Assembly: GCA_947570695.1 (NCBI GenBank)
Contig: CANOVB010000004.1
Span: 97,092 to 161,091, forward strand
DNA: 64,000 nucleotides
Origin: an uncultured Clostridium sp.
GTDB lineage: Bacteria; Bacillota; Clostridia; TANB77; CAG-508
Direction: 5' to 3'
Shown here: positions 1 through 64,000 of the stretch, piece after piece
Layout: each line of letters starts with the position of its first letter
How positions within the stretch are numbered: the first letter of the stretch is position 1
Notes under the pieces: generated by a model
The model's input: the letters and a program-made list of their open reading frames with translations, nothing else
Told to the model about the DNA's origin: nothing
Databases searched by the model: none
Made by a program: the position numbers and the translations under genes

Positions 1-71
1 TGCTTTTTTTCTTATCTTTAGTTTGGTTATTTTTTATGTTTTTATCAGCTTTCATTTTTTCAATTTCCTTT

Positions 72-977
72 CTAAATAATTGCATCTAAAAATTCTTCTG
101 AGTTAAATATTTGCATATCATCTATTTGTTCTCCAACACCTATAAATTTAATTGGAATTTGATTTTCCGCTACTATTCCTAAAACTACTCCACCTTTAGC
201 TGTTCCATCAAGTTTTGTAAGAACTAAACCTGTTATATCTGTAGTTTCTTTAAATGCTTTTACCTGAGAAATAGCATTTTGACCTGTTTCTGCATCTAGC
301 ACCAATAAAACTTCTTTGCTTGCTTCTTGCATTTCTTTTTCCACTACTTTTTTTATTTTAAAAAGCTCGTCCATTAAATATTTCTTATTGTGAAGTCTTC
401 CGGCAGTATCTATAATTAATACATCTGCATCTATTTCTTTAGTTTTTGTAATAGCTTCAAAAACTACTGATGCAGGATCTGCTCCTTCTTCTTTTTTTAC
501 TATTACACTTCCTGATCTACTTGCCCAAATTTCAAGTTGTTCTACTGCAGCCGCTCTAAAAGTATCAGCCGCTGCAACAACCACTTTTTTTCCTTCTTTT
601 ACCAAATTATTAGCAATCTTTCCTATTGAGGTGGTTTTTCCAACTCCATTTACTCCAACTACTAATATTACTGATGGTTTTGTTTCTAAATTTAATTTAG
701 GATCTGCAATATCTAGTATGTTTTTCATAATATCTTTTAAAGCCATTTTTACTTGCTCTTCATCTTCTATTTTTTCTTTTTTTATTCTATTTCTTAATTC
801 ATCAATGATTTTTACAGAAGTTTCCATTCCAATATCAGACATTACTAAAACTTCTTCTAATTCTTCTAAAAGCTCTTCATCAACTTTTCTAAAAACGCTG
901 AATACATTATTGATTTTTTCATCAATAGAGTTTTTGGTTTTTCCTAATCCTTGTTTTAATTTATCAAAAAAGCCCAT
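72..977 (-). CDS. ftsY: Signal recognition particle receptor FtsY
   Basis: 301-aa ORF. SRP-GTPase P-loop GVNGVGKTTSIGK and DTAGR motifs. N/G-domain layout typical of short Firmicute FtsY. TAG stop at 72-74. Confidence 0.9.
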   Translation of the reverse strand: MGFFDKLKQGLGKTKNSIDEKINNVFSVFRKVDEELLEELEEVLVMSDIGMETSVKIIDELRNRIKKEKIEDEEQVKMALKDIMKNILDIADPKLNLETKPSVILVVGVNGVGKTTSIGKIANNLVKEGKKVVVAAADTFRAAAVEQLEIWASRSGSVIVKKEEGADPASVVFEAITKTKEIDADVLIIDTAGRLHNKKYLMDELFKIKKVVEKEMQEASKEVLLVLDAETGQNAISQVKAFKETTDITGLVLTKLDGTAKGGVVLGIVAENQIPIKFIGVGEQIDDMQIFNSEEFLDAII

Positions 978-1090
978 AACTCCTCCTTTTATTTTATACT
1001 CTTATCTTATATCATTAAAATGCCAAAAAATCAATACTATTCTAGCAATTTTAAGCTTATACTTATATCAGTTTTTAAGACTTTAAGTAT

Positions 1091-4000
1091 TTAGTTTTCT
1101 GGTACATTATCGTTATGTAAAACTAATTCTTGTCCTAATTCAGTTCTTACATTACTATTATTTGCTATTTGTTCTACAACTGATCTTCTAGCTATTTCAA
1201 GGACCTTTTTTTCGGCTGTTTCTGATTTTACTGCATTCTTAAATCTTTCTACTAACCCTCTATATTCTTTTGGAACTTCTTCTAAAGTCTTTCCAGCATA
1301 TTCACTAATAACTTTTCTTTCTTTACTATTTTTCCATCTTGCACGTAATCTACATTCTTCTTTTTCAGATTCACTCATTTCTGATACCAAAATCTTTCTT
1401 CCTTCTCTATAAATTACAAGTCTTGGCATCTGCCCATTATGACTTTCTAACCACTCTAGCATTTCTTCTTCTAAAGTTTTTTTCTGAAGTCCTAATCCGC
1501 GGGCTCTTAATTCTTTTATTTTTTCTCTGTATTCTTCTGGCACATCTTCTATTGGTTTACCTATATATTCTATAAGTATTTTATTTTCTCTACTCTCTCT
1601 CCATCTAGAATATAAATTTAATTCACGCTGCTCTTCTTCAGTCATATCCTCTCTTTTAGTTATAACAACACCATTTCTGCCTAAAGAACCTCTTGGCATT
1701 TGATTATACCTATCTAACCATTCTATTACTTCTTGATAAGTGCTATTTTCCTTTTTTACTAGTCCTAAAAGTTCTGATTCTCTTTTTTGGCTTTCTGTTA
1801 TTGCTGATGTACCCGTTCCCCTATAAGCTCTTCTAAGCTTTGTACAATTACTACCAAATTCAAAATTAGAATCTAAATTATATTTAGAAATTATTTCATC
1901 AAGACCTTGTATTTGATCTGATAACTCACTTAAAAGAAAATAATGAAATTTTCCATTATCTTGTTTTTTTCCAAGTTCTATTTTTTCTAAATTTACTCCT
2001 TCTGCATTTAATATTCTAGCAACTCGTAAAGTTCTTTCTACAACTGTTATATTTTTTTCTAATTTTACCAATCTTAAACTCTCAGCTTCTCTTTTTTCAC
2101 TTTCTGTTATTTTATTTTTTCTTGTTCCGTTATATGTTGCCCTTAATACTATAACTCCTCTTCCATATTCAAATCTAGGATCTAAATCATTTTCTTCTAT
2201 TATTTTATTAATATCTATCCCTTCTTGCTGAATTTCACTTAAACATATTGGTCTTGTTTTTCCATCAATTCCTCTATTTAATGAAATTATACTTAAATCT
2301 ACTCCTGCTCTATGTAATATTCTTGCTACTTTTAATGTTTTAGCTATTACACTTTTTTCTGGGTCTGGATTTACAATACCAAATTTTTCCGCATCTTTTC
2401 TTGAGCTTTCTGTTATTCTAAGATTAGAAGTTCCATTATAAGCATCTCTAACTTTTCTAATTCCTAGTCCAAATTCAAAATTTGGATCTAAATTATTTTC
2501 AGCTATTATTTTTTCTATATTAACATCACCACTATACGGAATTTCTGACAGTAAGTAATAATAGTTTTTATTATTTTCATCTCTTTTACAAGTTTGAACT
2601 TTTGACAAATCTACACCATTTTCATATAAAACTCTAGCAACTTTTAAAACATTTTCAACTACTCCTCCTCTTGATCTTTCCAGTCTAACTTCATTTTCAA
2701 GTTCTGTTAACATTCTTAATTTTCCTGTTAATTTAAACACATCAATATTGGTTAATTCTTCTAAAGAAATACTTTTTCCATTCTCATCTATTTTATCTGG
2801 TAAGATTAAATTCCATAAATCAAATTCTTCTCCTAAAGCAATAATTTCTTCTATTCGTTTTTTTTCACTTTCTTCTAGCACATCAAAGCTTTCATATAAA
2901 TATTTTTTATATTTTGCTTGTATTCTTTTTAAAGTTATTGCTTTTCTAACTTCTTCTTTACCAGTACTATTAATATCAGGCAAATATCCATTATGATATT
3001 CAACCCAATCCCTTATATCTCTAAGCATTTCTATATCATCAAGTTTTGAATAAGTATTTACCTCATTATATAAATTTACCATCATTAAATTATTTGGAAA
3101 ATCTATTATTATAGGAATTTCATCTTCTGGTAAAGGATGATTTTCATCTACAGCTACTATACATCTACCCATTTGTTGTTGAAGAAGTATTGCAGAATCC
3201 CTGTCTAATGCTCTAAGCCATATAATTCCATTTACGCCTTTTACATGAACTCCTTCATTTAATTTATTCATTACTAACATAAATTTTATGTTATCAGTTT
3301 TAGAATTTTCAAATCCATGTAATTCATTCAAATTCCTTTTATTAGAATAACTTCCAAACATTGAATAAAATTCTAGTCCTTCATTACCTAACCACTTCGC
3401 TAATTGGTCTTTTATTTTTTTACATCTAAAATCAGTACTTACTTTTTTTCCTTTTTTTAAATTAACTTCATCTTCATCGCCATATAAACTACTAGTAGAT
3501 ACTGGCATAAAAACAATATATCTTCTACCTTTTTTTAAGCTTTCTTGTAATATCTCAGATATTCCAGAAGCATTATCAATTTCACGTCTTAAAGCATTAT
3601 ATTTTCTTAAGCTTCTATTTCTTGCTTCTTCATCATCAATTTGTGATATTTCTCCTAAAAGTTCTGTAAAACGGCTATTATATTTTAATGTATATTCACA
3701 AGATACTGTTTTTAAATTGATTACAATACCATTTCTTATAGCATCTATTAAATCCATTTTTATAGCAATATGTTTGCCTTCTCTTATTTCTTCTTCAGTA
3801 TATCCTAATTTTAAAGCAACCTCATCTGCCATGTTCCTTTTCTGATTTTTAGAAGCATCTTTTTCTCTATCTCTAACTGGTGTTGCAGTTATACCAATAA
3901 TCTTTGTATTTTCTTCTTGTGAACTCAATAAAGTATCAGCATTTTTTCCCCAATTTTCTGCTCCTATTCTATGTAATTCATCTAAAAAAATCAAATCATA

Positions 4001-6130
4001 TTTAGCATTTTTTAATTCCTCAGTGCCCTTTCCTTTTAGTCCCGCATAAGTTGCTAATTCTAAATTTGGGAAATGTTCTTTGACAATTTCTGCATTTGTT
4101 TTTCCCAAAGAGCCTTTTCTTCCTATAACATATTCTACTAAATAATCCTGCATTTGTTGTAATATTTCGCGTGAAGGAGCTAAACATAATATTTTTTTTC
4201 CTGAATACTTTGGCTTTAGCATTTCTGCAATTTCTACAAAAGTTTTTCCTGCTCCCGTTGGTAATATTACTGAAGCAAATTTTTTATTTTCAAGTATTTT
4301 GTCTAAATTATCTACTGCTCTTTGTTGATATTCTTTTAAAACAATAGATGTTCCTTCAATTCTATAAAATTCCAAATAATTTTCAACTTGCTCAATAGAT
4401 ATATTTTTTGTTAACTCTTTAACATTATCTAAAATAGCTTTTTCAAAATTTTCTAATCTTAAAACTTCTTCAAATCTACTATTTATACACAAGTTAAGTA
4501 AAATTATAGGAAGCTTGCTTTCTTCAATCCCCATTGTTTTTAGTTTTTTATAAGCTTCAGGCAAATTTTGTTTTGCTAATTTTTCTACAAATAATTCTTT
4601 TTGTTCTGGTGTAAAAACTATTCCAATTCTATCCCAATCATAAGAAGATACTAGTGCATTTGCATAATAAGAATTTTCATCTTCTTTTTCTCTAGATTCT
4701 CCAAAATGTTCTACTATTCTACTCTTTATTCCATCTTCTAAAATAGTTCTTCTTAAAGCTGTTAAATCTAATTTTTCTATTTCTGAAATTAAATTTCGTT
4801 CTGAATCAGTAAGAAAAATTCCAACAGACTCGCTTATTCTATAATTGTTTTCTAAAACTCTACTCATAATTTCAGGTTCTATTTCATAAGTAGTAGTTTG
4901 CAATCTTTTTATTATATCTTCATATTCAGGATTTTCACCCAAAATTTTGTGCAAATTTCGTGCAAGTTCATTTGCTCTTAATTTTGATTTTAAAATATAG
5001 TAATTTTTTTTCAAGTGTTCAGCAAATTCTGCATATGGTATCTGTCCATTTGTTAATCTATACACTTCATCTACTGGTACTTCTTTAAATTCTGGAATAC
5101 TTTCTAGACTTTCTAAATTAATTCTAGTTTGTCCATTTGTAAAAATTAATTCCTCCCCATTTTCTTCAAATGTATAACCTTGAATTACTAAATTTATAAT
5201 TTTTCCTTCCATATTTGATATTTTTTGTATATCTTCTTCTGAAAAGCTTTTTTCTTTTAATTGTTGCATCATTGATAACATATCCATCAATGTGCTTGAT
5301 ATTTTAGTAATTTGTTCCCCAGGAATATCTCCATAATGAATTATCTCACTAGAAGAAAATGCATTTCCAACTGATGCTAATAATTGAGAACTTGTTCTCG
5401 TATGTGGAATTAATGGTGCTAATCTATTATAATGCTCTAAAACAGTTAATTTTCCTATTAATCTATTTTTTTCTAATACTTGTGCATCACTTAAAGAGCT
5501 ATATCTTTTAAATCTTTTTGATATTGCTTGAAGTCTATCACTACTAACTTTTTTTCCTCTAAAAGTTCTTTCTTTTTCTGAGCTTAATTTATATAGTCCT
5601 GTAACTATATCTGTTATTTCCTCAGAAGAACTTGCCCTATCTAAACTAGAAAGCACAGATAAAATATCAGCTAGACCCCACTTTTTTAATGTATCTATTT
5701 CTCTTTCAACTATTTTTTCTATCTCTTCTAACATATAACTACCTGCATTATATGTTAAATTTCCAAATTCTTTTTTAGGAATTCTAATAAGTACATATTG
5801 ATCTTTGTATGAACCTCTTCCATAACAAATAGATATACTTGGATTACTTGATAAAGATATACAGTTTGTATCTTTTCTATAATGAATTTTTATATGATCA
5901 TGTAATTCCTGAAGACTTACTTTAGAAACTGATGTATACCTTGGAGAGCTTTCTATATCTGGGTTTTGTTCCCATCTTTCTCTATCTGTTCTTATTCTAT
6001 TATATATTCCATCTTTTCCTGCTATTTCTTTTTCTAAATCTTCTATATCTGCTAAATTTAGTGCTCTAAAAAAGTAATAATTTTCTTCATCTTGTATTAT
6101 ATTAAAATTATCTATATTAAATTCTTTCAT
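1091..6130 (-). CDS. Large SF2 helicase (DExH-type core). About 600-aa uncharacterised N-terminal region; C-terminal tandem helicase-associated (HA)-type repeats.
   Basis: 1679-aa uninterrupted ORF. Walker A ILPTGAGKTF and DExH-like LIFLDELHRIG. C-terminal 526 aa consist of three ~100-aa repeats (…LKVARxLxxxGVDLSKI…NLDxxFEFG…AYxGT…ITES…) followed by two W-rich HA-like repeats (EWLxxxNGQMPR…). Confidence 0.7.
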   Translation of the reverse strand: MKEFNIDNFNIIQDEENYYFFRALNLADIEDLEKEIAGKDGIYNRIRTDRERWEQNPDIESSPRYTSVSKVSLQELHDHIKIHYRKDTNCISLSSNPSISICYGRGSYKDQYVLIRIPKKEFGNLTYNAGSYMLEEIEKIVEREIDTLKKWGLADILSVLSSLDRASSSEEITDIVTGLYKLSSEKERTFRGKKVSSDRLQAISKRFKRYSSLSDAQVLEKNRLIGKLTVLEHYNRLAPLIPHTRTSSQLLASVGNAFSSSEIIHYGDIPGEQITKISSTLMDMLSMMQQLKEKSFSEEDIQKISNMEGKIINLVIQGYTFEENGEELIFTNGQTRINLESLESIPEFKEVPVDEVYRLTNGQIPYAEFAEHLKKNYYILKSKLRANELARNLHKILGENPEYEDIIKRLQTTTYEIEPEIMSRVLENNYRISESVGIFLTDSERNLISEIEKLDLTALRRTILEDGIKSRIVEHFGESREKEDENSYYANALVSSYDWDRIGIVFTPEQKELFVEKLAKQNLPEAYKKLKTMGIEESKLPIILLNLCINSRFEEVLRLENFEKAILDNVKELTKNISIEQVENYLEFYRIEGTSIVLKEYQQRAVDNLDKILENKKFASVILPTGAGKTFVEIAEMLKPKYSGKKILCLAPSREILQQMQDYLVEYVIGRKGSLGKTNAEIVKEHFPNLELATYAGLKGKGTEELKNAKYDLIFLDELHRIGAENWGKNADTLLSSQEENTKIIGITATPVRDREKDASKNQKRNMADEVALKLGYTEEEIREGKHIAIKMDLIDAIRNGIVINLKTVSCEYTLKYNSRFTELLGEISQIDDEEARNRSLRKYNALRREIDNASGISEILQESLKKGRRYIVFMPVSTSSLYGDEDEVNLKKGKKVSTDFRCKKIKDQLAKWLGNEGLEFYSMFGSYSNKRNLNELHGFENSKTDNIKFMLVMNKLNEGVHVKGVNGIIWLRALDRDSAILLQQQMGRCIVAVDENHPLPEDEIPIIIDFPNNLMMVNLYNEVNTYSKLDDIEMLRDIRDWVEYHNGYLPDINSTGKEEVRKAITLKRIQAKYKKYLYESFDVLEESEKKRIEEIIALGEEFDLWNLILPDKIDENGKSISLEELTNIDVFKLTGKLRMLTELENEVRLERSRGGVVENVLKVARVLYENGVDLSKVQTCKRDENNKNYYYLLSEIPYSGDVNIEKIIAENNLDPNFEFGLGIRKVRDAYNGTSNLRITESSRKDAEKFGIVNPDPEKSVIAKTLKVARILHRAGVDLSIISLNRGIDGKTRPICLSEIQQEGIDINKIIEENDLDPRFEYGRGVIVLRATYNGTRKNKITESEKREAESLRLVKLEKNITVVERTLRVARILNAEGVNLEKIELGKKQDNGKFHYFLLSELSDQIQGLDEIISKYNLDSNFEFGSNCTKLRRAYRGTGTSAITESQKRESELLGLVKKENSTYQEVIEWLDRYNQMPRGSLGRNGVVITKREDMTEEEQRELNLYSRWRESRENKILIEYIGKPIEDVPEEYREKIKELRARGLGLQKKTLEEEMLEWLESHNGQMPRLVIYREGRKILVSEMSESEKEECRLRARWKNSKERKVISEYAGKTLEEVPKEYRGLVERFKNAVKSETAEKKVLEIARRSVVEQIANNSNVRTELGQELVLHNDNVPEN
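1766..2671 (-). repeat. Three tandem ~300-nt (~100-aa) intragenic repeats in the helicase C-terminal region. Two further, more divergent HA-type repeats lie at 1094-1765.
   Basis: Protein-level self-similarity read from the translation; coordinates back-calculated from residue positions 1154-1455. Confidence 0.6.
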
Positions 6131-6195
6131 CTCAATTTTCCTTCATTATTAATTTTTAGCGTTCCTTTATTTTAACATTTTTTGCATAAAAAAGT

Positions 6196-6228
6196 AAATA
6201 GGCTACTTAAAAAAGTAGCCTTTATTTT
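6196..6228 (-). terminator. Rho-independent terminator downstream of asnB (palindromic, could act bidirectionally)
   Basis: 9-bp stem AGGCTACTT/AAGTAGCCT with AAAA loop, T/A-rich on both sides. Sits 9 nt beyond the asnB stop. Confidence 0.5.
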
Positions 6229-6236
6229 AATTAATT

Positions 6237-8084
6237 TTATAGTTCAATTCTTGGATTATATTTTTCAAGCCACATATTTACTTGAATTAAATATGCCATA
6301 AGTTGTGGCCCTGTCATAAGCTGACCAAACCAAGGTCTTGAGAAGGCTTTACCTTCTGTTTCAATTATTTCTAAAATATATTTTCTATTTAATAATCTAT
6401 TAATTGGTGCATCTATATTTTGCATAATTTTAGATAACTTTTCTTTAACAATTTTTGTATAACTTGGATTATGAGTTTTTGGATACGGGCTTTTCTTCCT
6501 ATATATAATTTCTTCTGGTAATTCTCCCTCCATACAATATCTTAATAAACCTTTTTCTCTGCCTTTATATGCCTTCATCTCCCAAGGAATATTCCATGCA
6601 TATTCAACAATTCTATAATCACAAAATGGAACTCTTACTTCAAATCCGTTAAACATACACATTCTGTCTGTTCTATCTAAAAGAGTTTGCATAAACCAAT
6701 TTGAAGTTAAATATATAAGTTTTCTGTGCAATTTATTGTCTTGTGTATCTGTATTTAAAAATTCTACTTTTGACAAAGACTTCTCATATTTTTCTGATAC
6801 ATATTCTTTTAAATTTATTTTACTTGATATATTTTCATGTAAAAGTTTTTGTCTTTCATCTAATGCTATAGACCATGGAAAAGTATTACTATTTAAAGTG
6901 TCTTCTCTAAAATACCAAGGATATCCTCCAAAAATTTCATCTGAGCATTCTCCTGAAAGTGCAACTTTTATATCTTTTTTTACGTTTTTAAAAAATAACA
7001 AATATGATGAATCAACATCTGCCATTCCTGGGAAATCTCTTGCTATCATTGCATCTTCTAAGCTGTCAAATAATTCTGGAGTATCTAATACTATTTTTTT
7101 ATGATTTGTATCTAAATAGTTTACCATTAAATCAATATAGTAATTATCTGTATTTGGTTGAAAATCATTTTTTACAAAATTTTTCTCTTGATCTACATAA
7201 TCAACAGAAAAAGTATCTAATTTTTTTCCATATTTTCTTTTATAATAATCACTTGCATATTTAGTTATTATACTAGAATCTAAGCCCCCTGAAAGTAAAG
7301 TTCCTATTGGTACATCAGAAACTAATTGTCTTTCTATTGAATCTTTTATTAAAAATCTTAATTTTTCACAAGTTTGTTTTAAGTTATCTGTATGCTCTTT
7401 TGTTTCTATTTTCCAGAATTCTTCTTTTCTAAAGCAATTTTTATTATATACAATAAAATGTGCTGGTTCTAATTCTTCTATTCCTTTAAACGGCGATATT
7501 CCTTGAGTATGCCCTGGTCCTAAGCCAAAAAGTTCTGAAATTCCTGTCTTATCTATTATTGCTTTACTAGCAGGATGTGCAAGTATTGCTTTTACTTCTG
7601 ATGCAAATATTAAGTTTTCACCAGCAAAAGAATAATATAATGGTTTTATTCCAAAATGGTCTCTTGCTAAAAATAGTTCTTCTTTTTTACTATTCCAAAT
7701 TGCTAAAGCAAATATTCCATTTAAATGTTTACATACATCTTTACCATAAAAAACATATGCTTTTAAAATAACTTCTGTATCTGAATGACCTTCAAACTTG
7801 AAGCCATTATCTTTTAAGATTTGTCTTAATTCTTCTGTATTATAAATTTGACCATTATATACTATTGTATATGTAACCTCATCTAATTTATAACTCATTG
7901 GTTGTTTTCCATTTTCAATATCTATAATACTTAATCTTTTGTGAGCTAAATTCACATGTTTTTCGCAAAATATTCCATCTTCATCTGGACCTCTTCTTGA
8001 AATTTCCCTTGACATATTTCTAATTACAGATTTCTGATCAGATATATTTTCTCTGTAATTTACAATTCCAACAATTCCACACAT
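6237..8084 (-). CDS. asnB: Asparagine synthetase B (glutamine-hydrolysing)
   Basis: 615 aa. N-terminal MCGIVGIV Ntn-amidotransferase nucleophile. SGGLDSS PP-loop ATP pyrophosphatase motif. Confidence 0.9.
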   Translation of the reverse strand: MCGIVGIVNYRENISDQKSVIRNMSREISRRGPDEDGIFCEKHVNLAHKRLSIIDIENGKQPMSYKLDEVTYTIVYNGQIYNTEELRQILKDNGFKFEGHSDTEVILKAYVFYGKDVCKHLNGIFALAIWNSKKEELFLARDHFGIKPLYYSFAGENLIFASEVKAILAHPASKAIIDKTGISELFGLGPGHTQGISPFKGIEELEPAHFIVYNKNCFRKEEFWKIETKEHTDNLKQTCEKLRFLIKDSIERQLVSDVPIGTLLSGGLDSSIITKYASDYYKRKYGKKLDTFSVDYVDQEKNFVKNDFQPNTDNYYIDLMVNYLDTNHKKIVLDTPELFDSLEDAMIARDFPGMADVDSSYLLFFKNVKKDIKVALSGECSDEIFGGYPWYFREDTLNSNTFPWSIALDERQKLLHENISSKINLKEYVSEKYEKSLSKVEFLNTDTQDNKLHRKLIYLTSNWFMQTLLDRTDRMCMFNGFEVRVPFCDYRIVEYAWNIPWEMKAYKGREKGLLRYCMEGELPEEIIYRKKSPYPKTHNPSYTKIVKEKLSKIMQNIDAPINRLLNRKYILEIIETEGKAFSRPWFGQLMTGPQLMAYLIQVNMWLEKYNPRIEL

Positions 8085-8329
8085 AAAAAATCTCCTTACA
8101 TAAAATAAATTTCATTATATTTTATGTAGTATTTAAAATAAGTGATACAATTATGTATAAATTGAAAATATGATAAAATAAATTTATTAAACTCATAAAA
8201 AAGTAATTATATATATTATCCCTTGTTCTTTGCTGGTCGGTTGTGCTTTGCACAATCCTCCCAAGGCTGCGCATCACTGCGTTCTAATATATATAATTAC
8301 TTTTTATTGTTTGTTTTTTAATATCTAAT

Positions 8330-10945
8330 TTATTTTATCATATCTTTCAATTTTACTAATGTATTTAGTGCATCTATTGGTGTAAGTTCATTTACATTTA
8401 TCTTATCTAATTCATGTGATATATCAGCAAGTTTCATATTAAATAAGTCAAATTGTCCTTCTACTTGCTTTTTGTCTTCTTTTTCTTCTTTAACTTTTAC
8501 TCCACCTTTTTCTAGTGAACGTAATATTTTATTTGCCCTTGTAACTACTGCTTTAGGAACTCCAGCAAGTTTAGCAACATGTATACCATAACTCTCATCT
8601 GTTCCACCTTTTATAATTTTTCTTAAGAAAATTATATCTTCTCCTTTTTCTCTTACTTCAACTTGATAATTTTTTATTCCATCAACTTTATCTTCAAGTT
8701 GTAATAATTCATGATAATGTGTTGCAAATAATGTCTTACAGCCTATTTTTTCTTTATCTGCAATATATTCAGCAACAGCCCATGCAATCGATAATCCATC
8801 ATAAGTTGATGTTCCTCTCCCTATCTCATCTAAAATTACTAAGCTTTTTGGTGTAGCCTCTTTTAAAATATTTGATACCTCATTCATTTCAACCATAAAA
8901 GTACTTTGCCCACTACTTAAATCGTCTGAGGCCCCAACCCTTGTAAAAATTTTATCTACTATTCCTATTATTGCCTTATTTGCTGGAACAAAACTTCCAA
9001 TTTGAGCCATTAGAGTTATTATTGCTACTTGGCGCATAAAAGTAGATTTTCCTGCCATATTAGGTCCTGTTATTATTGCTACTCTTGTATCATCACAATC
9101 TAAATAAGTATCGTTTTCAACAAAATTTCCACTATCAATCATTTTTTCTATAACTGGATGACGCCCACCATTTATGTCTATAATATTATCCTCATTAACT
9201 ACTGGGTATGTATAATTATTATTTTCGGCTACAACAGCTAGTCCTGTTAATACATCTACATTAGCAATAGTATTTGCTGAAGTTTGTAGTCTTTCAATAT
9301 TTTTTGCTATTTCATTTCTAATTTCTATAAATGCATCATATTCTAAAGATACGCTTTTCTCTTCTGCACCTAGAATTTTATCTTCTATATTTTTTAGTTC
9401 TTCTGTTATGAATCTTTCTCCCCCTGTTAAAGTTTGCTTTCTAATATAATTTTCTGGAACTTGATTTAAAAAAGATTTTGTTATTTCTATGTAATATCCA
9501 AATACTCTTGTATATCCAACCTTTAGGTTTCTTATTCCTGTTTTTTCTCTTTCTCTTGCTTCTAATGATATAATCCAGTTTTTACCTTCTGTTGAAGCTT
9601 CTCTATATTCATCAATTTCTTTACTAAAACCTTTTTTTATTATTCCACCTTCTTTTATTCCAATAGGTGGTTCTTCAACTATTGAATTATCTATTAAACT
9701 ACATATGTCTTTTAATTCATCTAATTTTTCATATAATTTCTTTAATAAACTGCAATTTGCTATAGATAATATTTGTTTTAAACTTGGAAGATTACTTAAA
9801 GAGTTCTTAAGTGAAATCATATCTCTGGCATTAGCATTTCCATAAGATATCTTACCTGCTAATCTTTCAATATCATATACCTTTTTTAATGTTTCTATTA
9901 TATCTCCTCTAAGCATTATATTATCTTTTAATTCTTTAACAGCATCAAGCCTTTCATTTATTTCTTTTACATCTAATAACGGATCATTTATCCATCTTCT
10001 TAAAAGCCTTCCTCCCATAGAAGTTGATGTTTTATCTAATACCCAAATTAAAGTTCCTTTTTTAGATTTATCTCTCATTCTTTCTGTTAACTCTAGGCTT
10101 CTTCTCGCATTTATATCTAGAGCCATATATTTTTGCACTTCATAAATTTGAATTTTATTTATATGTTCTAATTTTACTTTTTGTGTTTCTGTAAAATAAT
10201 TTAATAATCCATTTACAGCTTCTACAATTAATTTTTCATCATTAAATTCTTCTTTTTGTTTGTCAAAATTATCGATTATTGTATAAAGATTTAATAGTTT
10301 TTCTTCATCATCTTCAAAATTACTATCTTCTCTTACTGTTACAAATGTACTATTTCTATCTTTTAATATATTTAATTCTTTTTCTGAATTTCCCATTGCA
10401 GTATTTACAACAAGTTCTGCTGGTGAATATCTTGCATATTCATCTAATAGTTTTTCAAAATTATTTTCTGGAAGCTTAATTTGCGTTGCATAAAAGTCTC
10501 CAGTGCTAATATCGCAAATTCCTATTCCATAATACATACCTCTTTTAGCTATACTCATTATGTAATTATTTTTCTTTTCTTCTAGCATATTTGTTTCAAT
10601 AACAGTTCCTGGCGTTATAACTCTTATTACATCTCTTTTTACAATTCCTTTTGCATTTTTAGGATCTTCTAATTGTTCACAAATTGCAACTTTATATCCT
10701 TTTGCAATAAGTCTTGAAGTATAAACTTCTGCTGCATGGAATGGAACTCCACACATAGGTGCTTTTTCCTCTAGCCCACAAGATCTACCAGTTAAAGTTA
10801 TTTCTAGTTCTCTTGATGCTACAATCGCATCATCAAAAAACATTTCATAAAAATCGCCTAATCTATAAAATAATATACAATCTTTATATTGCTCTTTTGT
10901 ATTCAAATAATTTTGCATCATAGGTGATATTTCTGCCATATACAT
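8330..10945 (-). CDS. mutS: DNA mismatch repair protein MutS
   Basis: 871 aa. Walker A GPNMAGKSTFMRQ. Conserved N-terminal mismatch-recognition region (GDFYE…F), clamp/lever domains, C-terminal HTH-like tail. Confidence 0.95.
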   Translation of the reverse strand: MYMAEISPMMQNYLNTKEQYKDCILFYRLGDFYEMFFDDAIVASRELEITLTGRSCGLEEKAPMCGVPFHAAEVYTSRLIAKGYKVAICEQLEDPKNAKGIVKRDVIRVITPGTVIETNMLEEKKNNYIMSIAKRGMYYGIGICDISTGDFYATQIKLPENNFEKLLDEYARYSPAELVVNTAMGNSEKELNILKDRNSTFVTVREDSNFEDDEEKLLNLYTIIDNFDKQKEEFNDEKLIVEAVNGLLNYFTETQKVKLEHINKIQIYEVQKYMALDINARRSLELTERMRDKSKKGTLIWVLDKTSTSMGGRLLRRWINDPLLDVKEINERLDAVKELKDNIMLRGDIIETLKKVYDIERLAGKISYGNANARDMISLKNSLSNLPSLKQILSIANCSLLKKLYEKLDELKDICSLIDNSIVEEPPIGIKEGGIIKKGFSKEIDEYREASTEGKNWIISLEAREREKTGIRNLKVGYTRVFGYYIEITKSFLNQVPENYIRKQTLTGGERFITEELKNIEDKILGAEEKSVSLEYDAFIEIRNEIAKNIERLQTSANTIANVDVLTGLAVVAENNNYTYPVVNEDNIIDINGGRHPVIEKMIDSGNFVENDTYLDCDDTRVAIITGPNMAGKSTFMRQVAIITLMAQIGSFVPANKAIIGIVDKIFTRVGASDDLSSGQSTFMVEMNEVSNILKEATPKSLVILDEIGRGTSTYDGLSIAWAVAEYIADKEKIGCKTLFATHYHELLQLEDKVDGIKNYQVEVREKGEDIIFLRKIIKGGTDESYGIHVAKLAGVPKAVVTRANKILRSLEKGGVKVKEEKEDKKQVEGQFDLFNMKLADISHELDKINVNELTPIDALNTLVKLKDMIK

Positions 10946-11067
10946 CCTCTTTTCTATTTTTATTAGTATATTTAATTCTTAATTTCTATTTTACTTTTTC
11001 TTCAAATTTTATTTTTATATTTTATTATTTATATTAAATTTTATTTAATATTTAATTTAATTTTTTA

Positions 11068-11622
11068 TTATTTTAACTCATCTAAATTTATTTCACTATT
11101 ATCTAAGTCAAATATTTCTACATTTTCAATTATTATTTTTAATATATTTTCTTTTAATCCATTATTTATAAAAAATGAAAACTTATCACTTAAATAATCT
11201 GGTTTAAAAGTTAAAATCTCCCCTCTATCTTGAATTATAATTTTTTGAGATTCCCTATCCTCAACTACTAAATTTAATAATCTAATATTTTGTTCTAATT
11301 CTCCTTTTTTCATACTTAAAAATTCTGGAGTTACTTCTAATGCATTTTTTATTTCTTCTTCATTTAAATATTTTTTTAGTATATCTCCATTTTGTACAAT
11401 AGTTTCTAAGTTTTCTGTTACAAAAGTTATATCTTCTTCTATTACAATTCTTATTTGTCTTGCATCTAATCCTAAAGAAATTAAATATTTTATTTTTTCA
11501 TGTAATACCTTTCTATCAATTTCATTACTTGCATACTCTAATATAGAAGAAATTTCCTCTTCATCAAATCCAATTTTCCTAAGATATTCTTTTATAGTTA
11601 TTTCCTGTTTTTCCATGTACAA
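11068..11622 (-). CDS. Hypothetical protein with mTERF-like repeat motifs
   Basis: 184 aa. Segment KIKYLISLGLDARQIRIVIEEDITFV…LKKYL fits the mTERF LxxLGxxxxQIxxIxxxxPxIL repeat pattern. No other recognisable motif. Confidence 0.45.
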   Translation of the reverse strand: MYMEKQEITIKEYLRKIGFDEEEISSILEYASNEIDRKVLHEKIKYLISLGLDARQIRIVIEEDITFVTENLETIVQNGDILKKYLNEEEIKNALEVTPEFLSMKKGELEQNIRLLNLVVEDRESQKIIIQDRGEILTFKPDYLSDKFSFFINNGLKENILKIIIENVEIFDLDNSEINLDELK

Positions 11623-11652
11623 AGTTCCTCTCTTTTACTCTACTTTTTTAAA

Positions 11653-12693
11653 TTATCTCTCATCAAAATACTCATCATCACCATATTCTTCTCTTACATC
11701 AAATTCACTCATCAAATTTTTAGGATCAATATTATAGCTTTCTAGTCTTCTTGTTGTTAAAAACAGCTCTCCTTCTCTGCCCTTTTTTTCCCATAACTTT
11801 ATTAAAGAATACATAAATTCTGGTGAAGTTCTAAAAGCTCTTGGTTTTTTTAATGCAAATTCTAATGTTCCAAAATCTTTTAATATCCTAATTTGTAATG
11901 CTGTTCTTTGAATAGAACTTCCAAGTATTGCAGGATTATGTTTTAATACTCTTGAGCTATCTTCAAAACCTAAATGTTTATAATCTAAAGCTTCTACTAC
12001 TGGTTTTATTTTATCTGATAAGCTCATTGATAACATTGTTGGGAAATCAAACATCATCCTTAACAAATCATCTTTAGATATCCTTGCATCAGAATCTAGT
12101 ACCTCAGAATTTCTTTTTTCAAAATAGTTTATTAATCTATTATATTTTCTGTCAAGCATTTCATATGGATATGTATTTCTACCAGAAAAGGTTCTTCTAA
12201 TATTTAATCTTTTATATATACATTTTTTCTTTTCTGCTTCTGATAAATTTTCAAAAAAATCTTTTTCTTGATTAAAGTTTTGATTATCTCTTAAAATTTT
12301 TTCAAATTCTTTTATAGCAATTTTATCTCCATCTAAAAAGTCAATTATTGCCTTTCTTACTGTTTCTCTATTTTTTCTAAGTACTTCTGAAACTTTTGTT
12401 AAAGATTTTCTTTCTTCTACAATTTGTTTATATGCTAATTCTATTTGCTCTTCTGTTAAGTCTTCACTTGAAACTTCATCTAAAGAAGTAACTTCTTTAT
12501 GCATTTTTTGGCTTGCTTTTCTTAAAGCTAGTTTTATTGCATTTTCTTCACTACTATTTGCATATTTATCAAGTATATTGCTTATTTTAGTTCTTCCATA
12601 TCCAGAATGCAATCATGAAATTTCTCTAATAGATAGTCTCTTATTAACATATTCATCAATAATTTGTAATTCTATTTCATCAAATTTAATCAT
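11653..12693 (-). pseudogene. HTH regulator with C-terminal mTERF-like repeats, interrupted by an in-frame TGA at 12613-12615. Alternatively two ORFs: a 26-aa leader 12616-12693 plus the 319-aa ORF 11653-12612 starting at TTG.
   Basis: The ATG at 12693 lies 2 nt after the miaB stop. The frame reads MIKFDEIELQIIDEYVNKRLSIREIS-TGA-LHSGYGRTKISNILDKY…, so the stop falls inside a helix-turn-helix (LSIREIS/GYGRTKISNIL). The C-terminal part carries a clear mTERF-like repeat (VVEALDYKHLGFEDSSRVLKHNPAILGSSIQRTALQIRILKDFG). Confidence 0.45.
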
Positions 12694-12694
12694 G

Positions 12695-14065
12695 TTATAC
12701 TATTTCTCCTTTTAAATACCATTTATGAGTTTCTATAATTTTTACAGAAACAATATCTCCTATTTTATTTTCTTCATTTGGATTAAATATAACTACTTTA
12801 TTTGTATTTGTTCTTCCTTCTAACATTTGTTCATTATTTTTACTTTTCCCTTCAATTAACAAACTTTGAATAGTATTTAAGTATTTTTCATTATTTTCAT
12901 CAACTCTTGATTCATAAAGCTCTTTTAGTTTATCAAATCTTTTATGTTTTATTTCTTCTGGAACCTGATCTTCTCTTTTATCAGCTACAGTTCCTTCTCT
13001 TTTGGAATATATAAACATAAATATTTGTTCAAAATTTACTTTTTTTACTACATCTAATGTATCATCAAATTCTTCATCAGTTTCACCTGGAAAACCTACT
13101 ATTATATCTGTTGAAAAAACTACATTTGGTATTTTTTCTTTCATTTTTTCTACTAACATTAAATATTGTTCTTTAGTATATTTTCTATTCATTTCTTTTA
13201 GTACTTTAGTATTTCCAGATTGAAGAGGAAGATGTATTATCCTAGTAATTTTTTCATTTTTAGCAATTACTTCTATTACGTCATCTGTAAAATCTTTTGG
13301 ATGAGGTGATATAAAATTAACTCTTTCTATTCCATCTATTTTACAAACTTCATTTAATAGTTCAGCAAAATTTTTTATATTGCCATTTCCTATATAAGAA
13401 TTCACATTTTGACCTAAAAGTGTTATTTCTTTATACCCCTCATTTGATAACTCTTTTACTTCTTCTAAAATTTTCTCAGGATTTCTACTTCTTTCTCTAC
13501 CTCTTACATATGGAACTATACAATATGTGCAAAAATTGTTGCATCCATACATTATTGTAACTGATGCTTTAAAATTACTTGTTCTTTTTATTGGTAATCC
13601 CTCATAAATTTCACCATCTATATCTAATATATCTTTTACCTTTTCATTTTTTATTATAGCTTTATAAATATTTTCTGGTAAATTTTGCATTGTATGTGTA
13701 CCAAATATTACATTAACAAAAGGATAGCTGTTTTTTATTTTTTCCAACATATTTTTCTCTTGCATCATGCAACCGCCTATTGCTAAAATAACATTTCTGT
13801 TTTCTTTAATCTTTTTTATTTCACCAATTTTTCCAAATAATCTTTCTTCTGCGTTTTCTCTAACACAGCAAGTATTAAAAATAACTAAATCTGCATTTTT
13901 ATAATCATCTATTTGATAATATCCCATATTTTCAAGCATTCCAGCAATTTTTTCAGAATCGTTTTCATTTAATTGGCATCCCATAGTTAATATAGAATAT
14001 TTTAAATTTTTTCCTTTATTTTTTTCTTTTACTAATCTAATAAACTCTTCTTGATTTTCTTGCAC
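12695..14065 (-). CDS. miaB: tRNA-2-methylthio-N6-dimethylallyladenosine synthase (radical-SAM methylthiotransferase) MiaB
   Basis: 456 aa. N-terminal MTTase domain (MGCQLNENDS). Radical-SAM CxxxCxxC (CNNFCTYC). C-terminal TRAM domain. Confidence 0.9.
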   Translation of the reverse strand: MQENQEEFIRLVKEKNKGKNLKYSILTMGCQLNENDSEKIAGMLENMGYYQIDDYKNADLVIFNTCCVRENAEERLFGKIGEIKKIKENRNVILAIGGCMMQEKNMLEKIKNSYPFVNVIFGTHTMQNLPENIYKAIIKNEKVKDILDIDGEIYEGLPIKRTSNFKASVTIMYGCNNFCTYCIVPYVRGRERSRNPEKILEEVKELSNEGYKEITLLGQNVNSYIGNGNIKNFAELLNEVCKIDGIERVNFISPHPKDFTDDVIEVIAKNEKITRIIHLPLQSGNTKVLKEMNRKYTKEQYLMLVEKMKEKIPNVVFSTDIIVGFPGETDEEFDDTLDVVKKVNFEQIFMFIYSKREGTVADKREDQVPEEIKHKRFDKLKELYESRVDENNEKYLNTIQSLLIEGKSKNNEQMLEGRTNTNKVVIFNPNEENKIGDIVSVKIIETHKWYLKGEIV

Positions 14066-14220
14066 CTTTATTCCTCCAATACTTTCACTATTTTATAACA
14101 CTTTTTGTGTTTTTTCAAGTACAAAAAATGCACTCATATTTGCATGATTTTTACTTTTTGATTGTTTTATTTTTTCATTTTATATATAATAAATATAAAT
14201 AAATTTAATTTGGAGATAAA

Positions 14221-14991
14221 ATGAACTATTACGATATTTTAGGTGTAGATAAAGCTGCTTCTAGTGAAGAAATTAAAGAAGCTTATAAAAAACTTATTAA
14301 AAAATATCACCCAGATTTATATCAAGGTGATAAAGCATTTGCCGAGAAAAAAACAAAAGAAATAAATGTTGCTTATGATATATTATCAAATCCAGAAACT
14401 AAAAAAAATTATGATGAAGAAATCTCACCACCCCTTGAAAATATAACTTATGAATATACTCCACCAAAATACAATAATCCATCTTCTTATTCTTATTACA
14501 AAAATACTTCAAATAATTATTCTGAATTTGGTGATTATAATAAAAGATATACTAATTATCATCGCTCAAAAATTCCAAATTCTAACTATACTTATGAAAA
14601 AAACATTCATGATGAATTTTCAGATAATATTGTAAAATCAATAGATAAATTATCTTTTTCTACTAAAATAAAGGGATTAATTATATTATTACTTGTGTAT
14701 TTATTTATAATGGTTCTTGCATTATATAATTTTAGTTCATTTTATAAAGGTGAAACCACTGGAACTATATTAAATCAAAAAAAAGCCATACCAAACAATA
14801 ATACTATTATTAATAATACTACTGCTCCACAAACTAAGCCTGATAATTTTGAAGATTTCAATATTAATGAATATTATTCTAATGAGGAACTTTACAAATT
14901 ATACCAAGATAATTATTCAGATATATTTAGTACATTTGGAGAATTTAAAAAAGCATTTTCTTATTATGTTTACTTATACTATAACTTTTAA
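14221..14991 (+). CDS. J-domain (DnaJ-like) protein with Asn/Tyr-rich low-complexity region and one TM helix
   Basis: N-terminal J-domain (YYDILGV…HPD motif in [10 protein letters not shown]). No zinc-finger or C-terminal DnaJ domain. Hydrophobic segment [17 protein letters not shown]. Confidence 0.7.
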
Positions 14992-15094
14992 TCAAACTCT
15001 ATGTACAAAAATCTATTTTTAGAATATAATATCTTAAAATAAGTTCTATAACTTTATTTTAAAATTATAAACTTTTCATATAAGGAGGATAAAT

Positions 15095-16093
15095 ATGAAA
15101 GAATATAAATTAGCTGTTATAGGTGCTACTGGATTAGTTGGTAGAAAAGTAATTGAAGTTTTACAAGAATACAATTTACCAATTTCTAGTTGTGAATTTT
15201 TTGCAACAAGAAAATCAGCTGGAACAGACTTTTTCTTTAATGGAAAACAAGTTTTAGTAAAAGAATTAAAAGATGATTCTTTTGAAGAAGGATTTGATTT
15301 TGCAATTTTCTCAGCTGGTGGTGATGCAGCAAAACATTATGCTCCTATTGCAGCAGCTACTGGATGTATCGTTGTTGATAATAGTAGCGCATTTAGAATG
15401 GATCCTAATGTGCCTCTAGTTGTACCTGAAGTAAATCCTGAAGAAATAAAAAATAATCATGGAATAATTGCTAATCCTAATTGCTCAACTATTCAAGCTG
15501 TTGTTCCTTTAAAAGCTTTAGATGATAAATATAAAATTAAGAGAATTGTTTACTCTACATACCAAGCTGTTTCTGGTGCTGGTCATGAGGGTGTTGCAGA
15601 TTTAGAAAGAGGCTTAAATGGAGAAGAGCCTCACAAATTCCCTTATCCTATTGTAAATAATTGTCTTCCTCATATTGATACTTTTATGGAGAATGGATAC
15701 ACTCGTGAAGAAGAAAAAATGATAAATGAAACTAGAAAAATACTTAAAAATCCAGATTTAAAAATTACTGCAACTACAGTTCGTGTACCAGTTATGAACT
15801 CTCATAGTGAATCTATAAATGTTGAATTTGAAGAAAAATTCGATTTAGATGAATTAAAAAATGTTTTAAAAAATGCTAAAGGTGTTATTGTTCAAGATGA
15901 TATAGAAAATAATGTTTATCCGTTAGCTACAACTGCTAATGGTCATGATGAAAGTTTTGTTGGTAGAATAAGAAGAGATTTTAGTTTAGAATCTGGAATT
16001 AATTTTTGGTGTGTAGCTGACAATATTAGAAAAGGTGCTGCTTCTAATGCTGTTCAAATAGTTCAAAAATTAATTGAATTTGATGAACAATAA
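15095..16093 (+). CDS. asd: Aspartate-semialdehyde dehydrogenase
   Basis: 332 aa. N-terminal Rossmann AVIGATGLVGRK. Active-site Cys context NPNCSTI. Strong RBS AGGAGG upstream. Confidence 0.9.
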   Translation: MKEYKLAVIGATGLVGRKVIEVLQEYNLPISSCEFFATRKSAGTDFFFNGKQVLVKELKDDSFEEGFDFAIFSAGGDAAKHYAPIAAATGCIVVDNSSAFRMDPNVPLVVPEVNPEEIKNNHGIIANPNCSTIQAVVPLKALDDKYKIKRIVYSTYQAVSGAGHEGVADLERGLNGEEPHKFPYPIVNNCLPHIDTFMENGYTREEEKMINETRKILKNPDLKITATTVRVPVMNSHSESINVEFEEKFDLDELKNVLKNAKGVIVQDDIENNVYPLATTANGHDESFVGRIRRDFSLESGINFWCVADNIRKGAASNAVQIVQKLIEFDEQ

Positions 16094-16151
16094 TAAAATT
16101 CTCAAAGTAAAATCTTTATATTATAGAAAATTGCTCTGCAATTCCTATAAT

Positions 16152-16186
16152 ACAAAAAATGGGAGCTTTGAAAGCTCCCATTTTTA
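16152..16186. terminator. Bidirectional rho-independent terminator between convergent asd and a lipoprotein gene
   Basis: Stem GGGAGCTTT/AAAGCTCCC (16161-16180) with 2-nt loop. A-run upstream and T-run downstream. Confidence 0.6.
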
Positions 16187-16894
16187 ATCTCCAATTTTTT
16201 CTATAAAACTAATATACTTCTGTTTACTTAATTCTAATTCTTCTAAATTTACTGCATTTTTAAATTCTTCTAGCAATATATATATTTTATTTAAATTATA
16301 AGAATGTTCCTTCATAAAATCTACATCATCCATCATTTCTTTATACTTATTTTCTGCTGATATAACTGTACTTTTAGCATCTTCCCATTCCAAAGAATTG
16401 CAAAATGAAAAACTTGATAATACTAATGATTTTAATTTCATTATATTTACTTTGTTTTTATCATTTCCTTCATATTTCTCCAAATATGTTGGAAGTAATG
16501 AATAAACATAACTTATTTTATCTAAAAAAACTTTTTCATCTTCATTTGATATTGCTATTAATATATTATTAATCTCATTTCTTAAAGTTATTAGTTCTTC
16601 ATTTGATATATTAACCTCAGATAAATCTAGCATTATAGTATCTAATACATCATTTATTTTTTGTGCATCGTCATTTACATCCTGCCATTTTATCTTATCT
16701 TCGGATTGATACTCACCTTTTGTATATTTATTTACTACAGTAAAAATTTCTTCTTCTAAATATTTTATTTCTTCATTTGTTTTATCTTGAATTGTTTTGT
16801 CTTCATTATTTAATGAGCAACCTGTCATACAAAAAAGGCAAAAAATTATAAAAAGTATATATTTTAAAAATTTATTTAGTTTTTCCCTATTCAT
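16184..16894 (-). CDS. Putative lipoprotein (hypothetical)
   Basis: 236 aa. Signal peptide plus lipobox-like LFCMTGCSL. Acidic coiled-coil-like remainder. Confidence 0.55.
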   Translation of the reverse strand: MNREKLNKFLKYILFIIFCLFCMTGCSLNNEDKTIQDKTNEEIKYLEEEIFTVVNKYTKGEYQSEDKIKWQDVNDDAQKINDVLDTIMLDLSEVNISNEELITLRNEINNILIAISNEDEKVFLDKISYVYSLLPTYLEKYEGNDKNKVNIMKLKSLVLSSFSFCNSLEWEDAKSTVISAENKYKEMMDDVDFMKEHSYNLNKIYILLEEFKNAVNLEELELSKQKYISFIEKIGD

Positions 16895-17080
16895 TTATAC
16901 TTCCTTCCATATTTTATAAAGCTTTATATTATTATTTTATAATTTTAGGAAATTTATACTAAGAATAAAAAATTTTTTTCTGCTAATAATAAATTTAATC
17001 TAGAATAATAGTGAATAACAAGTAATGCTTAAAAAGTTTTACTAAGCATCTCTATTTTTCGAATTTGTATTAAAAAACTT

Positions 17081-17404
17081 TTGGTAAAAAAACTGGAAAA
17101 ACTTTATTTAAAAGGAATTTTTATGAAAACTTCAATAAATTTTTATAGTGAAATAGCAGGTGAAATAAAAAAATTCTTAGAAAACTATTATTCTAAGAAC
17201 TTTGAACTTTCTGATAATTTAACTTATGCCCAAGAATTTGATAATCCTATTGATATGATAGATATTATAAGTTGCTTTATTGACAATAATGAAAAATTTA
17301 AAATGAGTCTATGGATAAGCTTGGATAAAGATGTATATATATGTGTTACAGAAAAAAATCTTAATAACCTAATAAAATACATTTATGAAAGATATCCATA
17401 TTAA
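17081..17404 (+). CDS. Hypothetical small protein
   Basis: 107-aa ORF with no recognisable motif. The start may be the internal Met (MKTSINFY…). Confidence 0.35.
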   Translation: MVKKLEKLYLKGIFMKTSINFYSEIAGEIKKFLENYYSKNFELSDNLTYAQEFDNPIDMIDIISCFIDNNEKFKMSLWISLDKDVYICVTEKNLNNLIKYIYERYPY

Positions 17405-17408
17405 ATAT

Positions 17409-17849
17409 CTATTTTTCTAAAATTATTGTAACTGGTCCGTCATTTACTAAAGAAACTTTCATATCTGCTCCAAAAACTCCTTTTTCCACAATAACACCCT
17501 GTTCTTTACACTTTTTTAAAAAATATTCATATAAAGGTTCTGCCTTTTCAGGTCTTGCAGCCGCTATAAAACTTGGTCTGTTTCCACTTCCCATACTATC
17601 TGCATATAATGTAAATTGAGAAATAATTAAAAGTTCCCCTTTTACATCTTTTAAAGACAAATTCATTTTCTCATTTTTATCTTCAAAAATCCTCAAATTA
17701 CATAATTTTCTTGCTAAAACATCTGCATTTTTTTCTGTATCCTCATGTGTTATACCACATAAAACTAAAAAACCTTTATTTATTCTTCCTACTGTTTTTC
17801 TTTCTACTTCTACACTTGCACTTGAAACTCTTTGAACTACTAATTTCAT
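17409..17849 (-). CDS. dtd: D-aminoacyl-tRNA deacylase
   Basis: 146 aa. MKLVVQRV start, SQFTLYAD and GNRPSF signature motifs. Confidence 0.9.
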
Positions 17850-17898
17850 AATTTCTTCCTAACTTTTAAAAACTAAATATTATTTTGAATCAGATTTT

Positions 17899-18390
17899 TT
17901 ATTTATTTTCTTCATTATTGTTTTCATTTTCTGTTTCTTCTGATTTTGAAGTTACATCATTTACTTCTATAACTTCTGCCTCTTTTGCTGTTTTAGGTTC
18001 TTCTTTTTTTATTTCAACTTTCTCTATTTTAGGTTGCTCTTTTCCACATTTTGAGCAAAATTCTGCTGACAATTCTAATTCAACACCACAATTTATGCAT
18101 TTTTTTATTTTTTTAACTGCTAAAATTTCAGTTTCCAATTTTGAAATTTCATCTTTGCTTCTTGATATTTCTTCGCATTTAGCTATAACAGCTTCCTTTG
18201 AAACATCCTTTCCCTCATTTACTTCTTTATAAACAATTTCTCCAATTTCAGAATATCCTTTTTGTATTTTTTCCTTTAAATCACTTATTTTTCCTTTTAG
18301 TTTTAACTCCTCTGATAATGTTGTAGCCTTCTCTTTTGTAGCTTGGTAAGTTTCACTTGCTTTTTTACCTAATTTGTTTAAAAAATCCAT
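17899..18390 (-). CDS. Zinc-ribbon containing coiled-coil protein (hypothetical)
   Basis: 163 aa. CxxC…CxxC (CINCGVELELSAEFCSKCG) preceded by a coiled-coil region. Acidic tail. Confidence 0.5.
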   Translation of the reverse strand: MDFLNKLGKKASETYQATKEKATTLSEELKLKGKISDLKEKIQKGYSEIGEIVYKEVNEGKDVSKEAVIAKCEEISRSKDEISKLETEILAVKKIKKCINCGVELELSAEFCSKCGKEQPKIEKVEIKKEEPKTAKEAEVIEVNDVTSKSEETENENNNEENK

Positions 18391-18460
18391 TTTTAATACC
18401 TCCTACTTTTATTTTTACTTATTTTACTTATTTTATTTATTTTTCTCTATTTATATTATT

Positions 18461-19447
18461 TTATTCTTCTTTTAAGTTTCTTGTCATTAAGTTTTCTACT
18501 GCAACTTTAGGTTCTAATCCATTATATAATACGTCATAAACAGTATGTACTATAGGCATTTCCACATTATACTTTTTTGATAGTTTATATGCTACATCAA
18601 TATTATCTATACTTTCGATTGTCATACCTATTTCTTTTTTAGCTTCCTCTATTGAAAAGCCTTTTCCTATCATCTCTCCAGCTCTTCTATTTCTACTATG
18701 CATACTTCCACAAGTTACTATTAAATCGCCTAAACCTGTAAGACCATAAAAAGTTTTTTCTTCTCCTCCCATTGCTGTTCCAAGTCTACTAATTTCCACT
18801 AATCCTCTTGTTAATAATGCTGCAAAAGTATTATCTCCCAAGTTTAGTCCAACACAAACACCTGCACAAAAAGCTATAATATTTTTTAATGCTGCACCAA
18901 GTTCAACTCCTCTAACATCTTTAGACGTATATAACCTCATAGTTGAACTTTTAAAAGCTTCAATAATTTCATTTTTTACTTTATCATCTGTTGACGCAAT
19001 TACTAATGCTGTTGGTATATTTAAAGAGACTTCTTCAGCATGACTTGGTCCAGAAAGTATACCATATTTAATATTTGGTAATTCTTCTTTAATAACATCA
19101 TCTAAAGTTAGCTCAGTTTCTGCTTCAAATCCTTTTGAACACATAACTAATATTTGATTATCTTTTATAAATTCTTTATATTTTTTTATTGTACTTCTAA
19201 CAAATTTAGATGGAGTTACATGTAAAACAATTTCTGCATCTTCTAATACTTCTTTAAAATCACTAGAGCAAATTATACTATCTGGTATAACAGCCTTTGG
19301 TAAAAATACACATTTTCTTTCATTATTAATCATATTTTTTTCATCTTCATTAAAAGACCAAATTTTTACTTTATTTCCATTTTGAGCTAAATAAATTCCT
19401 AAAGCTGCTCCCCAGCTTCCACTTCCTATTATCGCAATTTTTTTCAT
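18461..19447 (-). CDS. gpsA: NAD(P)H-dependent glycerol-3-phosphate dehydrogenase
   Basis: 328 aa. N-terminal KIAIIGSGSWGAALG dinucleotide-binding motif. GpsA-type C-terminal domain. Confidence 0.9.
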   Translation of the reverse strand: MKKIAIIGSGSWGAALGIYLAQNGNKVKIWSFNEDEKNMINNERKCVFLPKAVIPDSIICSSDFKEVLEDAEIVLHVTPSKFVRSTIKKYKEFIKDNQILVMCSKGFEAETELTLDDVIKEELPNIKYGILSGPSHAEEVSLNIPTALVIASTDDKVKNEIIEAFKSSTMRLYTSKDVRGVELGAALKNIIAFCAGVCVGLNLGDNTFAALLTRGLVEISRLGTAMGGEEKTFYGLTGLGDLIVTCGSMHSRNRRAGEMIGKGFSIEEAKKEIGMTIESIDNIDVAYKLSKKYNVEMPIVHTVYDVLYNGLEPKVAVENLMTRNLKEE

Positions 19448-19613
19448 TAACTATTTCTCCTATCTAAATAAACTAATTCTTTAAAATCAATATATGTCCC
19501 TGCCTGGACAAAAATGTCCAACGCATAGGTTTACAGAATGCATAAGCATTCTGCATACTGAAACTGTAAAAATTAAAATTTAGTAGTCTCAGCAAAACGT
19601 CCCTAAAAGAACA

Positions 19614-20255
19614 TTATTTATCTTCCTTTTTACTAAAACTTATTTTATTTTCATTTCCTGCAAGTATTCGTTTTAAATTACTTCTATGATTGAATATAAC
19701 TAGACTAGCTAATATAACACCAAATATTATATAACTTCCTTCAAATTCAGCTATATAACCATCTCTTATAAATACTGTTAATACTGCAAATAAGACAGCT
19801 GCTGAAATTGAACCTAAAGATACCATTCTTGTTATTGCGATTAATACAAGTGCAAACACTAAACAGATTAAACCAATTTTCCAATTTACTAATAAAATTA
19901 CACCTAAACTAGTTGCAACACCTTTTCCACCTCTAAATCCGAAAAATACTGGAAAAGTATGACCTATTACAACAAATAAAGCTGCTACTTCTACTAGTAT
20001 TGCTGGGCTTACATTTTTTACAAATTTTCCTACAATAACAGCTATTAAAATAGAAACTATTCCTTTTGAAATATCACAAATAAGTGTTAAAGCTGCTGCT
20101 TTTTTTCCTACTGATCTTAAAACATTAGTTGTTCCAGCATTACCACTTCCTTTTTCTCTTACATCAAATCCAGCCATTTTTTTGCTTATTAATATTGAAA
20201 AATTAACACTTCCAATTAAATATGCTATAATTCCAATTATTATATATGCTACCAT
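19614..20255 (-). CDS. plsY: Glycerol-3-phosphate acyltransferase PlsY
   Basis: 213 aa polytopic membrane protein. Conserved SGNAGTTNVLR motif. Classic plsY-gpsA adjacency. Confidence 0.9.
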   Translation of the reverse strand: MVAYIIIGIIAYLIGSVNFSILISKKMAGFDVREKGSGNAGTTNVLRSVGKKAAALTLICDISKGIVSILIAVIVGKFVKNVSPAILVEVAALFVVIGHTFPVFFGFRGGKGVATSLGVILLVNWKIGLICLVFALVLIAITRMVSLGSISAAVLFAVLTVFIRDGYIAEFEGSYIIFGVILASLVIFNHRSNLKRILAGNENKISFSKKEDK

Positions 20256-20369
20256 AAATCCATTCCTTTCTAAATTTTATTATTTTAGTTTTTAGATATT
20301 AATTTTATAGTATTCCTTTATTATACTTTTCTTATAATGTTCATAAAATTTATTATCAATTTGCTTTAT

Positions 20370-22112
20370 TTAACTCTCACTTTTTGTAATTTTATTTTTT
20401 ATTATTTTTGTAATTGCATTATATACACAAATTGTACAAAAAGCAAGAAATAATGGATATGCTCCAGACAAATATAATGGACCTATTGAATTACATGCTG
20501 TTAAGTGATTATAAGATACTCCGGCAAGTAATGTTATAAAGGCTCCTAAAATTCCACTTAATACAATCCATTTTTCAACTTTTTCATATTTCTTTTTAAA
20601 TATTTCTATAAACATTGTTATAGTTAATGCAATATAATATATTACTGCTATTATTCCTATAATAACACCTATTACTCCATAAGATTTTGTTAATATTTTT
20701 AAAATCTCATTTTTAGTATTTAAAGATTTTATATATTCCTCTTGTGTTTCTAATTCTTCTATTGGCATACCATCCATATTTATAGCATCTTCCGGATATA
20801 TTGCTCTATTTCTGCTTATATCTTCAAATTCCTTTACTAAATATGAAGGTTTATCATTACTAATTTCTTTATTTGAAATTTCTATACCATCAAATGTTGA
20901 TATATAAATAAGTCCTTTTGTAAATATTTTAGCAAGTTTTAGAGTATATCCCTTTTTATATGGTGATAACAAAGCAGAAGGCATAACTTTTTGCCTTTCT
21001 AAAAGTCCACTATCCATAGCCCAATTTAAATCTTCAGCTACTTTTTTATAAAAGCTTTGTTCAAGTTCTAAAGTATTATATCCACTTTCAACTGCCGCAA
21101 TCCTTATAGCCCATAATATCCAACCATCATCTACTTCTCCATCTCCTGGATTTCTATCTAAAGCTCCATATCCGCCTATTTTTTCGTGTAATTTAGGCGC
21201 TATTCCTGCAAAAGTCGGCGATACTGATGCCATTCTATCAACTTTTTCTTGTGTAACAGTTACAGATTCTACTACTAAATTAGGTCTTACTGAATATATT
21301 GCATCTATTGCTTCTGTAAAAGTACTATCTTTTAATACATTTGTAGTTTTTAACCCATAAACTTCTTCATTTTTACTAGCAATCCAATTTCCAAACAAAA
21401 TTAATGAAACTATTGGAATAATTGTAAATACTGTTTTTGAAATAAACTCTAAATTTATTTTTCTCTCGTTTATAAATTTAGCAATAATTATAGAAGCTGT
21501 CATAAATATCACAAATGGAATAATCCACATTGAATCTTCTCTTGTATAATAAAATGCACTTAAAGATACTGCACAAATTAAAGACCATAAAATTAAATAT
21601 CTATTCTTTTCATTTCTTCTTAAAAATATCGCTATATAACTTCCAGTTATAAGTAATGCAAATGATGGTATTAATGCATTTCTGTAAACTCTTTGGATTA
21701 TTGCATGTGTATACATTATTGGATTAAATAATAACACAGCAAAAATTGCTATAAATATATATTTGTTTTTAATTAATTTTCTAACTGCTATCATAAATAT
21801 AATACATGAAAATGTATACAAAGCTGTCATAGTACCTATAAAAGGAAGCCCTAATTTATACATTCCTGCAAGTATAATTGGAAAAACTGGACCTTTCATT
21901 AATGTGTTATATCTATATTCACCTAACCAATTACCTTCTAATATACTTTTAGCAAGATTCATCATAAGTCCATCATCTTCACCTGCTGAAACATATCCAA
22001 CTATTGGAAAATCTTGTATAAGCATTTGCTTTAAAATTGCTAAAATAATTATTGCTATAACAATAATTATAATATCTTTATTTTTCTTTATTACTTCCAT
22101 AATATTTTGCAT
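20370..22112 (-). CDS. Large polytopic membrane protein, possibly a GT-C-type glycosyltransferase (hypothetical)
   Basis: 580 aa. About 10 N-terminal TM helices followed by a large extracytoplasmic domain and 3 C-terminal TM helices. No catalytic motif confidently identified. Confidence 0.5.
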   Translation of the reverse strand: MQNIMEVIKKNKDIIIIVIAIIILAILKQMLIQDFPIVGYVSAGEDDGLMMNLAKSILEGNWLGEYRYNTLMKGPVFPIILAGMYKLGLPFIGTMTALYTFSCIIFMIAVRKLIKNKYIFIAIFAVLLFNPIMYTHAIIQRVYRNALIPSFALLITGSYIAIFLRRNEKNRYLILWSLICAVSLSAFYYTREDSMWIIPFVIFMTASIIIAKFINERKINLEFISKTVFTIIPIVSLILFGNWIASKNEEVYGLKTTNVLKDSTFTEAIDAIYSVRPNLVVESVTVTQEKVDRMASVSPTFAGIAPKLHEKIGGYGALDRNPGDGEVDDGWILWAIRIAAVESGYNTLELEQSFYKKVAEDLNWAMDSGLLERQKVMPSALLSPYKKGYTLKLAKIFTKGLIYISTFDGIEISNKEISNDKPSYLVKEFEDISRNRAIYPEDAINMDGMPIEELETQEEYIKSLNTKNEILKILTKSYGVIGVIIGIIAVIYYIALTITMFIEIFKKKYEKVEKWIVLSGILGAFITLLAGVSYNHLTACNSIGPLYLSGAYPLFLAFCTICVYNAITKIIKNKITKSES

Positions 22113-22218
22113 TTAATTCTCCTATTTTAATTTAAGTCATCTTATTATTTTATAATATTTTGCATTTTACTTTATATTTTAATTCATCCATTTTTATATA
22201 ACTTATTTTTTAATAAAT

Positions 22219-23547
22219 TTAGCTATCCTTTTCACCTTTTTCTCTTACAATCAGTCTTACTGGTGTTCCCTCTAATCCAAAATTATTTCTAAAACAATTT
22301 ATTAAATATCTTTGATATGAAAAGTGAAATAGTTCTTTATTATTTACGAAAATTACAAAAGTTGGTGGTTTTGTACTAGCTTGTGTTCCATATAAAATTT
22401 TTAATCTTTTTCCTTTATCTGTAGGAGGTTGAACAACAGCAATAGCTTCATTTATAACCTCATTTATTACGGATGTAGAAATTCTTTTTGAATTCTGCTC
22501 TGCTACATTATTAATCATTTCAAATAATTTATTTACTCTTTGTCCTGTTTTAGCTGATATAAATATTATTGGAGCATAACTTGCATAAGAAATTTGATCA
22601 TAAACTTCTTTTTTGTATTTTTCTAATGTTCCTGTTTCTTTTTCAACTTCATCCCATTTATTAATAACAATTATTATACCTTTACCGGCTTCATGCGCTT
22701 CTCCAAGTATTTTTGCATCTTGGTCTGTTACTCCTTCTACTGCATCTATTAAAACTAAACATACATCTGCTCTTTCAATAGCAAAAAGAGTTCTCATTAC
22801 ACTAAACTTTTCTACACTTTCATTAACTTTGGCTTTTTTTCTAACACCTGCTGTATCTATAAAAGTATATTTTCCAAATTCATTTTCAAATTCAGTGTCT
22901 ATTGCATCTCTGGTTGTTCCTGCAATATCACTTACAATACTTCTTTCTTCTCCTAGAATTTTATTTGTAAGTGACGATTTACCTACATTTGGTTTTCCAA
23001 TTATTGCTACTTTTATTCTTTCATCATTATCATTTTTTTCTGATTTTGGTGGTAATTTTTCATATATAGCATCTAATAAGTCACCAATTCCTATTGCATT
23101 CGCTGCTGATATTGGATAAGGATCTCCTAATCCTAAATTATAAAATTCATAAATTTCAACTGGTGCCTCTCCATAATTATCAGATTTATTACAAGCCAAA
23201 ATAATTGGTTTTTGTGACTTTTTTAGCATCATTGCAATTTCTTTATCTGCTGCTGTAACACCTTGCTTTATGTCTGTCATAAATAATATTACATCTGCTA
23301 CATTTATTGCAATATTGGCCTGCTGTCTCATTTGAGAAAGAATTATATCATTTGTTTCTGGTTCTATTCCTCCTGTATCAATTATTGTAAAATCTCTATC
23401 TCTCCAAGAAGTCTCAGCATAAACTCTATCTCTCGTAACTCCTGGTGTATCTTCTACTATTGAAATTCTTTGTCCAACTACATAATTAAAAAATCTCGAT
23501 TTTCCTACATTTGGTTTTCCAATTATTGCTACTATTGGTTTAGCCAT
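22219..23547 (-). CDS. der: Ribosome-biogenesis GTPase Der (EngA)
   Basis: 442 aa. Two tandem GTPase domains (GKPNVGKS twice, DTGG/DTAG), C-terminal KH-like domain. Confidence 0.95.
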   Translation of the reverse strand: MAKPIVAIIGKPNVGKSRFFNYVVGQRISIVEDTPGVTRDRVYAETSWRDRDFTIIDTGGIEPETNDIILSQMRQQANIAINVADVILFMTDIKQGVTAADKEIAMMLKKSQKPIILACNKSDNYGEAPVEIYEFYNLGLGDPYPISAANAIGIGDLLDAIYEKLPPKSEKNDNDERIKVAIIGKPNVGKSSLTNKILGEERSIVSDIAGTTRDAIDTEFENEFGKYTFIDTAGVRKKAKVNESVEKFSVMRTLFAIERADVCLVLIDAVEGVTDQDAKILGEAHEAGKGIIIVINKWDEVEKETGTLEKYKKEVYDQISYASYAPIIFISAKTGQRVNKLFEMINNVAEQNSKRISTSVINEVINEAIAVVQPPTDKGKRLKILYGTQASTKPPTFVIFVNNKELFHFSYQRYLINCFRNNFGLEGTPVRLIVREKGEKDS

Positions 23548-23565
23548 TTTCTTCTCCTTCCAAAA

Positions 23566-25233
23566 TTAATGTTTTTTCCAAACATATATAATAAAAACTA
23601 TTCCTGATATTATTGAAACTGCAAGTGATATTTGCATTACAGCAGTTCCTCTATATTTTACTTCTAAATGTTCTCTATCATTTGATCCCATTGCAAAACC
23701 TAAAAATCCATTCTCAGTTTCAAATGTATCTATAATTGTTCCATCAAGTCTTACTTCATAACCAGGATAATATATATAAGGTAGCTCAAAAATTGTATAT
23801 TCTGCTCCTTCTGTTGATATTTTAGCTTTGTATATAGTACCTTTTTTTTCTTCATCTTCTATTATAGCTTTTCCTTCTAAAATATATATATAATCTTCTC
23901 TTGTAGCAATATAAAATCTATTATCATAAGCTTTTACTGGTAAATACTCTGCTTTCGCGGTTCCAGCAACTACTTCAACTTCTTTTCCAGACATATGTCC
24001 TAATGTATAATTTGTTATATCTTTAATTTCTGAATCATAAGGTATATATTCACTAAATGCCATTAAATATAATATTGATATCATAGAAATTACAATTACA
24101 TCTTTATATGTAAATTTTTTTATTAAAGTAAGTACATTTATACTGCATACTACACTCAAAAAAAATCCAGATATTTGTAACAGTCTCCAAGGAAATTGTA
24201 TAATACACATCTCTTCAGGTAAAAGTTTCCATGGAAAATATTTTGTTGACATCCATAAACTTATAACAGCACCTATAAGAAAAAATCCATATGTTTCTTT
24301 TATATTTTCTTTTACATTTTTTATTCCCATTATTGAAAATGCTAACATTACAATAATATGTGGTCCTAATTCAAATACAAAAGAACCATCTTTTCTTGTA
24401 ACAAATAATTGAGTAATTGTTAATCCATGATTTCCAGTATCTTCTGGAGTTGCCATCATTCCATCTTCATACACTTGATAACTTGTAAAAAACTTAGTTT
24501 CTATTAATGGTGCCCAGAAAAAACTAGTTACTAAAACTATAAATAAAACATTTAGTACTAATCCTCTTTTTACTCTTGTTTCTTTAAGTTTTTTAATATT
24601 TATTCCAACATATATAATAGAAAAAAACGCAACTATTGCAGTAGAAATATTATGAGTTAGTATTAATCCTATTGCCCCAATACTTAAATAATAATGATTT
24701 TCAGTTGTATATAACAAATTATATAATCCTAAAAATACTAATGGAATAAAAATAAAAGAAACAAATTCTCCTAAAGCATTTCGAGTATATAAGTCTGTTA
24801 AATGATATGGGAAAGTCATATATAATATTCCAGCAAGAATTGCTGCATTATTATTTCTTGTAATACTAAAAATAAATTTGTACATTGTGATTCCAGATAA
24901 AACTAAACATGTAAAAACAAATAATTTATATGCTGATAAAAAATTATTACATATGAATTTAAAAATAATTATTCCATAAGCAGTAAGAGGTCCATAAAAT
25001 AAATTCCAAGAATATCCGAAATTATTTGAAAAAGATGATATTACATTTCCACTAAAAAATCCATTACCTAACATACTAAAATATGTACCGCTAGCTCTTG
25101 CTATATGTTGAATTCCATCATCAATGTAAACATTTAAGTAAGAATTTAATAATGGTAATCCTAATATTAACCCTACTATTATTAGAATAATTGTATCTAT
25201 TAAATTTCTATTTGCTAAAAGTTTATCTTTCAA
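23566..25233 (-). CDS. Large polytopic membrane protein (YfhO-like/GT-C-like, hypothetical)
   Basis: 555 aa. Many N-terminal TM helices, extracytoplasmic C-terminal region, final TM anchor. Confidence 0.5.
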   Translation of the reverse strand: MKDKLLANRNLIDTIILIIVGLILGLPLLNSYLNVYIDDGIQHIARASGTYFSMLGNGFFSGNVISSFSNNFGYSWNLFYGPLTAYGIIIFKFICNNFLSAYKLFVFTCLVLSGITMYKFIFSITRNNNAAILAGILYMTFPYHLTDLYTRNALGEFVSFIFIPLVFLGLYNLLYTTENHYYLSIGAIGLILTHNISTAIVAFFSIIYVGINIKKLKETRVKRGLVLNVLFIVLVTSFFWAPLIETKFFTSYQVYEDGMMATPEDTGNHGLTITQLFVTRKDGSFVFELGPHIIVMLAFSIMGIKNVKENIKETYGFFLIGAVISLWMSTKYFPWKLLPEEMCIIQFPWRLLQISGFFLSVVCSINVLTLIKKFTYKDVIVISMISILYLMAFSEYIPYDSEIKDITNYTLGHMSGKEVEVVAGTAKAEYLPVKAYDNRFYIATREDYIYILEGKAIIEDEEKKGTIYKAKISTEGAEYTIFELPYIYYPGYEVRLDGTIIDTFETENGFLGFAMGSNDREHLEVKYRGTAVMQISLAVSIISGIVFIIYVWKKH

Positions 25234-25276
25234 TTCTATCCCCTTTTATATAATTATCTTTAGACTTTTATAAATC

Positions 25277-25771
25277 TTAATATTCTAATTGACCATTTAA
25301 ATATTCATCATTTTCAATCCAATCTTTTACATAAAGCGTTGTATATTCATTTTTATTAATTCTAACAATAACTTTTTCTATACCAGAATTTATTATTAGT
25401 TTTCTACACATAAGACAAGGTGCAGCTCCTTCTTCATAATCATTTGTTTCTGTTCTTCGTCCAACTAAATATAAAGTAGAGCCCATCATGTCATTTCTTG
25501 CTGCACTTATAATAGCATTTTGCTCACTATGTACAGAACGACAGGCATCATACCCTCCATGTCTTTTATCTGGCATTAATTTCTTTTTAGTGCAATAACC
25601 TAAATCACAACAATTTATTCTTCCTCTAGGTGCTCCGCTATATCCTGTTGCAATAATTTGATCATGATTTACTATTACACTTCCATATTTTTTCCTTAAA
25701 CAGGTAGATCTTAATGCAACAGTTTCTGCTATATCTAAATAATAATTTATTTTATCAATTCTTTGTTCCAT
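25277..25771 (-). CDS. dCMP deaminase family (ComEB-like) cytidine/deoxycytidylate deaminase
   Basis: 164 aa. Zinc-binding HSEQNAI and PCLMCRKLI (H/C-x-E … PC-xx-C) deaminase motifs. Confidence 0.8.
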   Translation of the reverse strand: MEQRIDKINYYLDIAETVALRSTCLRKKYGSVIVNHDQIIATGYSGAPRGRINCCDLGYCTKKKLMPDKRHGGYDACRSVHSEQNAIISAARNDMMGSTLYLVGRRTETNDYEEGAAPCLMCRKLIINSGIEKVIVRINKNEYTTLYVKDWIENDEYLNGQLEY

Positions 25772-26090
25772 TTTTTACTCCTTATGGCAAATTATATCAT
25801 TTAAATTGCTTTCTTTCAATATTTTTATTAGAACAATTTTGCAAAGTAAAATTTATATTTTAGCTATTACAGTATCAGTATGTTAATATTTTAAATATTG
25901 ACATCATTTTAAATTTGTGTGCAAAATTAGCATAATCTTTTATTTAGTAAGAAGTGCAGAGCTCTTTCTTACTAAATAAAAAAAGAGCGAAAGCCCTCCT
26001 TAAAACAAAATTCTCTGTTTTAAGAAGAGCGCTCGCTTCAAACTGGTGCATTTGTAATGTACTTATGCACACGCCATCATTCTGGCTGTT

Positions 26091-26564
26091 TTAAGTAAGT
26101 TTAACAGCAATCGTATGCTCGGCAAAGGTTTCGTGGCTCTCTCCCAGATTGCACACTCTGCCTTCAAAGGGAGCATCTGTCGAAACATAAACTTCCCTCT
26201 GTCCAAACTCGTGCTTGTGGGGCCCAATCTTGCCATCAAGATACTCAACAAGGAGCTTCCGCCATTTCCCTCCAACGTAAAGCTTGATGCTATCTCCCTT
26301 ATACGTCTTAACACCGCGGAAATTCTCCTTAGTAGTCATCTGTGCCGGCCCGAACTCGTACTCCACCACAACCTTGGTATCCAGGTTCTTTGCCAGGGAA
26401 ATAACCACAGATTCCAGACCGACTTTTTTGAAGAACTCCGCTGTTCCATTCAAATAGTTGACAACGAAAGTTCCTTCAGGAATCCCTACCAAAACAACGA
26501 TGCTGTCGTCACCCCCCTTCGCATTGATAGCTTTCTCTGCCATAGCAGCCACTTGGAATTTCAT
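26091..26564 (-). CDS. Compositionally atypical (G+C-rich) hypothetical protein, possibly cupin-fold
   Basis: 157 aa from MKFQVAAMAEK… Strong SD GGAGG sits 7 nt upstream (26572-26576). G-x4-HKHEFGQRE resembles cupin motif 1. Codon usage (GTG/CTG/GGC/CCC/AAG) is unlike the rest of the window. The track ORF extends 8 codons further upstream, but the RBS supports the 26564 start. Confidence 0.5.
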   Translation of the reverse strand: MKFQVAAMAEKAINAKGGDDSIVVLVGIPEGTFVVNYLNGTAEFFKKVGLESVVISLAKNLDTKVVVEYEFGPAQMTTKENFRGVKTYKGDSIKLYVGGKWRKLLVEYLDGKIGPHKHEFGQREVYVSTDAPFEGRVCNLGESHETFAEHTIAVKLT

Positions 26565-26648
26565 GCTTTTTCCTCCTTCTGTTCTCACGCGTTGCTAAAA
26601 TGAAATTCTTAGCTTATAATGACCTTCAAAAAATTACAAGCTTATTAT

Positions 26649-26677
26649 ATTATATCATTTTTTTATAATAAATTCAA
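26649..26677 (-). promoter_or_regulatory. Candidate sigma-A promoter for the G+C-rich ORF
   Basis: On the minus strand: TTGAAT - 17 nt - TATAAT. The -10 hexamer lies about 85 nt upstream of the ATG. Confidence 0.35.
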
Positions 26678-26690
26678 TTATATTTACCTA

Positions 26691-26722
26691 TCAAAAAAAG
26701 ACATATCTTAATAGATATGCCT
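26691..26722 (-). terminator. Second rho-independent terminator downstream of rpmF
   Basis: Minus-strand GGCAUAUCU-AUUA-AGAUAUGUC followed by U7. Confidence 0.5.
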
Positions 26723-26795
26723 TAAATTAGCTAATATTTAGTAATTTATTTTCTAATAAAATTTTAGATTATATTTCAAATAATATTTTCATTAC

Positions 26796-26828
26796 TCAAC
26801 AAAAAAGACATATTTACTATGTCTTTTC
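26796..26828 (-). terminator. Rho-independent terminator immediately downstream of rpmF
   Basis: Minus-strand AAAGACAU-(7-nt loop)-AUGUCUUU followed by UUUGUUG. Begins 9 nt after the rpmF stop. Confidence 0.6.
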
Positions 26829-26833
26829 ATAAA

Positions 26834-27022
26834 TTAATTTTTATTTTCTTTTTTTGCAATTACTTCTTTTCCATCATAGTAACCACAGTTAGCACATACT
26901 GTGTGTGGTCTAACTGGTTGGTGGCAATGAGAGCATGTTGATAAATTTTCTTCTTCTAATTTCCATGTTGATCTTTTTAATCCTGTTCTAGCTTTTGACC
27001 ATCTTCTTTTTGGTTGTGCCAT
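26834..27022 (-). CDS. rpmF: 50S ribosomal protein L32
   Basis: 62 aa. MAQPKRRWSKARTGLKR… and the C-x2-C … C-x2-C zinc ribbon typical of bL32. Confidence 0.9.
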   Translation of the reverse strand: MAQPKRRWSKARTGLKRSTWKLEEENLSTCSHCHQPVRPHTVCANCGYYDGKEVIAKKENKN

Positions 27023-27103
27023 TTTAATCCCTCCTTTAGTGACTTACTTTTATATGTCAAAATAAATTTTATTTCAAAGTTACTAAAATAGTATACAACC
27101 TAT

Positions 27104-27775
27104 TTAGGCATTTGTCAAGTTGTTTTTCGCATTTTTAACATTATTTGGAATTATAAAAGCAATCTTTTTTTCTATTCCTCTTGCTTCTGCTATTTGGTTT
27201 TTTATTTTTTCATTTTCTAGTTTTAAAAACTCAGTTTGTACTTTTATATTTCCAAATATACCTTTTGGCTTTTCTTTGTGAATCACTGGCAAATATGACT
27301 TCCCATTATTTATTTTTTTACATGCTAATTCATATAATTTTTCATCAGAAATTTTGGAATTATTCTCAGCGTAATATTTTTCTTTTATATTATTATAAAT
27401 TGTACTCATTTCAGGTGTAAAACTTCCACCAAGATCTACTATAGCACAAGCATATATATCTGCTAAAAGATCTTTTAATTCATATTTATCTATATCTTTA
27501 TCCTTTTTAGCTTGTACTAATTCTATTTTTAATCTTACATTTTTCATTTTTTCAATTTGCAAATCATTTTTTCCAGTAATACCACCAAAAAACGAAAGAC
27601 CTTCAGAAGAAATCTCTTGTCCTTCTTGTATATATTTTTCTAATTTTACATTTTTTATAATAGTTTGCACATCATCATACAATTTTATTTTAGCTTTATT
27701 TTTGGCTTTTTTTATGTTTTCTTTCTCTAACTCGTTGTTTTCTTGTACTTCGACACTTTTATCTATTGTATCCAT
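27104..27775 (-). CDS. Hypothetical protein
   Basis: 223-aa Lys/Glu-rich ORF with no recognisable motif. Not a YceD/DUF177 (no CxxC pairs), although it occupies the position upstream of rpmF. Confidence 0.45.
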   Translation of the reverse strand: MDTIDKSVEVQENNELEKENIKKAKNKAKIKLYDDVQTIIKNVKLEKYIQEGQEISSEGLSFFGGITGKNDLQIEKMKNVRLKIELVQAKKDKDIDKYELKDLLADIYACAIVDLGGSFTPEMSTIYNNIKEKYYAENNSKISDEKLYELACKKINNGKSYLPVIHKEKPKGIFGNIKVQTEFLKLENEKIKNQIAEARGIEKKIAFIIPNNVKNAKNNLTNA

Positions 27776-28039
27776 AAGTTACCTCACTTTATGAAACTAT
27801 TTTATCAATACAATATAAATATTTCAATACATTTTTTCTAAAAGTCTTCTTATTTTTTTGACACTTAAAAGCAAAAGAGGACATTTAATAATTGCAAAAG
27901 ACAAAATTTTACTATCCAAATATGTTCTCTCCATAATAACTTATCTGTAAAAATCTAATTACTGAATCTAAAAAATATTTGATATATAAAAATTGCTAAA
28001 GGCTTTATTTAATAGAAAGTGTAGAATATTTTCCTATAA

Positions 28040-28080
28040 ACATAAAGAACATTTTATATATATAAAATGTTCTTTTTTTA
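28040..28080 (-). terminator. Palindromic rho-independent terminator downstream of the ADA-like fusion gene
   Basis: 12-bp stem AAGAACATTTTA/TAAAATGTTCTT with TATATA loop, T-run after. Confidence 0.5.
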
Positions 28081-28088
28081 ATAAATTT

Positions 28089-30614
28089 TTATGCAAGTTT
28101 ATTTGCTTTTCCTATTTCTGGGTAATCTTTCAATATTTGTTCTGCTAAGTTATCATTTACTTTAAAAGCTTTTACGTATCCTTCCAAAAAAGTAGCTTTA
28201 TCTTTTAGTGCTTCAACTTCTGAATTCACATATATATTAGCTTTTCCTTTACCATTTTTAGCTTCTTGAACTAAGTTTGAAACAGGCGAATTTCCATCAA
28301 ATGCAACTACTATTGAATTTCTTCTTTCAAATATTTCATAATTGAAACTTTTATAAATCCCCATTTCTTCTCTTTCAGTTGATATTCTAATTCCATTTAT
28401 ATTTTCTTTTAAAATTCCATCAATTTCTTCTGCAGATATCTCTTTGGGTACAATCGCATTTATTTCAAATTTTTTATTTAATTCTTTTGCAGCATCTAAA
28501 ACTGCTTTTTCATAACCATTAATTTTGTGCCCTACTACAAAATATACTTTCTTTTCATCTAAATTTTCTACAAGTTTTCTAATAACTTCTTTTCCTTTTT
28601 CATCTAAAACAGTTTCTCTATTTTTAGCATTAAAACTTCCACCAGCTATAACTACAGGTACTTTATCTTCTGGTAATTTTTTTATTTTTCCTTTTAACTT
28701 TTCCTCTGAACTTAATTTATTACTTAATCTCATTGGAATTATATTATCTTTACTTTTTTCTATATTTTCTTTTTCACATTCTAATATAGCTTCTCTTATT
28801 GACCTTCCAGCTAAAAACTTTTCAAACTTTTTAGCTTTTTCTTTAAAGTATTTTTTTGAATGATTTATTATTTCATCTTCAACTTCTCTCATTTTAGAGA
28901 AATCTTCCTCTGAAAGTCCTATTAAATTCTGAAGTGCTAATTGCTCATCTATTGTATCTGAACCATAAAATCCACATCCATCAGTTCCTTGTACACATTT
29001 TATCCCATTACTTAAATATTGTTTTAATGGATGTTTATCTAGAGCAGTTAAATTATTTAATCTTACATTAGAAGTTAATTGAAATTCTAATACAGCACCT
29101 GTTTCTTTCATAGATTTCATTAAAGCTTTACCTTCTTTAGAATTTAAGTCAGCTGTATATAACCCGTGTCCTAATCTAAATCTTGGTATTTTTTGTCCCT
29201 TTAATAAAGATGATTTTATACATTCAATAGATTTTGCAACATTATCTCTTAAACTATCATTTTCTCCAGCATGTATTCTTATTGTAAATCCTTTATCTTC
29301 ATTTACAGCATATTGAACAAGTTCTTTTATAACTGGTTGTAGTTCTGAAATATCATTAATTTCTTCTCCTATAAAATCACTACCAACTACATAAGGACTT
29401 TTTGCAACTGCTTTTAATACATCTAAATTTTCTCTTAAATAATTTGAACTTGTTTTTTGATCTTTAATTATTGTTAAAGGAATTCTTCTTATTGCAAATA
29501 ATAGTCTTATTTGAACTCCTGTTTCAGCTTCAATTTTAGGCATAATTTCGTGTACATCCTCTAATACTTTTACTGCTGGTTCTCCAAGTTTTGCTAAATC
29601 TGTGTCTGCTATTTCTGTATAAATAATTCCTTGTTTTTGATATTCTCTTGCTATCCACAAATATTTATCTTGTCTTAAAGTATTATGTTCAAAAACGCTT
29701 CCTGTTTTTTTATCTTCTAACATCTTTTTAACATAAGATACAATATCATTTTCAGGTATTTTTTCTATATCTTTTATATTTAATTTAATTTTGTTTTCTG
29801 ATACTGTTCCTTTACAAAATACATATCTATAAATATATAATTTTTCAAGATTTGTGAAAACTGCCTGCCCATCTTTTAGTAAAGCTAAGCTTGTTCTAAT
29901 TTTTAAAATATTTTCTTCAGCATTTTTTAAGTTATTTAATATTAAATCTGCAAAATTTATAAAAGTGTTATCATCTATTTTTCTTGTTAAATATTTACCT
30001 TGCAATTCTGAGTTTTCAAATTGTTTTTCTACAATTTTTCTATCTTTATATATTGCTTTTTCCTGCTTTTGTGTTAATTTTAAATTTAATTTCTTTATAT
30101 AATATAATGGATATCTTAATTGATTTACTATTCCAAGTGAAATTAGAACATCTGGTGTTAAATTTGCATTCATATGTGTATGCAAATCTGTTCTAAATTT
30201 TGATTTTTTAAATATATAAGACTTTACTATTGTTTTTGTTATATCAAATTTATAATCTTTTGTTTGCGACATTAAAGTTTTTGTTATTGCTGGCATTTTT
30301 GCTTTTACTTCAATTCTATTTTCATATATATTTGCTATTTTAGTTCCTGCTAACCTAAAAATATATACCTCTTCATTGTCGCCATTAATTGAAGCAGGTA
30401 TTACATCTTTTATTATTTTTAAATTATTTTCATCTTTAATTGTTTCAAGATTACATAGTTTAGCTAAATTTGAAATTAAATTTCCACTTTTATGATTAGG
30501 AGTTCTTATAATATATGTTAATTCATCCTCAGCTTTTTTATTTTTATATAGTTCTACTACAATATCTTTTTCTTTGTCTATATAAAACTTGTTAAAGTAT
30601 TCTAAATTTTCCAT
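28089..30614 (-). CDS. Multidomain protein: unknown N-terminal domain, adenosine-deaminase-like amidohydrolase domain and C-terminal SLOG/LOG-like Rossmann domain
   Basis: 841 aa. ADA-family metal ligand motifs in correct order: DLHTHMNANL (HxH, around res 143-147), RIHAGE (around res 445), GHGLY, VQGTDGCGF (terminal Asp motif). C-terminal PVVIAGGSF… VVGHKINGYEKAVLDAA resembles the DprA/LOG/SLOG GxxxGxDxxA Rossmann signature. Confidence 0.65.
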   Translation of the reverse strand: MENLEYFNKFYIDKEKDIVVELYKNKKAEDELTYIIRTPNHKSGNLISNLAKLCNLETIKDENNLKIIKDVIPASINGDNEEVYIFRLAGTKIANIYENRIEVKAKMPAITKTLMSQTKDYKFDITKTIVKSYIFKKSKFRTDLHTHMNANLTPDVLISLGIVNQLRYPLYYIKKLNLKLTQKQEKAIYKDRKIVEKQFENSELQGKYLTRKIDDNTFINFADLILNNLKNAEENILKIRTSLALLKDGQAVFTNLEKLYIYRYVFCKGTVSENKIKLNIKDIEKIPENDIVSYVKKMLEDKKTGSVFEHNTLRQDKYLWIAREYQKQGIIYTEIADTDLAKLGEPAVKVLEDVHEIMPKIEAETGVQIRLLFAIRRIPLTIIKDQKTSSNYLRENLDVLKAVAKSPYVVGSDFIGEEINDISELQPVIKELVQYAVNEDKGFTIRIHAGENDSLRDNVAKSIECIKSSLLKGQKIPRFRLGHGLYTADLNSKEGKALMKSMKETGAVLEFQLTSNVRLNNLTALDKHPLKQYLSNGIKCVQGTDGCGFYGSDTIDEQLALQNLIGLSEEDFSKMREVEDEIINHSKKYFKEKAKKFEKFLAGRSIREAILECEKENIEKSKDNIIPMRLSNKLSSEEKLKGKIKKLPEDKVPVVIAGGSFNAKNRETVLDEKGKEVIRKLVENLDEKKVYFVVGHKINGYEKAVLDAAKELNKKFEINAIVPKEISAEEIDGILKENINGIRISTEREEMGIYKSFNYEIFERRNSIVVAFDGNSPVSNLVQEAKNGKGKANIYVNSEVEALKDKATFLEGYVKAFKVNDNLAEQILKDYPEIGKANKLA

Positions 30615-30685
30615 TATTATATTATCTCCTACCTTTCTTTTTTATTTATACTAGTTAATTTTATATTATACCAGAAAAAGCAAAA

Positions 30686-30735
30686 AAGTGCAAGTTTTTG
30701 CACAAAAAAACAAGATACTTTTTGTATCTTGTTTT
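30686..30735 (-). terminator. Rho-independent terminator (double hairpin) downstream of the LRR-dockerin gene
   Basis: 10-bp perfect stem AACAAGATAC/GTATCTTGTT with TTTTT loop and a second GTGCAA…TTGCAC hairpin. On the minus strand a U-rich tract follows. Confidence 0.55.
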
Positions 30736-30758
30736 TCAAAATTGGGAATTATATATTT

Positions 30759-31060
30759 CTAATTACCTAAAATTGAGTCTTTTAGGAATTGGAAAGCATC
30801 ATACATACGTACATTTCCGTCTCCACTATAGTCTCTTATTTTTACATCTATTGCATCTAGAGTTGCTCCTGGAATTATTGTATCTTTTAGTATTTGAAAT
30901 GCATCATACATTCTTGCATATCCGTTTCCTGTTACATCTCCTGGTACTACTGCTGTAATTTCTGCAAATACATTTCCAAGTTCATCTTCAATTTTTATAA
31001 CAGCTCTTGAGCCAATCTTATCTGTATTTTCTTTTTCATTTCCGTTTTTATCTAATATTT
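30759..31060 (-). repeat. Dockerin-module DNA repeat, copy 1 (3' end of LRR gene)
   Basis: About 200 bp of near-identical nucleotide sequence (…aaaattgagtc…gcatcatacatacgtacatttccgtct…ctcctggaattattgtatcttttagtatttg…catcatacattcttgcatatcc…) plus about 100 bp of more diverged similarity. Shared with the copies at 33389 and 35827. Confidence 0.7.
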
Positions 31061-33203
31061 TTACTTCATAATTATTATTTATTGCTGGGAAATTTTCAAC
31101 ATTTACATAATCTTTTACTCCTATTGCTGTTTCGAATGGTATAATTGTTACATCTTTTTCATTTACTTTTACTGCTTCTAGTTTATCTGTTTCACTATTT
31201 ACTTTAACAAATTCTCCATCTAATGCTACAAATTCAAAACCTTTCTCATTTGCTAGCTCTTCTGCTTTACTTCCTTTATATCCATAAATAACTGGATTAA
31301 AATCACCTTTTTCAAAAAGATATTCTTCTGCTAAAAGACTAAATGTTCTTGGTAATACTAATTTTTTCATAGCTGTACATTTATAAATTCCACAAGTATC
31401 AATTTCTGTTAGTCCCTCTGGTATAACTAATGCTTCTAATGAATTGCATGCAGCAAATGTATTATGGTCTATTTTTTTTATATTTTTTGATAAAGTTATT
31501 TTTCTTAAATTTGTACATCCACTAAAAACTCCTCCTGAATACCCTTCAGTATTTCCTGTATTATCTCCTAAATAAACTACAGTATCTGGAACAACCATTT
31601 CTGTTATTGATGTGCATCCATAAAAAGCCATTCCTCTAATATCTGTTACACTTTCTGGTATTATTACATTATTTAAAGATGTACATCCCCAAAACAATCC
31701 ATAAGATATTATTGTAATATTTTCTGGTAAAGTAATATTTTGTAGTAATTTGCATTCTTCAAAAGCTTCTCTTCCTATCTCTGTAACACCTTCTGGAATA
31801 TTTATGCTTTTTAATTTTTGACAATTAAAAAATGCTCTATCTCCAATTTTTGTAATTGTTTCTGGTAATATGATTTTTTCTAAATTGTAATCTGCATAAT
31901 CTCTATAAAAAGCTCCTTCTCCAATTTCAACTACTGGCAAACCTTCATAAGTTTCTGGCACAGTTACTTCTGTTTCATTCATTCCAAAAAAGTCTTTTAC
32001 TATATAGCCTGTTCCTTCTGAATTTAATTCATAAACAGGACCTACCATTTCATAATATGGGTCTTTTTTTACATTTACTCCTCTAGTTTCCAAATCAGCT
32101 AATACTTTAGAATTTACTTCACTATCTTGAGCAAATGGATTTGAAGTTAAATCTACACTTTTTAAATTTGATAAGTCTTTTAAAAAGCTTATATCTTGTA
32201 TTTTATTTCCTTGAGCTGTTATTGTTTCTACACTAGGGCAATTTGATATATTTACTTCTGTTACTTTTGCATTAGCAAATTGAATATCTTTTAATTTTGG
32301 TAAATTTCTCAAAGTAATTGTTTTTTCTTTATTACTTGAAATATTTATATTAAATGTTTCTAAATTTGATAAATCTGCTAAATTTATTTCATTTAAATCT
32401 GTTCCACCTAAATATATTGTTTTTAAATTGTTTAATGAATTTATCCCAGATGCATCTGTAAGTGGATTGTTAGTAACTTGAATAGTTTCCAATTTAGTTA
32501 AACTAGATAAATCTGGTATTGATGTAATTTTATTATTTGTTAATGATAATCTCTTTAAATTAGTACAACTATTTAATGCAGATATGTCTATTATTTCATT
32601 CGTTGCTAAGTCAAGAGTTTCTAAACTACTAATACTTGCAAGTGGAGTTACATCTTTAATACTATTATTGTTTAAAATTGCTGATGTTAAATTTTGAAGT
32701 TTTGCAAGTTCTGACATATTAATTATATTACGTGCCATAATTGTTAAATTGCTTAAATTTGTAAATCCTCCTATTCCTGTTAAATCTATATCTTCTTTTG
32801 TCCCTGCTCCTAATACTTGTATCCACATTGTTTGTATTCTTTCTTTATTTGGATAATTTGCTAAAGGTACAAGACTTTTAATTGTTCCATCAATAGTAAG
32901 TGTTCTTAATGAAGTAGCATAAGTTAGTGCTGAAAAATCACTAGGTAAAACATCTTTAAATGTTATTCCTACTAATCTTTCTATTTCATTTACTGAAATT
33001 TCTCCATCTTCATTTGCATCTAACATTTCTCTTGGACTTATATTTATTACTGTTTTCAATAAAAGTGATTTTAAATTTTCATCTTCTATTGGTATAATAT
33101 CATCTCCTGTAAGTCCCTCTTCTACTGCAAAAGAATTTGGCATTATCAACAATAAGGCTATTGCAAATACTGTTAAAATACTCAATATAATTCTTTTATT
33201 CAT
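30759..33203 (-). CDS. Secreted BspA-type leucine-rich-repeat protein with C-terminal dockerin module
   Basis: 814 aa. Signal peptide. LRR region (…LSNLTxL…NxIxDI…). LRR_5/BspA-type repeats (IPEGVTEIGREAFEEC…, FYGCTSIT…). C-terminal twin Ca-binding loops GDVTGNGYARMYDAFQILKD … RDYSGDGNVRMYDAFQFLKD match the dockerin DxNxDGxxxxxD duplicated segment. Confidence 0.7.
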   Translation of the reverse strand: MNKRIILSILTVFAIALLLIMPNSFAVEEGLTGDDIIPIEDENLKSLLLKTVINISPREMLDANEDGEISVNEIERLVGITFKDVLPSDFSALTYATSLRTLTIDGTIKSLVPLANYPNKERIQTMWIQVLGAGTKEDIDLTGIGGFTNLSNLTIMARNIINMSELAKLQNLTSAILNNNSIKDVTPLASISSLETLDLATNEIIDISALNSCTNLKRLSLTNNKITSIPDLSSLTKLETIQVTNNPLTDASGINSLNNLKTIYLGGTDLNEINLADLSNLETFNINISSNKEKTITLRNLPKLKDIQFANAKVTEVNISNCPSVETITAQGNKIQDISFLKDLSNLKSVDLTSNPFAQDSEVNSKVLADLETRGVNVKKDPYYEMVGPVYELNSEGTGYIVKDFFGMNETEVTVPETYEGLPVVEIGEGAFYRDYADYNLEKIILPETITKIGDRAFFNCQKLKSINIPEGVTEIGREAFEECKLLQNITLPENITIISYGLFWGCTSLNNVIIPESVTDIRGMAFYGCTSITEMVVPDTVVYLGDNTGNTEGYSGGVFSGCTNLRKITLSKNIKKIDHNTFAACNSLEALVIPEGLTEIDTCGIYKCTAMKKLVLPRTFSLLAEEYLFEKGDFNPVIYGYKGSKAEELANEKGFEFVALDGEFVKVNSETDKLEAVKVNEKDVTIIPFETAIGVKDYVNVENFPAINNNYEVKILDKNGNEKENTDKIGSRAVIKIEDELGNVFAEITAVVPGDVTGNGYARMYDAFQILKDTIIPGATLDAIDVKIRDYSGDGNVRMYDAFQFLKDSILGN

Positions 33204-33388
33204 GTTTTCTCTCCTCCTTTTAATTAATTTCGTTTTCTATTAAAATTCTTAAATATTATATATTTTTGATAGGAAAATATAGCGAGAATTTCTACTCACA
33301 AAATTAAAAATCTAGCTTTTATTTGATTAATAATCTATAAAAAATAAATGAAAATTTAAAATTAAACTTTCATTTATTTTTCTATAAT

Positions 33389-33690
33389 TTATCCTAAAAT
33401 TGAGTCCTTCAAAAACTGAAATGCATCATACATACGTACATTTCCGTCTTCATTATAATCTCTTATTTTTACATCTATTTCATCTAAAGTTACTCCTGGA
33501 ATTATTGTATCTTTTAGTATTTGAAAGGCATCATACATTCTTGCATATCCATTTCCTGTTACATCACCTTTTACTACTATTGTATATTCTGCAACAATAT
33601 TTCCACTTAAATCTTCTATTTTTATAACATTTCTAGAACCTATTTTTTCATTATTATTTTTAATATTGTTTGATAAATTGTAAAGTTTAA
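33389..33690 (-). repeat. Dockerin-module DNA repeat, copy 2 (3' end of CAP/Big_2 gene)
   Basis: Direct repeat of copies 1 and 3, roughly 90% identical over the first ~200 bp by eye. Confidence 0.7.
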
Positions 33691-35773
33691 CTTTATAATT
33701 TATATCTAATATTGGAAATTTTTCTGAAGTTAAAATAGTATTAAAACTTGTATTTTTATTAAATACCATAATATCCTTTGAAGAAATTTCTGCTGTAGGA
33801 ATTGTTGTATAAATAATATCTAATATTTGTACTTTTACATTACATGTTGCTGTTAATTCACTTCCATCTAAAGTTTTGGCTGTTATTATTGTGGTTCCAT
33901 TTTTTAGTGCTGTTACTACTCCTTCTTGATTTACTGTAGCTATACTTTCGTCATCACTAGTCCAATAAACCTCCTTTTCACTTGCATCTTCAGGAAGTAT
34001 TATAGCACCTAATTTTTCTGTTTGGTTCTTATATGAAAAACTAATATTAGATTTATTTAAAGATATACTTTTAACTGGATTCACTACAAATACTGTTACA
34101 TAAGTTTCTGGTGTCATTTGAGTTTTATCCTTAGAACTGAATCCTTTTGCTAATATATTACAAACTCCTTCTCCTACTGCTGTTATATTTCCTTTTTCAT
34201 CAACTGTAGCAACATTTTCATTACTACTTCTAAAAAGTACTTCTCTATATGTAGCATTAGTTGGATTAAGTGATACCGTTAATTTAGTCTGTTCTCCAAT
34301 TACAAGTCTTTCTTTTTTTAATTTTAAATTAACACTTGAAAGTGGTATAAATTTATTAACCAAAACATAGCATTGAGCTGTTTTTCCATTGCTTGTAGTT
34401 GCTGTTATTATTGCAGTTCCATTACTTATTGCTTTCAAGTTTCCATTATTATCAATAGTTACCACAGCATTATTACTTGACTCCCATGTAATAGTTTTAT
34501 CATCTGTTGTATCATTTGGTAATATAGTTGCTACTATCTTTCCACTTTCGCCTTCTTCTAAATTAATATTTTCTTTGTCTAATATTATACTTTCTATATG
34601 TATATTGTCTAAAACAGTTATATTATATGTAGCAGTAGCATCTCCAATGCTTGCAGTAAGAACTGCTTTTCCTTGACCTGTGGCTGTTATTTTTCCATTT
34701 TTGTCTACAGTAAATACATTTGTGTCTGAACTTTTCCAAGTTAAATCTGAAAAAGCTATTGAAGTTTTGGCTGATTTATAACCTGCATTTGTATTTTTTA
34801 CAGAAGTTGGTGATAATGTTTCTCCAATAAATAATGTGTTATTTTCATTTATTCCTTTTATGCTTATATCTATATATCCTTTTCCAACTGCTACTTCTAC
34901 TGTATTATTCACATCTTTTTTCCCTGATAAAGTATTTTCATTATCTGAATTACTTTTTGAAAACAGCTGTACCCAATATGTTAATCCATTAATTTGATAG
35001 CAGCCTACTCCAATAGCTTTGTGTGTTTCCTTTACTATTTGAGCTTTATGCCCCGATGAATTCATCCATTTATCCATTATATTTAATGTACTACTTGACC
35101 CTACTCCTATATTTTCTCCATTAATTTTCTTATTTACAGAAAAGCAAGAAAGTCCATTAGGTCTATCATGATCCCAATATATTGAAATTTCAGTAGCTCT
35201 TTGCATAGCTGATTCCATTAAACTATTATCTATTGTTAGTAAACTTAGTCCAAGTTTTGATCTTTCTTCATTTACTAAATCTACTACTTCTTTTGCTTTG
35301 TCATAATTATATGTACCACTTATATTTACATTTACAATTTTTCTATATGATCCATCACTTAATTGAGTAAGTGTTGATGGAATCGTATATTCTGTAAGTT
35401 TTGGGCATGCATTTTTAAAAATATTGCTTATGTAATTTAATGTAGATGGCATTTTTACAGTTGTTAAATTTGGACAACTATCAAAGGCATAAGCATCAAT
35501 TCCTAATATTCCTTCAGGTAATATAATAGTTTTCACAGTAGAATTATTTTCAAAAGCAAGTATTCCTATCATTGTTACTTTTTTATTATCTATCATACTT
35601 GGTACTGTGACAGTTTGTTCAGTTCCTGTATATCCTACTATGCTTATTGTTCCATCACTTAAATTATCATACTTATAATTACCACTTGAAGTTGATGCAT
35701 AAGATTTATTATTTAAAATAAATTGCCATACCAAAACTAGTAAAATAATTAAAATTGTTTTTACTTTTTTCAC
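33389..35773 (-). CDS. Secreted CAP/SCP-domain protein with multiple Big_2 (bacterial Ig-like) domains and C-terminal dockerin module
   Basis: 794 aa. Signal peptide. CAP-like region (…NSSGHKAQIVKETHKAIGVGCYQ…). At least four Big_2 repeats (…TWxSSNxxVATVDxxGNxTAxxxGTAxITAT…). C-terminal dockerin shared with the neighbouring genes. Confidence 0.7.
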   Translation of the reverse strand: MKKVKTILIILLVLVWQFILNNKSYASTSSGNYKYDNLSDGTISIVGYTGTEQTVTVPSMIDNKKVTMIGILAFENNSTVKTIILPEGILGIDAYAFDSCPNLTTVKMPSTLNYISNIFKNACPKLTEYTIPSTLTQLSDGSYRKIVNVNISGTYNYDKAKEVVDLVNEERSKLGLSLLTIDNSLMESAMQRATEISIYWDHDRPNGLSCFSVNKKINGENIGVGSSSTLNIMDKWMNSSGHKAQIVKETHKAIGVGCYQINGLTYWVQLFSKSNSDNENTLSGKKDVNNTVEVAVGKGYIDISIKGINENNTLFIGETLSPTSVKNTNAGYKSAKTSIAFSDLTWKSSDTNVFTVDKNGKITATGQGKAVLTASIGDATATYNITVLDNIHIESIILDKENINLEEGESGKIVATILPNDTTDDKTITWESSNNAVVTIDNNGNLKAISNGTAIITATTSNGKTAQCYVLVNKFIPLSSVNLKLKKERLVIGEQTKLTVSLNPTNATYREVLFRSSNENVATVDEKGNITAVGEGVCNILAKGFSSKDKTQMTPETYVTVFVVNPVKSISLNKSNISFSYKNQTEKLGAIILPEDASEKEVYWTSDDESIATVNQEGVVTALKNGTTIITAKTLDGSELTATCNVKVQILDIIYTTIPTAEISSKDIMVFNKNTSFNTILTSEKFPILDINYKVKLYNLSNNIKNNNEKIGSRNVIKIEDLSGNIVAEYTIVVKGDVTGNGYARMYDAFQILKDTIIPGVTLDEIDVKIRDYNEDGNVRMYDAFQFLKDSILG

Positions 35774-35826
35774 TATAATCCCTCTCTTTTTTAATTATTA
35801 AATTAATCAAAATTTATATAAATTAT

Positions 35827-36140
35827 CTATCTCAAAATCGAATCTTTTAAAAACTGGAAGGCATCATACATACATACATTTCCGTCTTCATTATAATCTC
35901 TTATTTTTATGTCTATTTCATCTAAAGCTACTCCTGGAATTATTGTATCTTTTAGTATTTGGAATGCATCATACATTCTTGCATATCCATTTCCTGTTAC
36001 GTCGCCTTTTATTACAGCAATATATCTAATTAATTCTTCACCTGCTTCATTTGAAATTACTATTGCATTTTTTGAACCAATTCTTTCATTTTCCCCTTGT
36101 TTTATGTTTTCATCTTTATCTACTATTTTAATTTCATAAA
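35827..36140 (-). repeat. Dockerin-module DNA repeat, copy 3 (3' end of transglutaminase-like gene)
   Basis: Direct repeat of copies 1 and 2. Confidence 0.7.
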
Positions 36141-37632
36141 TTCCTAATACTGGAAAATTCGCTTCAGTTAATACTGTTTTTATTAAATTATCTTTTCCAA
36201 AATTTAATACATTTTCTAATTTCTCGTCTAACTTTAATGTTGTATATATGACTTCACTTCCTGGCACAATATATACATTTGTTTTTTTGCTTTCAGTACT
36301 TGAGCCTCCATTTACTAAATCTGTTGTATCATAATAAAATTTATTATTCCTAAATTCTACTGAATATACTATTTTGGCAATATCTTCTAATCTATAAAGT
36401 TCTTCAATTTCTGTACCATCATAATTCATTTTCCAAATTGCATGTTGAGTAGTAAAATATAAATTTTTACTATCTTCTGTTAGACCTGGAAACCAAAAAA
36501 TGAAATCTGAAACATTTACTGTTATTTTTGAAGTTTCATTATTTCTGTAATTTATTTTTGTAAGTTCAAAACTATTTCTAGATTGATCATTAAAACTTTC
36601 TGGATTTTTTATGTAATACCAATAGTCATCTTTATAAATTAAATAATTATCTACAAAAAACCAATCTGAATTATCATATTTTTCACTTGTTCCAGCAACA
36701 TCTGATACCCAAGAATAATGTTCTCTATTATTTAAAAATTCTTTATCACTTACTAAAAAATATTTATATTGTGTTTTTCCATCTCCTTTTATATCATTCC
36801 ATGTAACATCTACATGATAGTAATTTCCATCTAACTTAACTAAATTCCATGCATGATTCATTGGATCACTTGTTGTAAGTACTGCTTCTATTTGGGCTTG
36901 TTTTAATAAATACATAAAAGCTTTAGAATATCCATCACATACTGGTCTTTCATCTACTAGTGCTGCTACCATTGTATGAATTCTTGGAGAGACTAAATCA
37001 TCTGAATATTCACATTTTTTGCATAAATAATTATTTGTGTAAATTATTTTTTCCAAGTCATTCCATTCTGGTTTTATTCCACTTAAATACTCTTCTACAA
37101 CTTTATTAATTACTTCCCAATTTGAACTTATTTCTTCTTTAGTCATTATATAATTAAAAGTTACAGTTGTAGTTATCCCATTTTGATATCCACTCCATGT
37201 TGCTCCATATACCGCAAAGAATTCTGGCTCTCCATATAGTAGTGTTATATATTTTGCAGTTTCTGCAAATGGTATATTATAAGCTGTTACATCTATATTT
37301 TCATTATGTTTTTTCATTTCTTGTAGCATATAATCTCTAAAAGATAAACTTTCAGAATCACTCATATATATACTTGGTTCATAATAATTATCTTTTTCTT
37401 GAGTATGTATTTTTTCATTCATTTCATAATAATTATCATAATTTATAATAATTTCACTTTCTACAATTTGATTATCTTTAATGTCACTACTAATTTCTTC
37501 CTCTTGAATACTTGAAATTGTTTCTTCATCATTTACACCACTTACAATCTCATCTGTAGCCAATACTTCTGGACTAATTATCAAAAGCATTATAATTAAA
37601 CTAATACTAAATAAATAACTAATCTTTTTCAT
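35827..37632 (-). CDS. Secreted transglutaminase-like cysteine protease-fold protein with C-terminal dockerin module
   Basis: 601 aa. Signal peptide. Transglutaminase-core triad context CDGYSKAFMYLLK … HAWNLVKLDGNYYHVDVTW. Same C-terminal dockerin (GDVTGNGYARMYD…RDYNEDGNVCMYDAFQFLKD). Confidence 0.65.
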   Translation of the reverse strand: MKKISYLFSISLIIMLLIISPEVLATDEIVSGVNDEETISSIQEEEISSDIKDNQIVESEIIINYDNYYEMNEKIHTQEKDNYYEPSIYMSDSESLSFRDYMLQEMKKHNENIDVTAYNIPFAETAKYITLLYGEPEFFAVYGATWSGYQNGITTTVTFNYIMTKEEISSNWEVINKVVEEYLSGIKPEWNDLEKIIYTNNYLCKKCEYSDDLVSPRIHTMVAALVDERPVCDGYSKAFMYLLKQAQIEAVLTTSDPMNHAWNLVKLDGNYYHVDVTWNDIKGDGKTQYKYFLVSDKEFLNNREHYSWVSDVAGTSEKYDNSDWFFVDNYLIYKDDYWYYIKNPESFNDQSRNSFELTKINYRNNETSKITVNVSDFIFWFPGLTEDSKNLYFTTQHAIWKMNYDGTEIEELYRLEDIAKIVYSVEFRNNKFYYDTTDLVNGGSSTESKKTNVYIVPGSEVIYTTLKLDEKLENVLNFGKDNLIKTVLTEANFPVLGIYEIKIVDKDENIKQGENERIGSKNAIVISNEAGEELIRYIAVIKGDVTGNGYARMYDAFQILKDTIIPGVALDEIDIKIRDYNEDGNVCMYDAFQFLKDSILR

Positions 37633-37635
37633 TTC

Positions 37636-47113: not shown

Positions 47114-49072
47114 TTAAAGTTTCTTATGAACTCCACCGCCACTTGGGCGTCCACCTAAGCCTCTATGAGCTCCCCCACTTGGGCGGGTCCCCATTCCAGA
47201 ACTACGGTGAACTCCGCTACTACTTGGTCTGGCTGATGGTCCCTTAGAAACTGATGTACTTCTTGAAGAGCCTGCAGAACTCGAAAATCCACTCATTGGA
47301 CTTCTCATGCTGCTTGCCATTGCTATGGAATTATATGTGCTTTGCCTGCGAATTCTTTCCCTTTCTGCTTCTTGCTCTTCATAATCTTCTCTTGCCTGCT
47401 TTAAAAGCTGGGTTAACCGCTTATAAGTGCTTGCATCGAAATACTCTTGTTGCTCATCAGTTAATTCGCTATAGCATTGCTGGGCAGCTTCAAGCTCATC
47501 AAGATCGTCTTCATCAGCTTGATAAATGGCATCAACAATACTCTTTACTTTTCTGTGAGCTTCAGTGGCAGTTTCAAAGTTCGTAAGATCTTGCTGTGCA
47601 GCCCGTTTTTCCTTATCCAAACGTGTTATAAGTTGCTGATCGGGGAAAATCGCTTTTTGATCTTGTGTAAGAGACTCATATTTACTATAAGCCTCCTTAA
47701 GATCATCATAGTCCTCTTTTCTCCCATTTTGAATCAAGAGCATAATTTTTTTGATGTATTCGTAAGCAGTTTTTACTGCTTGCTCATCTTGCCTTTTCTT
47801 TTGCTCCTGTTCAAATCTTTGCCTAAGGTCAACAGATTGCTGATATAACACCTTTAGCGTTTTTTCTCCGATTCTCAAATACGGTCTAACAGCTTCTGGC
47901 ACACTCGCAAATGTTTCAAGTGCTTGTGAAAACTTTTCTACGTTCTCCTTGCTCGCTGGTAACCTTGCAACTCTTATGAGCTGCTCATCAAACTTACCCG
48001 CCTGTTCCTTAAGTTCGGATTTAATCATATTATCAATTTCCGAATCCATCCGCGGATAAAGTTTTTTTGCCCTTTCATATCGAGCCTTCAAAGAATCAAG
48101 CTCAGTCTGCAACTGTGTACGCTCTTTAAGAGCTGCTCTATGCTCTTTGCCAAGAACCTCCATCCTTTGACGCATAGCTTTTAGGAATTCTTCTTTTTTC
48201 TTTTCGAAGTCCTCCTCAAGCTCTTGAGCTTTGAGCTTACTTGCCCCTTTTTCTTTTTCAAGTTTTTGCTCCAAGCGATTAATTTTTTTATTGTTGGAGC
48301 GTTCCCTTGCAAACATAATAAGTGCAAGTAAAAATCCGATACAAATTGCAGTAATTGTTATCCAATCATACTGTGGCCTTGATATATTTACTGCATTGTT
48401 TTTGGTGTTGGAAATTTGCTCTTGGTCGGCAGATACTTTATCAGGGTTATCTTCAATCCCTAAGTCTGCTTCCCAATCTTTTGGTACCACAAGCGGTATT
48501 TCCTGAATTATTGCATATTGAAGTTCATAGATTCCTTCTGCAAATTGTCCTGCCCTAAGCAGATCCATTGCTCGCCTCTCAGAAATGTCATCAAGCAATT
48601 TATCTGTAAGATAGATTTGCATATTGAGTCCTGACTCAATATATAGGTCCTTGTCCTCTGTTGCAATAACAATAAGTATTCCCATGTCTTTTCTGCCAAT
48701 CTCATATTGGGCATACATAGCATAGGCATACTCATCAGCAGTGCTTTCTCCAAAGCTCTTAACTGTTGTTACAACAACCTGGACGCCGTCGTAGTCCTGT
48801 TCAAGACAAGCTGCATTGTTAATCATGTCATTTTTCTGCTGATTGGTAAAAATTCCAGCAAAGTCATTGACATAAAACTCTGGGGTTGGGTCTTCAACTT
48901 TCACCTTATATGGATTGTTAAATTCCTCAGGTGATTCGCCGGTATTCACTTTATTGGTACTGGGCACTCCCGCAGTCGCTTTTTCTCCACTACAGCCAGT
49001 AGCAAAGCTGACTATTAGGAGCAAAACCACCACCAACCATGAACGCCGCGCTAGGTTTGCTTTTAAGCTCAT
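47114..49072 (-). CDS. TPM-domain (TLP18.3/Psb32/MOLO-1) membrane protein with coiled-coil and Gly/Ser/Arg-rich tail
   Basis: 652 aa. Lipoprotein-like signal (ATGCSG). TPM phosphatase-fold segment YVNDFAGIFTNQQKNDM… MGILIVIATEDKDLYIE. TM helix, long coiled coil, C-terminal GSSRSTS…GGRPSGGG low-complexity tail. Canonical LemA-TPM pairing. Confidence 0.75.
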   Translation of the reverse strand: MSLKANLARRSWLVVVLLLIVSFATGCSGEKATAGVPSTNKVNTGESPEEFNNPYKVKVEDPTPEFYVNDFAGIFTNQQKNDMINNAACLEQDYDGVQVVVTTVKSFGESTADEYAYAMYAQYEIGRKDMGILIVIATEDKDLYIESGLNMQIYLTDKLLDDISERRAMDLLRAGQFAEGIYELQYAIIQEIPLVVPKDWEADLGIEDNPDKVSADQEQISNTKNNAVNISRPQYDWITITAICIGFLLALIMFARERSNNKKINRLEQKLEKEKGASKLKAQELEEDFEKKKEEFLKAMRQRMEVLGKEHRAALKERTQLQTELDSLKARYERAKKLYPRMDSEIDNMIKSELKEQAGKFDEQLIRVARLPASKENVEKFSQALETFASVPEAVRPYLRIGEKTLKVLYQQSVDLRQRFEQEQKKRQDEQAVKTAYEYIKKIMLLIQNGRKEDYDDLKEAYSKYESLTQDQKAIFPDQQLITRLDKEKRAAQQDLTNFETATEAHRKVKSIVDAIYQADEDDLDELEAAQQCYSELTDEQQEYFDASTYKRLTQLLKQAREDYEEQEAERERIRRQSTYNSIAMASSMRSPMSGFSSSAGSSRSTSVSKGPSARPSSSGVHRSSGMGTRPSGGAHRGLGGRPSGGGVHKKL

Positions 49073-49449
49073 ACTTTTTCCTCCGTTTTCTTTTGATGTA
49101 ATAGGTATTTACGCCTTGCCAAAGATACTGGATCATCTCCCTTCCATTATTCGAATTTAGAGATTTTGCCTAAAGTACTAACTTTGATATTATACAATAC
49201 TTTTGTTCAATTAGCAACAAATTCGTTAAAATTATGTTAACTCTTTAGGAACAAGTCCGAAAAAATCAAAAATTCATAAGTAAATCTTTGTGCAAGTTTT
49301 ACAAATTCCTTTATATTATAAAGTTGCAGGTAATTTACTATAGTAAAACAAAAGATGGTATTATGATAATTGCAAAAAAAAAACTAAATGTAAATGTCCT
49401 CGTCTTTCCTATAATATAAATAAAAAACCATTCTTTTACTAGAATGATT

Positions 49450-50850
49450 TTAGTTATTTTCATTTATACTAATAAACACAGTTTCTTTTTCTGAATTAAT
49501 TTCTATTTGTATTTTTCCAATCTCAGCAAACTTAATATTTTCGCTTTTCATTTTATCTATTGCAACAAAAAAATTATTATTTTTAATTTCTTCTACAAAT
49601 TTACTTTCATGAGCTTTAGGCATAAAATAAATTGTATATACTTTTAGTTTTTCTTTTCCTTCTATATAACTAATTAAATTTAGTAATTCAGCATATACTT
49701 TTATTGTTAAATTTATATCATTTAATGATTTCATTAGTGGACTTACATATCTCATTAGCCTTAAATTGTACATATTTTCTATAAATTCGTTTTTGTCTAT
49801 ATTATAACTTTTTAATATGTCATCTAACTTATTTTTTAAAACCTCAAATTTTATTTTTCCGGCAGTATCGCAAATTCTTTCTATTGCAACTTTTTCTTTA
49901 TTTCTATTATGTTTTTCTCCATTAATAATTTCTTTAAAAAATATATAGCAATCTTTAGTCCTTTGATATTTTGAATCATCCATTATGCTTTCATCTACTC
50001 CTGTTATATCACTATATCCCATTACAAATAAAACTTCAGGAATCTGTTTTTTTATATTTGCAATTTCTGGTATATTCTCTATTAGATTTCTAAAAGATTG
50101 TTCAACAAATTCATCATTTGCTTCTGTAGACAAAGCACTTATTAAAGTATGATAAGATATTAATATTTGCAGTGTTTTAATTAAATTTTCTAAACTTATT
50201 TTTATTTTATTTTCATCTAACTTATTTTGAGTTAATCCAATCTCTTCTAAAACTTTCTCAACATATTTGCTACCTAATACATCATGATATGTTATATCCT
50301 CAATAACACCTATATCATGAATTAAACAAAAAACTTTTAATAAGAATCTAGATTCAAAGCTTAAAGTTTCATATATGTTATGTAATTCATTTAATTGTTC
50401 CTTACTCTCTTTACTTCCATTAAAATTAGTAATTTCAATATTTTTAGGTATATTGTAGTTTGCAATCTGATAAACATATAATGTATGTGCCATCCAGCCA
50501 TTCATTTTATAGGTATTTGTTCCGCCTCTAATAATAGTGTTTTCTCTTTTTAATATAGTGCTTATTTTATCTATATAATTTTCATTATTATTATATTTGC
50601 TATAAATAATCCATAAATATTTTATAGAATTTTCATCCAATATTAAGTCTATAAAATCTGATTTTAATTTTTCTAAATCTATCTGTATTTTATTAGAATT
50701 AGAAAATGTTTCTTGTTCTTTTTTTCTCAAATCATCTTGAAGTTTTTTATCTGTTACTTTTTTTAAATTTAATGCTAATTCCTTATAATATTTATCATAA
50801 CTAAAATTCAGGTCTTTTTCAGTTATATTTTTTATTCCATAAAATTCCAT
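49450..50850 (-). CDS. HD-domain protein (hypothetical phosphohydrolase)
   Basis: 466 aa. HD motif in FCLIHDIGVIEDITYHDVLGSKY. Remainder uncharacterised. Confidence 0.5.
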   Translation of the reverse strand: MEFYGIKNITEKDLNFSYDKYYKELALNLKKVTDKKLQDDLRKKEQETFSNSNKIQIDLEKLKSDFIDLILDENSIKYLWIIYSKYNNNENYIDKISTILKRENTIIRGGTNTYKMNGWMAHTLYVYQIANYNIPKNIEITNFNGSKESKEQLNELHNIYETLSFESRFLLKVFCLIHDIGVIEDITYHDVLGSKYVEKVLEEIGLTQNKLDENKIKISLENLIKTLQILISYHTLISALSTEANDEFVEQSFRNLIENIPEIANIKKQIPEVLFVMGYSDITGVDESIMDDSKYQRTKDCYIFFKEIINGEKHNRNKEKVAIERICDTAGKIKFEVLKNKLDDILKSYNIDKNEFIENMYNLRLMRYVSPLMKSLNDINLTIKVYAELLNLISYIEGKEKLKVYTIYFMPKAHESKFVEEIKNNNFFVAIDKMKSENIKFAEIGKIQIEINSEKETVFISINENN

Positions 50851-50872
50851 AAATCATATCCTTTTTATACAG

Positions 50873-51517
50873 TTAATTTTTCATAATCCATTTTATATCT
50901 TCAATAGATTTATCAATGTTAAATCTTCCATTTCCTATTGGATAGTATACAGAATAAAACTTATATTCTTTACCATTAATTTCTTTTTTAAATAGCTTTT
51001 TTCTGCATTGTGATACTGATATTTTTTCATTAAGTATAATCGAACTCACTTGATTTCCAAATAAAATAATTACTTTAGGATTTACTATTTCTATCTCAAG
51101 TTTTAACAAATCCAAATATTCTCTATAAACATTATCTGGAAGTGGTCTTGCATCTATTTGAGTACATTTCCCTAAATTTGTAATAAAATACTTATGATTT
51201 TCCACATCTTCATATACTTTTTCTGCAAATTTTTCTGTCCAGTCATTTGGTTTAATTGTTTTTATTTTTTTATAAATATCTTTATCCATTAAATCTAATT
51301 CATAAAATAAATCCCAAATATTTTTAGTTCCAATCCATGGAGATTTTCGTCCTTTCCATTCTTTTGAAGAAGCAATATTCCTTCCTGTAGGATTCATAAA
51401 AACAAAACAAATTTCTGGATTTCTTGTGCACCCTCCATTATATATTGAATCTAAATTTTCTGCTCCATATTTTTTCTGTAATTTATCATATTCTAATTTT
51501 AAATCTTCTAATTCCAT
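50873..51517 (-). CDS. Uracil-DNA glycosylase superfamily protein (family-4-like)
   Basis: 214 aa. CFVFMNPTGRN in place of motif A, FITNLGKCTQ (family-4 YITNxVKC-like), ILFGNQVSS (motif B region). Confidence 0.6.
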   Translation of the reverse strand: MELEDLKLEYDKLQKKYGAENLDSIYNGGCTRNPEICFVFMNPTGRNIASSKEWKGRKSPWIGTKNIWDLFYELDLMDKDIYKKIKTIKPNDWTEKFAEKVYEDVENHKYFITNLGKCTQIDARPLPDNVYREYLDLLKLEIEIVNPKVIILFGNQVSSIILNEKISVSQCRKKLFKKEINGKEYKFYSVYYPIGNGRFNIDKSIEDIKWIMKN

Positions 51518-51584
51518 TATTTATTCCTATTTGCTATACTTGCATTATTTTTAACTGTTCTTTATATTTATGTATTTTCACTCT

Positions 51585-52175
51585 TTAATTTAAACTATCT
51601 TTTTCTAACTTCTCTCTTATTATTTCTAATGCTTTTCTTCTTGCACTGATTTCATTTTTTTCGTGCATACTTAATTCAGCTAAAGTTTTTCCATTTTCTA
51701 GTTCAAAAATTTCATCAAATCCAAATCCATATTCTCCTCTTGGAGCCTCTGCTATATAACCATCTAAAATTGTAACTGCTGTAATAACTTTTTCTCCTTC
51801 TGCTAAAGCAATAGCTGTTATACATTTTACTTTCCTATTTTCTTTGCTAACACCTTTTAATTTATTTACAATTTCCAAATTTCTATCTCTGTCACTTCCT
51901 TTATGCCATCTTTTAGTATATACACCTGGAAATCCATTTAAATATTCAATTTCCATTCCAGTATCATCTGAAATACATTTTTTTCCATTTAAATGTTTTG
52001 ATATTTCAGTTGCTTTTTTAATAGCATTACCTTCAAAAGTATCTTTATCTTCTTCAACATCAATATCATCTGATACTTCACTTAATGGTATTATTTTAAA
52101 TTCGCTTAAAATTTCTTGTGCTTCTCTTATTTTTCCTTTATTACCAGAAGCAATTACTATTTCATCTTCAGACAT
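51585..52175 (-). CDS. rdgB: Non-canonical purine NTP pyrophosphatase (ITPase, RdgB/HAM1)
   Basis: 196 aa. IVIASGNKGKIRE, FEGNAIKKA, SDDTGMEIEYLNGFPGVYTKRW motifs. Confidence 0.9.
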   Translation of the reverse strand: MSEDEIVIASGNKGKIREAQEILSEFKIIPLSEVSDDIDVEEDKDTFEGNAIKKATEISKHLNGKKCISDDTGMEIEYLNGFPGVYTKRWHKGSDRDRNLEIVNKLKGVSKENRKVKCITAIALAEGEKVITAVTILDGYIAEAPRGEYGFGFDEIFELENGKTLAELSMHEKNEISARRKALEIIREKLEKDSLN

Positions 52176-52198
52176 AATTTTCTCCTTAAGGATTGATT

Positions 52199-52507
52199 TT
52201 ATTCACTTTTTAAATCATGATAATATATGATTTCTTTTCCAAGTTTTTGTGCATATTCAATTTCACTTTTAGTGCTACTTCCTATATATCCGTTCACATC
52301 AACAACAAGTATTGAATCAGACAATTTTATTTTCTCTTTATGCATTTCATCTAAAACTTTTACTTCTTCTTCAGAATATGCATCTTTATCAGGATTTGTT
52401 GGATAAATCACAGTTAGCACACAATTTCCTTTTAATTCCATTTCTTCTGCAATTTTCATCATTTCATCTTTAAATTTTAAACTTCCACAGATTGTTATTA
52501 TTTTCAT
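52199..52507 (-). CDS. Nucleoside 2-deoxyribosyltransferase/DNPH1 (Rcl)-like protein
   Basis: 102 aa. KIITICGSLKF resembles the DNPH1 YFCGSIRGG nucleotide-binding motif in a flavodoxin-like fold. Short, so the call is tentative. Confidence 0.45.
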   Translation of the reverse strand: MKIITICGSLKFKDEMMKIAEEMELKGNCVLTVIYPTNPDKDAYSEEEVKVLDEMHKEKIKLSDSILVVDVNGYIGSSTKSEIEYAQKLGKEIIYYHDLKSE

Positions 52508-52528
52508 TTAATTTATTCCTCCTATTTT

Positions 52529-52855
52529 TTATTTAGTTAATTCATAACTTTGGTCTATTAACTCTTTTACTAAATTACTATCTATATTATTATTTAAAAT
52601 AATTGTATTCCAATGTTCTTTGTTCATGTGATATGCTGGAATTATATATTCGTACTCATTTCTTAAAAGCTCTGAATATTCGGGATTAGTTTTTATATTT
52701 AAATATATATTTCCTTTTACCTCCATCATAAGAGCAAACCATTTTTTATTTTTTTTGTGTTTCATTACAACAGAAATGTTATCATCTTCAAATGGGTAAT
52801 CTTCAAAAGTGTTTTGTAGAGTTAAACAATATTTAATAACTTCTGATTTATTCAT
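52529..52855 (-). CDS. MmcQ/YjbR-family protein
   Basis: 108 aa. C-terminal PAYHMNKEHWNTIILN…LIDQSYELT matches the YjbR family signature (AYHMNKKHW…L.D.SY.L). Confidence 0.65.
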   Translation of the reverse strand: MNKSEVIKYCLTLQNTFEDYPFEDDNISVVMKHKKNKKWFALMMEVKGNIYLNIKTNPEYSELLRNEYEYIIPAYHMNKEHWNTIILNNNIDSNLVKELIDQSYELTK

Positions 52856-52901
52856 TATATAACCACCTTTAAAAAATGGAAATAAAAATTAAGGAATATC
52901 C

Positions 52902-53726
52902 TTAATTTTCACTTCCATTCATGTAATTAATATATCCATTATCAATATTTCGCCAAGTATCTATTTTACTATCTAAATTCTTCATATCTAATTCATTACT
53001 TGAAATGGTTTGATAATTTTTTACTATTTCTTCTTTATATTTTTGTGGACATCTTCCTATTATTCTTGCTATATCTGAATATTTATCTCCAACTCCTGCA
53101 AATCCAAAATCTATAATAGCTGAAATATGATTATTTTCATCTAATAATATGTTACTAGAATTTAAATCTCCATGTACTAAACATGGCTCTTTTGAATCTG
53201 TAAAACTACTACAATTCCAAAACTTTCTATCTTTTTCACTTAAAAATGTATTTACAAGTTCATCTAAAAAGTCTTTAAGTTCTGTCCAATTTTCTTGCTC
53301 ATCAATTTTTATATTATGCAGTTGAACCATAAATTTTGATATTTCATTTGAAACCTCTTTCACTTCTTCTGGTTTCAAATCTTCCATTTTTTCTGCTAAT
53401 GTAACTCCTTCTATTTTTTTATGTACACTAAATGGTCTTCCTTCATCATAAACTAAATTTAATTTTACTGTATTAAAATCAGTTTTATTATGAATAAACT
53501 GAGAAAATTTTGCATCTTTTACTATTGTTTTTATCCAAAAGTCATTTCTTGGAAATCTGAAAAAGAAATCCCCATTATCTGTATGAGCTTCAAACACCAT
53601 ATTTGTCCACCCTGTAGATATTGGTTTTATTTCTAAAACATTAAATTTCTTTAATGTATTTTTTATTATTTTTTCAAAATCTTCATCTAAGGTAAAATAT
53701 GTTTTTTTCAATGTAAATTCCTCCAT
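52902..53726 (-). CDS. Aminoglycoside/small-molecule phosphotransferase (APH-like kinase) family protein
   Basis: 274 aa. Brenner motif LVHGDLNSSNILL and IDFGFAGVGD (DFG-like). Confidence 0.7.
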   Translation of the reverse strand: MEEFTLKKTYFTLDEDFEKIIKNTLKKFNVLEIKPISTGWTNMVFEAHTDNGDFFFRFPRNDFWIKTIVKDAKFSQFIHNKTDFNTVKLNLVYDEGRPFSVHKKIEGVTLAEKMEDLKPEEVKEVSNEISKFMVQLHNIKIDEQENWTELKDFLDELVNTFLSEKDRKFWNCSSFTDSKEPCLVHGDLNSSNILLDENNHISAIIDFGFAGVGDKYSDIARIIGRCPQKYKEEIVKNYQTISSNELDMKNLDSKIDTWRNIDNGYINYMNGSEN

Positions 53727-53755
53727 TTATATAAAAATACTCTTACAAATTATGA

Positions 53756-54322
53756 TTATTTCATTTCATTTTTTATTGCATTTATTACTTCATCATCAGT
53801 TTCTTTAGTATACCTATTATATATGATTTTGTCAAACATTTTTCTTAAATTTTCATCTGTACAAATTTTATTATAATGATCTTTTATTTCTGCTATTCTA
53901 TCTTTTTCTACCTCTGGTTTTAGATGTCGTTCTTTTGTTTTTTGTATCGGAATTTCAAGACTTTCAGGTAATAAATAAAGTGTTTTAAGATTCTTACATA
54001 CTTTTTTTATATTAGCAAGCTCTGTGTAATGTAATTCAAATACCATATTTTTGTCTGTAAAAAAATCTTCATTTTTATAAGCATAAATATTTCCTAAATA
54101 TTCAAATTCATAAGCTATTTTTTCTTCATCTTTTAGGTTTTGTAGTTCATCTTTTGTAACAAATATCTTGTCCTCATTATTTTTTTCACCAGTTCTCATT
54201 TCTCTAGTTGTTATAATTTTAACTTTATTAAAATTTAGTTCATTAACAATTTTATCTTTATAATAAGATTTTCCAACACCCGTAACTCCTGCAATACCCA
54301 ATAACATACTAAATTCCTCCAT
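53756..54322 (-). CDS. Guanylate-kinase-like P-loop nucleoside monophosphate kinase
   Basis: 188 aa. P-loop GIAGVTGVGKS. GK signature ITTREMRTGEKNNEDKIFV (TTRxxRxGE…Y/F-x-FV). Confidence 0.55.
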   Translation of the reverse strand: MEEFSMLLGIAGVTGVGKSYYKDKIVNELNFNKVKIITTREMRTGEKNNEDKIFVTKDELQNLKDEEKIAYEFEYLGNIYAYKNEDFFTDKNMVFELHYTELANIKKVCKNLKTLYLLPESLEIPIQKTKERHLKPEVEKDRIAEIKDHYNKICTDENLRKMFDKIIYNRYTKETDDEVINAIKNEMK

Positions 54323-54875
54323 CAGCTATCTTATTTATTTTTTCTTCTAATTCTAACCAGTTATTTACTCTTTCTATATTTGTATCTATTGTTTTATTAA
54401 CATCAGATGTAAATAAAATTCCTTTTATATTTTCTTCTTGAATATCACTACAATATTTAGCAGAATCATCTACCATTACATCAATATTATTTTCTTTACA
54501 AATTTTAGCTTTTTCAAAACAGTCAAATAAAATTTTAGTATATCTTATATTATTTTCTTCAAAATATTTTAAGGTTAAATCTACAGAATCTTTATAGTTT
54601 TGTTCTCCTCTTGAAGTAACAATAAAAATTTCATTTCCAGTATCTAATAATCTTTTCATAACTGTACTTGCATTTTCTTTAACTTTAGCATTTTTAAAAA
54701 TTTCTATACAATTATTTTTAATAAAATTCTTTACATTTTCATTAGGAATTTCACCTCTCATAACTTCTACCATATATTTTGAAACATCACCTGTTTTGTC
54801 ATATTTATTAATATATTCTTTCATTGATAACGATGTATCTGTAATTACATCATCAATATCTATTCCTATTCTCAT
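54309..54875 (-). CDS. HAD-superfamily 5'(3')-deoxyribonucleotidase-like protein
   Basis: 188 aa. N-terminal RIGIDIDDVITDT (DxDx[TV] motif I). Thr/Ser motif II FIVTSRG. C-terminal Asp cluster VMVDDSAKY. Confidence 0.6.
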   Translation of the reverse strand: MRIGIDIDDVITDTSLSMKEYINKYDKTGDVSKYMVEVMRGEIPNENVKNFIKNNCIEIFKNAKVKENASTVMKRLLDTGNEIFIVTSRGEQNYKDSVDLTLKYFEENNIRYTKILFDCFEKAKICKENNIDVMVDDSAKYCSDIQEENIKGILFTSDVNKTIDTNIERVNNWLELEEKINKIADGGI

Positions 54876-54976
54876 TTTTACTCCTTAAAATTATATTTTG
54901 TTTTTACATTTTAGCATACTTTTACTAAATTTACAATCATTATACATATACATGCTAATTTTATCATTTTTAAAAT

Positions 54977-55387
54977 TTATTTTACTAAATCTAAATTTCC
55001 ATTTATTACTATTGGAGAAAATGCCGATAGCTCATCATATAGCATACCTTCTGGAATATCATTATAAAAATATATTTTTTTATTTTTCATAAATGCTTCA
55101 TAAACCTCAATAAAAGTTGCTCCTCCAATATAATTTTTCTTTCCGTTTTTATCAAAATTTAATGTTAATACAGCATCCATTTGAGCAATTCTTTCTTCAC
55201 TCATTCTAAACATTCTTGATTTAAATTCTGCATGTTCTTTTTTTCCTAATTTCCAACTTTTCTTTTCTGCATCTATATCAAAATAGGAATTTGGATATTC
55301 AACTATATGACCTTTTTCTTCCAATTTATTTTTTATTGGTTCTATATCTTTATAAAACGCTTTACTACAAATAATTAATATTCTCAT
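54977..55387 (-). CDS. Second DNPH1/nucleoside 2-deoxyribosyltransferase-like protein
   Basis: 136 aa. RILIICSKAFY … MDAVLTLN … YIGGATFIEVYEAF, a flavodoxin-like layout analogous to the 52199-52507 product. Confidence 0.4.
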   Translation of the reverse strand: MRILIICSKAFYKDIEPIKNKLEEKGHIVEYPNSYFDIDAEKKSWKLGKKEHAEFKSRMFRMSEERIAQMDAVLTLNFDKNGKKNYIGGATFIEVYEAFMKNKKIYFYNDIPEGMLYDELSAFSPIVINGNLDLVK

Positions 55388-55450
55388 CTTTTATTCTCCT
55401 TTATTTTATAATTCTTTATTTTTTGCTATAATTTTGCACATTTAAACTTT

Positions 55451-56005
55451 TTATTTTAAATAATTTATAATATTCTCAAATGTATCATATCCACTTTCAC
55501 TATTGATATGTCCGGCATTTGGTATAAATACTTGGTTTTCTGTAACTGTATCTGCAAACTTTTTTTCTGCTTCATATTTTACATAAGGATCATTATCTGA
55601 ATAAAAACAAATAATTTCACTTGCAAATTTCTTTACATCTTCTAAATTATCAAAATACATTGATTTATTTACAGTATCATATTCTTCATTTATTCCAAAA
55701 TAGTTATTAAATCCACATACAAAAATTAATTTTTTAACTTTTATTTTATTATCCACTAAAAATTTTGATATAAATACTGGTGCAATACTATGACCTATCA
55801 ATACAGTATTTTCATTTATTAATCCTAAATCTAAATAATATCTTAGTAGATTACTCCAATTTTCATAGTTTTGATATCCAATTCCAATAGGGAAATTAGG
55901 TACATATACTTGTTTCCCTTCACTTTCTATATACTCATGTAACCAGCCTATCCAATTTGAATATGGGCTACTATATGATCCATGTATTATAAAATAATTT
56001 TCCAT
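55451..56005 (-). CDS. Alpha/beta-hydrolase (YdeN/RBBP9-like serine hydrolase)
   Basis: 184 aa. Nucleophile elbow GHSIA. C-terminal D…H (PNAGHINSESG). Confidence 0.6.
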   Translation of the reverse strand: MENYFIIHGSYSSPYSNWIGWLHEYIESEGKQVYVPNFPIGIGYQNYENWSNLLRYYLDLGLINENTVLIGHSIAPVFISKFLVDNKIKVKKLIFVCGFNNYFGINEEYDTVNKSMYFDNLEDVKKFASEIICFYSDNDPYVKYEAEKKFADTVTENQVFIPNAGHINSESGYDTFENIINYLK

Positions 56006-56044
56006 ATACTTATACTCCTTTAATTTTCTTTAAATATTTTTCAT

Positions 56045-56491
56045 TTAGTTATTTAGACCTTTAAAATTATCTGATAAGGTTATATCCATCCATGTAAACA
56101 TTTTTCCTTTTGTAAATCCATACTTCTTATAAAACTCAGTTGCTTCATCTGCCAAGCAATTTACATTATTAAATTTCCTATTTTTTAATTCTTGCAAAAT
56201 TCTATCTAATATAGCTGTACCTATCTTATTTTTTCTGTATTCTGGTAATACATAAATATTTTCTATTTCTGCCTTTCCTAATGATTTATTTAAGTTTACT
56301 ATAGAAAATCCTACAATCTTTTCTTCCTCCTCTACAATATAAAATATAATATCTTCTTTATTAATACAGTTTTCTAATATTTCTTTTGGCCAAAATATAA
56401 CAACATTTTCAGCAGTTTTAAATTCAGATACGTTATTTCCTATATTCCAAACTTCTTGTACATCTTCTTTTTTTGCTGTTCTTATTTTCAA
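56045..56491 (-). CDS. GNAT-family N-acetyltransferase
   Basis: 148 aa. Acetyl-CoA binding segment VLPEYRKNKIGTAILDRILQEL (Q/RxxGxG/A pattern). Confidence 0.75.
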   Translation of the reverse strand: MKIRTAKKEDVQEVWNIGNNVSEFKTAENVVIFWPKEILENCINKEDIIFYIVEEEEKIVGFSIVNLNKSLGKAEIENIYVLPEYRKNKIGTAILDRILQELKNRKFNNVNCLADEATEFYKKYGFTKGKMFTWMDITLSDNFKGLNN

Positions 56492-56592
56492 TTTTAGATT
56501 CCTCCATACATTTTATTTACATTCTTCTAGTTTTACTAATAAATTGTACATTTCATTTCTATCTTCTTTTCTTTCTAAATTATCTAACCTTT

Positions 56593-57213
56593 CTATTGTA
56601 TATTTTCTCCAAATAATATTTCCTTTGCTTCTATTAATTCAAATTTATTATTGTTATATTCTAATATTGTAGTTGCTACGTCGTCTATTTTCTCAATTTT
56701 TTTGTTTATATTTAATATATTTTTGAATATACTTCTATGTACTCCACTATGTGTTACTATTGCAATTTTATCTAAATCTTTACTATCTTTTATTATAAAA
56801 TTAATGGCCTCTTTTACTCTTTTATCAAATTCTTTAATATCTTCTCCACCTAAAAATGTTTTTCCTAAATAATATCCTATATTTTTATACTCTTGTTTTT
56901 TATATACATAGGAAAATATTTCTTCTGCTAATTCCTTATTTACTCCAGATCTAATTCCATGAGAATTTAATTCTCTAATGTCATCTATAATTTTCATTTC
57001 TACGTTTATATTCTTATTAAGCAGTTGGGCTGTTTGATATGCTCTTTTATATGGACTTGTATATATTTTTTCTATCCCGTAATTTCTTATTTGTTTTTCG
57101 CGTTCTCTTACTTTATTTTTTCCAGCTTCTGTTAGTTCAAAATCTGCAATTCCACCATAACAATTTTCTATATCATCTATAGATTGGCTATGTCTTATTA
57201 AGTAAATTATCAT
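56593..57213 (-). CDS. Histidine phosphatase (phosphoglycerate-mutase-like) family protein
   Basis: 206 aa. N-terminal IYLIRHSQS (RHG-type catalytic His) and a later VTHSG. Confidence 0.75.
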   Translation of the reverse strand: MIIYLIRHSQSIDDIENCYGGIADFELTEAGKNKVREREKQIRNYGIEKIYTSPYKRAYQTAQLLNKNINVEMKIIDDIRELNSHGIRSGVNKELAEEIFSYVYKKQEYKNIGYYLGKTFLGGEDIKEFDKRVKEAINFIIKDSKDLDKIAIVTHSGVHRSIFKNILNINKKIEKIDDVATTILEYNNNKFELIEAKEILFGENIQ

Positions 57214-57230
57214 ATTTTATATTCTCCCTC

Positions 57231-57806
57231 TTATTTTGCAAAAAGTATACTTACTATATTTTCATATTTTTCTTTTAATACTTCTTTTGTTCTTTGACTT
57301 AATTTATTATAATCTCTTTCTAACTTTTTCTTTACAAATTCAGTTCCCTCTTCTAATGATAGCCCCATTTCATTTTTTCCAAATGCTAAATGAAATAAAG
57401 AAGGAATACAATCAAAATGTGCCATAACATCTGCGTCTGCTACACATTGCTCTTCTATAGTATTTCTAGGTAGATCTTTACTGCCTCTATGCCTTAATAT
57501 ACATTCTTTCACACTTTCTTTTCTGTCTTGTGGATAATTAAGTTTTGTTAGTAATTCATCTGCTATTTTCGCACCATAAATATTATGTTCTTCTCTAGGT
57601 CCAAATTCTGAAGGCATTGCTATATCATGTAATAATGCTCCCAATTCTACAATTTCAATATCAGCCCCATATTTTTTAGCTAATTCTATAGCATTTTTTA
57701 CAACATATTTAATATGATCATTCCAAAAATCATAATTATATTTTTCATTATATATATTACATCTTTTAAGTAATTCTTTTTTTATATCATTTACTATATC
57801 ACTCAT
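57231..57806 (-). CDS. HD-domain phosphohydrolase
   Basis: 191 aa. H…HD motif (GALLHDIAMP), downstream His/Asp (CILRHRGS, ADADVMAHFD). Confidence 0.7.
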   Translation of the reverse strand: MSDIVNDIKKELLKRCNIYNEKYNYDFWNDHIKYVVKNAIELAKKYGADIEIVELGALLHDIAMPSEFGPREEHNIYGAKIADELLTKLNYPQDRKESVKECILRHRGSKDLPRNTIEEQCVADADVMAHFDCIPSLFHLAFGKNEMGLSLEEGTEFVKKKLERDYNKLSQRTKEVLKEKYENIVSILFAK

Positions 57807-57876
57807 AGTTTTTCCTCTTTACTAAATTAATTTATTCTTACATTATATTTTTTAAATCATTTTATACTTAATATTT

Positions 57877-58554
57877 TTAATCATTCTGTTTTATTACTTT
57901 TTTTACTCTATCAATAAACTCTATTTTGTTAGATAATGCTTTTCTTAAATTTTGAATTGATCTTTCAAATTCCTTGTCTTCTAAATATATTTTTGCATAT
58001 CCACATTCTCCATATTTTTCTGTTAAATGTCGATATATTTCTTCTATTTGCTCCTCTTCTGTAAATTCTGGAAAATTCTTCAATCCATATGAATATGTTC
58101 TCCTTATAACATTATCTATATTAATAATTGCCCTATCTGCTGTACTAATTATTTTTCCATATATACTTCTAGGTTCGCGATTACTTGATGCTCTATGATC
58201 CTCTATTGCTTCTTTAATAATTTTTCTTTCCTCATCCGTAAACCATTTCTTCATATTTTCGTCTTTCATAAACATTTCAGCTGATATAATTTCATGTGTC
58301 TTTCTATCTATATAATGACCTATATCATGATAAGATGCTATTGTATAAACTATATCTAAATCAGCATCATAATTTTTTGCTAATTCTAAACTTCTTTTTA
58401 TTACTGTTTTTATGTGTTCTATTCCATGCCCTTCTTCATTTCTACTATACAATGGAAATATTTTATTTGTTATATATTGTATTATTTCTTCATCTATTTC
58501 ATTTTTAATATTTAATAGCGTTTCATTATTTTTATCTTTTAAAATTTCATTCAT
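57877..58554 (-). CDS. HD-domain phosphohydrolase
   Basis: 225 aa. HGIEHIKTV … IASYHDIGHYIDRKTHEI … EDHRAS, consistent with the HD superfamily. Confidence 0.7.
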   Translation of the reverse strand: MNEILKDKNNETLLNIKNEIDEEIIQYITNKIFPLYSRNEEGHGIEHIKTVIKRSLELAKNYDADLDIVYTIASYHDIGHYIDRKTHEIISAEMFMKDENMKKWFTDEERKIIKEAIEDHRASSNREPRSIYGKIISTADRAIINIDNVIRRTYSYGLKNFPEFTEEEQIEEIYRHLTEKYGECGYAKIYLEDKEFERSIQNLRKALSNKIEFIDRVKKVIKQND

Positions 58555-58647
58555 TCTTTTGCTTACTCCAATATATATTTTTAGTAAAATATATCATAAA
58601 ATCTTATTTCTCTCAATTAAATTTATAAAATTTTACAGAAAATAATA

Positions 58648-58690
58648 TAAAGAGATAAAGTTTCTTTACTTTATCTCTTGTATATCTGGT
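58648..58690 (-). terminator. Rho-independent terminator downstream of the PEP-utilising phosphotransferase gene
   Basis: 10-bp stem AGAGATAAAG/CTTTATCTCT with 8-nt loop, U-rich 3' on the minus strand. Confidence 0.5.
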
Positions 58691-58735
58691 TTTTACTTGA
58701 TTTTGTAAAGCACATTATAATTCATGGATAGGATT

Positions 58736-61195
58736 TTATTTTAAAATATATACTTTTCCATTATATGCATCTAATTCTATCATTTGCCCATCTTGTATTT
58801 CTTTTGTTCCATTTATTGTTCCCACAATACAAGGTACATTAAATTCTCTAGAAAGAATCGCCGCATGACATGTAATTCCACCTTCATCAGTTATGAAGCC
58901 AGATGCTTTTTCCATTGCTGAAACATAGTCAGGAGTTGTCATTGTTGCTACAATTATATCTCCTTTTTCTACTCTATAAATATCTTGATATTTGGTTAAA
59001 ACTCTAGCTATCCCTTTTACTTTTCCTCTATTTGCAATACTTCCTGAAATTATTTTGCTATTAGATTTTTCTTCTTCATCACTTGATGTTTTGTAGGCTT
59101 TTGCAATTTCATCTTGTAATTGCAAACTTTCATTTCCAAATACAGTCTGAACATTTCCATTAATCCAAATCATAGCAAAACCTTTTTTCCTATTTTCAAG
59201 TACATTTTTTATTTCTCTACTAATAATTCCTTGATTTTTCAAAATATCTAATATTTCTTTATCATCAAGCATAATCAAATTCTTATTTTCAATTCGAGTT
59301 CTATTAGAAATCTCTTCAAAAATCGTATGTCTTCCCACATAGAATAAATGGTCTGAATATTCTGTTGTATATGTTCTTAAAAATATAAAATTTCTTATTG
59401 CTGTAATTAATTTTTTAGCTCTATGAGTAAAATTATATTGTTCTAATATCTTTTCATATTCAATATCATTATTTTTTCTAACATTATTGATATTTTCAAT
59501 TTTCTCTTCTATATCATCATTTATTAAATTGTCTAATCTTAATAAATAATCTTCTTTCGTAAAAGCAGTATCTTCAAATTCTACAGGTCCCCTTATCCAT
59601 GAATATTGTTGAACATGTTCGTCAATTAATTCTTCCACATTTTTACCATTTTTGATTTTCAATGCTAATTTTAATAAATCTAATGGTTCTTCACTATATG
59701 AAAGTTGGAAATAATTAGGACATGTAGAAATCTTTGAAAATATAATCTCAATATCTTTTTCACTAAAGTTTTCATTAATTAATTCTTTTTCTAATCTATA
59801 TATCAAATAATCCTCTGGTCTTGTCATTCCAGGTATAAAGCTTTTAATATATAGATTATTAAACATTTCCATCTCTTCATATAATTCATTAAAACTTAAT
59901 GTTTCTAGGTTTTTGTTTTTCAAATATTTTAAATAATCTTTAATTTCTTCCACCAAATCAAATTCTATTTTTGCAAATTTTTCAAAAAAGTTAATATCAT
60001 TTTGTAAATAGTTATCAAGTTTTTTACATAATAATTCAAAATCTGAATCTAATAAATATTCATCACCATTTAGACATAAATAATTTTGAGTTGCAATTTC
60101 AAATCCTAATAATTCATTTTGATATTTTTCTAAGCTTGCATAAATTTCTGTATTTTCTACAAACCAATTAAATTTTCTTGAAACATAAAATTTCCAATTT
60201 CCTATTTTCTTTATTTTCTCTACTAATTCATTTTTCTTTATTGTAGTAATAGGTCTACATTGCAAAATATATATTTTACCATTTTCAATTCCATATTCTA
60301 TATCTACTGGAAAACCATAAAAATCCTCAATTTTCTTAACTAAATTAGATAATTTTAAAACAATTTTATCATCTAATTTTTGTAAATTTCCATCTTTGAC
60401 TTCTAGCCATTTATTTATTCCATTTTCTTTAACTAATTTAGTTTTTTGACATTTTATTGCTTTGTTTATTATTGTATTATCTTTTTTACTTATAGTATAA
60501 TTATCTGGAGTTATCTTCCCTGATACAATAGCTTCTCCTAATCCTAAAGCACTTTCAATAACAATTTCATCTAAATTATTATTAGTTGGATTTATTGAAA
60601 ATGCTACACCAGACACATCACTTTGTAACATTTTTTGTACAATAACAGCAACTGTTATATCTGATTTATCATTATTTTTTATTCTATAAAAGATAGCTCG
60701 TGGACTAAAAATTGAACTCCAACATTTCTTTATGTTTTCTATAATATTCATTTCATCTACGTTTAAAAATGTTTCTAATTGTCCTGCCCATGCATGATTT
60801 ACTCCATCTTCTGAAGTTGCTGATGATCTTACCGCAACATATTTACAATTTAATTCTTTATAACTTATCATAATTTCTTTTTCTATAGTATCTGATATAT
60901 AGCATTTTGAAATAATTTGAGTTATTTCATTTGATTTATTTTCTATATCTTTTTCATCATTTATATTACATCTATTAATTATTTCTTGTATTTTTTCTTT
61001 AACATTATTTTCATCTAAAAATTTATCAAATACATTTGCCATAATTATATATCCATTTGGTATATTAAACTCATTCTGATACATTTTTGCTAGAGATGAT
61101 CCTTTTCCACCAACGCTATCTATTTCACTAATATCCTTAAAAAACTTTACATTCATATTCATTCTCCTATCAAATCTAAAATTATAGTTTCCCAA
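58736..61195 (-). CDS. PEP-utilising-enzyme family phosphotransferase (rifampin-phosphotransferase-like architecture)
   Basis: 819 aa. N-terminal PEP-synthase/PPDK-type ATP-grasp domain (SVGGKGSSLAKM…). C-terminal swivelling phosphohistidine domain (GGITCHAAILSREFNVPCIVGT) at the extreme C-terminus with no TIM-barrel PEP domain after it. This is the RPH domain order, not the PpsA order. Confidence 0.7.
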   Translation of the reverse strand: MGNYNFRFDRRMNMNVKFFKDISEIDSVGGKGSSLAKMYQNEFNIPNGYIIMANVFDKFLDENNVKEKIQEIINRCNINDEKDIENKSNEITQIISKCYISDTIEKEIMISYKELNCKYVAVRSSATSEDGVNHAWAGQLETFLNVDEMNIIENIKKCWSSIFSPRAIFYRIKNNDKSDITVAVIVQKMLQSDVSGVAFSINPTNNNLDEIVIESALGLGEAIVSGKITPDNYTISKKDNTIINKAIKCQKTKLVKENGINKWLEVKDGNLQKLDDKIVLKLSNLVKKIEDFYGFPVDIEYGIENGKIYILQCRPITTIKKNELVEKIKKIGNWKFYVSRKFNWFVENTEIYASLEKYQNELLGFEIATQNYLCLNGDEYLLDSDFELLCKKLDNYLQNDINFFEKFAKIEFDLVEEIKDYLKYLKNKNLETLSFNELYEEMEMFNNLYIKSFIPGMTRPEDYLIYRLEKELINENFSEKDIEIIFSKISTCPNYFQLSYSEEPLDLLKLALKIKNGKNVEELIDEHVQQYSWIRGPVEFEDTAFTKEDYLLRLDNLINDDIEEKIENINNVRKNNDIEYEKILEQYNFTHRAKKLITAIRNFIFLRTYTTEYSDHLFYVGRHTIFEEISNRTRIENKNLIMLDDKEILDILKNQGIISREIKNVLENRKKGFAMIWINGNVQTVFGNESLQLQDEIAKAYKTSSDEEEKSNSKIISGSIANRGKVKGIARVLTKYQDIYRVEKGDIIVATMTTPDYVSAMEKASGFITDEGGITCHAAILSREFNVPCIVGTINGTKEIQDGQMIELDAYNGKVYILK

Positions 61196-61578
61196 TCTTT
61201 TGTAGGTAGTACTCTTATTTCTGTTTTTTCATCATCTCCATAATATTCACTAATAACATTATCGAATTTTTTATTTTTTATTTCTTTAGCATTTTTTGCT
61301 GATAATTTTATTGATTTATTATTAATTCCATTTTCTATTATTAATTCTTTTGTTCTAAATGAAATTGATAAATTACATATATCTTTTTTCATAAGACTAT
61401 TAAAATAGCTCATAAATGTTGCAAACTCTTCATTTGAAGCATCTCCATAAAATACCATATTAATGATATGATTTTCTTTTTCTCCAATTTTCTCTAGATT
61501 TTTCTTGAATAATATAATTTTATTTATATCCATGAACTTCTTTCTGTCATATTCAAACATTAATACATATCTTTTCAT
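61159..61578 (-). CDS. Hypothetical protein
   Basis: 139-aa ORF overlapping both neighbours by a few codons (translational coupling). No motif recognised. Confidence 0.4.
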   Translation of the reverse strand: MKRYVLMFEYDRKKFMDINKIILFKKNLEKIGEKENHIINMVFYGDASNEEFATFMSYFNSLMKKDICNLSISFRTKELIIENGINNKSIKLSAKNAKEIKNKKFDNVISEYYGDDEKTEIRVLPTKDWETIILDLIGE

Positions 61579-62618
61579 ATCTCTATTCCTCCATCTTCCT
61601 TAAGATTTATTATTGAAATTAATTTTTCAATACACTGTGCAATTCCATCTGAATTTTTCCAATCTCCAACAATAATATTTCTGTCATTATATGCTTTTTT
61701 TCCAATATTAGATAGTGCTATAAATACAGTAGAAATTCCTAATTTCTTCATTCTTTCTTTATTTTCTGTATACATTTTTAAATCTTCATCTTGAGAATCT
61801 CCTCCTATTATTATAAAAGGAATTTCATATTTTTCTTTTAATTTCTTTGTTATCATTAATACTGATTCAGATTTTGAATGTTTTTTAGGTTTTATATCAC
61901 ATTCTTTTCCATAAGAATCATAATAAGTAACTGATTCTATATCGTCATATCCAAATATATTTTCTATTTGTTCACTCACTCTTGCTAAATCCGTTCTAGT
62001 TATATCATCAAAAACAATATTATACATACTTGTAACTTCTGGACTTATTTTTCCTGCATATTGCTTAACAATATTTTCTATTTCTGGTCTTTTTTCTAAT
62101 ATCCTAGTATCTAATGTTAATAATTGACTAGATTTATCCTTTTTAATAATAAACCCACAATATTCTGCAACTACTCCATCAAATAAATTAGGAATGCCAT
62201 AATTTTCTGCTAATTCACAAAGTAACTTATATTTACTTTTAGCTGATTCAAATGATGAACCTGTAATCATTGTTATTTGTACTTCTGAATTAAATTTTGA
62301 TTGTAGTGCTATAATTGAATCAAAAATTTTTTTTACATTTTCTGCTCCGCCTTTTAATAATAAATCAGTAGTTCCAGAATAATCTAAAAACAAGGGAATA
62401 ACTCTTTTTTTATTTATCTCTTTATATTTTAGAATATCACCTGGCTGACATTCTAAAATTCTACATATTTCATCTAACGTACTAAATCTAATTGCAGAAA
62501 TATTTCCGTTTTTAATATTTGACAAATTTACTGGAGAAATTCCTACTTCTTCTGCTAATTTTACAAGATTATATCCTTTTTCTTTCATTATCTCTTCTAA
62601 ATTTGTAATAATTGCCAT
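61575..62618 (-). CDS. XRE-type HTH regulator fused to a HAD-IIB-like (Cof/sucrose-phosphatase-like) domain
   Basis: 347 aa. N-terminal HTH GYNLVKLAEEVGISPVNLSNIKNG. C-terminal FLDYSGTT (degenerate DxDGT motif I, second Asp replaced) and GGDSQDED (motif IV-like). Confidence 0.6.
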   Translation of the reverse strand: MAIITNLEEIMKEKGYNLVKLAEEVGISPVNLSNIKNGNISAIRFSTLDEICRILECQPGDILKYKEINKKRVIPLFLDYSGTTDLLLKGGAENVKKIFDSIIALQSKFNSEVQITMITGSSFESAKSKYKLLCELAENYGIPNLFDGVVAEYCGFIIKKDKSSQLLTLDTRILEKRPEIENIVKQYAGKISPEVTSMYNIVFDDITRTDLARVSEQIENIFGYDDIESVTYYDSYGKECDIKPKKHSKSESVLMITKKLKEKYEIPFIIIGGDSQDEDLKMYTENKERMKKLGISTVFIALSNIGKKAYNDRNIIVGDWKNSDGIAQCIEKLISIINLKEDGGIEI

Positions 62619-62635
62619 AACTTATTACCTCCATT

Positions 62636-62669
62636 TTAATATATAAATTATATCACTATAACAGTGTTT
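62636..62669 (-). promoter_or_regulatory. Candidate sigma-A promoter for the HTH/HAD-like regulator operon
   Basis: Minus strand TTGACA - 18 nt - TATAAT. The -10 ends about 20 nt before the ATG. RBS GGAGG precedes the ATG. Confidence 0.4.
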
Positions 62670-63036
62670 TTGTCAATTTCATATCGCTTATCATATTTTA
62701 TTATTCGTTTATCATAATTATTAAGTTGGAATGTATTATAAATAAAAAAGAAAGCCTTTTACCCAAGACTTCCAATTTAAGTTTTATCTCTAAACATTTA
62801 TATTTTTTATTATTAAATTATTACAATATTAAGACAATGTAGTGCAGCAAGTTGAAACATTCTCTAAATATTTCATAAGTAATCTGTAACTCACTTCGTT
62901 CGAACAGCTTACTTAACTACTTCGCACACCATGTCAACTTCTATCGTTACCCTAATTTTATTATTTTCTACTCTTTTTATCTTATTTCTGCCTTTTCTCT
63001 CAAAGATAATAAAATCTTCAAAAGCTGTAAATTCAA

Positions 63037-64000
63037 CTATTGAATCAAATCTTTGAGTGATAGCACCGAGCAACACTCCACGTGATGTGTAAATGGAAAC
63101 ATATCACATATTGAAATATCTTCTAACTTATATTTCTCCTCAAAGATTTTCAAATCACGTCCAAGTGTAGCTGGATTACAACTTACATAAACAATTCTTT
63201 TAGGCATTATTTGCATAAGAGTTTCAATAGCAGTCTTATCACATCCTTTTCTTGGTGGATCCAAAAAAACTACATCTGGAATTATGTTTCTCTCTTTTAT
63301 AAATTCTGGTAAAGTTTTCTCAACATCACCCACAAAAAATTCTGCATTTTTTAAATTATTTAGTTTAGCATTTTCTTTTGCATCTTCTATTGCCTCAGGA
63401 ATTGTTTCTATTCCATATAATTTCTTTATTTTATGTGATGCAAAAATTCCTATTGTTCCTATTCCACAATACAAATCAAATACTGTTTCATTCCCCTTAA
63501 GTTTAGCATATTCTATAGCTTTACTATATAATTTTTCTGTTTGTACTGGATTTACTTGATAAAAAGACATTGGAGAAATTTTAAACTTAAAATCTCCTAA
63601 ATAATCATATATGTATCCTTTTCCATATAATATCTCATTTTCATTTCCTAAAATAACATTTGTATTTTTATTATTAATATTTTTTACTATTGTTTTTACT
63701 TCTGGATATTTTAATGTAATATATTTTACTAATTCTCTTTCCTTCTCAATTTCTCTTGTATTAGCAACCAAAGTTATCATTACTTCATTTGTTTTTTTGC
63801 CAATTCTTATTACTATATGTCTTATACTTCCTTCAAGATTTGTTTCATCATAAACTTTTATCTTATTTTCACATATCCACTCAAATATACTATTTGCTAT
63901 TTGTTGGCTTAACTCATCTTGAATTTTACACTCTAGTGTTGGAATTATTTTGTGTGTTCTTTCTGCATATACTCCCATTACTGGAATATGGGTTTCATCC
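63037..64000 (-). CDS. 23S rRNA (uracil-C5)-methyltransferase RlmD/RumA family. Partial: the N-terminus lies beyond the window edge.
   Basis: Class-I SAM MTase motifs VFDLYCGIGTIG and VVFLDPPRKGCD. C-terminal …FPFTHHVECCSVL typical of the TrmA/RumA family. The reading frame stays open upstream of the annotated Met to position 64000. Confidence 0.8.
   Translation of the reverse strand, partial: DETHIPVMGVYAERTHKIIPTLECKIQDELSQQIANSIFEWICENKIKVYDETNLEGSIRHIVIRIGKKTNEVMITLVANTREIEKERELVKYITLKYPEVKTIVKNINNKNTNVILGNENEILYGKGYIYDYLGDFKFKISPMSFYQVNPVQTEKLYSKAIEYAKLKGNETVFDLYCGIGTIGIFASHKIKKLYGIETIPEAIEDAKENAKLNNLKNAEFFVGDVEKTLPEFIKERNIIPDVVFLDPPRKGCDKTAIETLMQIMPKRIVYVSCNPATLGRDLKIFEEKYKLEDISICDMFPFTHHVECCSVLSLKDLIQ

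Follow-up and report, generated by a model that had tools for sequence, protein, structure and literature searches.

An adenosine-deaminase-family barrel fused to a SLOG-type domain, encoded by a slowly evolving core gene of gut Clostridia, as a candidate sensor-controlled purine deaminase

Enzymes of the adenosine deaminase (ADA) family that are linked to a sensor, such as Cad1 or, with its partner RdrA, RdrB, poison the nucleotide pool in phage defence by making ITP. On the sensor side, SLOG proteins often oligomerise, and the N-terminal SLOG domains of TRPM bind nucleotides without catalysing any reaction. In the type III CRISPR effector Cad1/CAAD (PDB 9c67, 8z3k) the sensor is an N-terminal CARF domain, and ATP is reported to be converted into ITP, which a Nudix enzyme then turns into IMP (PMC13276650; PMC11645235). 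Outside defence, eukaryotic AMP deaminase (AMPD; PDB 2a3l, 8hu6), a large and allosteric enzyme of the ADA superfamily, governs the flux from adenylate to IMP, and the canonical cog1816 ADAs (E. coli Add, ADA1, ADAL/MAPDA; PDB 4gxw, 3ou8, 7rtg, 8qch) are proteins of about 330-360 aa. Here we describe an 841-aa protein, encoded in a 64 kb stretch of DNA of an uncultured Clostridium (the window), in which the same ADA catalytic module is joined to a different sensor fold, SLOG, in the product of a slowly evolving core gene. None of the papers in the collection that we searched deals with ADA-SLOG or ADA-LSDAT fusions; an earlier mention in the 2015 paper that defined the SLOG families is possible.

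Table 1. Features of the ADA-SLOG gene and its flanking regions; positions are those of the window.
Feature	Residues	Position	Strand	Remarks
Complete ORF		28089..30614	-	841 aa + stop codon, TAA at 28089-28091
Beta-rich N-domain, fold family unknown	aa 1-105	30300..30614	-	AlphaFold: 8 strands and 1 helix, pLDDT ~72-87
Linker helices with conserved motif IPAIxKTLMSQTKDY	aa 106-139	30198..30299	-	83% mean identity
ADA-family (beta/alpha)8 barrel	aa 140-600	28815..30197	-	large helical insertion at aa ~170-330, long C-terminal helix
HxH metal-ligand motif, H145-T-H147	inside DLHTHM (aa 143-148)	30174..30182	-	invariant in 42 homologues
HAGE motif; H448 metal ligand, E451 catalytic acid	inside RIHAGEND (aa 446-453)	29262..29273	-	invariant in both alignments
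GHG motif, H483	inside GHGLY (aa 482-486)	29163..29171	-	invariant in both alignments
T-D545-G546; D545 terminal metal-ligand Asp	inside GTDGCG (aa 543-548)	28977..28985	-	from alignment
Helix and low-confidence linker joining ADA to SLOG	aa 601-649	28668..28814	-	least conserved segment, 60.5% mean identity
SLOG-fold Rossmannoid domain	aa 650-835	28110..28667	-	loops AGGS after strand 1, GHxxxGxE after strand 2, GIYKSFNYEIFERR helix, FDGNSPVSNLVQEAKNGKGK
Extended -10, TGgTATAAT (TGnTATAAT type), then RBS AGGAG		30665..30673	-	read from sequence; consensus-type match only
Two hairpins with T-runs, 3' of the upstream LRR gene		30688..30731	-	hairpins at 30731-30704 and 30703-30688
Putative terminator, AT-rich hairpin AGAACATTTTATA / TATAAAATGTTCT with T-rich tail		28036..28073	-	read from sequence

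The ORF begins with ATG and lies exactly where a preliminary description, made from the letters alone, had placed it, with all the motifs quoted there (Table 1). Its product (P0001) is found in identical form on four contigs, and the full-length homologues at 87-88% identity share its start methionine. Three conserved domains make up the protein, namely the N-domain, the ADA barrel and the C-terminal SLOG domain. Upstream stand surface-protein genes (LRR, Big_2, cohesin and sortase), which agrees with the surface-display locus reported alongside. The two hairpins with their T-runs probably insulate the ORF from transcription entering from the LRR gene, and a candidate -10 element of its own follows them. 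On the other side, an AT-rich hairpin (at ~28073-28046) begins 16 nt past the stop codon; a GC-based terminator scan did not call it, and an Rfam scan of 24-34 kb returned no RNA family. The earlier view of an independent unit between two terminators is thus retained, the downstream one being putative. It was also correctly stated that no partner ATPase is adjacent and that the neighbouring protein has 223 aa; its gene lies downstream, and the protein has no family match.

The central region was recognised by Pfam A_deaminase (PF00962) with a score of 66.9 bits (cut-off 27, E = 2.1e-18, aa 321-576), and the barrel can be superimposed on solved ADA structures. H145, H147, H448, E451, H483 and D545 are invariant in the 42 homologues, so that the motifs are no accidental resemblance. 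The ADA-like domain proposed in the preliminary description passes the profile search that had been suggested for it. H448, E451, H483 and D545 are invariant also among relatives at only 29-30% identity. The HxH motif takes the form TDLHxH in relatives at 29% identity, and its column is incomplete at 29-30% because one of them (P0343) starts past the motif, its N-terminal part being a separate upstream ORF. The HAGE and GHG motifs align with HAGE and RIGHG of the Plasmodium ADA. From this conservation together with the fold we infer the metal-ligand geometry, in a model where several active-site loops (aa 451-454, 515-522 and 546-552) have pLDDT values below 50.

The barrel nevertheless differs from a canonical ADA. 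After strand 1 comes a helical insertion some 160 residues long, two extra domains are present, and the second Asp of the canonical 'DD' pair, which contacts purine N7 in canonical ADAs (D296 in the mouse enzyme), is replaced by an invariant glycine, Gly546 (GTDGCGFYG, compared with NSDDPGMF in Plasmodium). D545, G546, G548, Y550 and G551 are all invariant down to 29% identity. With a glycine at the position of the N7-contacting Asp, the protein may hold the base in another way, or may even act on something other than adenosine or adenine nucleotides. The score against the NCBIfam Add equivalog TIGR01430 was 54.4 bits for a cut-off of 216.55. The closest structural neighbours of the barrel are the cog1816 nucleoside/base deaminases, and not AMPD, Cad1 or RdrB, which weakens the case for a nucleotide substrate. 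Sequence sources label the protein 'adenosine deaminase'.

The C-terminal domain, which carries PVVIAGGSF at aa 653-661 and VVGHKINGYEKAVLDAA at aa 693-709, has a three-layer alpha/beta Rossmannoid fold, and in structural comparison this fold comes closer to SLOG members than to other Rossmann folds. The longest structural alignments, of 185-189 residues, are to the N-terminal SLOG domains of TRPM; the SLOG-type domain expected from the preliminary description is thus found, and not an unrelated fold. Named sequence families were harder to reach. For neither the window protein nor any of 40 close homologues did the Pfam SLOG models, including LSDAT (PF18171/PF18139), give a match at E <= 5. 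The sole link by sequence to any named SLOG family, a weak one, is to LSDAT, the TRPM-type sensor family, and it comes from two distant homologues: one (P0415) reaches 24.4 bits, just under the cut-off of 25.4, with LSDAT_prok ('SLOG in TRPM, prokaryote'; E = 1.9e-5) and the other (P0376) 16.8-17.8 bits with LSDAT (E of about 2-4e-3). The second of these also bears an extra nucleoside 2-deoxyribosyltransferase-like domain. Membership of the LOG family was considered and rejected: comparison by hhalign with a LOG profile that we assembled from PDB sequences gave a probability of 0.8%, with the N-terminal half alone aligned, and set the SLOG loops on VFAGS and VYGGSRVGLMG of LOG without statistical support.

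G658 and S660 of the AGGS loop and G695 and E702 of GHxxxGxE are invariant down to 29% identity, and such conservation of the classical ligand-binding loops (GGS and GxxxGxE) would be unexpected for a purely structural module. A search with the SLOG profile in 1.84 billion representatives yielded 208 clusters, and in all the matches that were examined and were long enough to show their architecture the domain is fused behind an ADA domain. Judged from these sequences, the ADA-SLOG fusion is apparently old and obligate. From the described SLOG clades (TRPM-type LSDAT and LOG/MCP/DprA/ThsA/YpsA) the present domain differs in having no Pfam SLOG match and in its exclusively C-terminal fusion to an ADA.

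As to the N-terminal region, its description as being of unknown function still applies: it is beta-rich and has neither a Pfam match nor a PDB sequence match. It is well conserved (mean identity of 76.6% over 41 homologues) and is kept in most relatives at 29% identity. Overall, the three domains show mean identities of 74-79% each, compared with 60% for the linker between ADA and SLOG.

The known sensor-ADA systems resemble the window protein in part only. An N-terminal CARF domain like that of Cad1 is absent, since the N-domain is beta-rich and not Rossmann-like, and the sensor candidate is the C-terminal SLOG domain. Moreover, the window protein has the additional N-domain and the large helical insertion, and its gene is a core gene and not that of an accessory effector. 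Outside the barrel there is no similarity to Cad1 by sequence (PDB E = 0.69), and the PADLOC CARF_ADA match is limited to the ADA portion of the profile (positions 326-559 of 605). We found no CRISPR-cas context around the gene, whose annotated neighbours encode housekeeping and surface proteins, and the 64 kb window holds no CRISPR-like array. RdrB of RADAR (PDB 8fnw), which has no SLOG domain, is structurally further from the window protein than ordinary ADAs are; PADLOC gave no RdrB match at E <= 1, and the adjacent genes (223-aa unknown, LRR protein) do not include an RdrA AAA+ ATPase. Nor does the protein correspond to ThsA of Thoeris, in which a SIR2 or other NADase is fused to a STALD-type SLOG and a ThsB TIR gene is adjacent. 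When the ORF and the 223-aa protein were scanned with PADLOC, the ORF matched via its ADA domain alone and the 223-aa protein gave no significant match.

We then looked at the distribution of the gene. It is present in at least 528 species-level genomes; the top 80 of these all belong to uncultured gut Clostridia, with 63-88% identity. Across this whole gut-Clostridia lineage the gene evolves slowly, is inherited vertically and sits on the chromosome, to all appearances in single copy. In the nearest clade the order is ADA-223aa-rpmF-dCMP deaminase-membrane protein-engA, and the arrangement is identical in 22 of the 22 contigs of this species that carry an identical L32; other subclades have their own stable housekeeping neighbours (pheT, RNase Y, spoIIE-like, htrA). 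The dN values of ADA-SLOG (0.07-0.17) are close to those of the dCMP deaminase gene (0.09-0.14) and engA (0.05-0.10), whereas the 223-aa gene, kept in the nearest clade only, evolves about three times faster (0.24-0.46). A search among the loci found no conserved partner gene, and none of 2.9 million viral contigs contains a relative. The phage-defence or conflict setting that had been suggested for this locus is therefore not borne out, as the gene evolves slowly, behaves as part of the core, has housekeeping neighbours and lacks any relative on viral contigs. Genes for a RelQ-like alarmone synthetase and an HD-domain protein stand directly upstream in several close relatives; we did not accept a functional link as firm evidence, since this adjacency is confined to one clade and, in the window, some 13 kb of surface-protein genes lie in between.

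A role in conflict does suit more distant relatives, at 22-31% identity, whose genes lie in modules of three to four genes, on mobilisable elements and in a defence island. In the mobile clade the module reads [~160 aa]-[~320 aa]-[ADA-SLOG]-[~157 aa]. One such locus (L082) shares its contig with a Mob_Pre relaxase and TnpV, another (L088) lies among PcfJ and NikA conjugation genes, and a third (L086) is within 7 kb of AbiLi (E = 1.4e-44) and of a TIR protein resembling ThsB. The idea that homologues occur in defence islands thus held among these relatives and not for the clade of the window. HMMs of the two partners (~300 aa and ~157 aa) found nothing in the window; among the 80 loci the larger partner has no homologue, and relatives of the smaller one occur in three only, kilobases off and in an unrelated position. 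A NUDIX hydrolase gene follows ADA-SLOG in two independent distant branches (L089/L090, with a 3-bp gap, and L081), and the parallel with Cad1/CAAD and its Nudix partner suggests a nucleotide substrate. These NUDIX and defence contexts need not apply to the window clade.

Overall, the protein is still best understood, in mechanistic terms, as a nucleotide-sensing deaminase. We propose that the protein is a SLOG-controlled, zinc-dependent purine 6-aminohydrolase of the ADA family, serving the housekeeping control of the adenine to inosine nucleotide pool, and we give this proposal a probability of roughly 0.45. The SLOG domain, acting as a sensor and not as an enzyme, would bind a nucleotide or a small molecule derived from one (such as ATP, ADP-ribose or an alarmone), and the signal would pass to the catalytic barrel via the long connecting helix, via oligomerisation or via both. 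The barrel would then deaminate AMP/ATP to IMP/ITP, or adenosine to inosine. Such an enzyme would be a functional analogue of the allosterically regulated eukaryotic AMP deaminase, with the sensor-plus-ADA logic of the CRISPR effector Cad1. A housekeeping role is the most likely one because the gene belongs to the chromosomal core and strong purifying selection acts on it. Alternatively, the SLOG domain might have a catalytic role unlike that of LOG, or might serve for oligomerisation only.

Other explanations have to be weighed against this one. If the protein were an anti-phage effector of the abortive-infection type, acting on its own, the SLOG domain would sense a nucleotide signal of infection and the ADA domain would make ITP/dITP from ATP/dATP, leading to growth arrest as with Cad1 and RdrB. 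The Cad1-like architecture, the distant homologues in conserved modules of three to four genes (L082, L088 and, near AbiLi and TIR, L086), and the variable surface-protein block that adjoins the gene all speak in this direction, and core-gene status may be no strict bar to an immune role. We nevertheless hold this unlikely: the spread over at least 528 species-level genomes with, for the best 80, a stable housekeeping neighbourhood, a dN at the low level of engA and the dCMP deaminase gene and fixation within the species are those of a core gene; the mobile-clade partners are missing from the window and from the immediate surroundings in all 80 loci; there is no PADLOC match beyond the ADA domain for the two proteins scanned, no CRISPR array and no viral-contig relative; and the sensor domain shows strong conservation instead of diversification. 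A bolder reading would be that an immune-type sensor-effector was domesticated into a core regulator in a large lineage of reduced-genome gut Clostridia, where an endogenous nucleotide signal read by the orphan SLOG domain (such as ADP-ribose or an alarmone) switches ATP/AMP to ITP/IMP, the mobile modules of three to four genes being a new anti-phage system, absent from present catalogues, that employs the same enzyme. This scenario seems to us improbable to a similar degree.

Core-gene behaviour suits a metabolic enzyme, and the protein might be a bifunctional enzyme of purine salvage, in which SLOG is an N-glycosidase like LOG or PpnN (converting for instance AMP/IMP into base and ribose-5-phosphate) and the ADA domain deaminates an adenine-containing substrate or product. 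The many invariant polar residues of the SLOG domain and the additional deoxyribosyltransferase-like domain of P0376 would agree with this. However, the LOG catalytic motifs PGGxGTxxE and MHxRK are absent from the window protein, Pfam LOG (Lysine_decarbox) matched none of the 40 members scanned, the profile-profile comparison with LOG was insignificant and the one weak link to a named SLOG family leads to the LSDAT sensors, so that we regard a salvage enzyme of this kind as unlikely. It is no easier to see the protein as an ordinary adenosine/adenine deaminase whose N- and C-terminal extras serve assembly or stability and sense no ligand, even though its top structural matches are plain cog1816 deaminases, the source annotation agrees, and oligomerisation is common among SLOG proteins. 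The invariant SLOG loops, the loss of the second Asp together with the helical insertion, which set the barrel apart from a standard ADA, and scores far under the NCBIfam equivalog cut-offs make this an unlikely account as well.

If the SLOG domain is a ligand switch, as in the reading that we prefer, the protein would be a bacterial counterpart of the regulated AMP deaminase, and one sensor-deaminase design would serve two ends, housekeeping here and conflict in the distant relatives that mobile elements carry. Should the domesticated effector prove true instead, it would be a previously undescribed second-messenger-controlled switch of the purine pool in bacteria. The analysis also defines a SLOG family that is missed by current Pfam models and an N-terminal domain without detectable relatives. 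Finally, in 13 loci a base/nucleoside deaminase of the CDA fold is encoded directly upstream of the ADA-SLOG gene on the same strand, an arrangement consistent with a purine-metabolic setting.

The 841-aa open reading frame occupies positions 28089-30614 of the minus strand, exactly as given in the preliminary description, and all the motifs quoted there were found in it. Its adenosine-deaminase (ADA) domain was confirmed by a Pfam A_deaminase match in the middle of the protein (E = 2.1e-18, 66.9 bits against a cut-off of 27) and by conserved catalytic residues: H145 and H147 (HxH), H448 and E451 (HAGE), H483 (GHG) and D545 do not vary among 42 full-length homologues and are kept at only 29-30% identity. 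By sequence, the best matches in the PDB are adenosine deaminases from Plasmodium and bacteria; in structural comparison of the ADA barrel Cad1/CAAD (18.5), a plant AMP deaminase (16.5) and RdrB (16.1) all scored below the best matches, and Foldseek gave the same result. Profile, fold and motifs all place the protein in the ADA family. It is no orthologue of canonical Add (54 bits versus 216 on NCBIfam), and unlike canonical ADA it lacks one substrate-contact residue: the Asp that follows the metal-ligand Asp of ordinary ADA is an invariant Gly in this family (GTDGCGFYG versus NSDDPGMF in Plasmodium). The Asp replaced by Gly546 corresponds to mouse D296, which contacts purine N7. Together with a conserved R263 in a helical insertion, Gly546 suggests a non-canonical substrate-binding mode. 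Several active-site loops of the predicted model have a pLDDT below 50.

The C-terminal region (residues ~640-841) matched nothing in any sequence library searched. Modelled separately with 40 homologues (53-84% identity), it gave a confident prediction (pLDDT 86, pTM 0.80) of a Rossmannoid fold with alternating beta and alpha elements, and the match of this model to SLOG structures agrees with the Rossmann/SLOG assignment made earlier. The structural matches were the N-terminal domains of TRPM5, TRPM2 and TRPM8 (13.2-12.1), which gave the longest alignments (175-189 residues), DprA (12.7), LOG-type proteins (12.7-11.0), ShosA (11.9), YgdH (11.7), the ThsA SLOG domain with bound 3'cADPR (9.6) and YpsA (9.5). 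Judged from the model, the fold of the domain is that of the SLOG superfamily; by sequence it falls outside every curated SLOG family, and the sole link to a named one runs through two distant homologues, P0415 (24.4 bits, with a cut-off of 25.4, on LSDAT_prok, 'SLOG in TRPM, prokaryote') and P0376 (weak scores on both LSDAT models). An identity as a LOG enzyme was rejected: the PGGxGTxxE and MHxRK signatures are missing, and profile-profile comparison with a LOG alignment of PDB sequences gave a probability of 0.8%, with only the first half aligned. Two motifs, AGGS following strand 1 and GHxxxGxE following strand 2, show no variation even at 29% identity; in SLOG proteins the loops after these strands form the ligand pocket. 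An exhaustive search of 1.84 billion representative proteins with the SLOG profile returned 208 clusters (E <= 0.001), most of them fragments of the ADA-SLOG family. Every examined match long enough to reveal its architecture had an ADA domain upstream, and the SLOG domain is thus an orphan clade by sequence, one known solely from fusions to ADA.

Residues 1-105 are predicted to form a beta-rich domain that includes a single helix; two linker helices come next. This N-terminal domain had no Pfam match and no PDB sequence match; it is conserved like the rest of the protein (mean identity 76.6%) and kept in most distant relatives.

When one genome per species was scanned, at least 528 genomes encoded a relative, and the best 80 of these were all uncultured gut Clostridia (Ca. 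Scatovivens, Clostridium sp. CAG:389, CAG:575 and others) with full-length matches of 63-88% identity. The 16 nearest loci keep the order ADA-SLOG, 223-aa gene, rpmF, dCMP deaminase gene, membrane protein gene, engA. In subclades further away the ADA-SLOG gene lies elsewhere, yet each position is stable and the neighbours are housekeeping genes (pheT, RNase Y, SpoIIE-like phosphatase, HtrA); among the loci compared, no neighbour was conserved throughout the clade. Since dS was near saturation, only relative dN values were used: against seven relatives these were 0.07-0.17 for ADA-SLOG, 0.09-0.14 for the dCMP deaminase gene, 0.05-0.10 for engA and 0.24-0.46 for the 223-aa neighbour. All 22 contigs read that encode an identical L32 ribosomal protein carry the identical arrangement, including the 841-aa gene, which is preceded by an extended -10 element and an RBS of its own and is flanked on both sides by hairpin/T-run structures. 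It behaves like a vertically inherited core gene, not like a defence-island gene. Conservation of the 223-aa neighbour is confined to the nearest clade (41-61% identity), and this gene evolves at about three times the rate of the deaminase gene; it is unlikely to be a functional partner.

Coordinates of features in the window and in loci of relatives (L handles)
Feature	Locus	Position	Remarks
165-aa ORF	window	26091-26603 (-)	no family match; 157 aa as called in public contigs L091/L092
223-aa downstream neighbour	window	27104-27775	own promoter-like site; no family match
Surface-protein block, ~12.5 kb	window	30759-43207	between ADA-SLOG gene and alarmone synthetase gene
C-terminal module, 814-aa protein	window	30759-30960	near-identical to next
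C-terminal module, 794-aa protein	window	33389-33600	
Cohesin-domain protein	window	42053-43207	Pfam E = 1.3e-7; same block as the modules
RelQ/YjbM-like alarmone synthetase gene	window	43635-44381	
Ham1/RdgB-type pyrophosphatase gene	window	51585-52175	Pfam E = 8.5e-54
153-aa CDA-fold deaminase	L048	7412-7873	also L016, L022, L024, L028, L031, L036, L042, L049, L052, L057, L059, L070
ADA-SLOG module	L082	1-4063	
ADA-SLOG module	L083	1-4090; 7723-8211	
ADA-SLOG module	L084	3-4019	
ADA-SLOG module	L085	226-4453	split ADA-SLOG at 1246-4453
ADA-SLOG module	L086	7445-12190	
ADA-SLOG module	L088	7521-12173	
927-aa ADA + LSDAT-type SLOG protein, then 481-aa NUDIX protein (Chlamydiales MAG)	L089/L090	9001-13232	3-bp gap; NUDIX E = 5e-7
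1016-aa ADA-SLOG-deoxyribosyltransferase-like protein, then Nudt16-like NUDIX	L081	8001-11737	

The 165-aa ORF is overlapped almost completely by a 162-aa ORF on the plus strand; the pair lies between rpmF and the dCMP deaminase gene, where the DNA is locally GC-richer, without an Rfam family match, and the relatives of the 165-aa ORF at this position are weak (27-30% identity) and limited to a few loci. Directly upstream of the ADA-SLOG gene, on the same strand, 13 loci from the clade with 63-71% identity encode a CDA-fold zinc deaminase of 153 aa. This enzyme is TadA-like by NCBIfam, under the cut-off, and appears to resemble guanine deaminase (B. subtilis GuaD); a purine-metabolic link is possible.

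The suggestion that the protein belongs to a conflict system does not hold for the window locus, which combines low dN, a conserved housekeeping neighbourhood and no relative in 2.9 million viral contigs. In a PADLOC scan of the ORF and the adjacent 223-aa protein, the sole match of the ORF was through its ADA domain and the neighbour had no significant match; the 64-kb window contains no CRISPR-like array and no tRNA gene. The earlier statement that no partner ATPase is adjacent was upheld; no partner gene was found, and the adjoining 223-aa protein matches no family. The same suggestion is plausible for distant relatives. A small clade, some dozen proteins with 29-30% identity to the window protein, shares its three-domain architecture and sits in a conserved module of 3-4 genes encoding, in order, ~160 aa, ~300-336 aa with a weak Zn-phospholipase-C-like N-terminus (E = 0.03), ADA-SLOG, and ~157 aa, the last gene overlapping that of ADA-SLOG and often having a paralogue further upstream. 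The L082 contig carries a Mob_Pre relaxase and TnpV, the L088 module lies amid PcfJ and NikA-like conjugation genes, and the L086 module has AbiLi 4.4 kb away (PADLOC E = 1.4e-44) and an adjoining ThsB-like TIR protein. The partner proteins had no PADLOC match, and the module may be an uncatalogued defence system. In L085 the ADA-SLOG gene is split into a 300-aa ORF (N-domain and HxH) and an overlapping 773-aa ORF (the rest); the gene may be truly split, or a frameshift or assembly error may account for this.

In two still more distant branches the fusion is paired with a NUDIX hydrolase, and in one of them the fusion protein also carries a nucleoside-deoxyribosyltransferase-like domain. In the Cad1/CAAD pathway ATP is reported to be deaminated to ITP, which a Nudix enzyme converts to IMP (PMC13276650; PMC11645235), and these pairs echo that ATP to ITP to IMP route. 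Mobile or defence modules and NUDIX pairs therefore make a conflict role plausible for the distant relatives, but this should not be carried over to the window gene.

For the window protein we propose, at a probability of about 45% for the reading as a whole, a ligand-controlled SLOG-deaminase that sets the adenine/inosine nucleotide balance. The SLOG domain would bind a nucleotide-type ligand and control the deaminase, by analogy with CARF in Cad1 and the SLOG domains of ThsA and TRPM2, and the deaminase would act on adenine nucleotides or adenosine. A nucleotide substrate is suggested by the NUDIX neighbours of distant relatives and made less likely by the barrel, which resembles deaminases of nucleosides and bases more closely. 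The protein itself shows a complete set of ADA-type active-site motifs, a SLOG fold whose pocket loops are conserved, and strong purifying selection on each of its three domains; the fusion is obligate and ancient, and there is no partner gene. Three rival readings are unlikely, all to the same degree: an abortive-infection effector that acts alone, a bifunctional enzyme whose SLOG domain is catalytic, and a plain ADA whose extra domains are structural. The proposed ligand-controlled deaminase shares with Cad1 the design of a sensor plus ADA, but lacks the CARF domain and CRISPR context; the defining features of RADAR and of Thoeris are likewise absent. No account of an ADA-SLOG fusion turned up in the literature that could be searched, outside which the 2015 definition of SLOG families lies. 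What stands out is the architecture and its conservation across the lineage, both open to direct test; the function is a proposal.

The window also encodes a Ham1/RdgB-type ITP/XTP pyrophosphatase, a common housekeeping gene, at a distance of 21 kb from that of the deaminase; this enzyme would be the natural sink for any ITP that the deaminase produced.

The surface-protein block beside the ADA-SLOG gene encodes BspA-type LRR, Big_2/CAP, transglutaminase-like, sortase, 1100-aa Big_2 and cohesin-domain proteins. In nine loci of relatives (L001, L002, L005-L007, L010-L012, L014) the alarmone synthetase gene, in some cases with an HD-domain gene after it, lies directly upstream of ADA-SLOG; because the two genes adjoin there, the block looks like an insertion specific to the window species. 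Its 814-aa and 794-aa proteins end in a near-identical module of ~60 residues, GDVTGNGYARMYDAFQILKD...DGNVRMYDAFQFLKDSILG, which, judged by eye only, looks like a duplicated dockerin-type calcium-binding repeat. These dockerin-like modules and the cohesin-domain protein may constitute a cohesin-dockerin display system.

Follow-up and report, generated by a model that had tools for sequence, protein, structure and literature searches.

A tightly conserved three-gene operon around a dikinase of rifampin phosphotransferase architecture in a gut Clostridia bacterium

Rifampin phosphotransferase (RPH; L. monocytogenes 5HV1/5FBS, NCBIfam NF041857) has an N-terminal ATP-grasp domain, a helical substrate domain and a C-terminal swivel His. 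RPH depends on Arg666/Glu667 of this substrate domain (PMC4844700). Small-molecule substrates of enzymes with this architecture are rifampin, phenols/hydroxyphenylethanones and zearalenone (PMC4844700, PMC12167813, PMC11768653). PpsAB (phenylphosphate synthase), CreHI and HpeHI are two-component phenolic dikinases; they have RPH-like folds and the same ATP-grasp and substrate-plus-swivel logic (PMC12167813). Among RPH-like and PPDK-derived proteins, at least two are reported as regulators and not as small-molecule kinases: PspR, a PPS-like regulator of Haloferax (PMC10948481), and VadK, a PPDK-derived kinase of M. tuberculosis reported as a histidine kinase (PMC13400623). HAD phosphatases hydrolyse the aspartyl phosphate with a water molecule that the second Asp, as general acid/base, activates (PMC8069645).

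The window is the whole 64-kb stretch of DNA that was analysed, from a gut Clostridia bacterium. Three co-oriented ORFs, confirmed on its minus strand at the positions given by the sequence-only reading and here called A, B and C (Table 1), constitute a self-contained, tightly conserved and undescribed module within a largely unexplored group of enzymes. All 15 non-redundant loci carry the three genes and have no other gene in common, their flanks being unrelated. A, B and C are organised as a single operon, which has a perfect sigma-70 promoter and terminator-like hairpins on both flanks; promoter (12/12 matches), operon structure and terminator (58679-58650) are as given by the sequence-only reading. 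The upstream hairpin (62750..62773) is the end of an upstream tRNA-methyltransferase transcription unit and the 5′ boundary of the operon. The claim that the three genes overlap by a few codons holds for A and B (4 nt, ATGA), the sole overlap, through which B is predicted to be translationally coupled to A; it does not hold for B and C, since the ATG of C lies 2 nt after the stop codon of B. Translational coupling is predicted for C too. This ATG (61156; 806 aa) is almost certainly the start of C, and not the TTG at 61195 that gave the earlier length of 819 aa, because a length of about 806 aa and an initial MxIKFF are shared by more than 100 homologues, and AGGAGA lies upstream.

Table 1. Features of the A-B-C operon and of its flanks (positions in the window)
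Feature	Position	Strand	Characteristics
Terminator-like hairpin upstream of the operon	62750..62773	-	9-bp stem, T tract
Distal conserved box GATAAACGAATA, within ATGATAAACGAATA	62702..62713	-	candidate operator for protein A
Proximal conserved box GATAAGCGATAT	62681..62692	-	candidate operator; abuts the -35 hexamer
Sigma-70 promoter TTGACA-18 nt-TATAAT, TG extended -10	62647..62676	-	12/12 matches
RBS of gene A, GGAGG	62628..62632	-	kept in the alignment of upstream regions
Gene A, XRE-type HTH head and HAD-IIB-like domain (predicted)	61575..62618	-	347 aa
A residues 6-66, Cro/C1-type HTH (HTH_26)	62421..62603	-	68 bits vs cutoff 22
A residues 72-347, predicted HAD-IIB-like domain	61578..62405	-	
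Asp79 codon	62382..62384	-	putative HAD nucleophile, possible phospho-acceptor
Gene B, orphan alpha/beta protein	61159..61578	-	139 aa; ATGA overlap with A
Gene C, RPH-architecture dikinase, corrected start	58736..61156	-	806 aa
C residues 13-314, PEP-synthase-type ATP-grasp domain	60215..61120	-	GGK18, R110, E287, Q299-x-R301 invariant
C residues 315-729, central domain with RPH substrate-domain fold	58970..60214	-	mainly helical
C residues 730-800, phospho-His swivel domain	58757..58969	-	motif TDEGGITCH764AAILSR
Catalytic His764 codon	58865..58867	-	His777 in 819-aa numbering
Terminator-like hairpin after C, operon end	58650..58679	-	12-bp stem

The -35 and -10 hexamers are kept across loci in the alignment of upstream regions. 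Two boxes about 21 nt apart lie upstream of the -35 hexamer. The position and sequence of the distal box are kept in most of 11 aligned orthologous upstream regions. The proximal box is the sole match with one mismatch or less to the box consensus in the window. As the box is not enriched window-wide (34 occurrences with 2 mismatches, against an expectation of 33), it is conservation that makes the distal box a candidate operator.

Profile searches found two families in C (residues of the 819-aa ORF), PPDK_N (26-327, E 6.7e-91) and PEP-utilizers (743-813, E 3.2e-25); the PEP-utilizers_C TIM barrel (PF02896) is absent. The motif GGITCHAAIL, noticed earlier, is present in the C-terminal swivel domain. 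His764 and the ATP-grasp residues listed in Table 1 are invariant in 33 homologues. The central domain has its own family-specific invariants (R327, LNGDEY 362-367, H514, Y518-S-W520, R540, R560, R588, R594-T595, E634, R656). W520, E634 and R656 are invariant even in very divergent modules, across which R327, R540 and R594-T595 are nearly invariant. These positions fit a second active site that has been retained.

In the AlphaFold model of C, which is confident (mean pLDDT 88.3), the central domain is helical. Foldseek ranks RPH first (5hv1, E 2e-41), with an alignment of 917 columns over the whole chain; with PEP synthase 2ols, the alignment is confined to the ATP-grasp domain (359 columns). 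The central domain contributes to the RPH match, since an ATP-grasp-only entry (5hv6_A) reaches just 1.2e-21 and swivel-only matches about 1e-6, vs 2e-41. An RPH-type domain order, different from that of PEP synthase or PPDK, had been proposed, with a central TIM barrel as the mark of a truncated PEP synthase. The whole-chain alignment, the lack of a TIM barrel and the modelled helical domain bear out this order, and C is not a truncated PEP synthase.

A carries the XRE-type HTH head recognized by the sequence-only reading. The HAD-IIB-like assignment of its other domain stands at the level of the family and is remote, the window protein itself being under the Pfam cutoff for S6PP (16.7 vs 20.3 bits). 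Of 25 family members, 12 match Trehalose_PPase (best E 9.5e-5), 12 match S6PP and 5 match Hydrolase_3; all these matches fall on one region of A and are under the Pfam gathering thresholds. A PDB profile search with A returned HTH proteins only (PezA, SinR) and no HAD structure. The putative motifs I (D79-Y-S-G-T), II (T119-G120), III (K249) and IV (G272-G-D274..E278-D279) are in the order found in HAD-IIB (Cof-type) phosphatases, and the II-III spacing fits a large C2-type cap. Asp79, T119, K249 and D274/D279 are invariant in the family. By contrast with HAD-IIB phosphatases, Asp+2 of motif I is always Ser/Thr, so that efficient hydrolysis is not expected. This degenerate DxD had been taken as a sign of ligand sensing instead of catalysis. 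Such a reading does not fit a nucleophile and motifs II-IV that are invariant, Asp+2 alone being altered; the site looks like one selected for an altered phosphoryl chemistry. Another difference from HAD-IIB phosphatases is the DNA-binding head to which the domain is fused in most members of the family. This head is swappable (XRE, RelB ribbon-helix-helix or none), and one locus (L093) carries a HAD-only A. Such headless versions indicate that the HAD-like protein belongs to the core of the system and does more than sense on behalf of a regulator. A is thus more than a regulator, and the "dedicated sensor-regulator" proposed from the sequence is an incomplete description.

On balance, and with modest confidence, A-B-C is read as an autoregulated operon around an ATP-dependent dikinase, C, which would act like RPH on what is most probably a small molecule. 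By homology to RPH, PpsAB and HpeHI, ATP would be bound by the ATP-grasp domain; His764 would attack the beta-phosphate, the gamma-phosphate leaving as Pi and AMP being released; the swivel domain would then swing over to the helical central domain with the phosphoryl group, which would there be transferred onto a hydroxyl of the bound substrate (expected reaction: ATP + X -> AMP + Pi + X-P). The HTH head of A would bind both candidate boxes beside the -35 hexamer. Its HAD-like domain, which would have kept the phospho-accepting Asp and lost the general acid/base residue, may bind a phosphoryl compound such as the product of C, or be covalently phosphorylated by it, and so set the expression of the operon. 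B belongs to an orphan family and could be an obligate accessory subunit.

A role of C in central carbon metabolism, as a full-length or truncated PEP synthase or PPDK, has a practically negligible probability. Its ATP-grasp and swivel domains are nearest in sequence to archaeal/bacterial PEP synthases (8a8e, E 4e-75), and its GGxTCHAAI motif is PEP-synthase-like, GGxT[C/S]HAA with the regulatory Thr being common to C and PpsA/PPDK. The domain architecture refutes this identity: C has no PEP/pyruvate-binding TIM barrel, its swivel domain is C-terminal and not central, and a 415-residue helical domain of RPH type separates it from the ATP-grasp domain. Both PEP synthase models also score under their cutoffs (NF005057, 401.7 vs 598 bits; second model, 376.8 vs 739.75). 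The architecture of C is that of RPH, and APH, GNAT and metallo-beta-lactamase-fold genes lie near the module in several loci; a true RPH orthologue or another antibiotic resistance phosphotransferase, with a dedicated drug-sensing repressor, is nevertheless very improbable. C is about 22% identical to RPH overall, and its matches to RPH in sequence run through the ATP-grasp and swivel domains only. Neither the rifampin-binding domain nor any other characterised substrate domain resembles its central domain in sequence. Scores are far under the curated cutoffs (RIF_Ptrans_rph, 275.7 vs 999 bits; RPH_KJ151292, 171.8 vs 1700), and at H-2 of the swivel His, C has the PEP-synthase-type Thr where RPH has Met (PMC12167813). 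The HAD-like domain of A resembles phosphatases and not a typical drug-binding fold, and the gene for C comes with two obligate partners, which RPH lacks. The family is moreover broadly conserved, with orthologues in CPR bacteria; identity between the central domain and CPR proteins is 40-44%, which suggests a common, conserved substrate and not one particular drug. C is consequently rejected as an RPH orthologue, and the antibiotic- or rifamycin-inactivating kinase of the sequence-only reading is not established.

PspR and VadK are a precedent, by analogy, for a dikinase scaffold that need not phosphorylate a small molecule; in the present operon, DNA binding is predicted for A, a protein distinct from C, and C has lost none of its catalytic residues. 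P-type ATPases, with their DKTGT motif, form stable aspartyl phosphates, and the active sites of HAD proteins and CheY superimpose. C might then be a sensor dikinase that passes the phosphoryl group from His764 to Asp79 of A, whose HAD-like domain would be the receiver. The aspartyl phosphate would be long-lived for want of the Asp+2 general base, and would switch DNA binding by A, or another output if A is headless, with B as adaptor or modulator. The invariant HAD-like motifs, the constant Ser/Thr, the strict linkage of the three genes and the predicted translational coupling agree with such a phosphorelay, which is still considered rather unlikely. Strong purifying selection on the central domain, and its active-site-like invariants, are as expected for an enzyme that phosphorylates a substrate. 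No protein was seen to join A or B to C; in P0109, C is joined to a second module. No A or B was found in the examined flanks of the CPR proteins of C-type central-plus-swivel organization, which match the central-domain motifs; this points to an enzymatic role of C that is independent of A and B. The existence of such relatives would also be unexpected for a toxin. A toxin-antitoxin-like or defence module, in which C would phosphorylate an essential or invading target and A, as an autoregulating antitoxin with enzymatic activity, would undo or intercept this modification, is quite improbable. It would account for a compact cassette with unrelated flanks and for a swappable head of A that resembles those of PezA and HipB, swapping of this kind being typical of antitoxins. 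Against it, PADLOC gave no match for B or C and weak HTH matches only for A, the annotated flanks have no integrase or transposase genes, the GC content of the operon (24.1%) equals that of its surroundings, and the divergence of A, B and C tracks lineage, which suggests vertical inheritance.

The substrate of the small-molecule dikinase favoured here is most probably not rifamycin specifically. CPR and DPANN relatives of C are split into separate ATP-grasp and substrate-plus-swivel ORFs, as are PpsAB, CreHI and HpeHI, whereas C is a single fused chain. Unlike in these systems, no aromatic-catabolic genes were found near C, and no HAD-like or orphan partner comparable to A and B is reported for them in the literature examined. 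The xenobiotic role proposed earlier has circumstantial support. Against it, the central domain is strongly conserved between Clostridia and CPR, which would not be expected for a niche xenobiotic. The support comes from 2 of 15 lineages: in L092, the order is A-B-FMN_red-C-MatE, with gaps of 10-20 nt and the MatE exporter gene after C, and in L090, FMN_red and APH genes lie directly upstream. The variants with FMN reductase and MatE are a hint of a phenolic or quinone-type xenobiotic as substrate.

Genes A (HTH head and HAD-like domain), B (orphan protein) and C (dikinase of RPH architecture; RPH, rifampin phosphotransferase) lie on the minus strand, the coding strand of the operon region. 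The operon has a G+C content of 24.1%, the same as its surroundings (window, about 25%), and no mobility genes were seen around it. The stop codon of A and the start codon of B overlap (ATGA). Since the homologues of C (more than 100 full-length proteins) have about 806 aa and an N-terminus of the form MxIKFF, and since an ATG preceded by AGGAGA is found at 61156, 2 nt past the TGA of B, gene C is assigned to this start and not to the TTG of the ORF first listed. The ORFs, promoter and terminator given by the sequence-only reading are retained; its start for C and its statement that all three genes overlap are corrected.

Features of the operon and of the genes located 3′ of it (window positions)
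Feature	Position	Strand	Details
Terminator-like hairpin, upstream of promoter	62773-62750	minus	
Conserved boxes, candidate operators	62702-62713 and 62681-62692	minus	
Sigma-70 promoter	62676-62647	minus	12/12 match, TG extension
Ribosome-binding site	62632-62628	minus	GGAGG
Gene A	61575-62618	minus	ORF, 347 aa
Gene B	61159-61578	minus	ORF, 139 aa
Gene C, first listing	58736-61195	minus	819-aa ORF from TTG
Gene C, corrected	58736-61156	minus	ATG start, 806 aa
Terminator-like hairpin, after C	58679-58650	minus	
HD	57877-58554	minus	
HD, second	57231-57806	minus	
Histidine phosphatase	56593-57213	minus	
GNAT	56045-56491	minus	
Serine hydrolase	55451-56005	minus	
NT5C deoxynucleotidase	54309-54875	minus	
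Guanylate-kinase-like protein	53756-54322	minus	
APH-family kinase	52902-53726	minus	
Ham1/ITPase	51585-52175	minus	
UDG-superfamily protein	50873-51517	minus	

In the gene contexts of C homologues having 49-84% identity, A, B and C are found in constant order and the flanks are unrelated. An all-against-all comparison of ORFs gave A, B and C as the only groups present in 15/15 non-redundant loci; the next most frequent neighbour group, NUDIX/HD, is found in 6/15, and no further conserved neighbour was detected in these loci. A and B are absent beside the C relatives of loci L020 and L021 (39% and 36% identity, respectively) and of loci L066 and L072 (28% identity), and apparently also beside P0113, a protein 46% identical to C. 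Stand-alone central-plus-swivel proteins from Woesebacteria and Shapirobacteria share 40-44% identity and the motifs with C; neither A nor B was found near them. Because these more distant relatives occur without A and B, the enzymatic role of C seems to be independent of both; A and B are a lineage-specific addition.

The C relatives of L021, L066 and L072 adjoin AdoMet_dc/radical-SAM genes. They (28-36% identity) are located directly 3′ of these genes (L021:2651-6782, L066:629-7900, L072:656-8067). In L021, AdoMet_dc and radical-SAM are fused in one 604-aa protein and an ABC transporter also adjoins; in L066 and L072, a large protein (about 800-830 aa) is found alongside, that of L066 having no Pfam match. 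These loci look like a biosynthetic or RiPP-like cluster built on the same kinase scaffold.

C carries two Pfam domains, PPDK_N (E 6.7e-91) and PEP-utilizers (E 3.2e-25), and no Pfam match to the PEP/pyruvate-binding TIM barrel (PF02896). An AlphaFold model computed from the family alignment (mean pLDDT 88.3) has a mostly helical region between the terminal domains (residues about 310-700). When this model was compared with the PDB by Foldseek, the top match was RPH-Lm, the Listeria monocytogenes RPH (5hv1, E 2e-41, 917 columns), the alignment covering the entire 847-residue target. Other matches included the ATP-grasp fragment 5hv6_A (E 1.2e-21), PEP synthase 2ols (just 359 columns) and swivel-only entries (E about 1e-6). 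Given the full-length match and the helical model, the central domain is predicted to have the fold of the RPH substrate domain. Pfam, AlphaFold and Foldseek thus agree on the order ATP-grasp, helical substrate-binding-type domain, C-terminal swivel His. PEP synthase and PPDK have a mid-chain swivel domain and a C-terminal TIM barrel, whereas C has its swivel domain at the C-terminus and no barrel. The RPH-type order noticed in the sequence-only reading is borne out; a central TIM barrel, which according to that reading would have pointed to a truncated PEP synthase, is not found in the model. Truncated PEP synthase is ruled out by the missing barrel, the helical centre and the C-terminal swivel domain.

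All NCBIfam matches of C are far under cutoff and restricted to the terminal domains: PEP synthase NF005057 (401.7 bits, cutoff 598), TIGR01418 (376.8, cutoff 739.75), PigC (290.5, cutoff 1300), RPH NF041857 (275.7, cutoff 999) and RPH NF000283 (171.8, cutoff 1700). Likewise, phmmer and a 33-sequence family profile searched against the PDB align residues about 3-320 and about 700-806 only; PEP synthase 8a8e slightly outscores RPH, and no central-domain homology to the rifampin-binding domain was detected by these searches. ATP-site residues (GGK18, R110-S-S, E287, Q299, R301) and the swivel motif T756-DEGGITC-H764 are invariant in the 33 sequences. The ATP-grasp site and the swivel motif T-x-x-G-G-x-x-x-H place C in the superfamily of PEP-utilising dikinases. 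Its swivel motif corresponds to the PEP synthase consensus GGxT[S/C]HAA, regulatory Thr included, whereas RPH and HpeH have Met at the position of this Thr (alignment; PMC12167813). The fold, the domain scores, the invariant catalytic residues and the PEP-synthase-like swivel motif indicate that C works like an RPH-type dikinase, by homology, and is not an RPH orthologue. Orthology with RPH was rejected because of the curated cutoff and the missing similarity in the substrate domain.

The central residues of C that are invariant in its family are W321, R327, LNGDEY362-367, H514, Y518/W520, R540, R560, R588 and T595. When C is aligned with very divergent modules of CPR, of DPANN and of further Clostridia, W520, E634 and R656 are still invariant and R327, Y367, E490, Y518, R540 and R594-T595 nearly so. 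The second phosphotransfer of RPH requires Arg666/Glu667 of the substrate domain (RPH-Lm numbering; PMC4844700). From sequence alone, the conserved R594-T595, E599, E634 and R656 of C are candidates for this Arg-Glu pair, and it is plausible that the central domain retains a second active site.

The head of A is an XRE/Cro-type HTH (Pfam HTH_26, 68 bits, cutoff 22). In the PDB, the A profile matched only HTH proteins (PezA and SinR among them), with no HAD match. Window A scores 16.7 bits with S6PP, below the 20.3 cutoff. Among 25 members of the A family (E <= 1), 12/25 match Trehalose_PPase (best 9.5e-5), 12/25 S6PP (best 1.6e-4) and 5/25 Hydrolase_3; these are HAD-IIB families and their matches share one region of A. 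The C-terminal domain is thus probably HAD-like, remotely. In motif I, FLD-Y-[S/T]-G-T-T-D, the nucleophile D79 is invariant and Asp+2 is always Ser/Thr, never Asp (25 sequences plus the loci), whereas motif I of HAD-IIB proteins, DxDx[T/V], has two Asp; A keeps the first only. Motif II (T119-G120), motif III (K249) and motif IV (G-G-D274..E278-D279) are invariant and in the HAD order; the distance from motif II to motif III, about 129 residues, leaves room for a large cap insert. The four motifs have the correct spacing, and Asp+2 is the sole systematic departure.

P-type ATPases have Thr at Asp+2 (DKTGT) and their aspartyl phosphates are long-lived. In HAD phosphatases, Asp+2 serves as general acid/base, activating the water that hydrolyses the aspartyl phosphate (PMC8069645). 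Since the motifs are invariant and the only change is Asp+2 to Ser/Thr, and given the role of this residue in both groups, the site of A looks selected for binding or accepting a phosphoryl group with slow turnover. The "degenerate DxD" described previously holds for Asp+2; a decayed site does not fit the invariant nucleophile and motifs II-IV.

The A family comprises 125 clusters (word-indexed search). The DNA-binding head is a RelB ribbon-helix-helix in P0237-P0239 (homologues of A) and in locus L090 (L090:3494-4594). It is absent in L093 (L093:4203-5512), where A is HAD-only (280 aa with DWTGT, matching the A profile at E 7e-62) and B is strongly diverged (154 aa, E 7e-7). Locus L092 encodes a second, headless A-like paralogue with DYSGT (L092:13762-14718); a gene for a Y-family polymerase and an ORF of 144 aa lie upstream of it. 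Because the head is interchangeable or absent, the conserved core of the module is the HAD-like protein, B and C.

The B family comprises 197 clusters (word-indexed search) and has no Pfam domain. An exhaustive profile search of 1.84 billion representatives returned only 18 proteins, all <=145 aa, and no fusion. The partner families A and B are closed. B is predicted to fold compactly into an alpha/beta structure (model pLDDT 80), for which no PDB match was obtained at E <= 1e-3. B was rejected as a diverged HAD and as a part of A (hhalign probability 1%).

In an alignment of the 130 nt located 5′ of A in 11 loci, the -35 and -10 hexamers are conserved, as are two direct copies of a box of about 12 nt, ATGATAAACGAATA / CGATAAACGATAT, about 21 nt apart and directly 5′ of the -35; the AT-rich sequence around the boxes is otherwise unconserved. 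The window contains no excess of the box motif (34 found, 33 expected, 2 mismatches), so the two boxes are a candidate operator by conservation and position. The palindrome CACTGTTATAGTG of the promoter spacer was rejected as operator, being unconserved across loci. Farther upstream, a non-coding region of about 260 nt (62774-63036, minus) with locally higher G+C separates the stop codon of a tRNA (uracil-5)-methyltransferase-like gene from the terminator-like hairpin of that gene. This region has no Rfam match and a fold z-score of -1.4, and none of its ORFs (21-55 aa only) is convincing; an ncRNA, riboswitch or small ORF was rejected there.

The account judged best, and somewhat probable, is that A-B-C is an autoregulated system in which C would phosphorylate a small-molecule substrate by the RPH mechanism, A would be the operator-binding partner, its HAD-like domain reading a phosphoryl compound, and B would be an obligate accessory. 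The observation on which the sequence-only reading was built is confirmed, and its interpretation as an antibiotic- or xenobiotic-inactivating kinase with a dedicated sensor-regulator is supported in part. A true antibiotic RPH is highly improbable and a PEP synthase practically inconceivable. A toxin-antitoxin or defence module is very unlikely; known defence systems were rejected, as PADLOC gave no match for B or C and only weak HTH-type matches for A.

The phospho-Asp site of A, intact except for the general base, leads to two hypotheses, a covalent product sensor or a His~P receiver. In the latter, the swivel His of C would transfer its phosphoryl group to Asp79 of A. This relay is unlikely: the receiver-like chemistry of the A site and the strict A-B-C linkage argue for it, whereas the C orthologues devoid of A and B argue against it. 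No HisKA, HATPase_c or Response_reg domain was found by Pfam in A, B or C, and any His-to-Asp transfer here would be only an analogy with classical two-component systems. Distinctly unlikely is a new type of phosphorelay, in which a dikinase of PEP-synthase/RPH type would load its swivel His from ATP and then phosphorylate the nucleophile Asp of a HAD "receiver". Devoid of the general base, as in DKTGT of P-type ATPases, this receiver would form a persistent aspartyl phosphate and would be coupled to swappable DNA-binding heads (XRE, RelB or none), with B as dedicated adaptor. If the relay is true, the receiver function of response regulators would have been solved a second time, independently, by the HAD fold.

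Some flanking genes bear on the substrate of the preferred small-molecule kinase. In L092, the operon genes follow one another as A-B-FMN reductase-C-MatE, 10-20 nt apart (L092:4924-10771; the reductase is NAD(P)H-dependent and the MATE efflux pump begins 10 nt after C); in L090, FMN reductase and APH genes are directly upstream. FMN reductase and MatE are a weak and circumstantial pointer to quinone/phenolic compounds, on which several characterised relatives act (PMC12167813, PMC11768653). NUDIX, HD, NTPase, dCMP deaminase and nucleoside hydrolase genes are found in the flanks of other loci. In the window, a run of small genes of house-cleaning/detox type (50873-58554, minus) lies 3′ of the operon terminator. 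The neighbours are circumstantial evidence and fit a role in "sanitising" or detoxifying small molecules. The system would be relevant to how the gut microbiota metabolises xenobiotics if its substrate were a dietary polyphenol, a quinone or a drug.

A distinct dikinase subfamily, well populated among gut Clostridia and related to proteins of CPR bacteria, is defined by this locus. The two uncharacterised partners of C, A and B, offer a concrete handle on a substrate and a regulatory logic that would both be new. RPH-architecture dikinases are a large unexplored group according to their discoverers, with substrate affinities yet to be determined (PMC4844700); the few known substrates are rifamycins, phenolics, zearalenone and prodiginine precursors. 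Split two-component RPH-type versions (PMC12167813) and regulatory offshoots of dikinases (PMC10948481, PMC13400623) are known, and "rph-like" genes of CPR Microgenomates are listed in one survey on the basis of similarity alone (PMC8651080). No description of the A-B-C trio or of the CPR/DPANN arrays described below was found in the literature searched.

Loci L023 and L026-L089, from MAGs of CPR/Patescibacteria and DPANN archaea and from a few MAGs labelled Gammaproteobacteria or Chlamydiae, have one PPDK_N ATP-grasp ORF (about 320 aa) beside arrays of 2-7 tandem paralogous ORFs, each encoding a variable domain of 250-400 aa and a C-terminal swivel-His (for example L032:5959-15313, L035:431-9238, L023:4145-12289, L084:5788-14697). 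Giant fusions are found in L023 (2714 aa, 5 swivel domains), L084 (2969 aa, 6 swivel domains) and L037 (1917 aa). The arrays suggest modular multi-substrate kinase systems, one nucleotide domain serving many substrate modules, in organisms of minimal metabolism. P0109 (1172 aa) combines in one chain a C homologue (44% identity) and a further substrate-plus-swivel module, which has a GGIMSH motif of its own; it links the single-module type of Clostridia to the multi-module type of CPR and was rejected as a Rosetta-stone A-C fusion.

Elsewhere in the window, positions 46000-50000 have a G+C content of 32-36% (about 25% in the rest) and include a gene (47114-49072) whose 652-aa product has a TPM-phosphatase domain.
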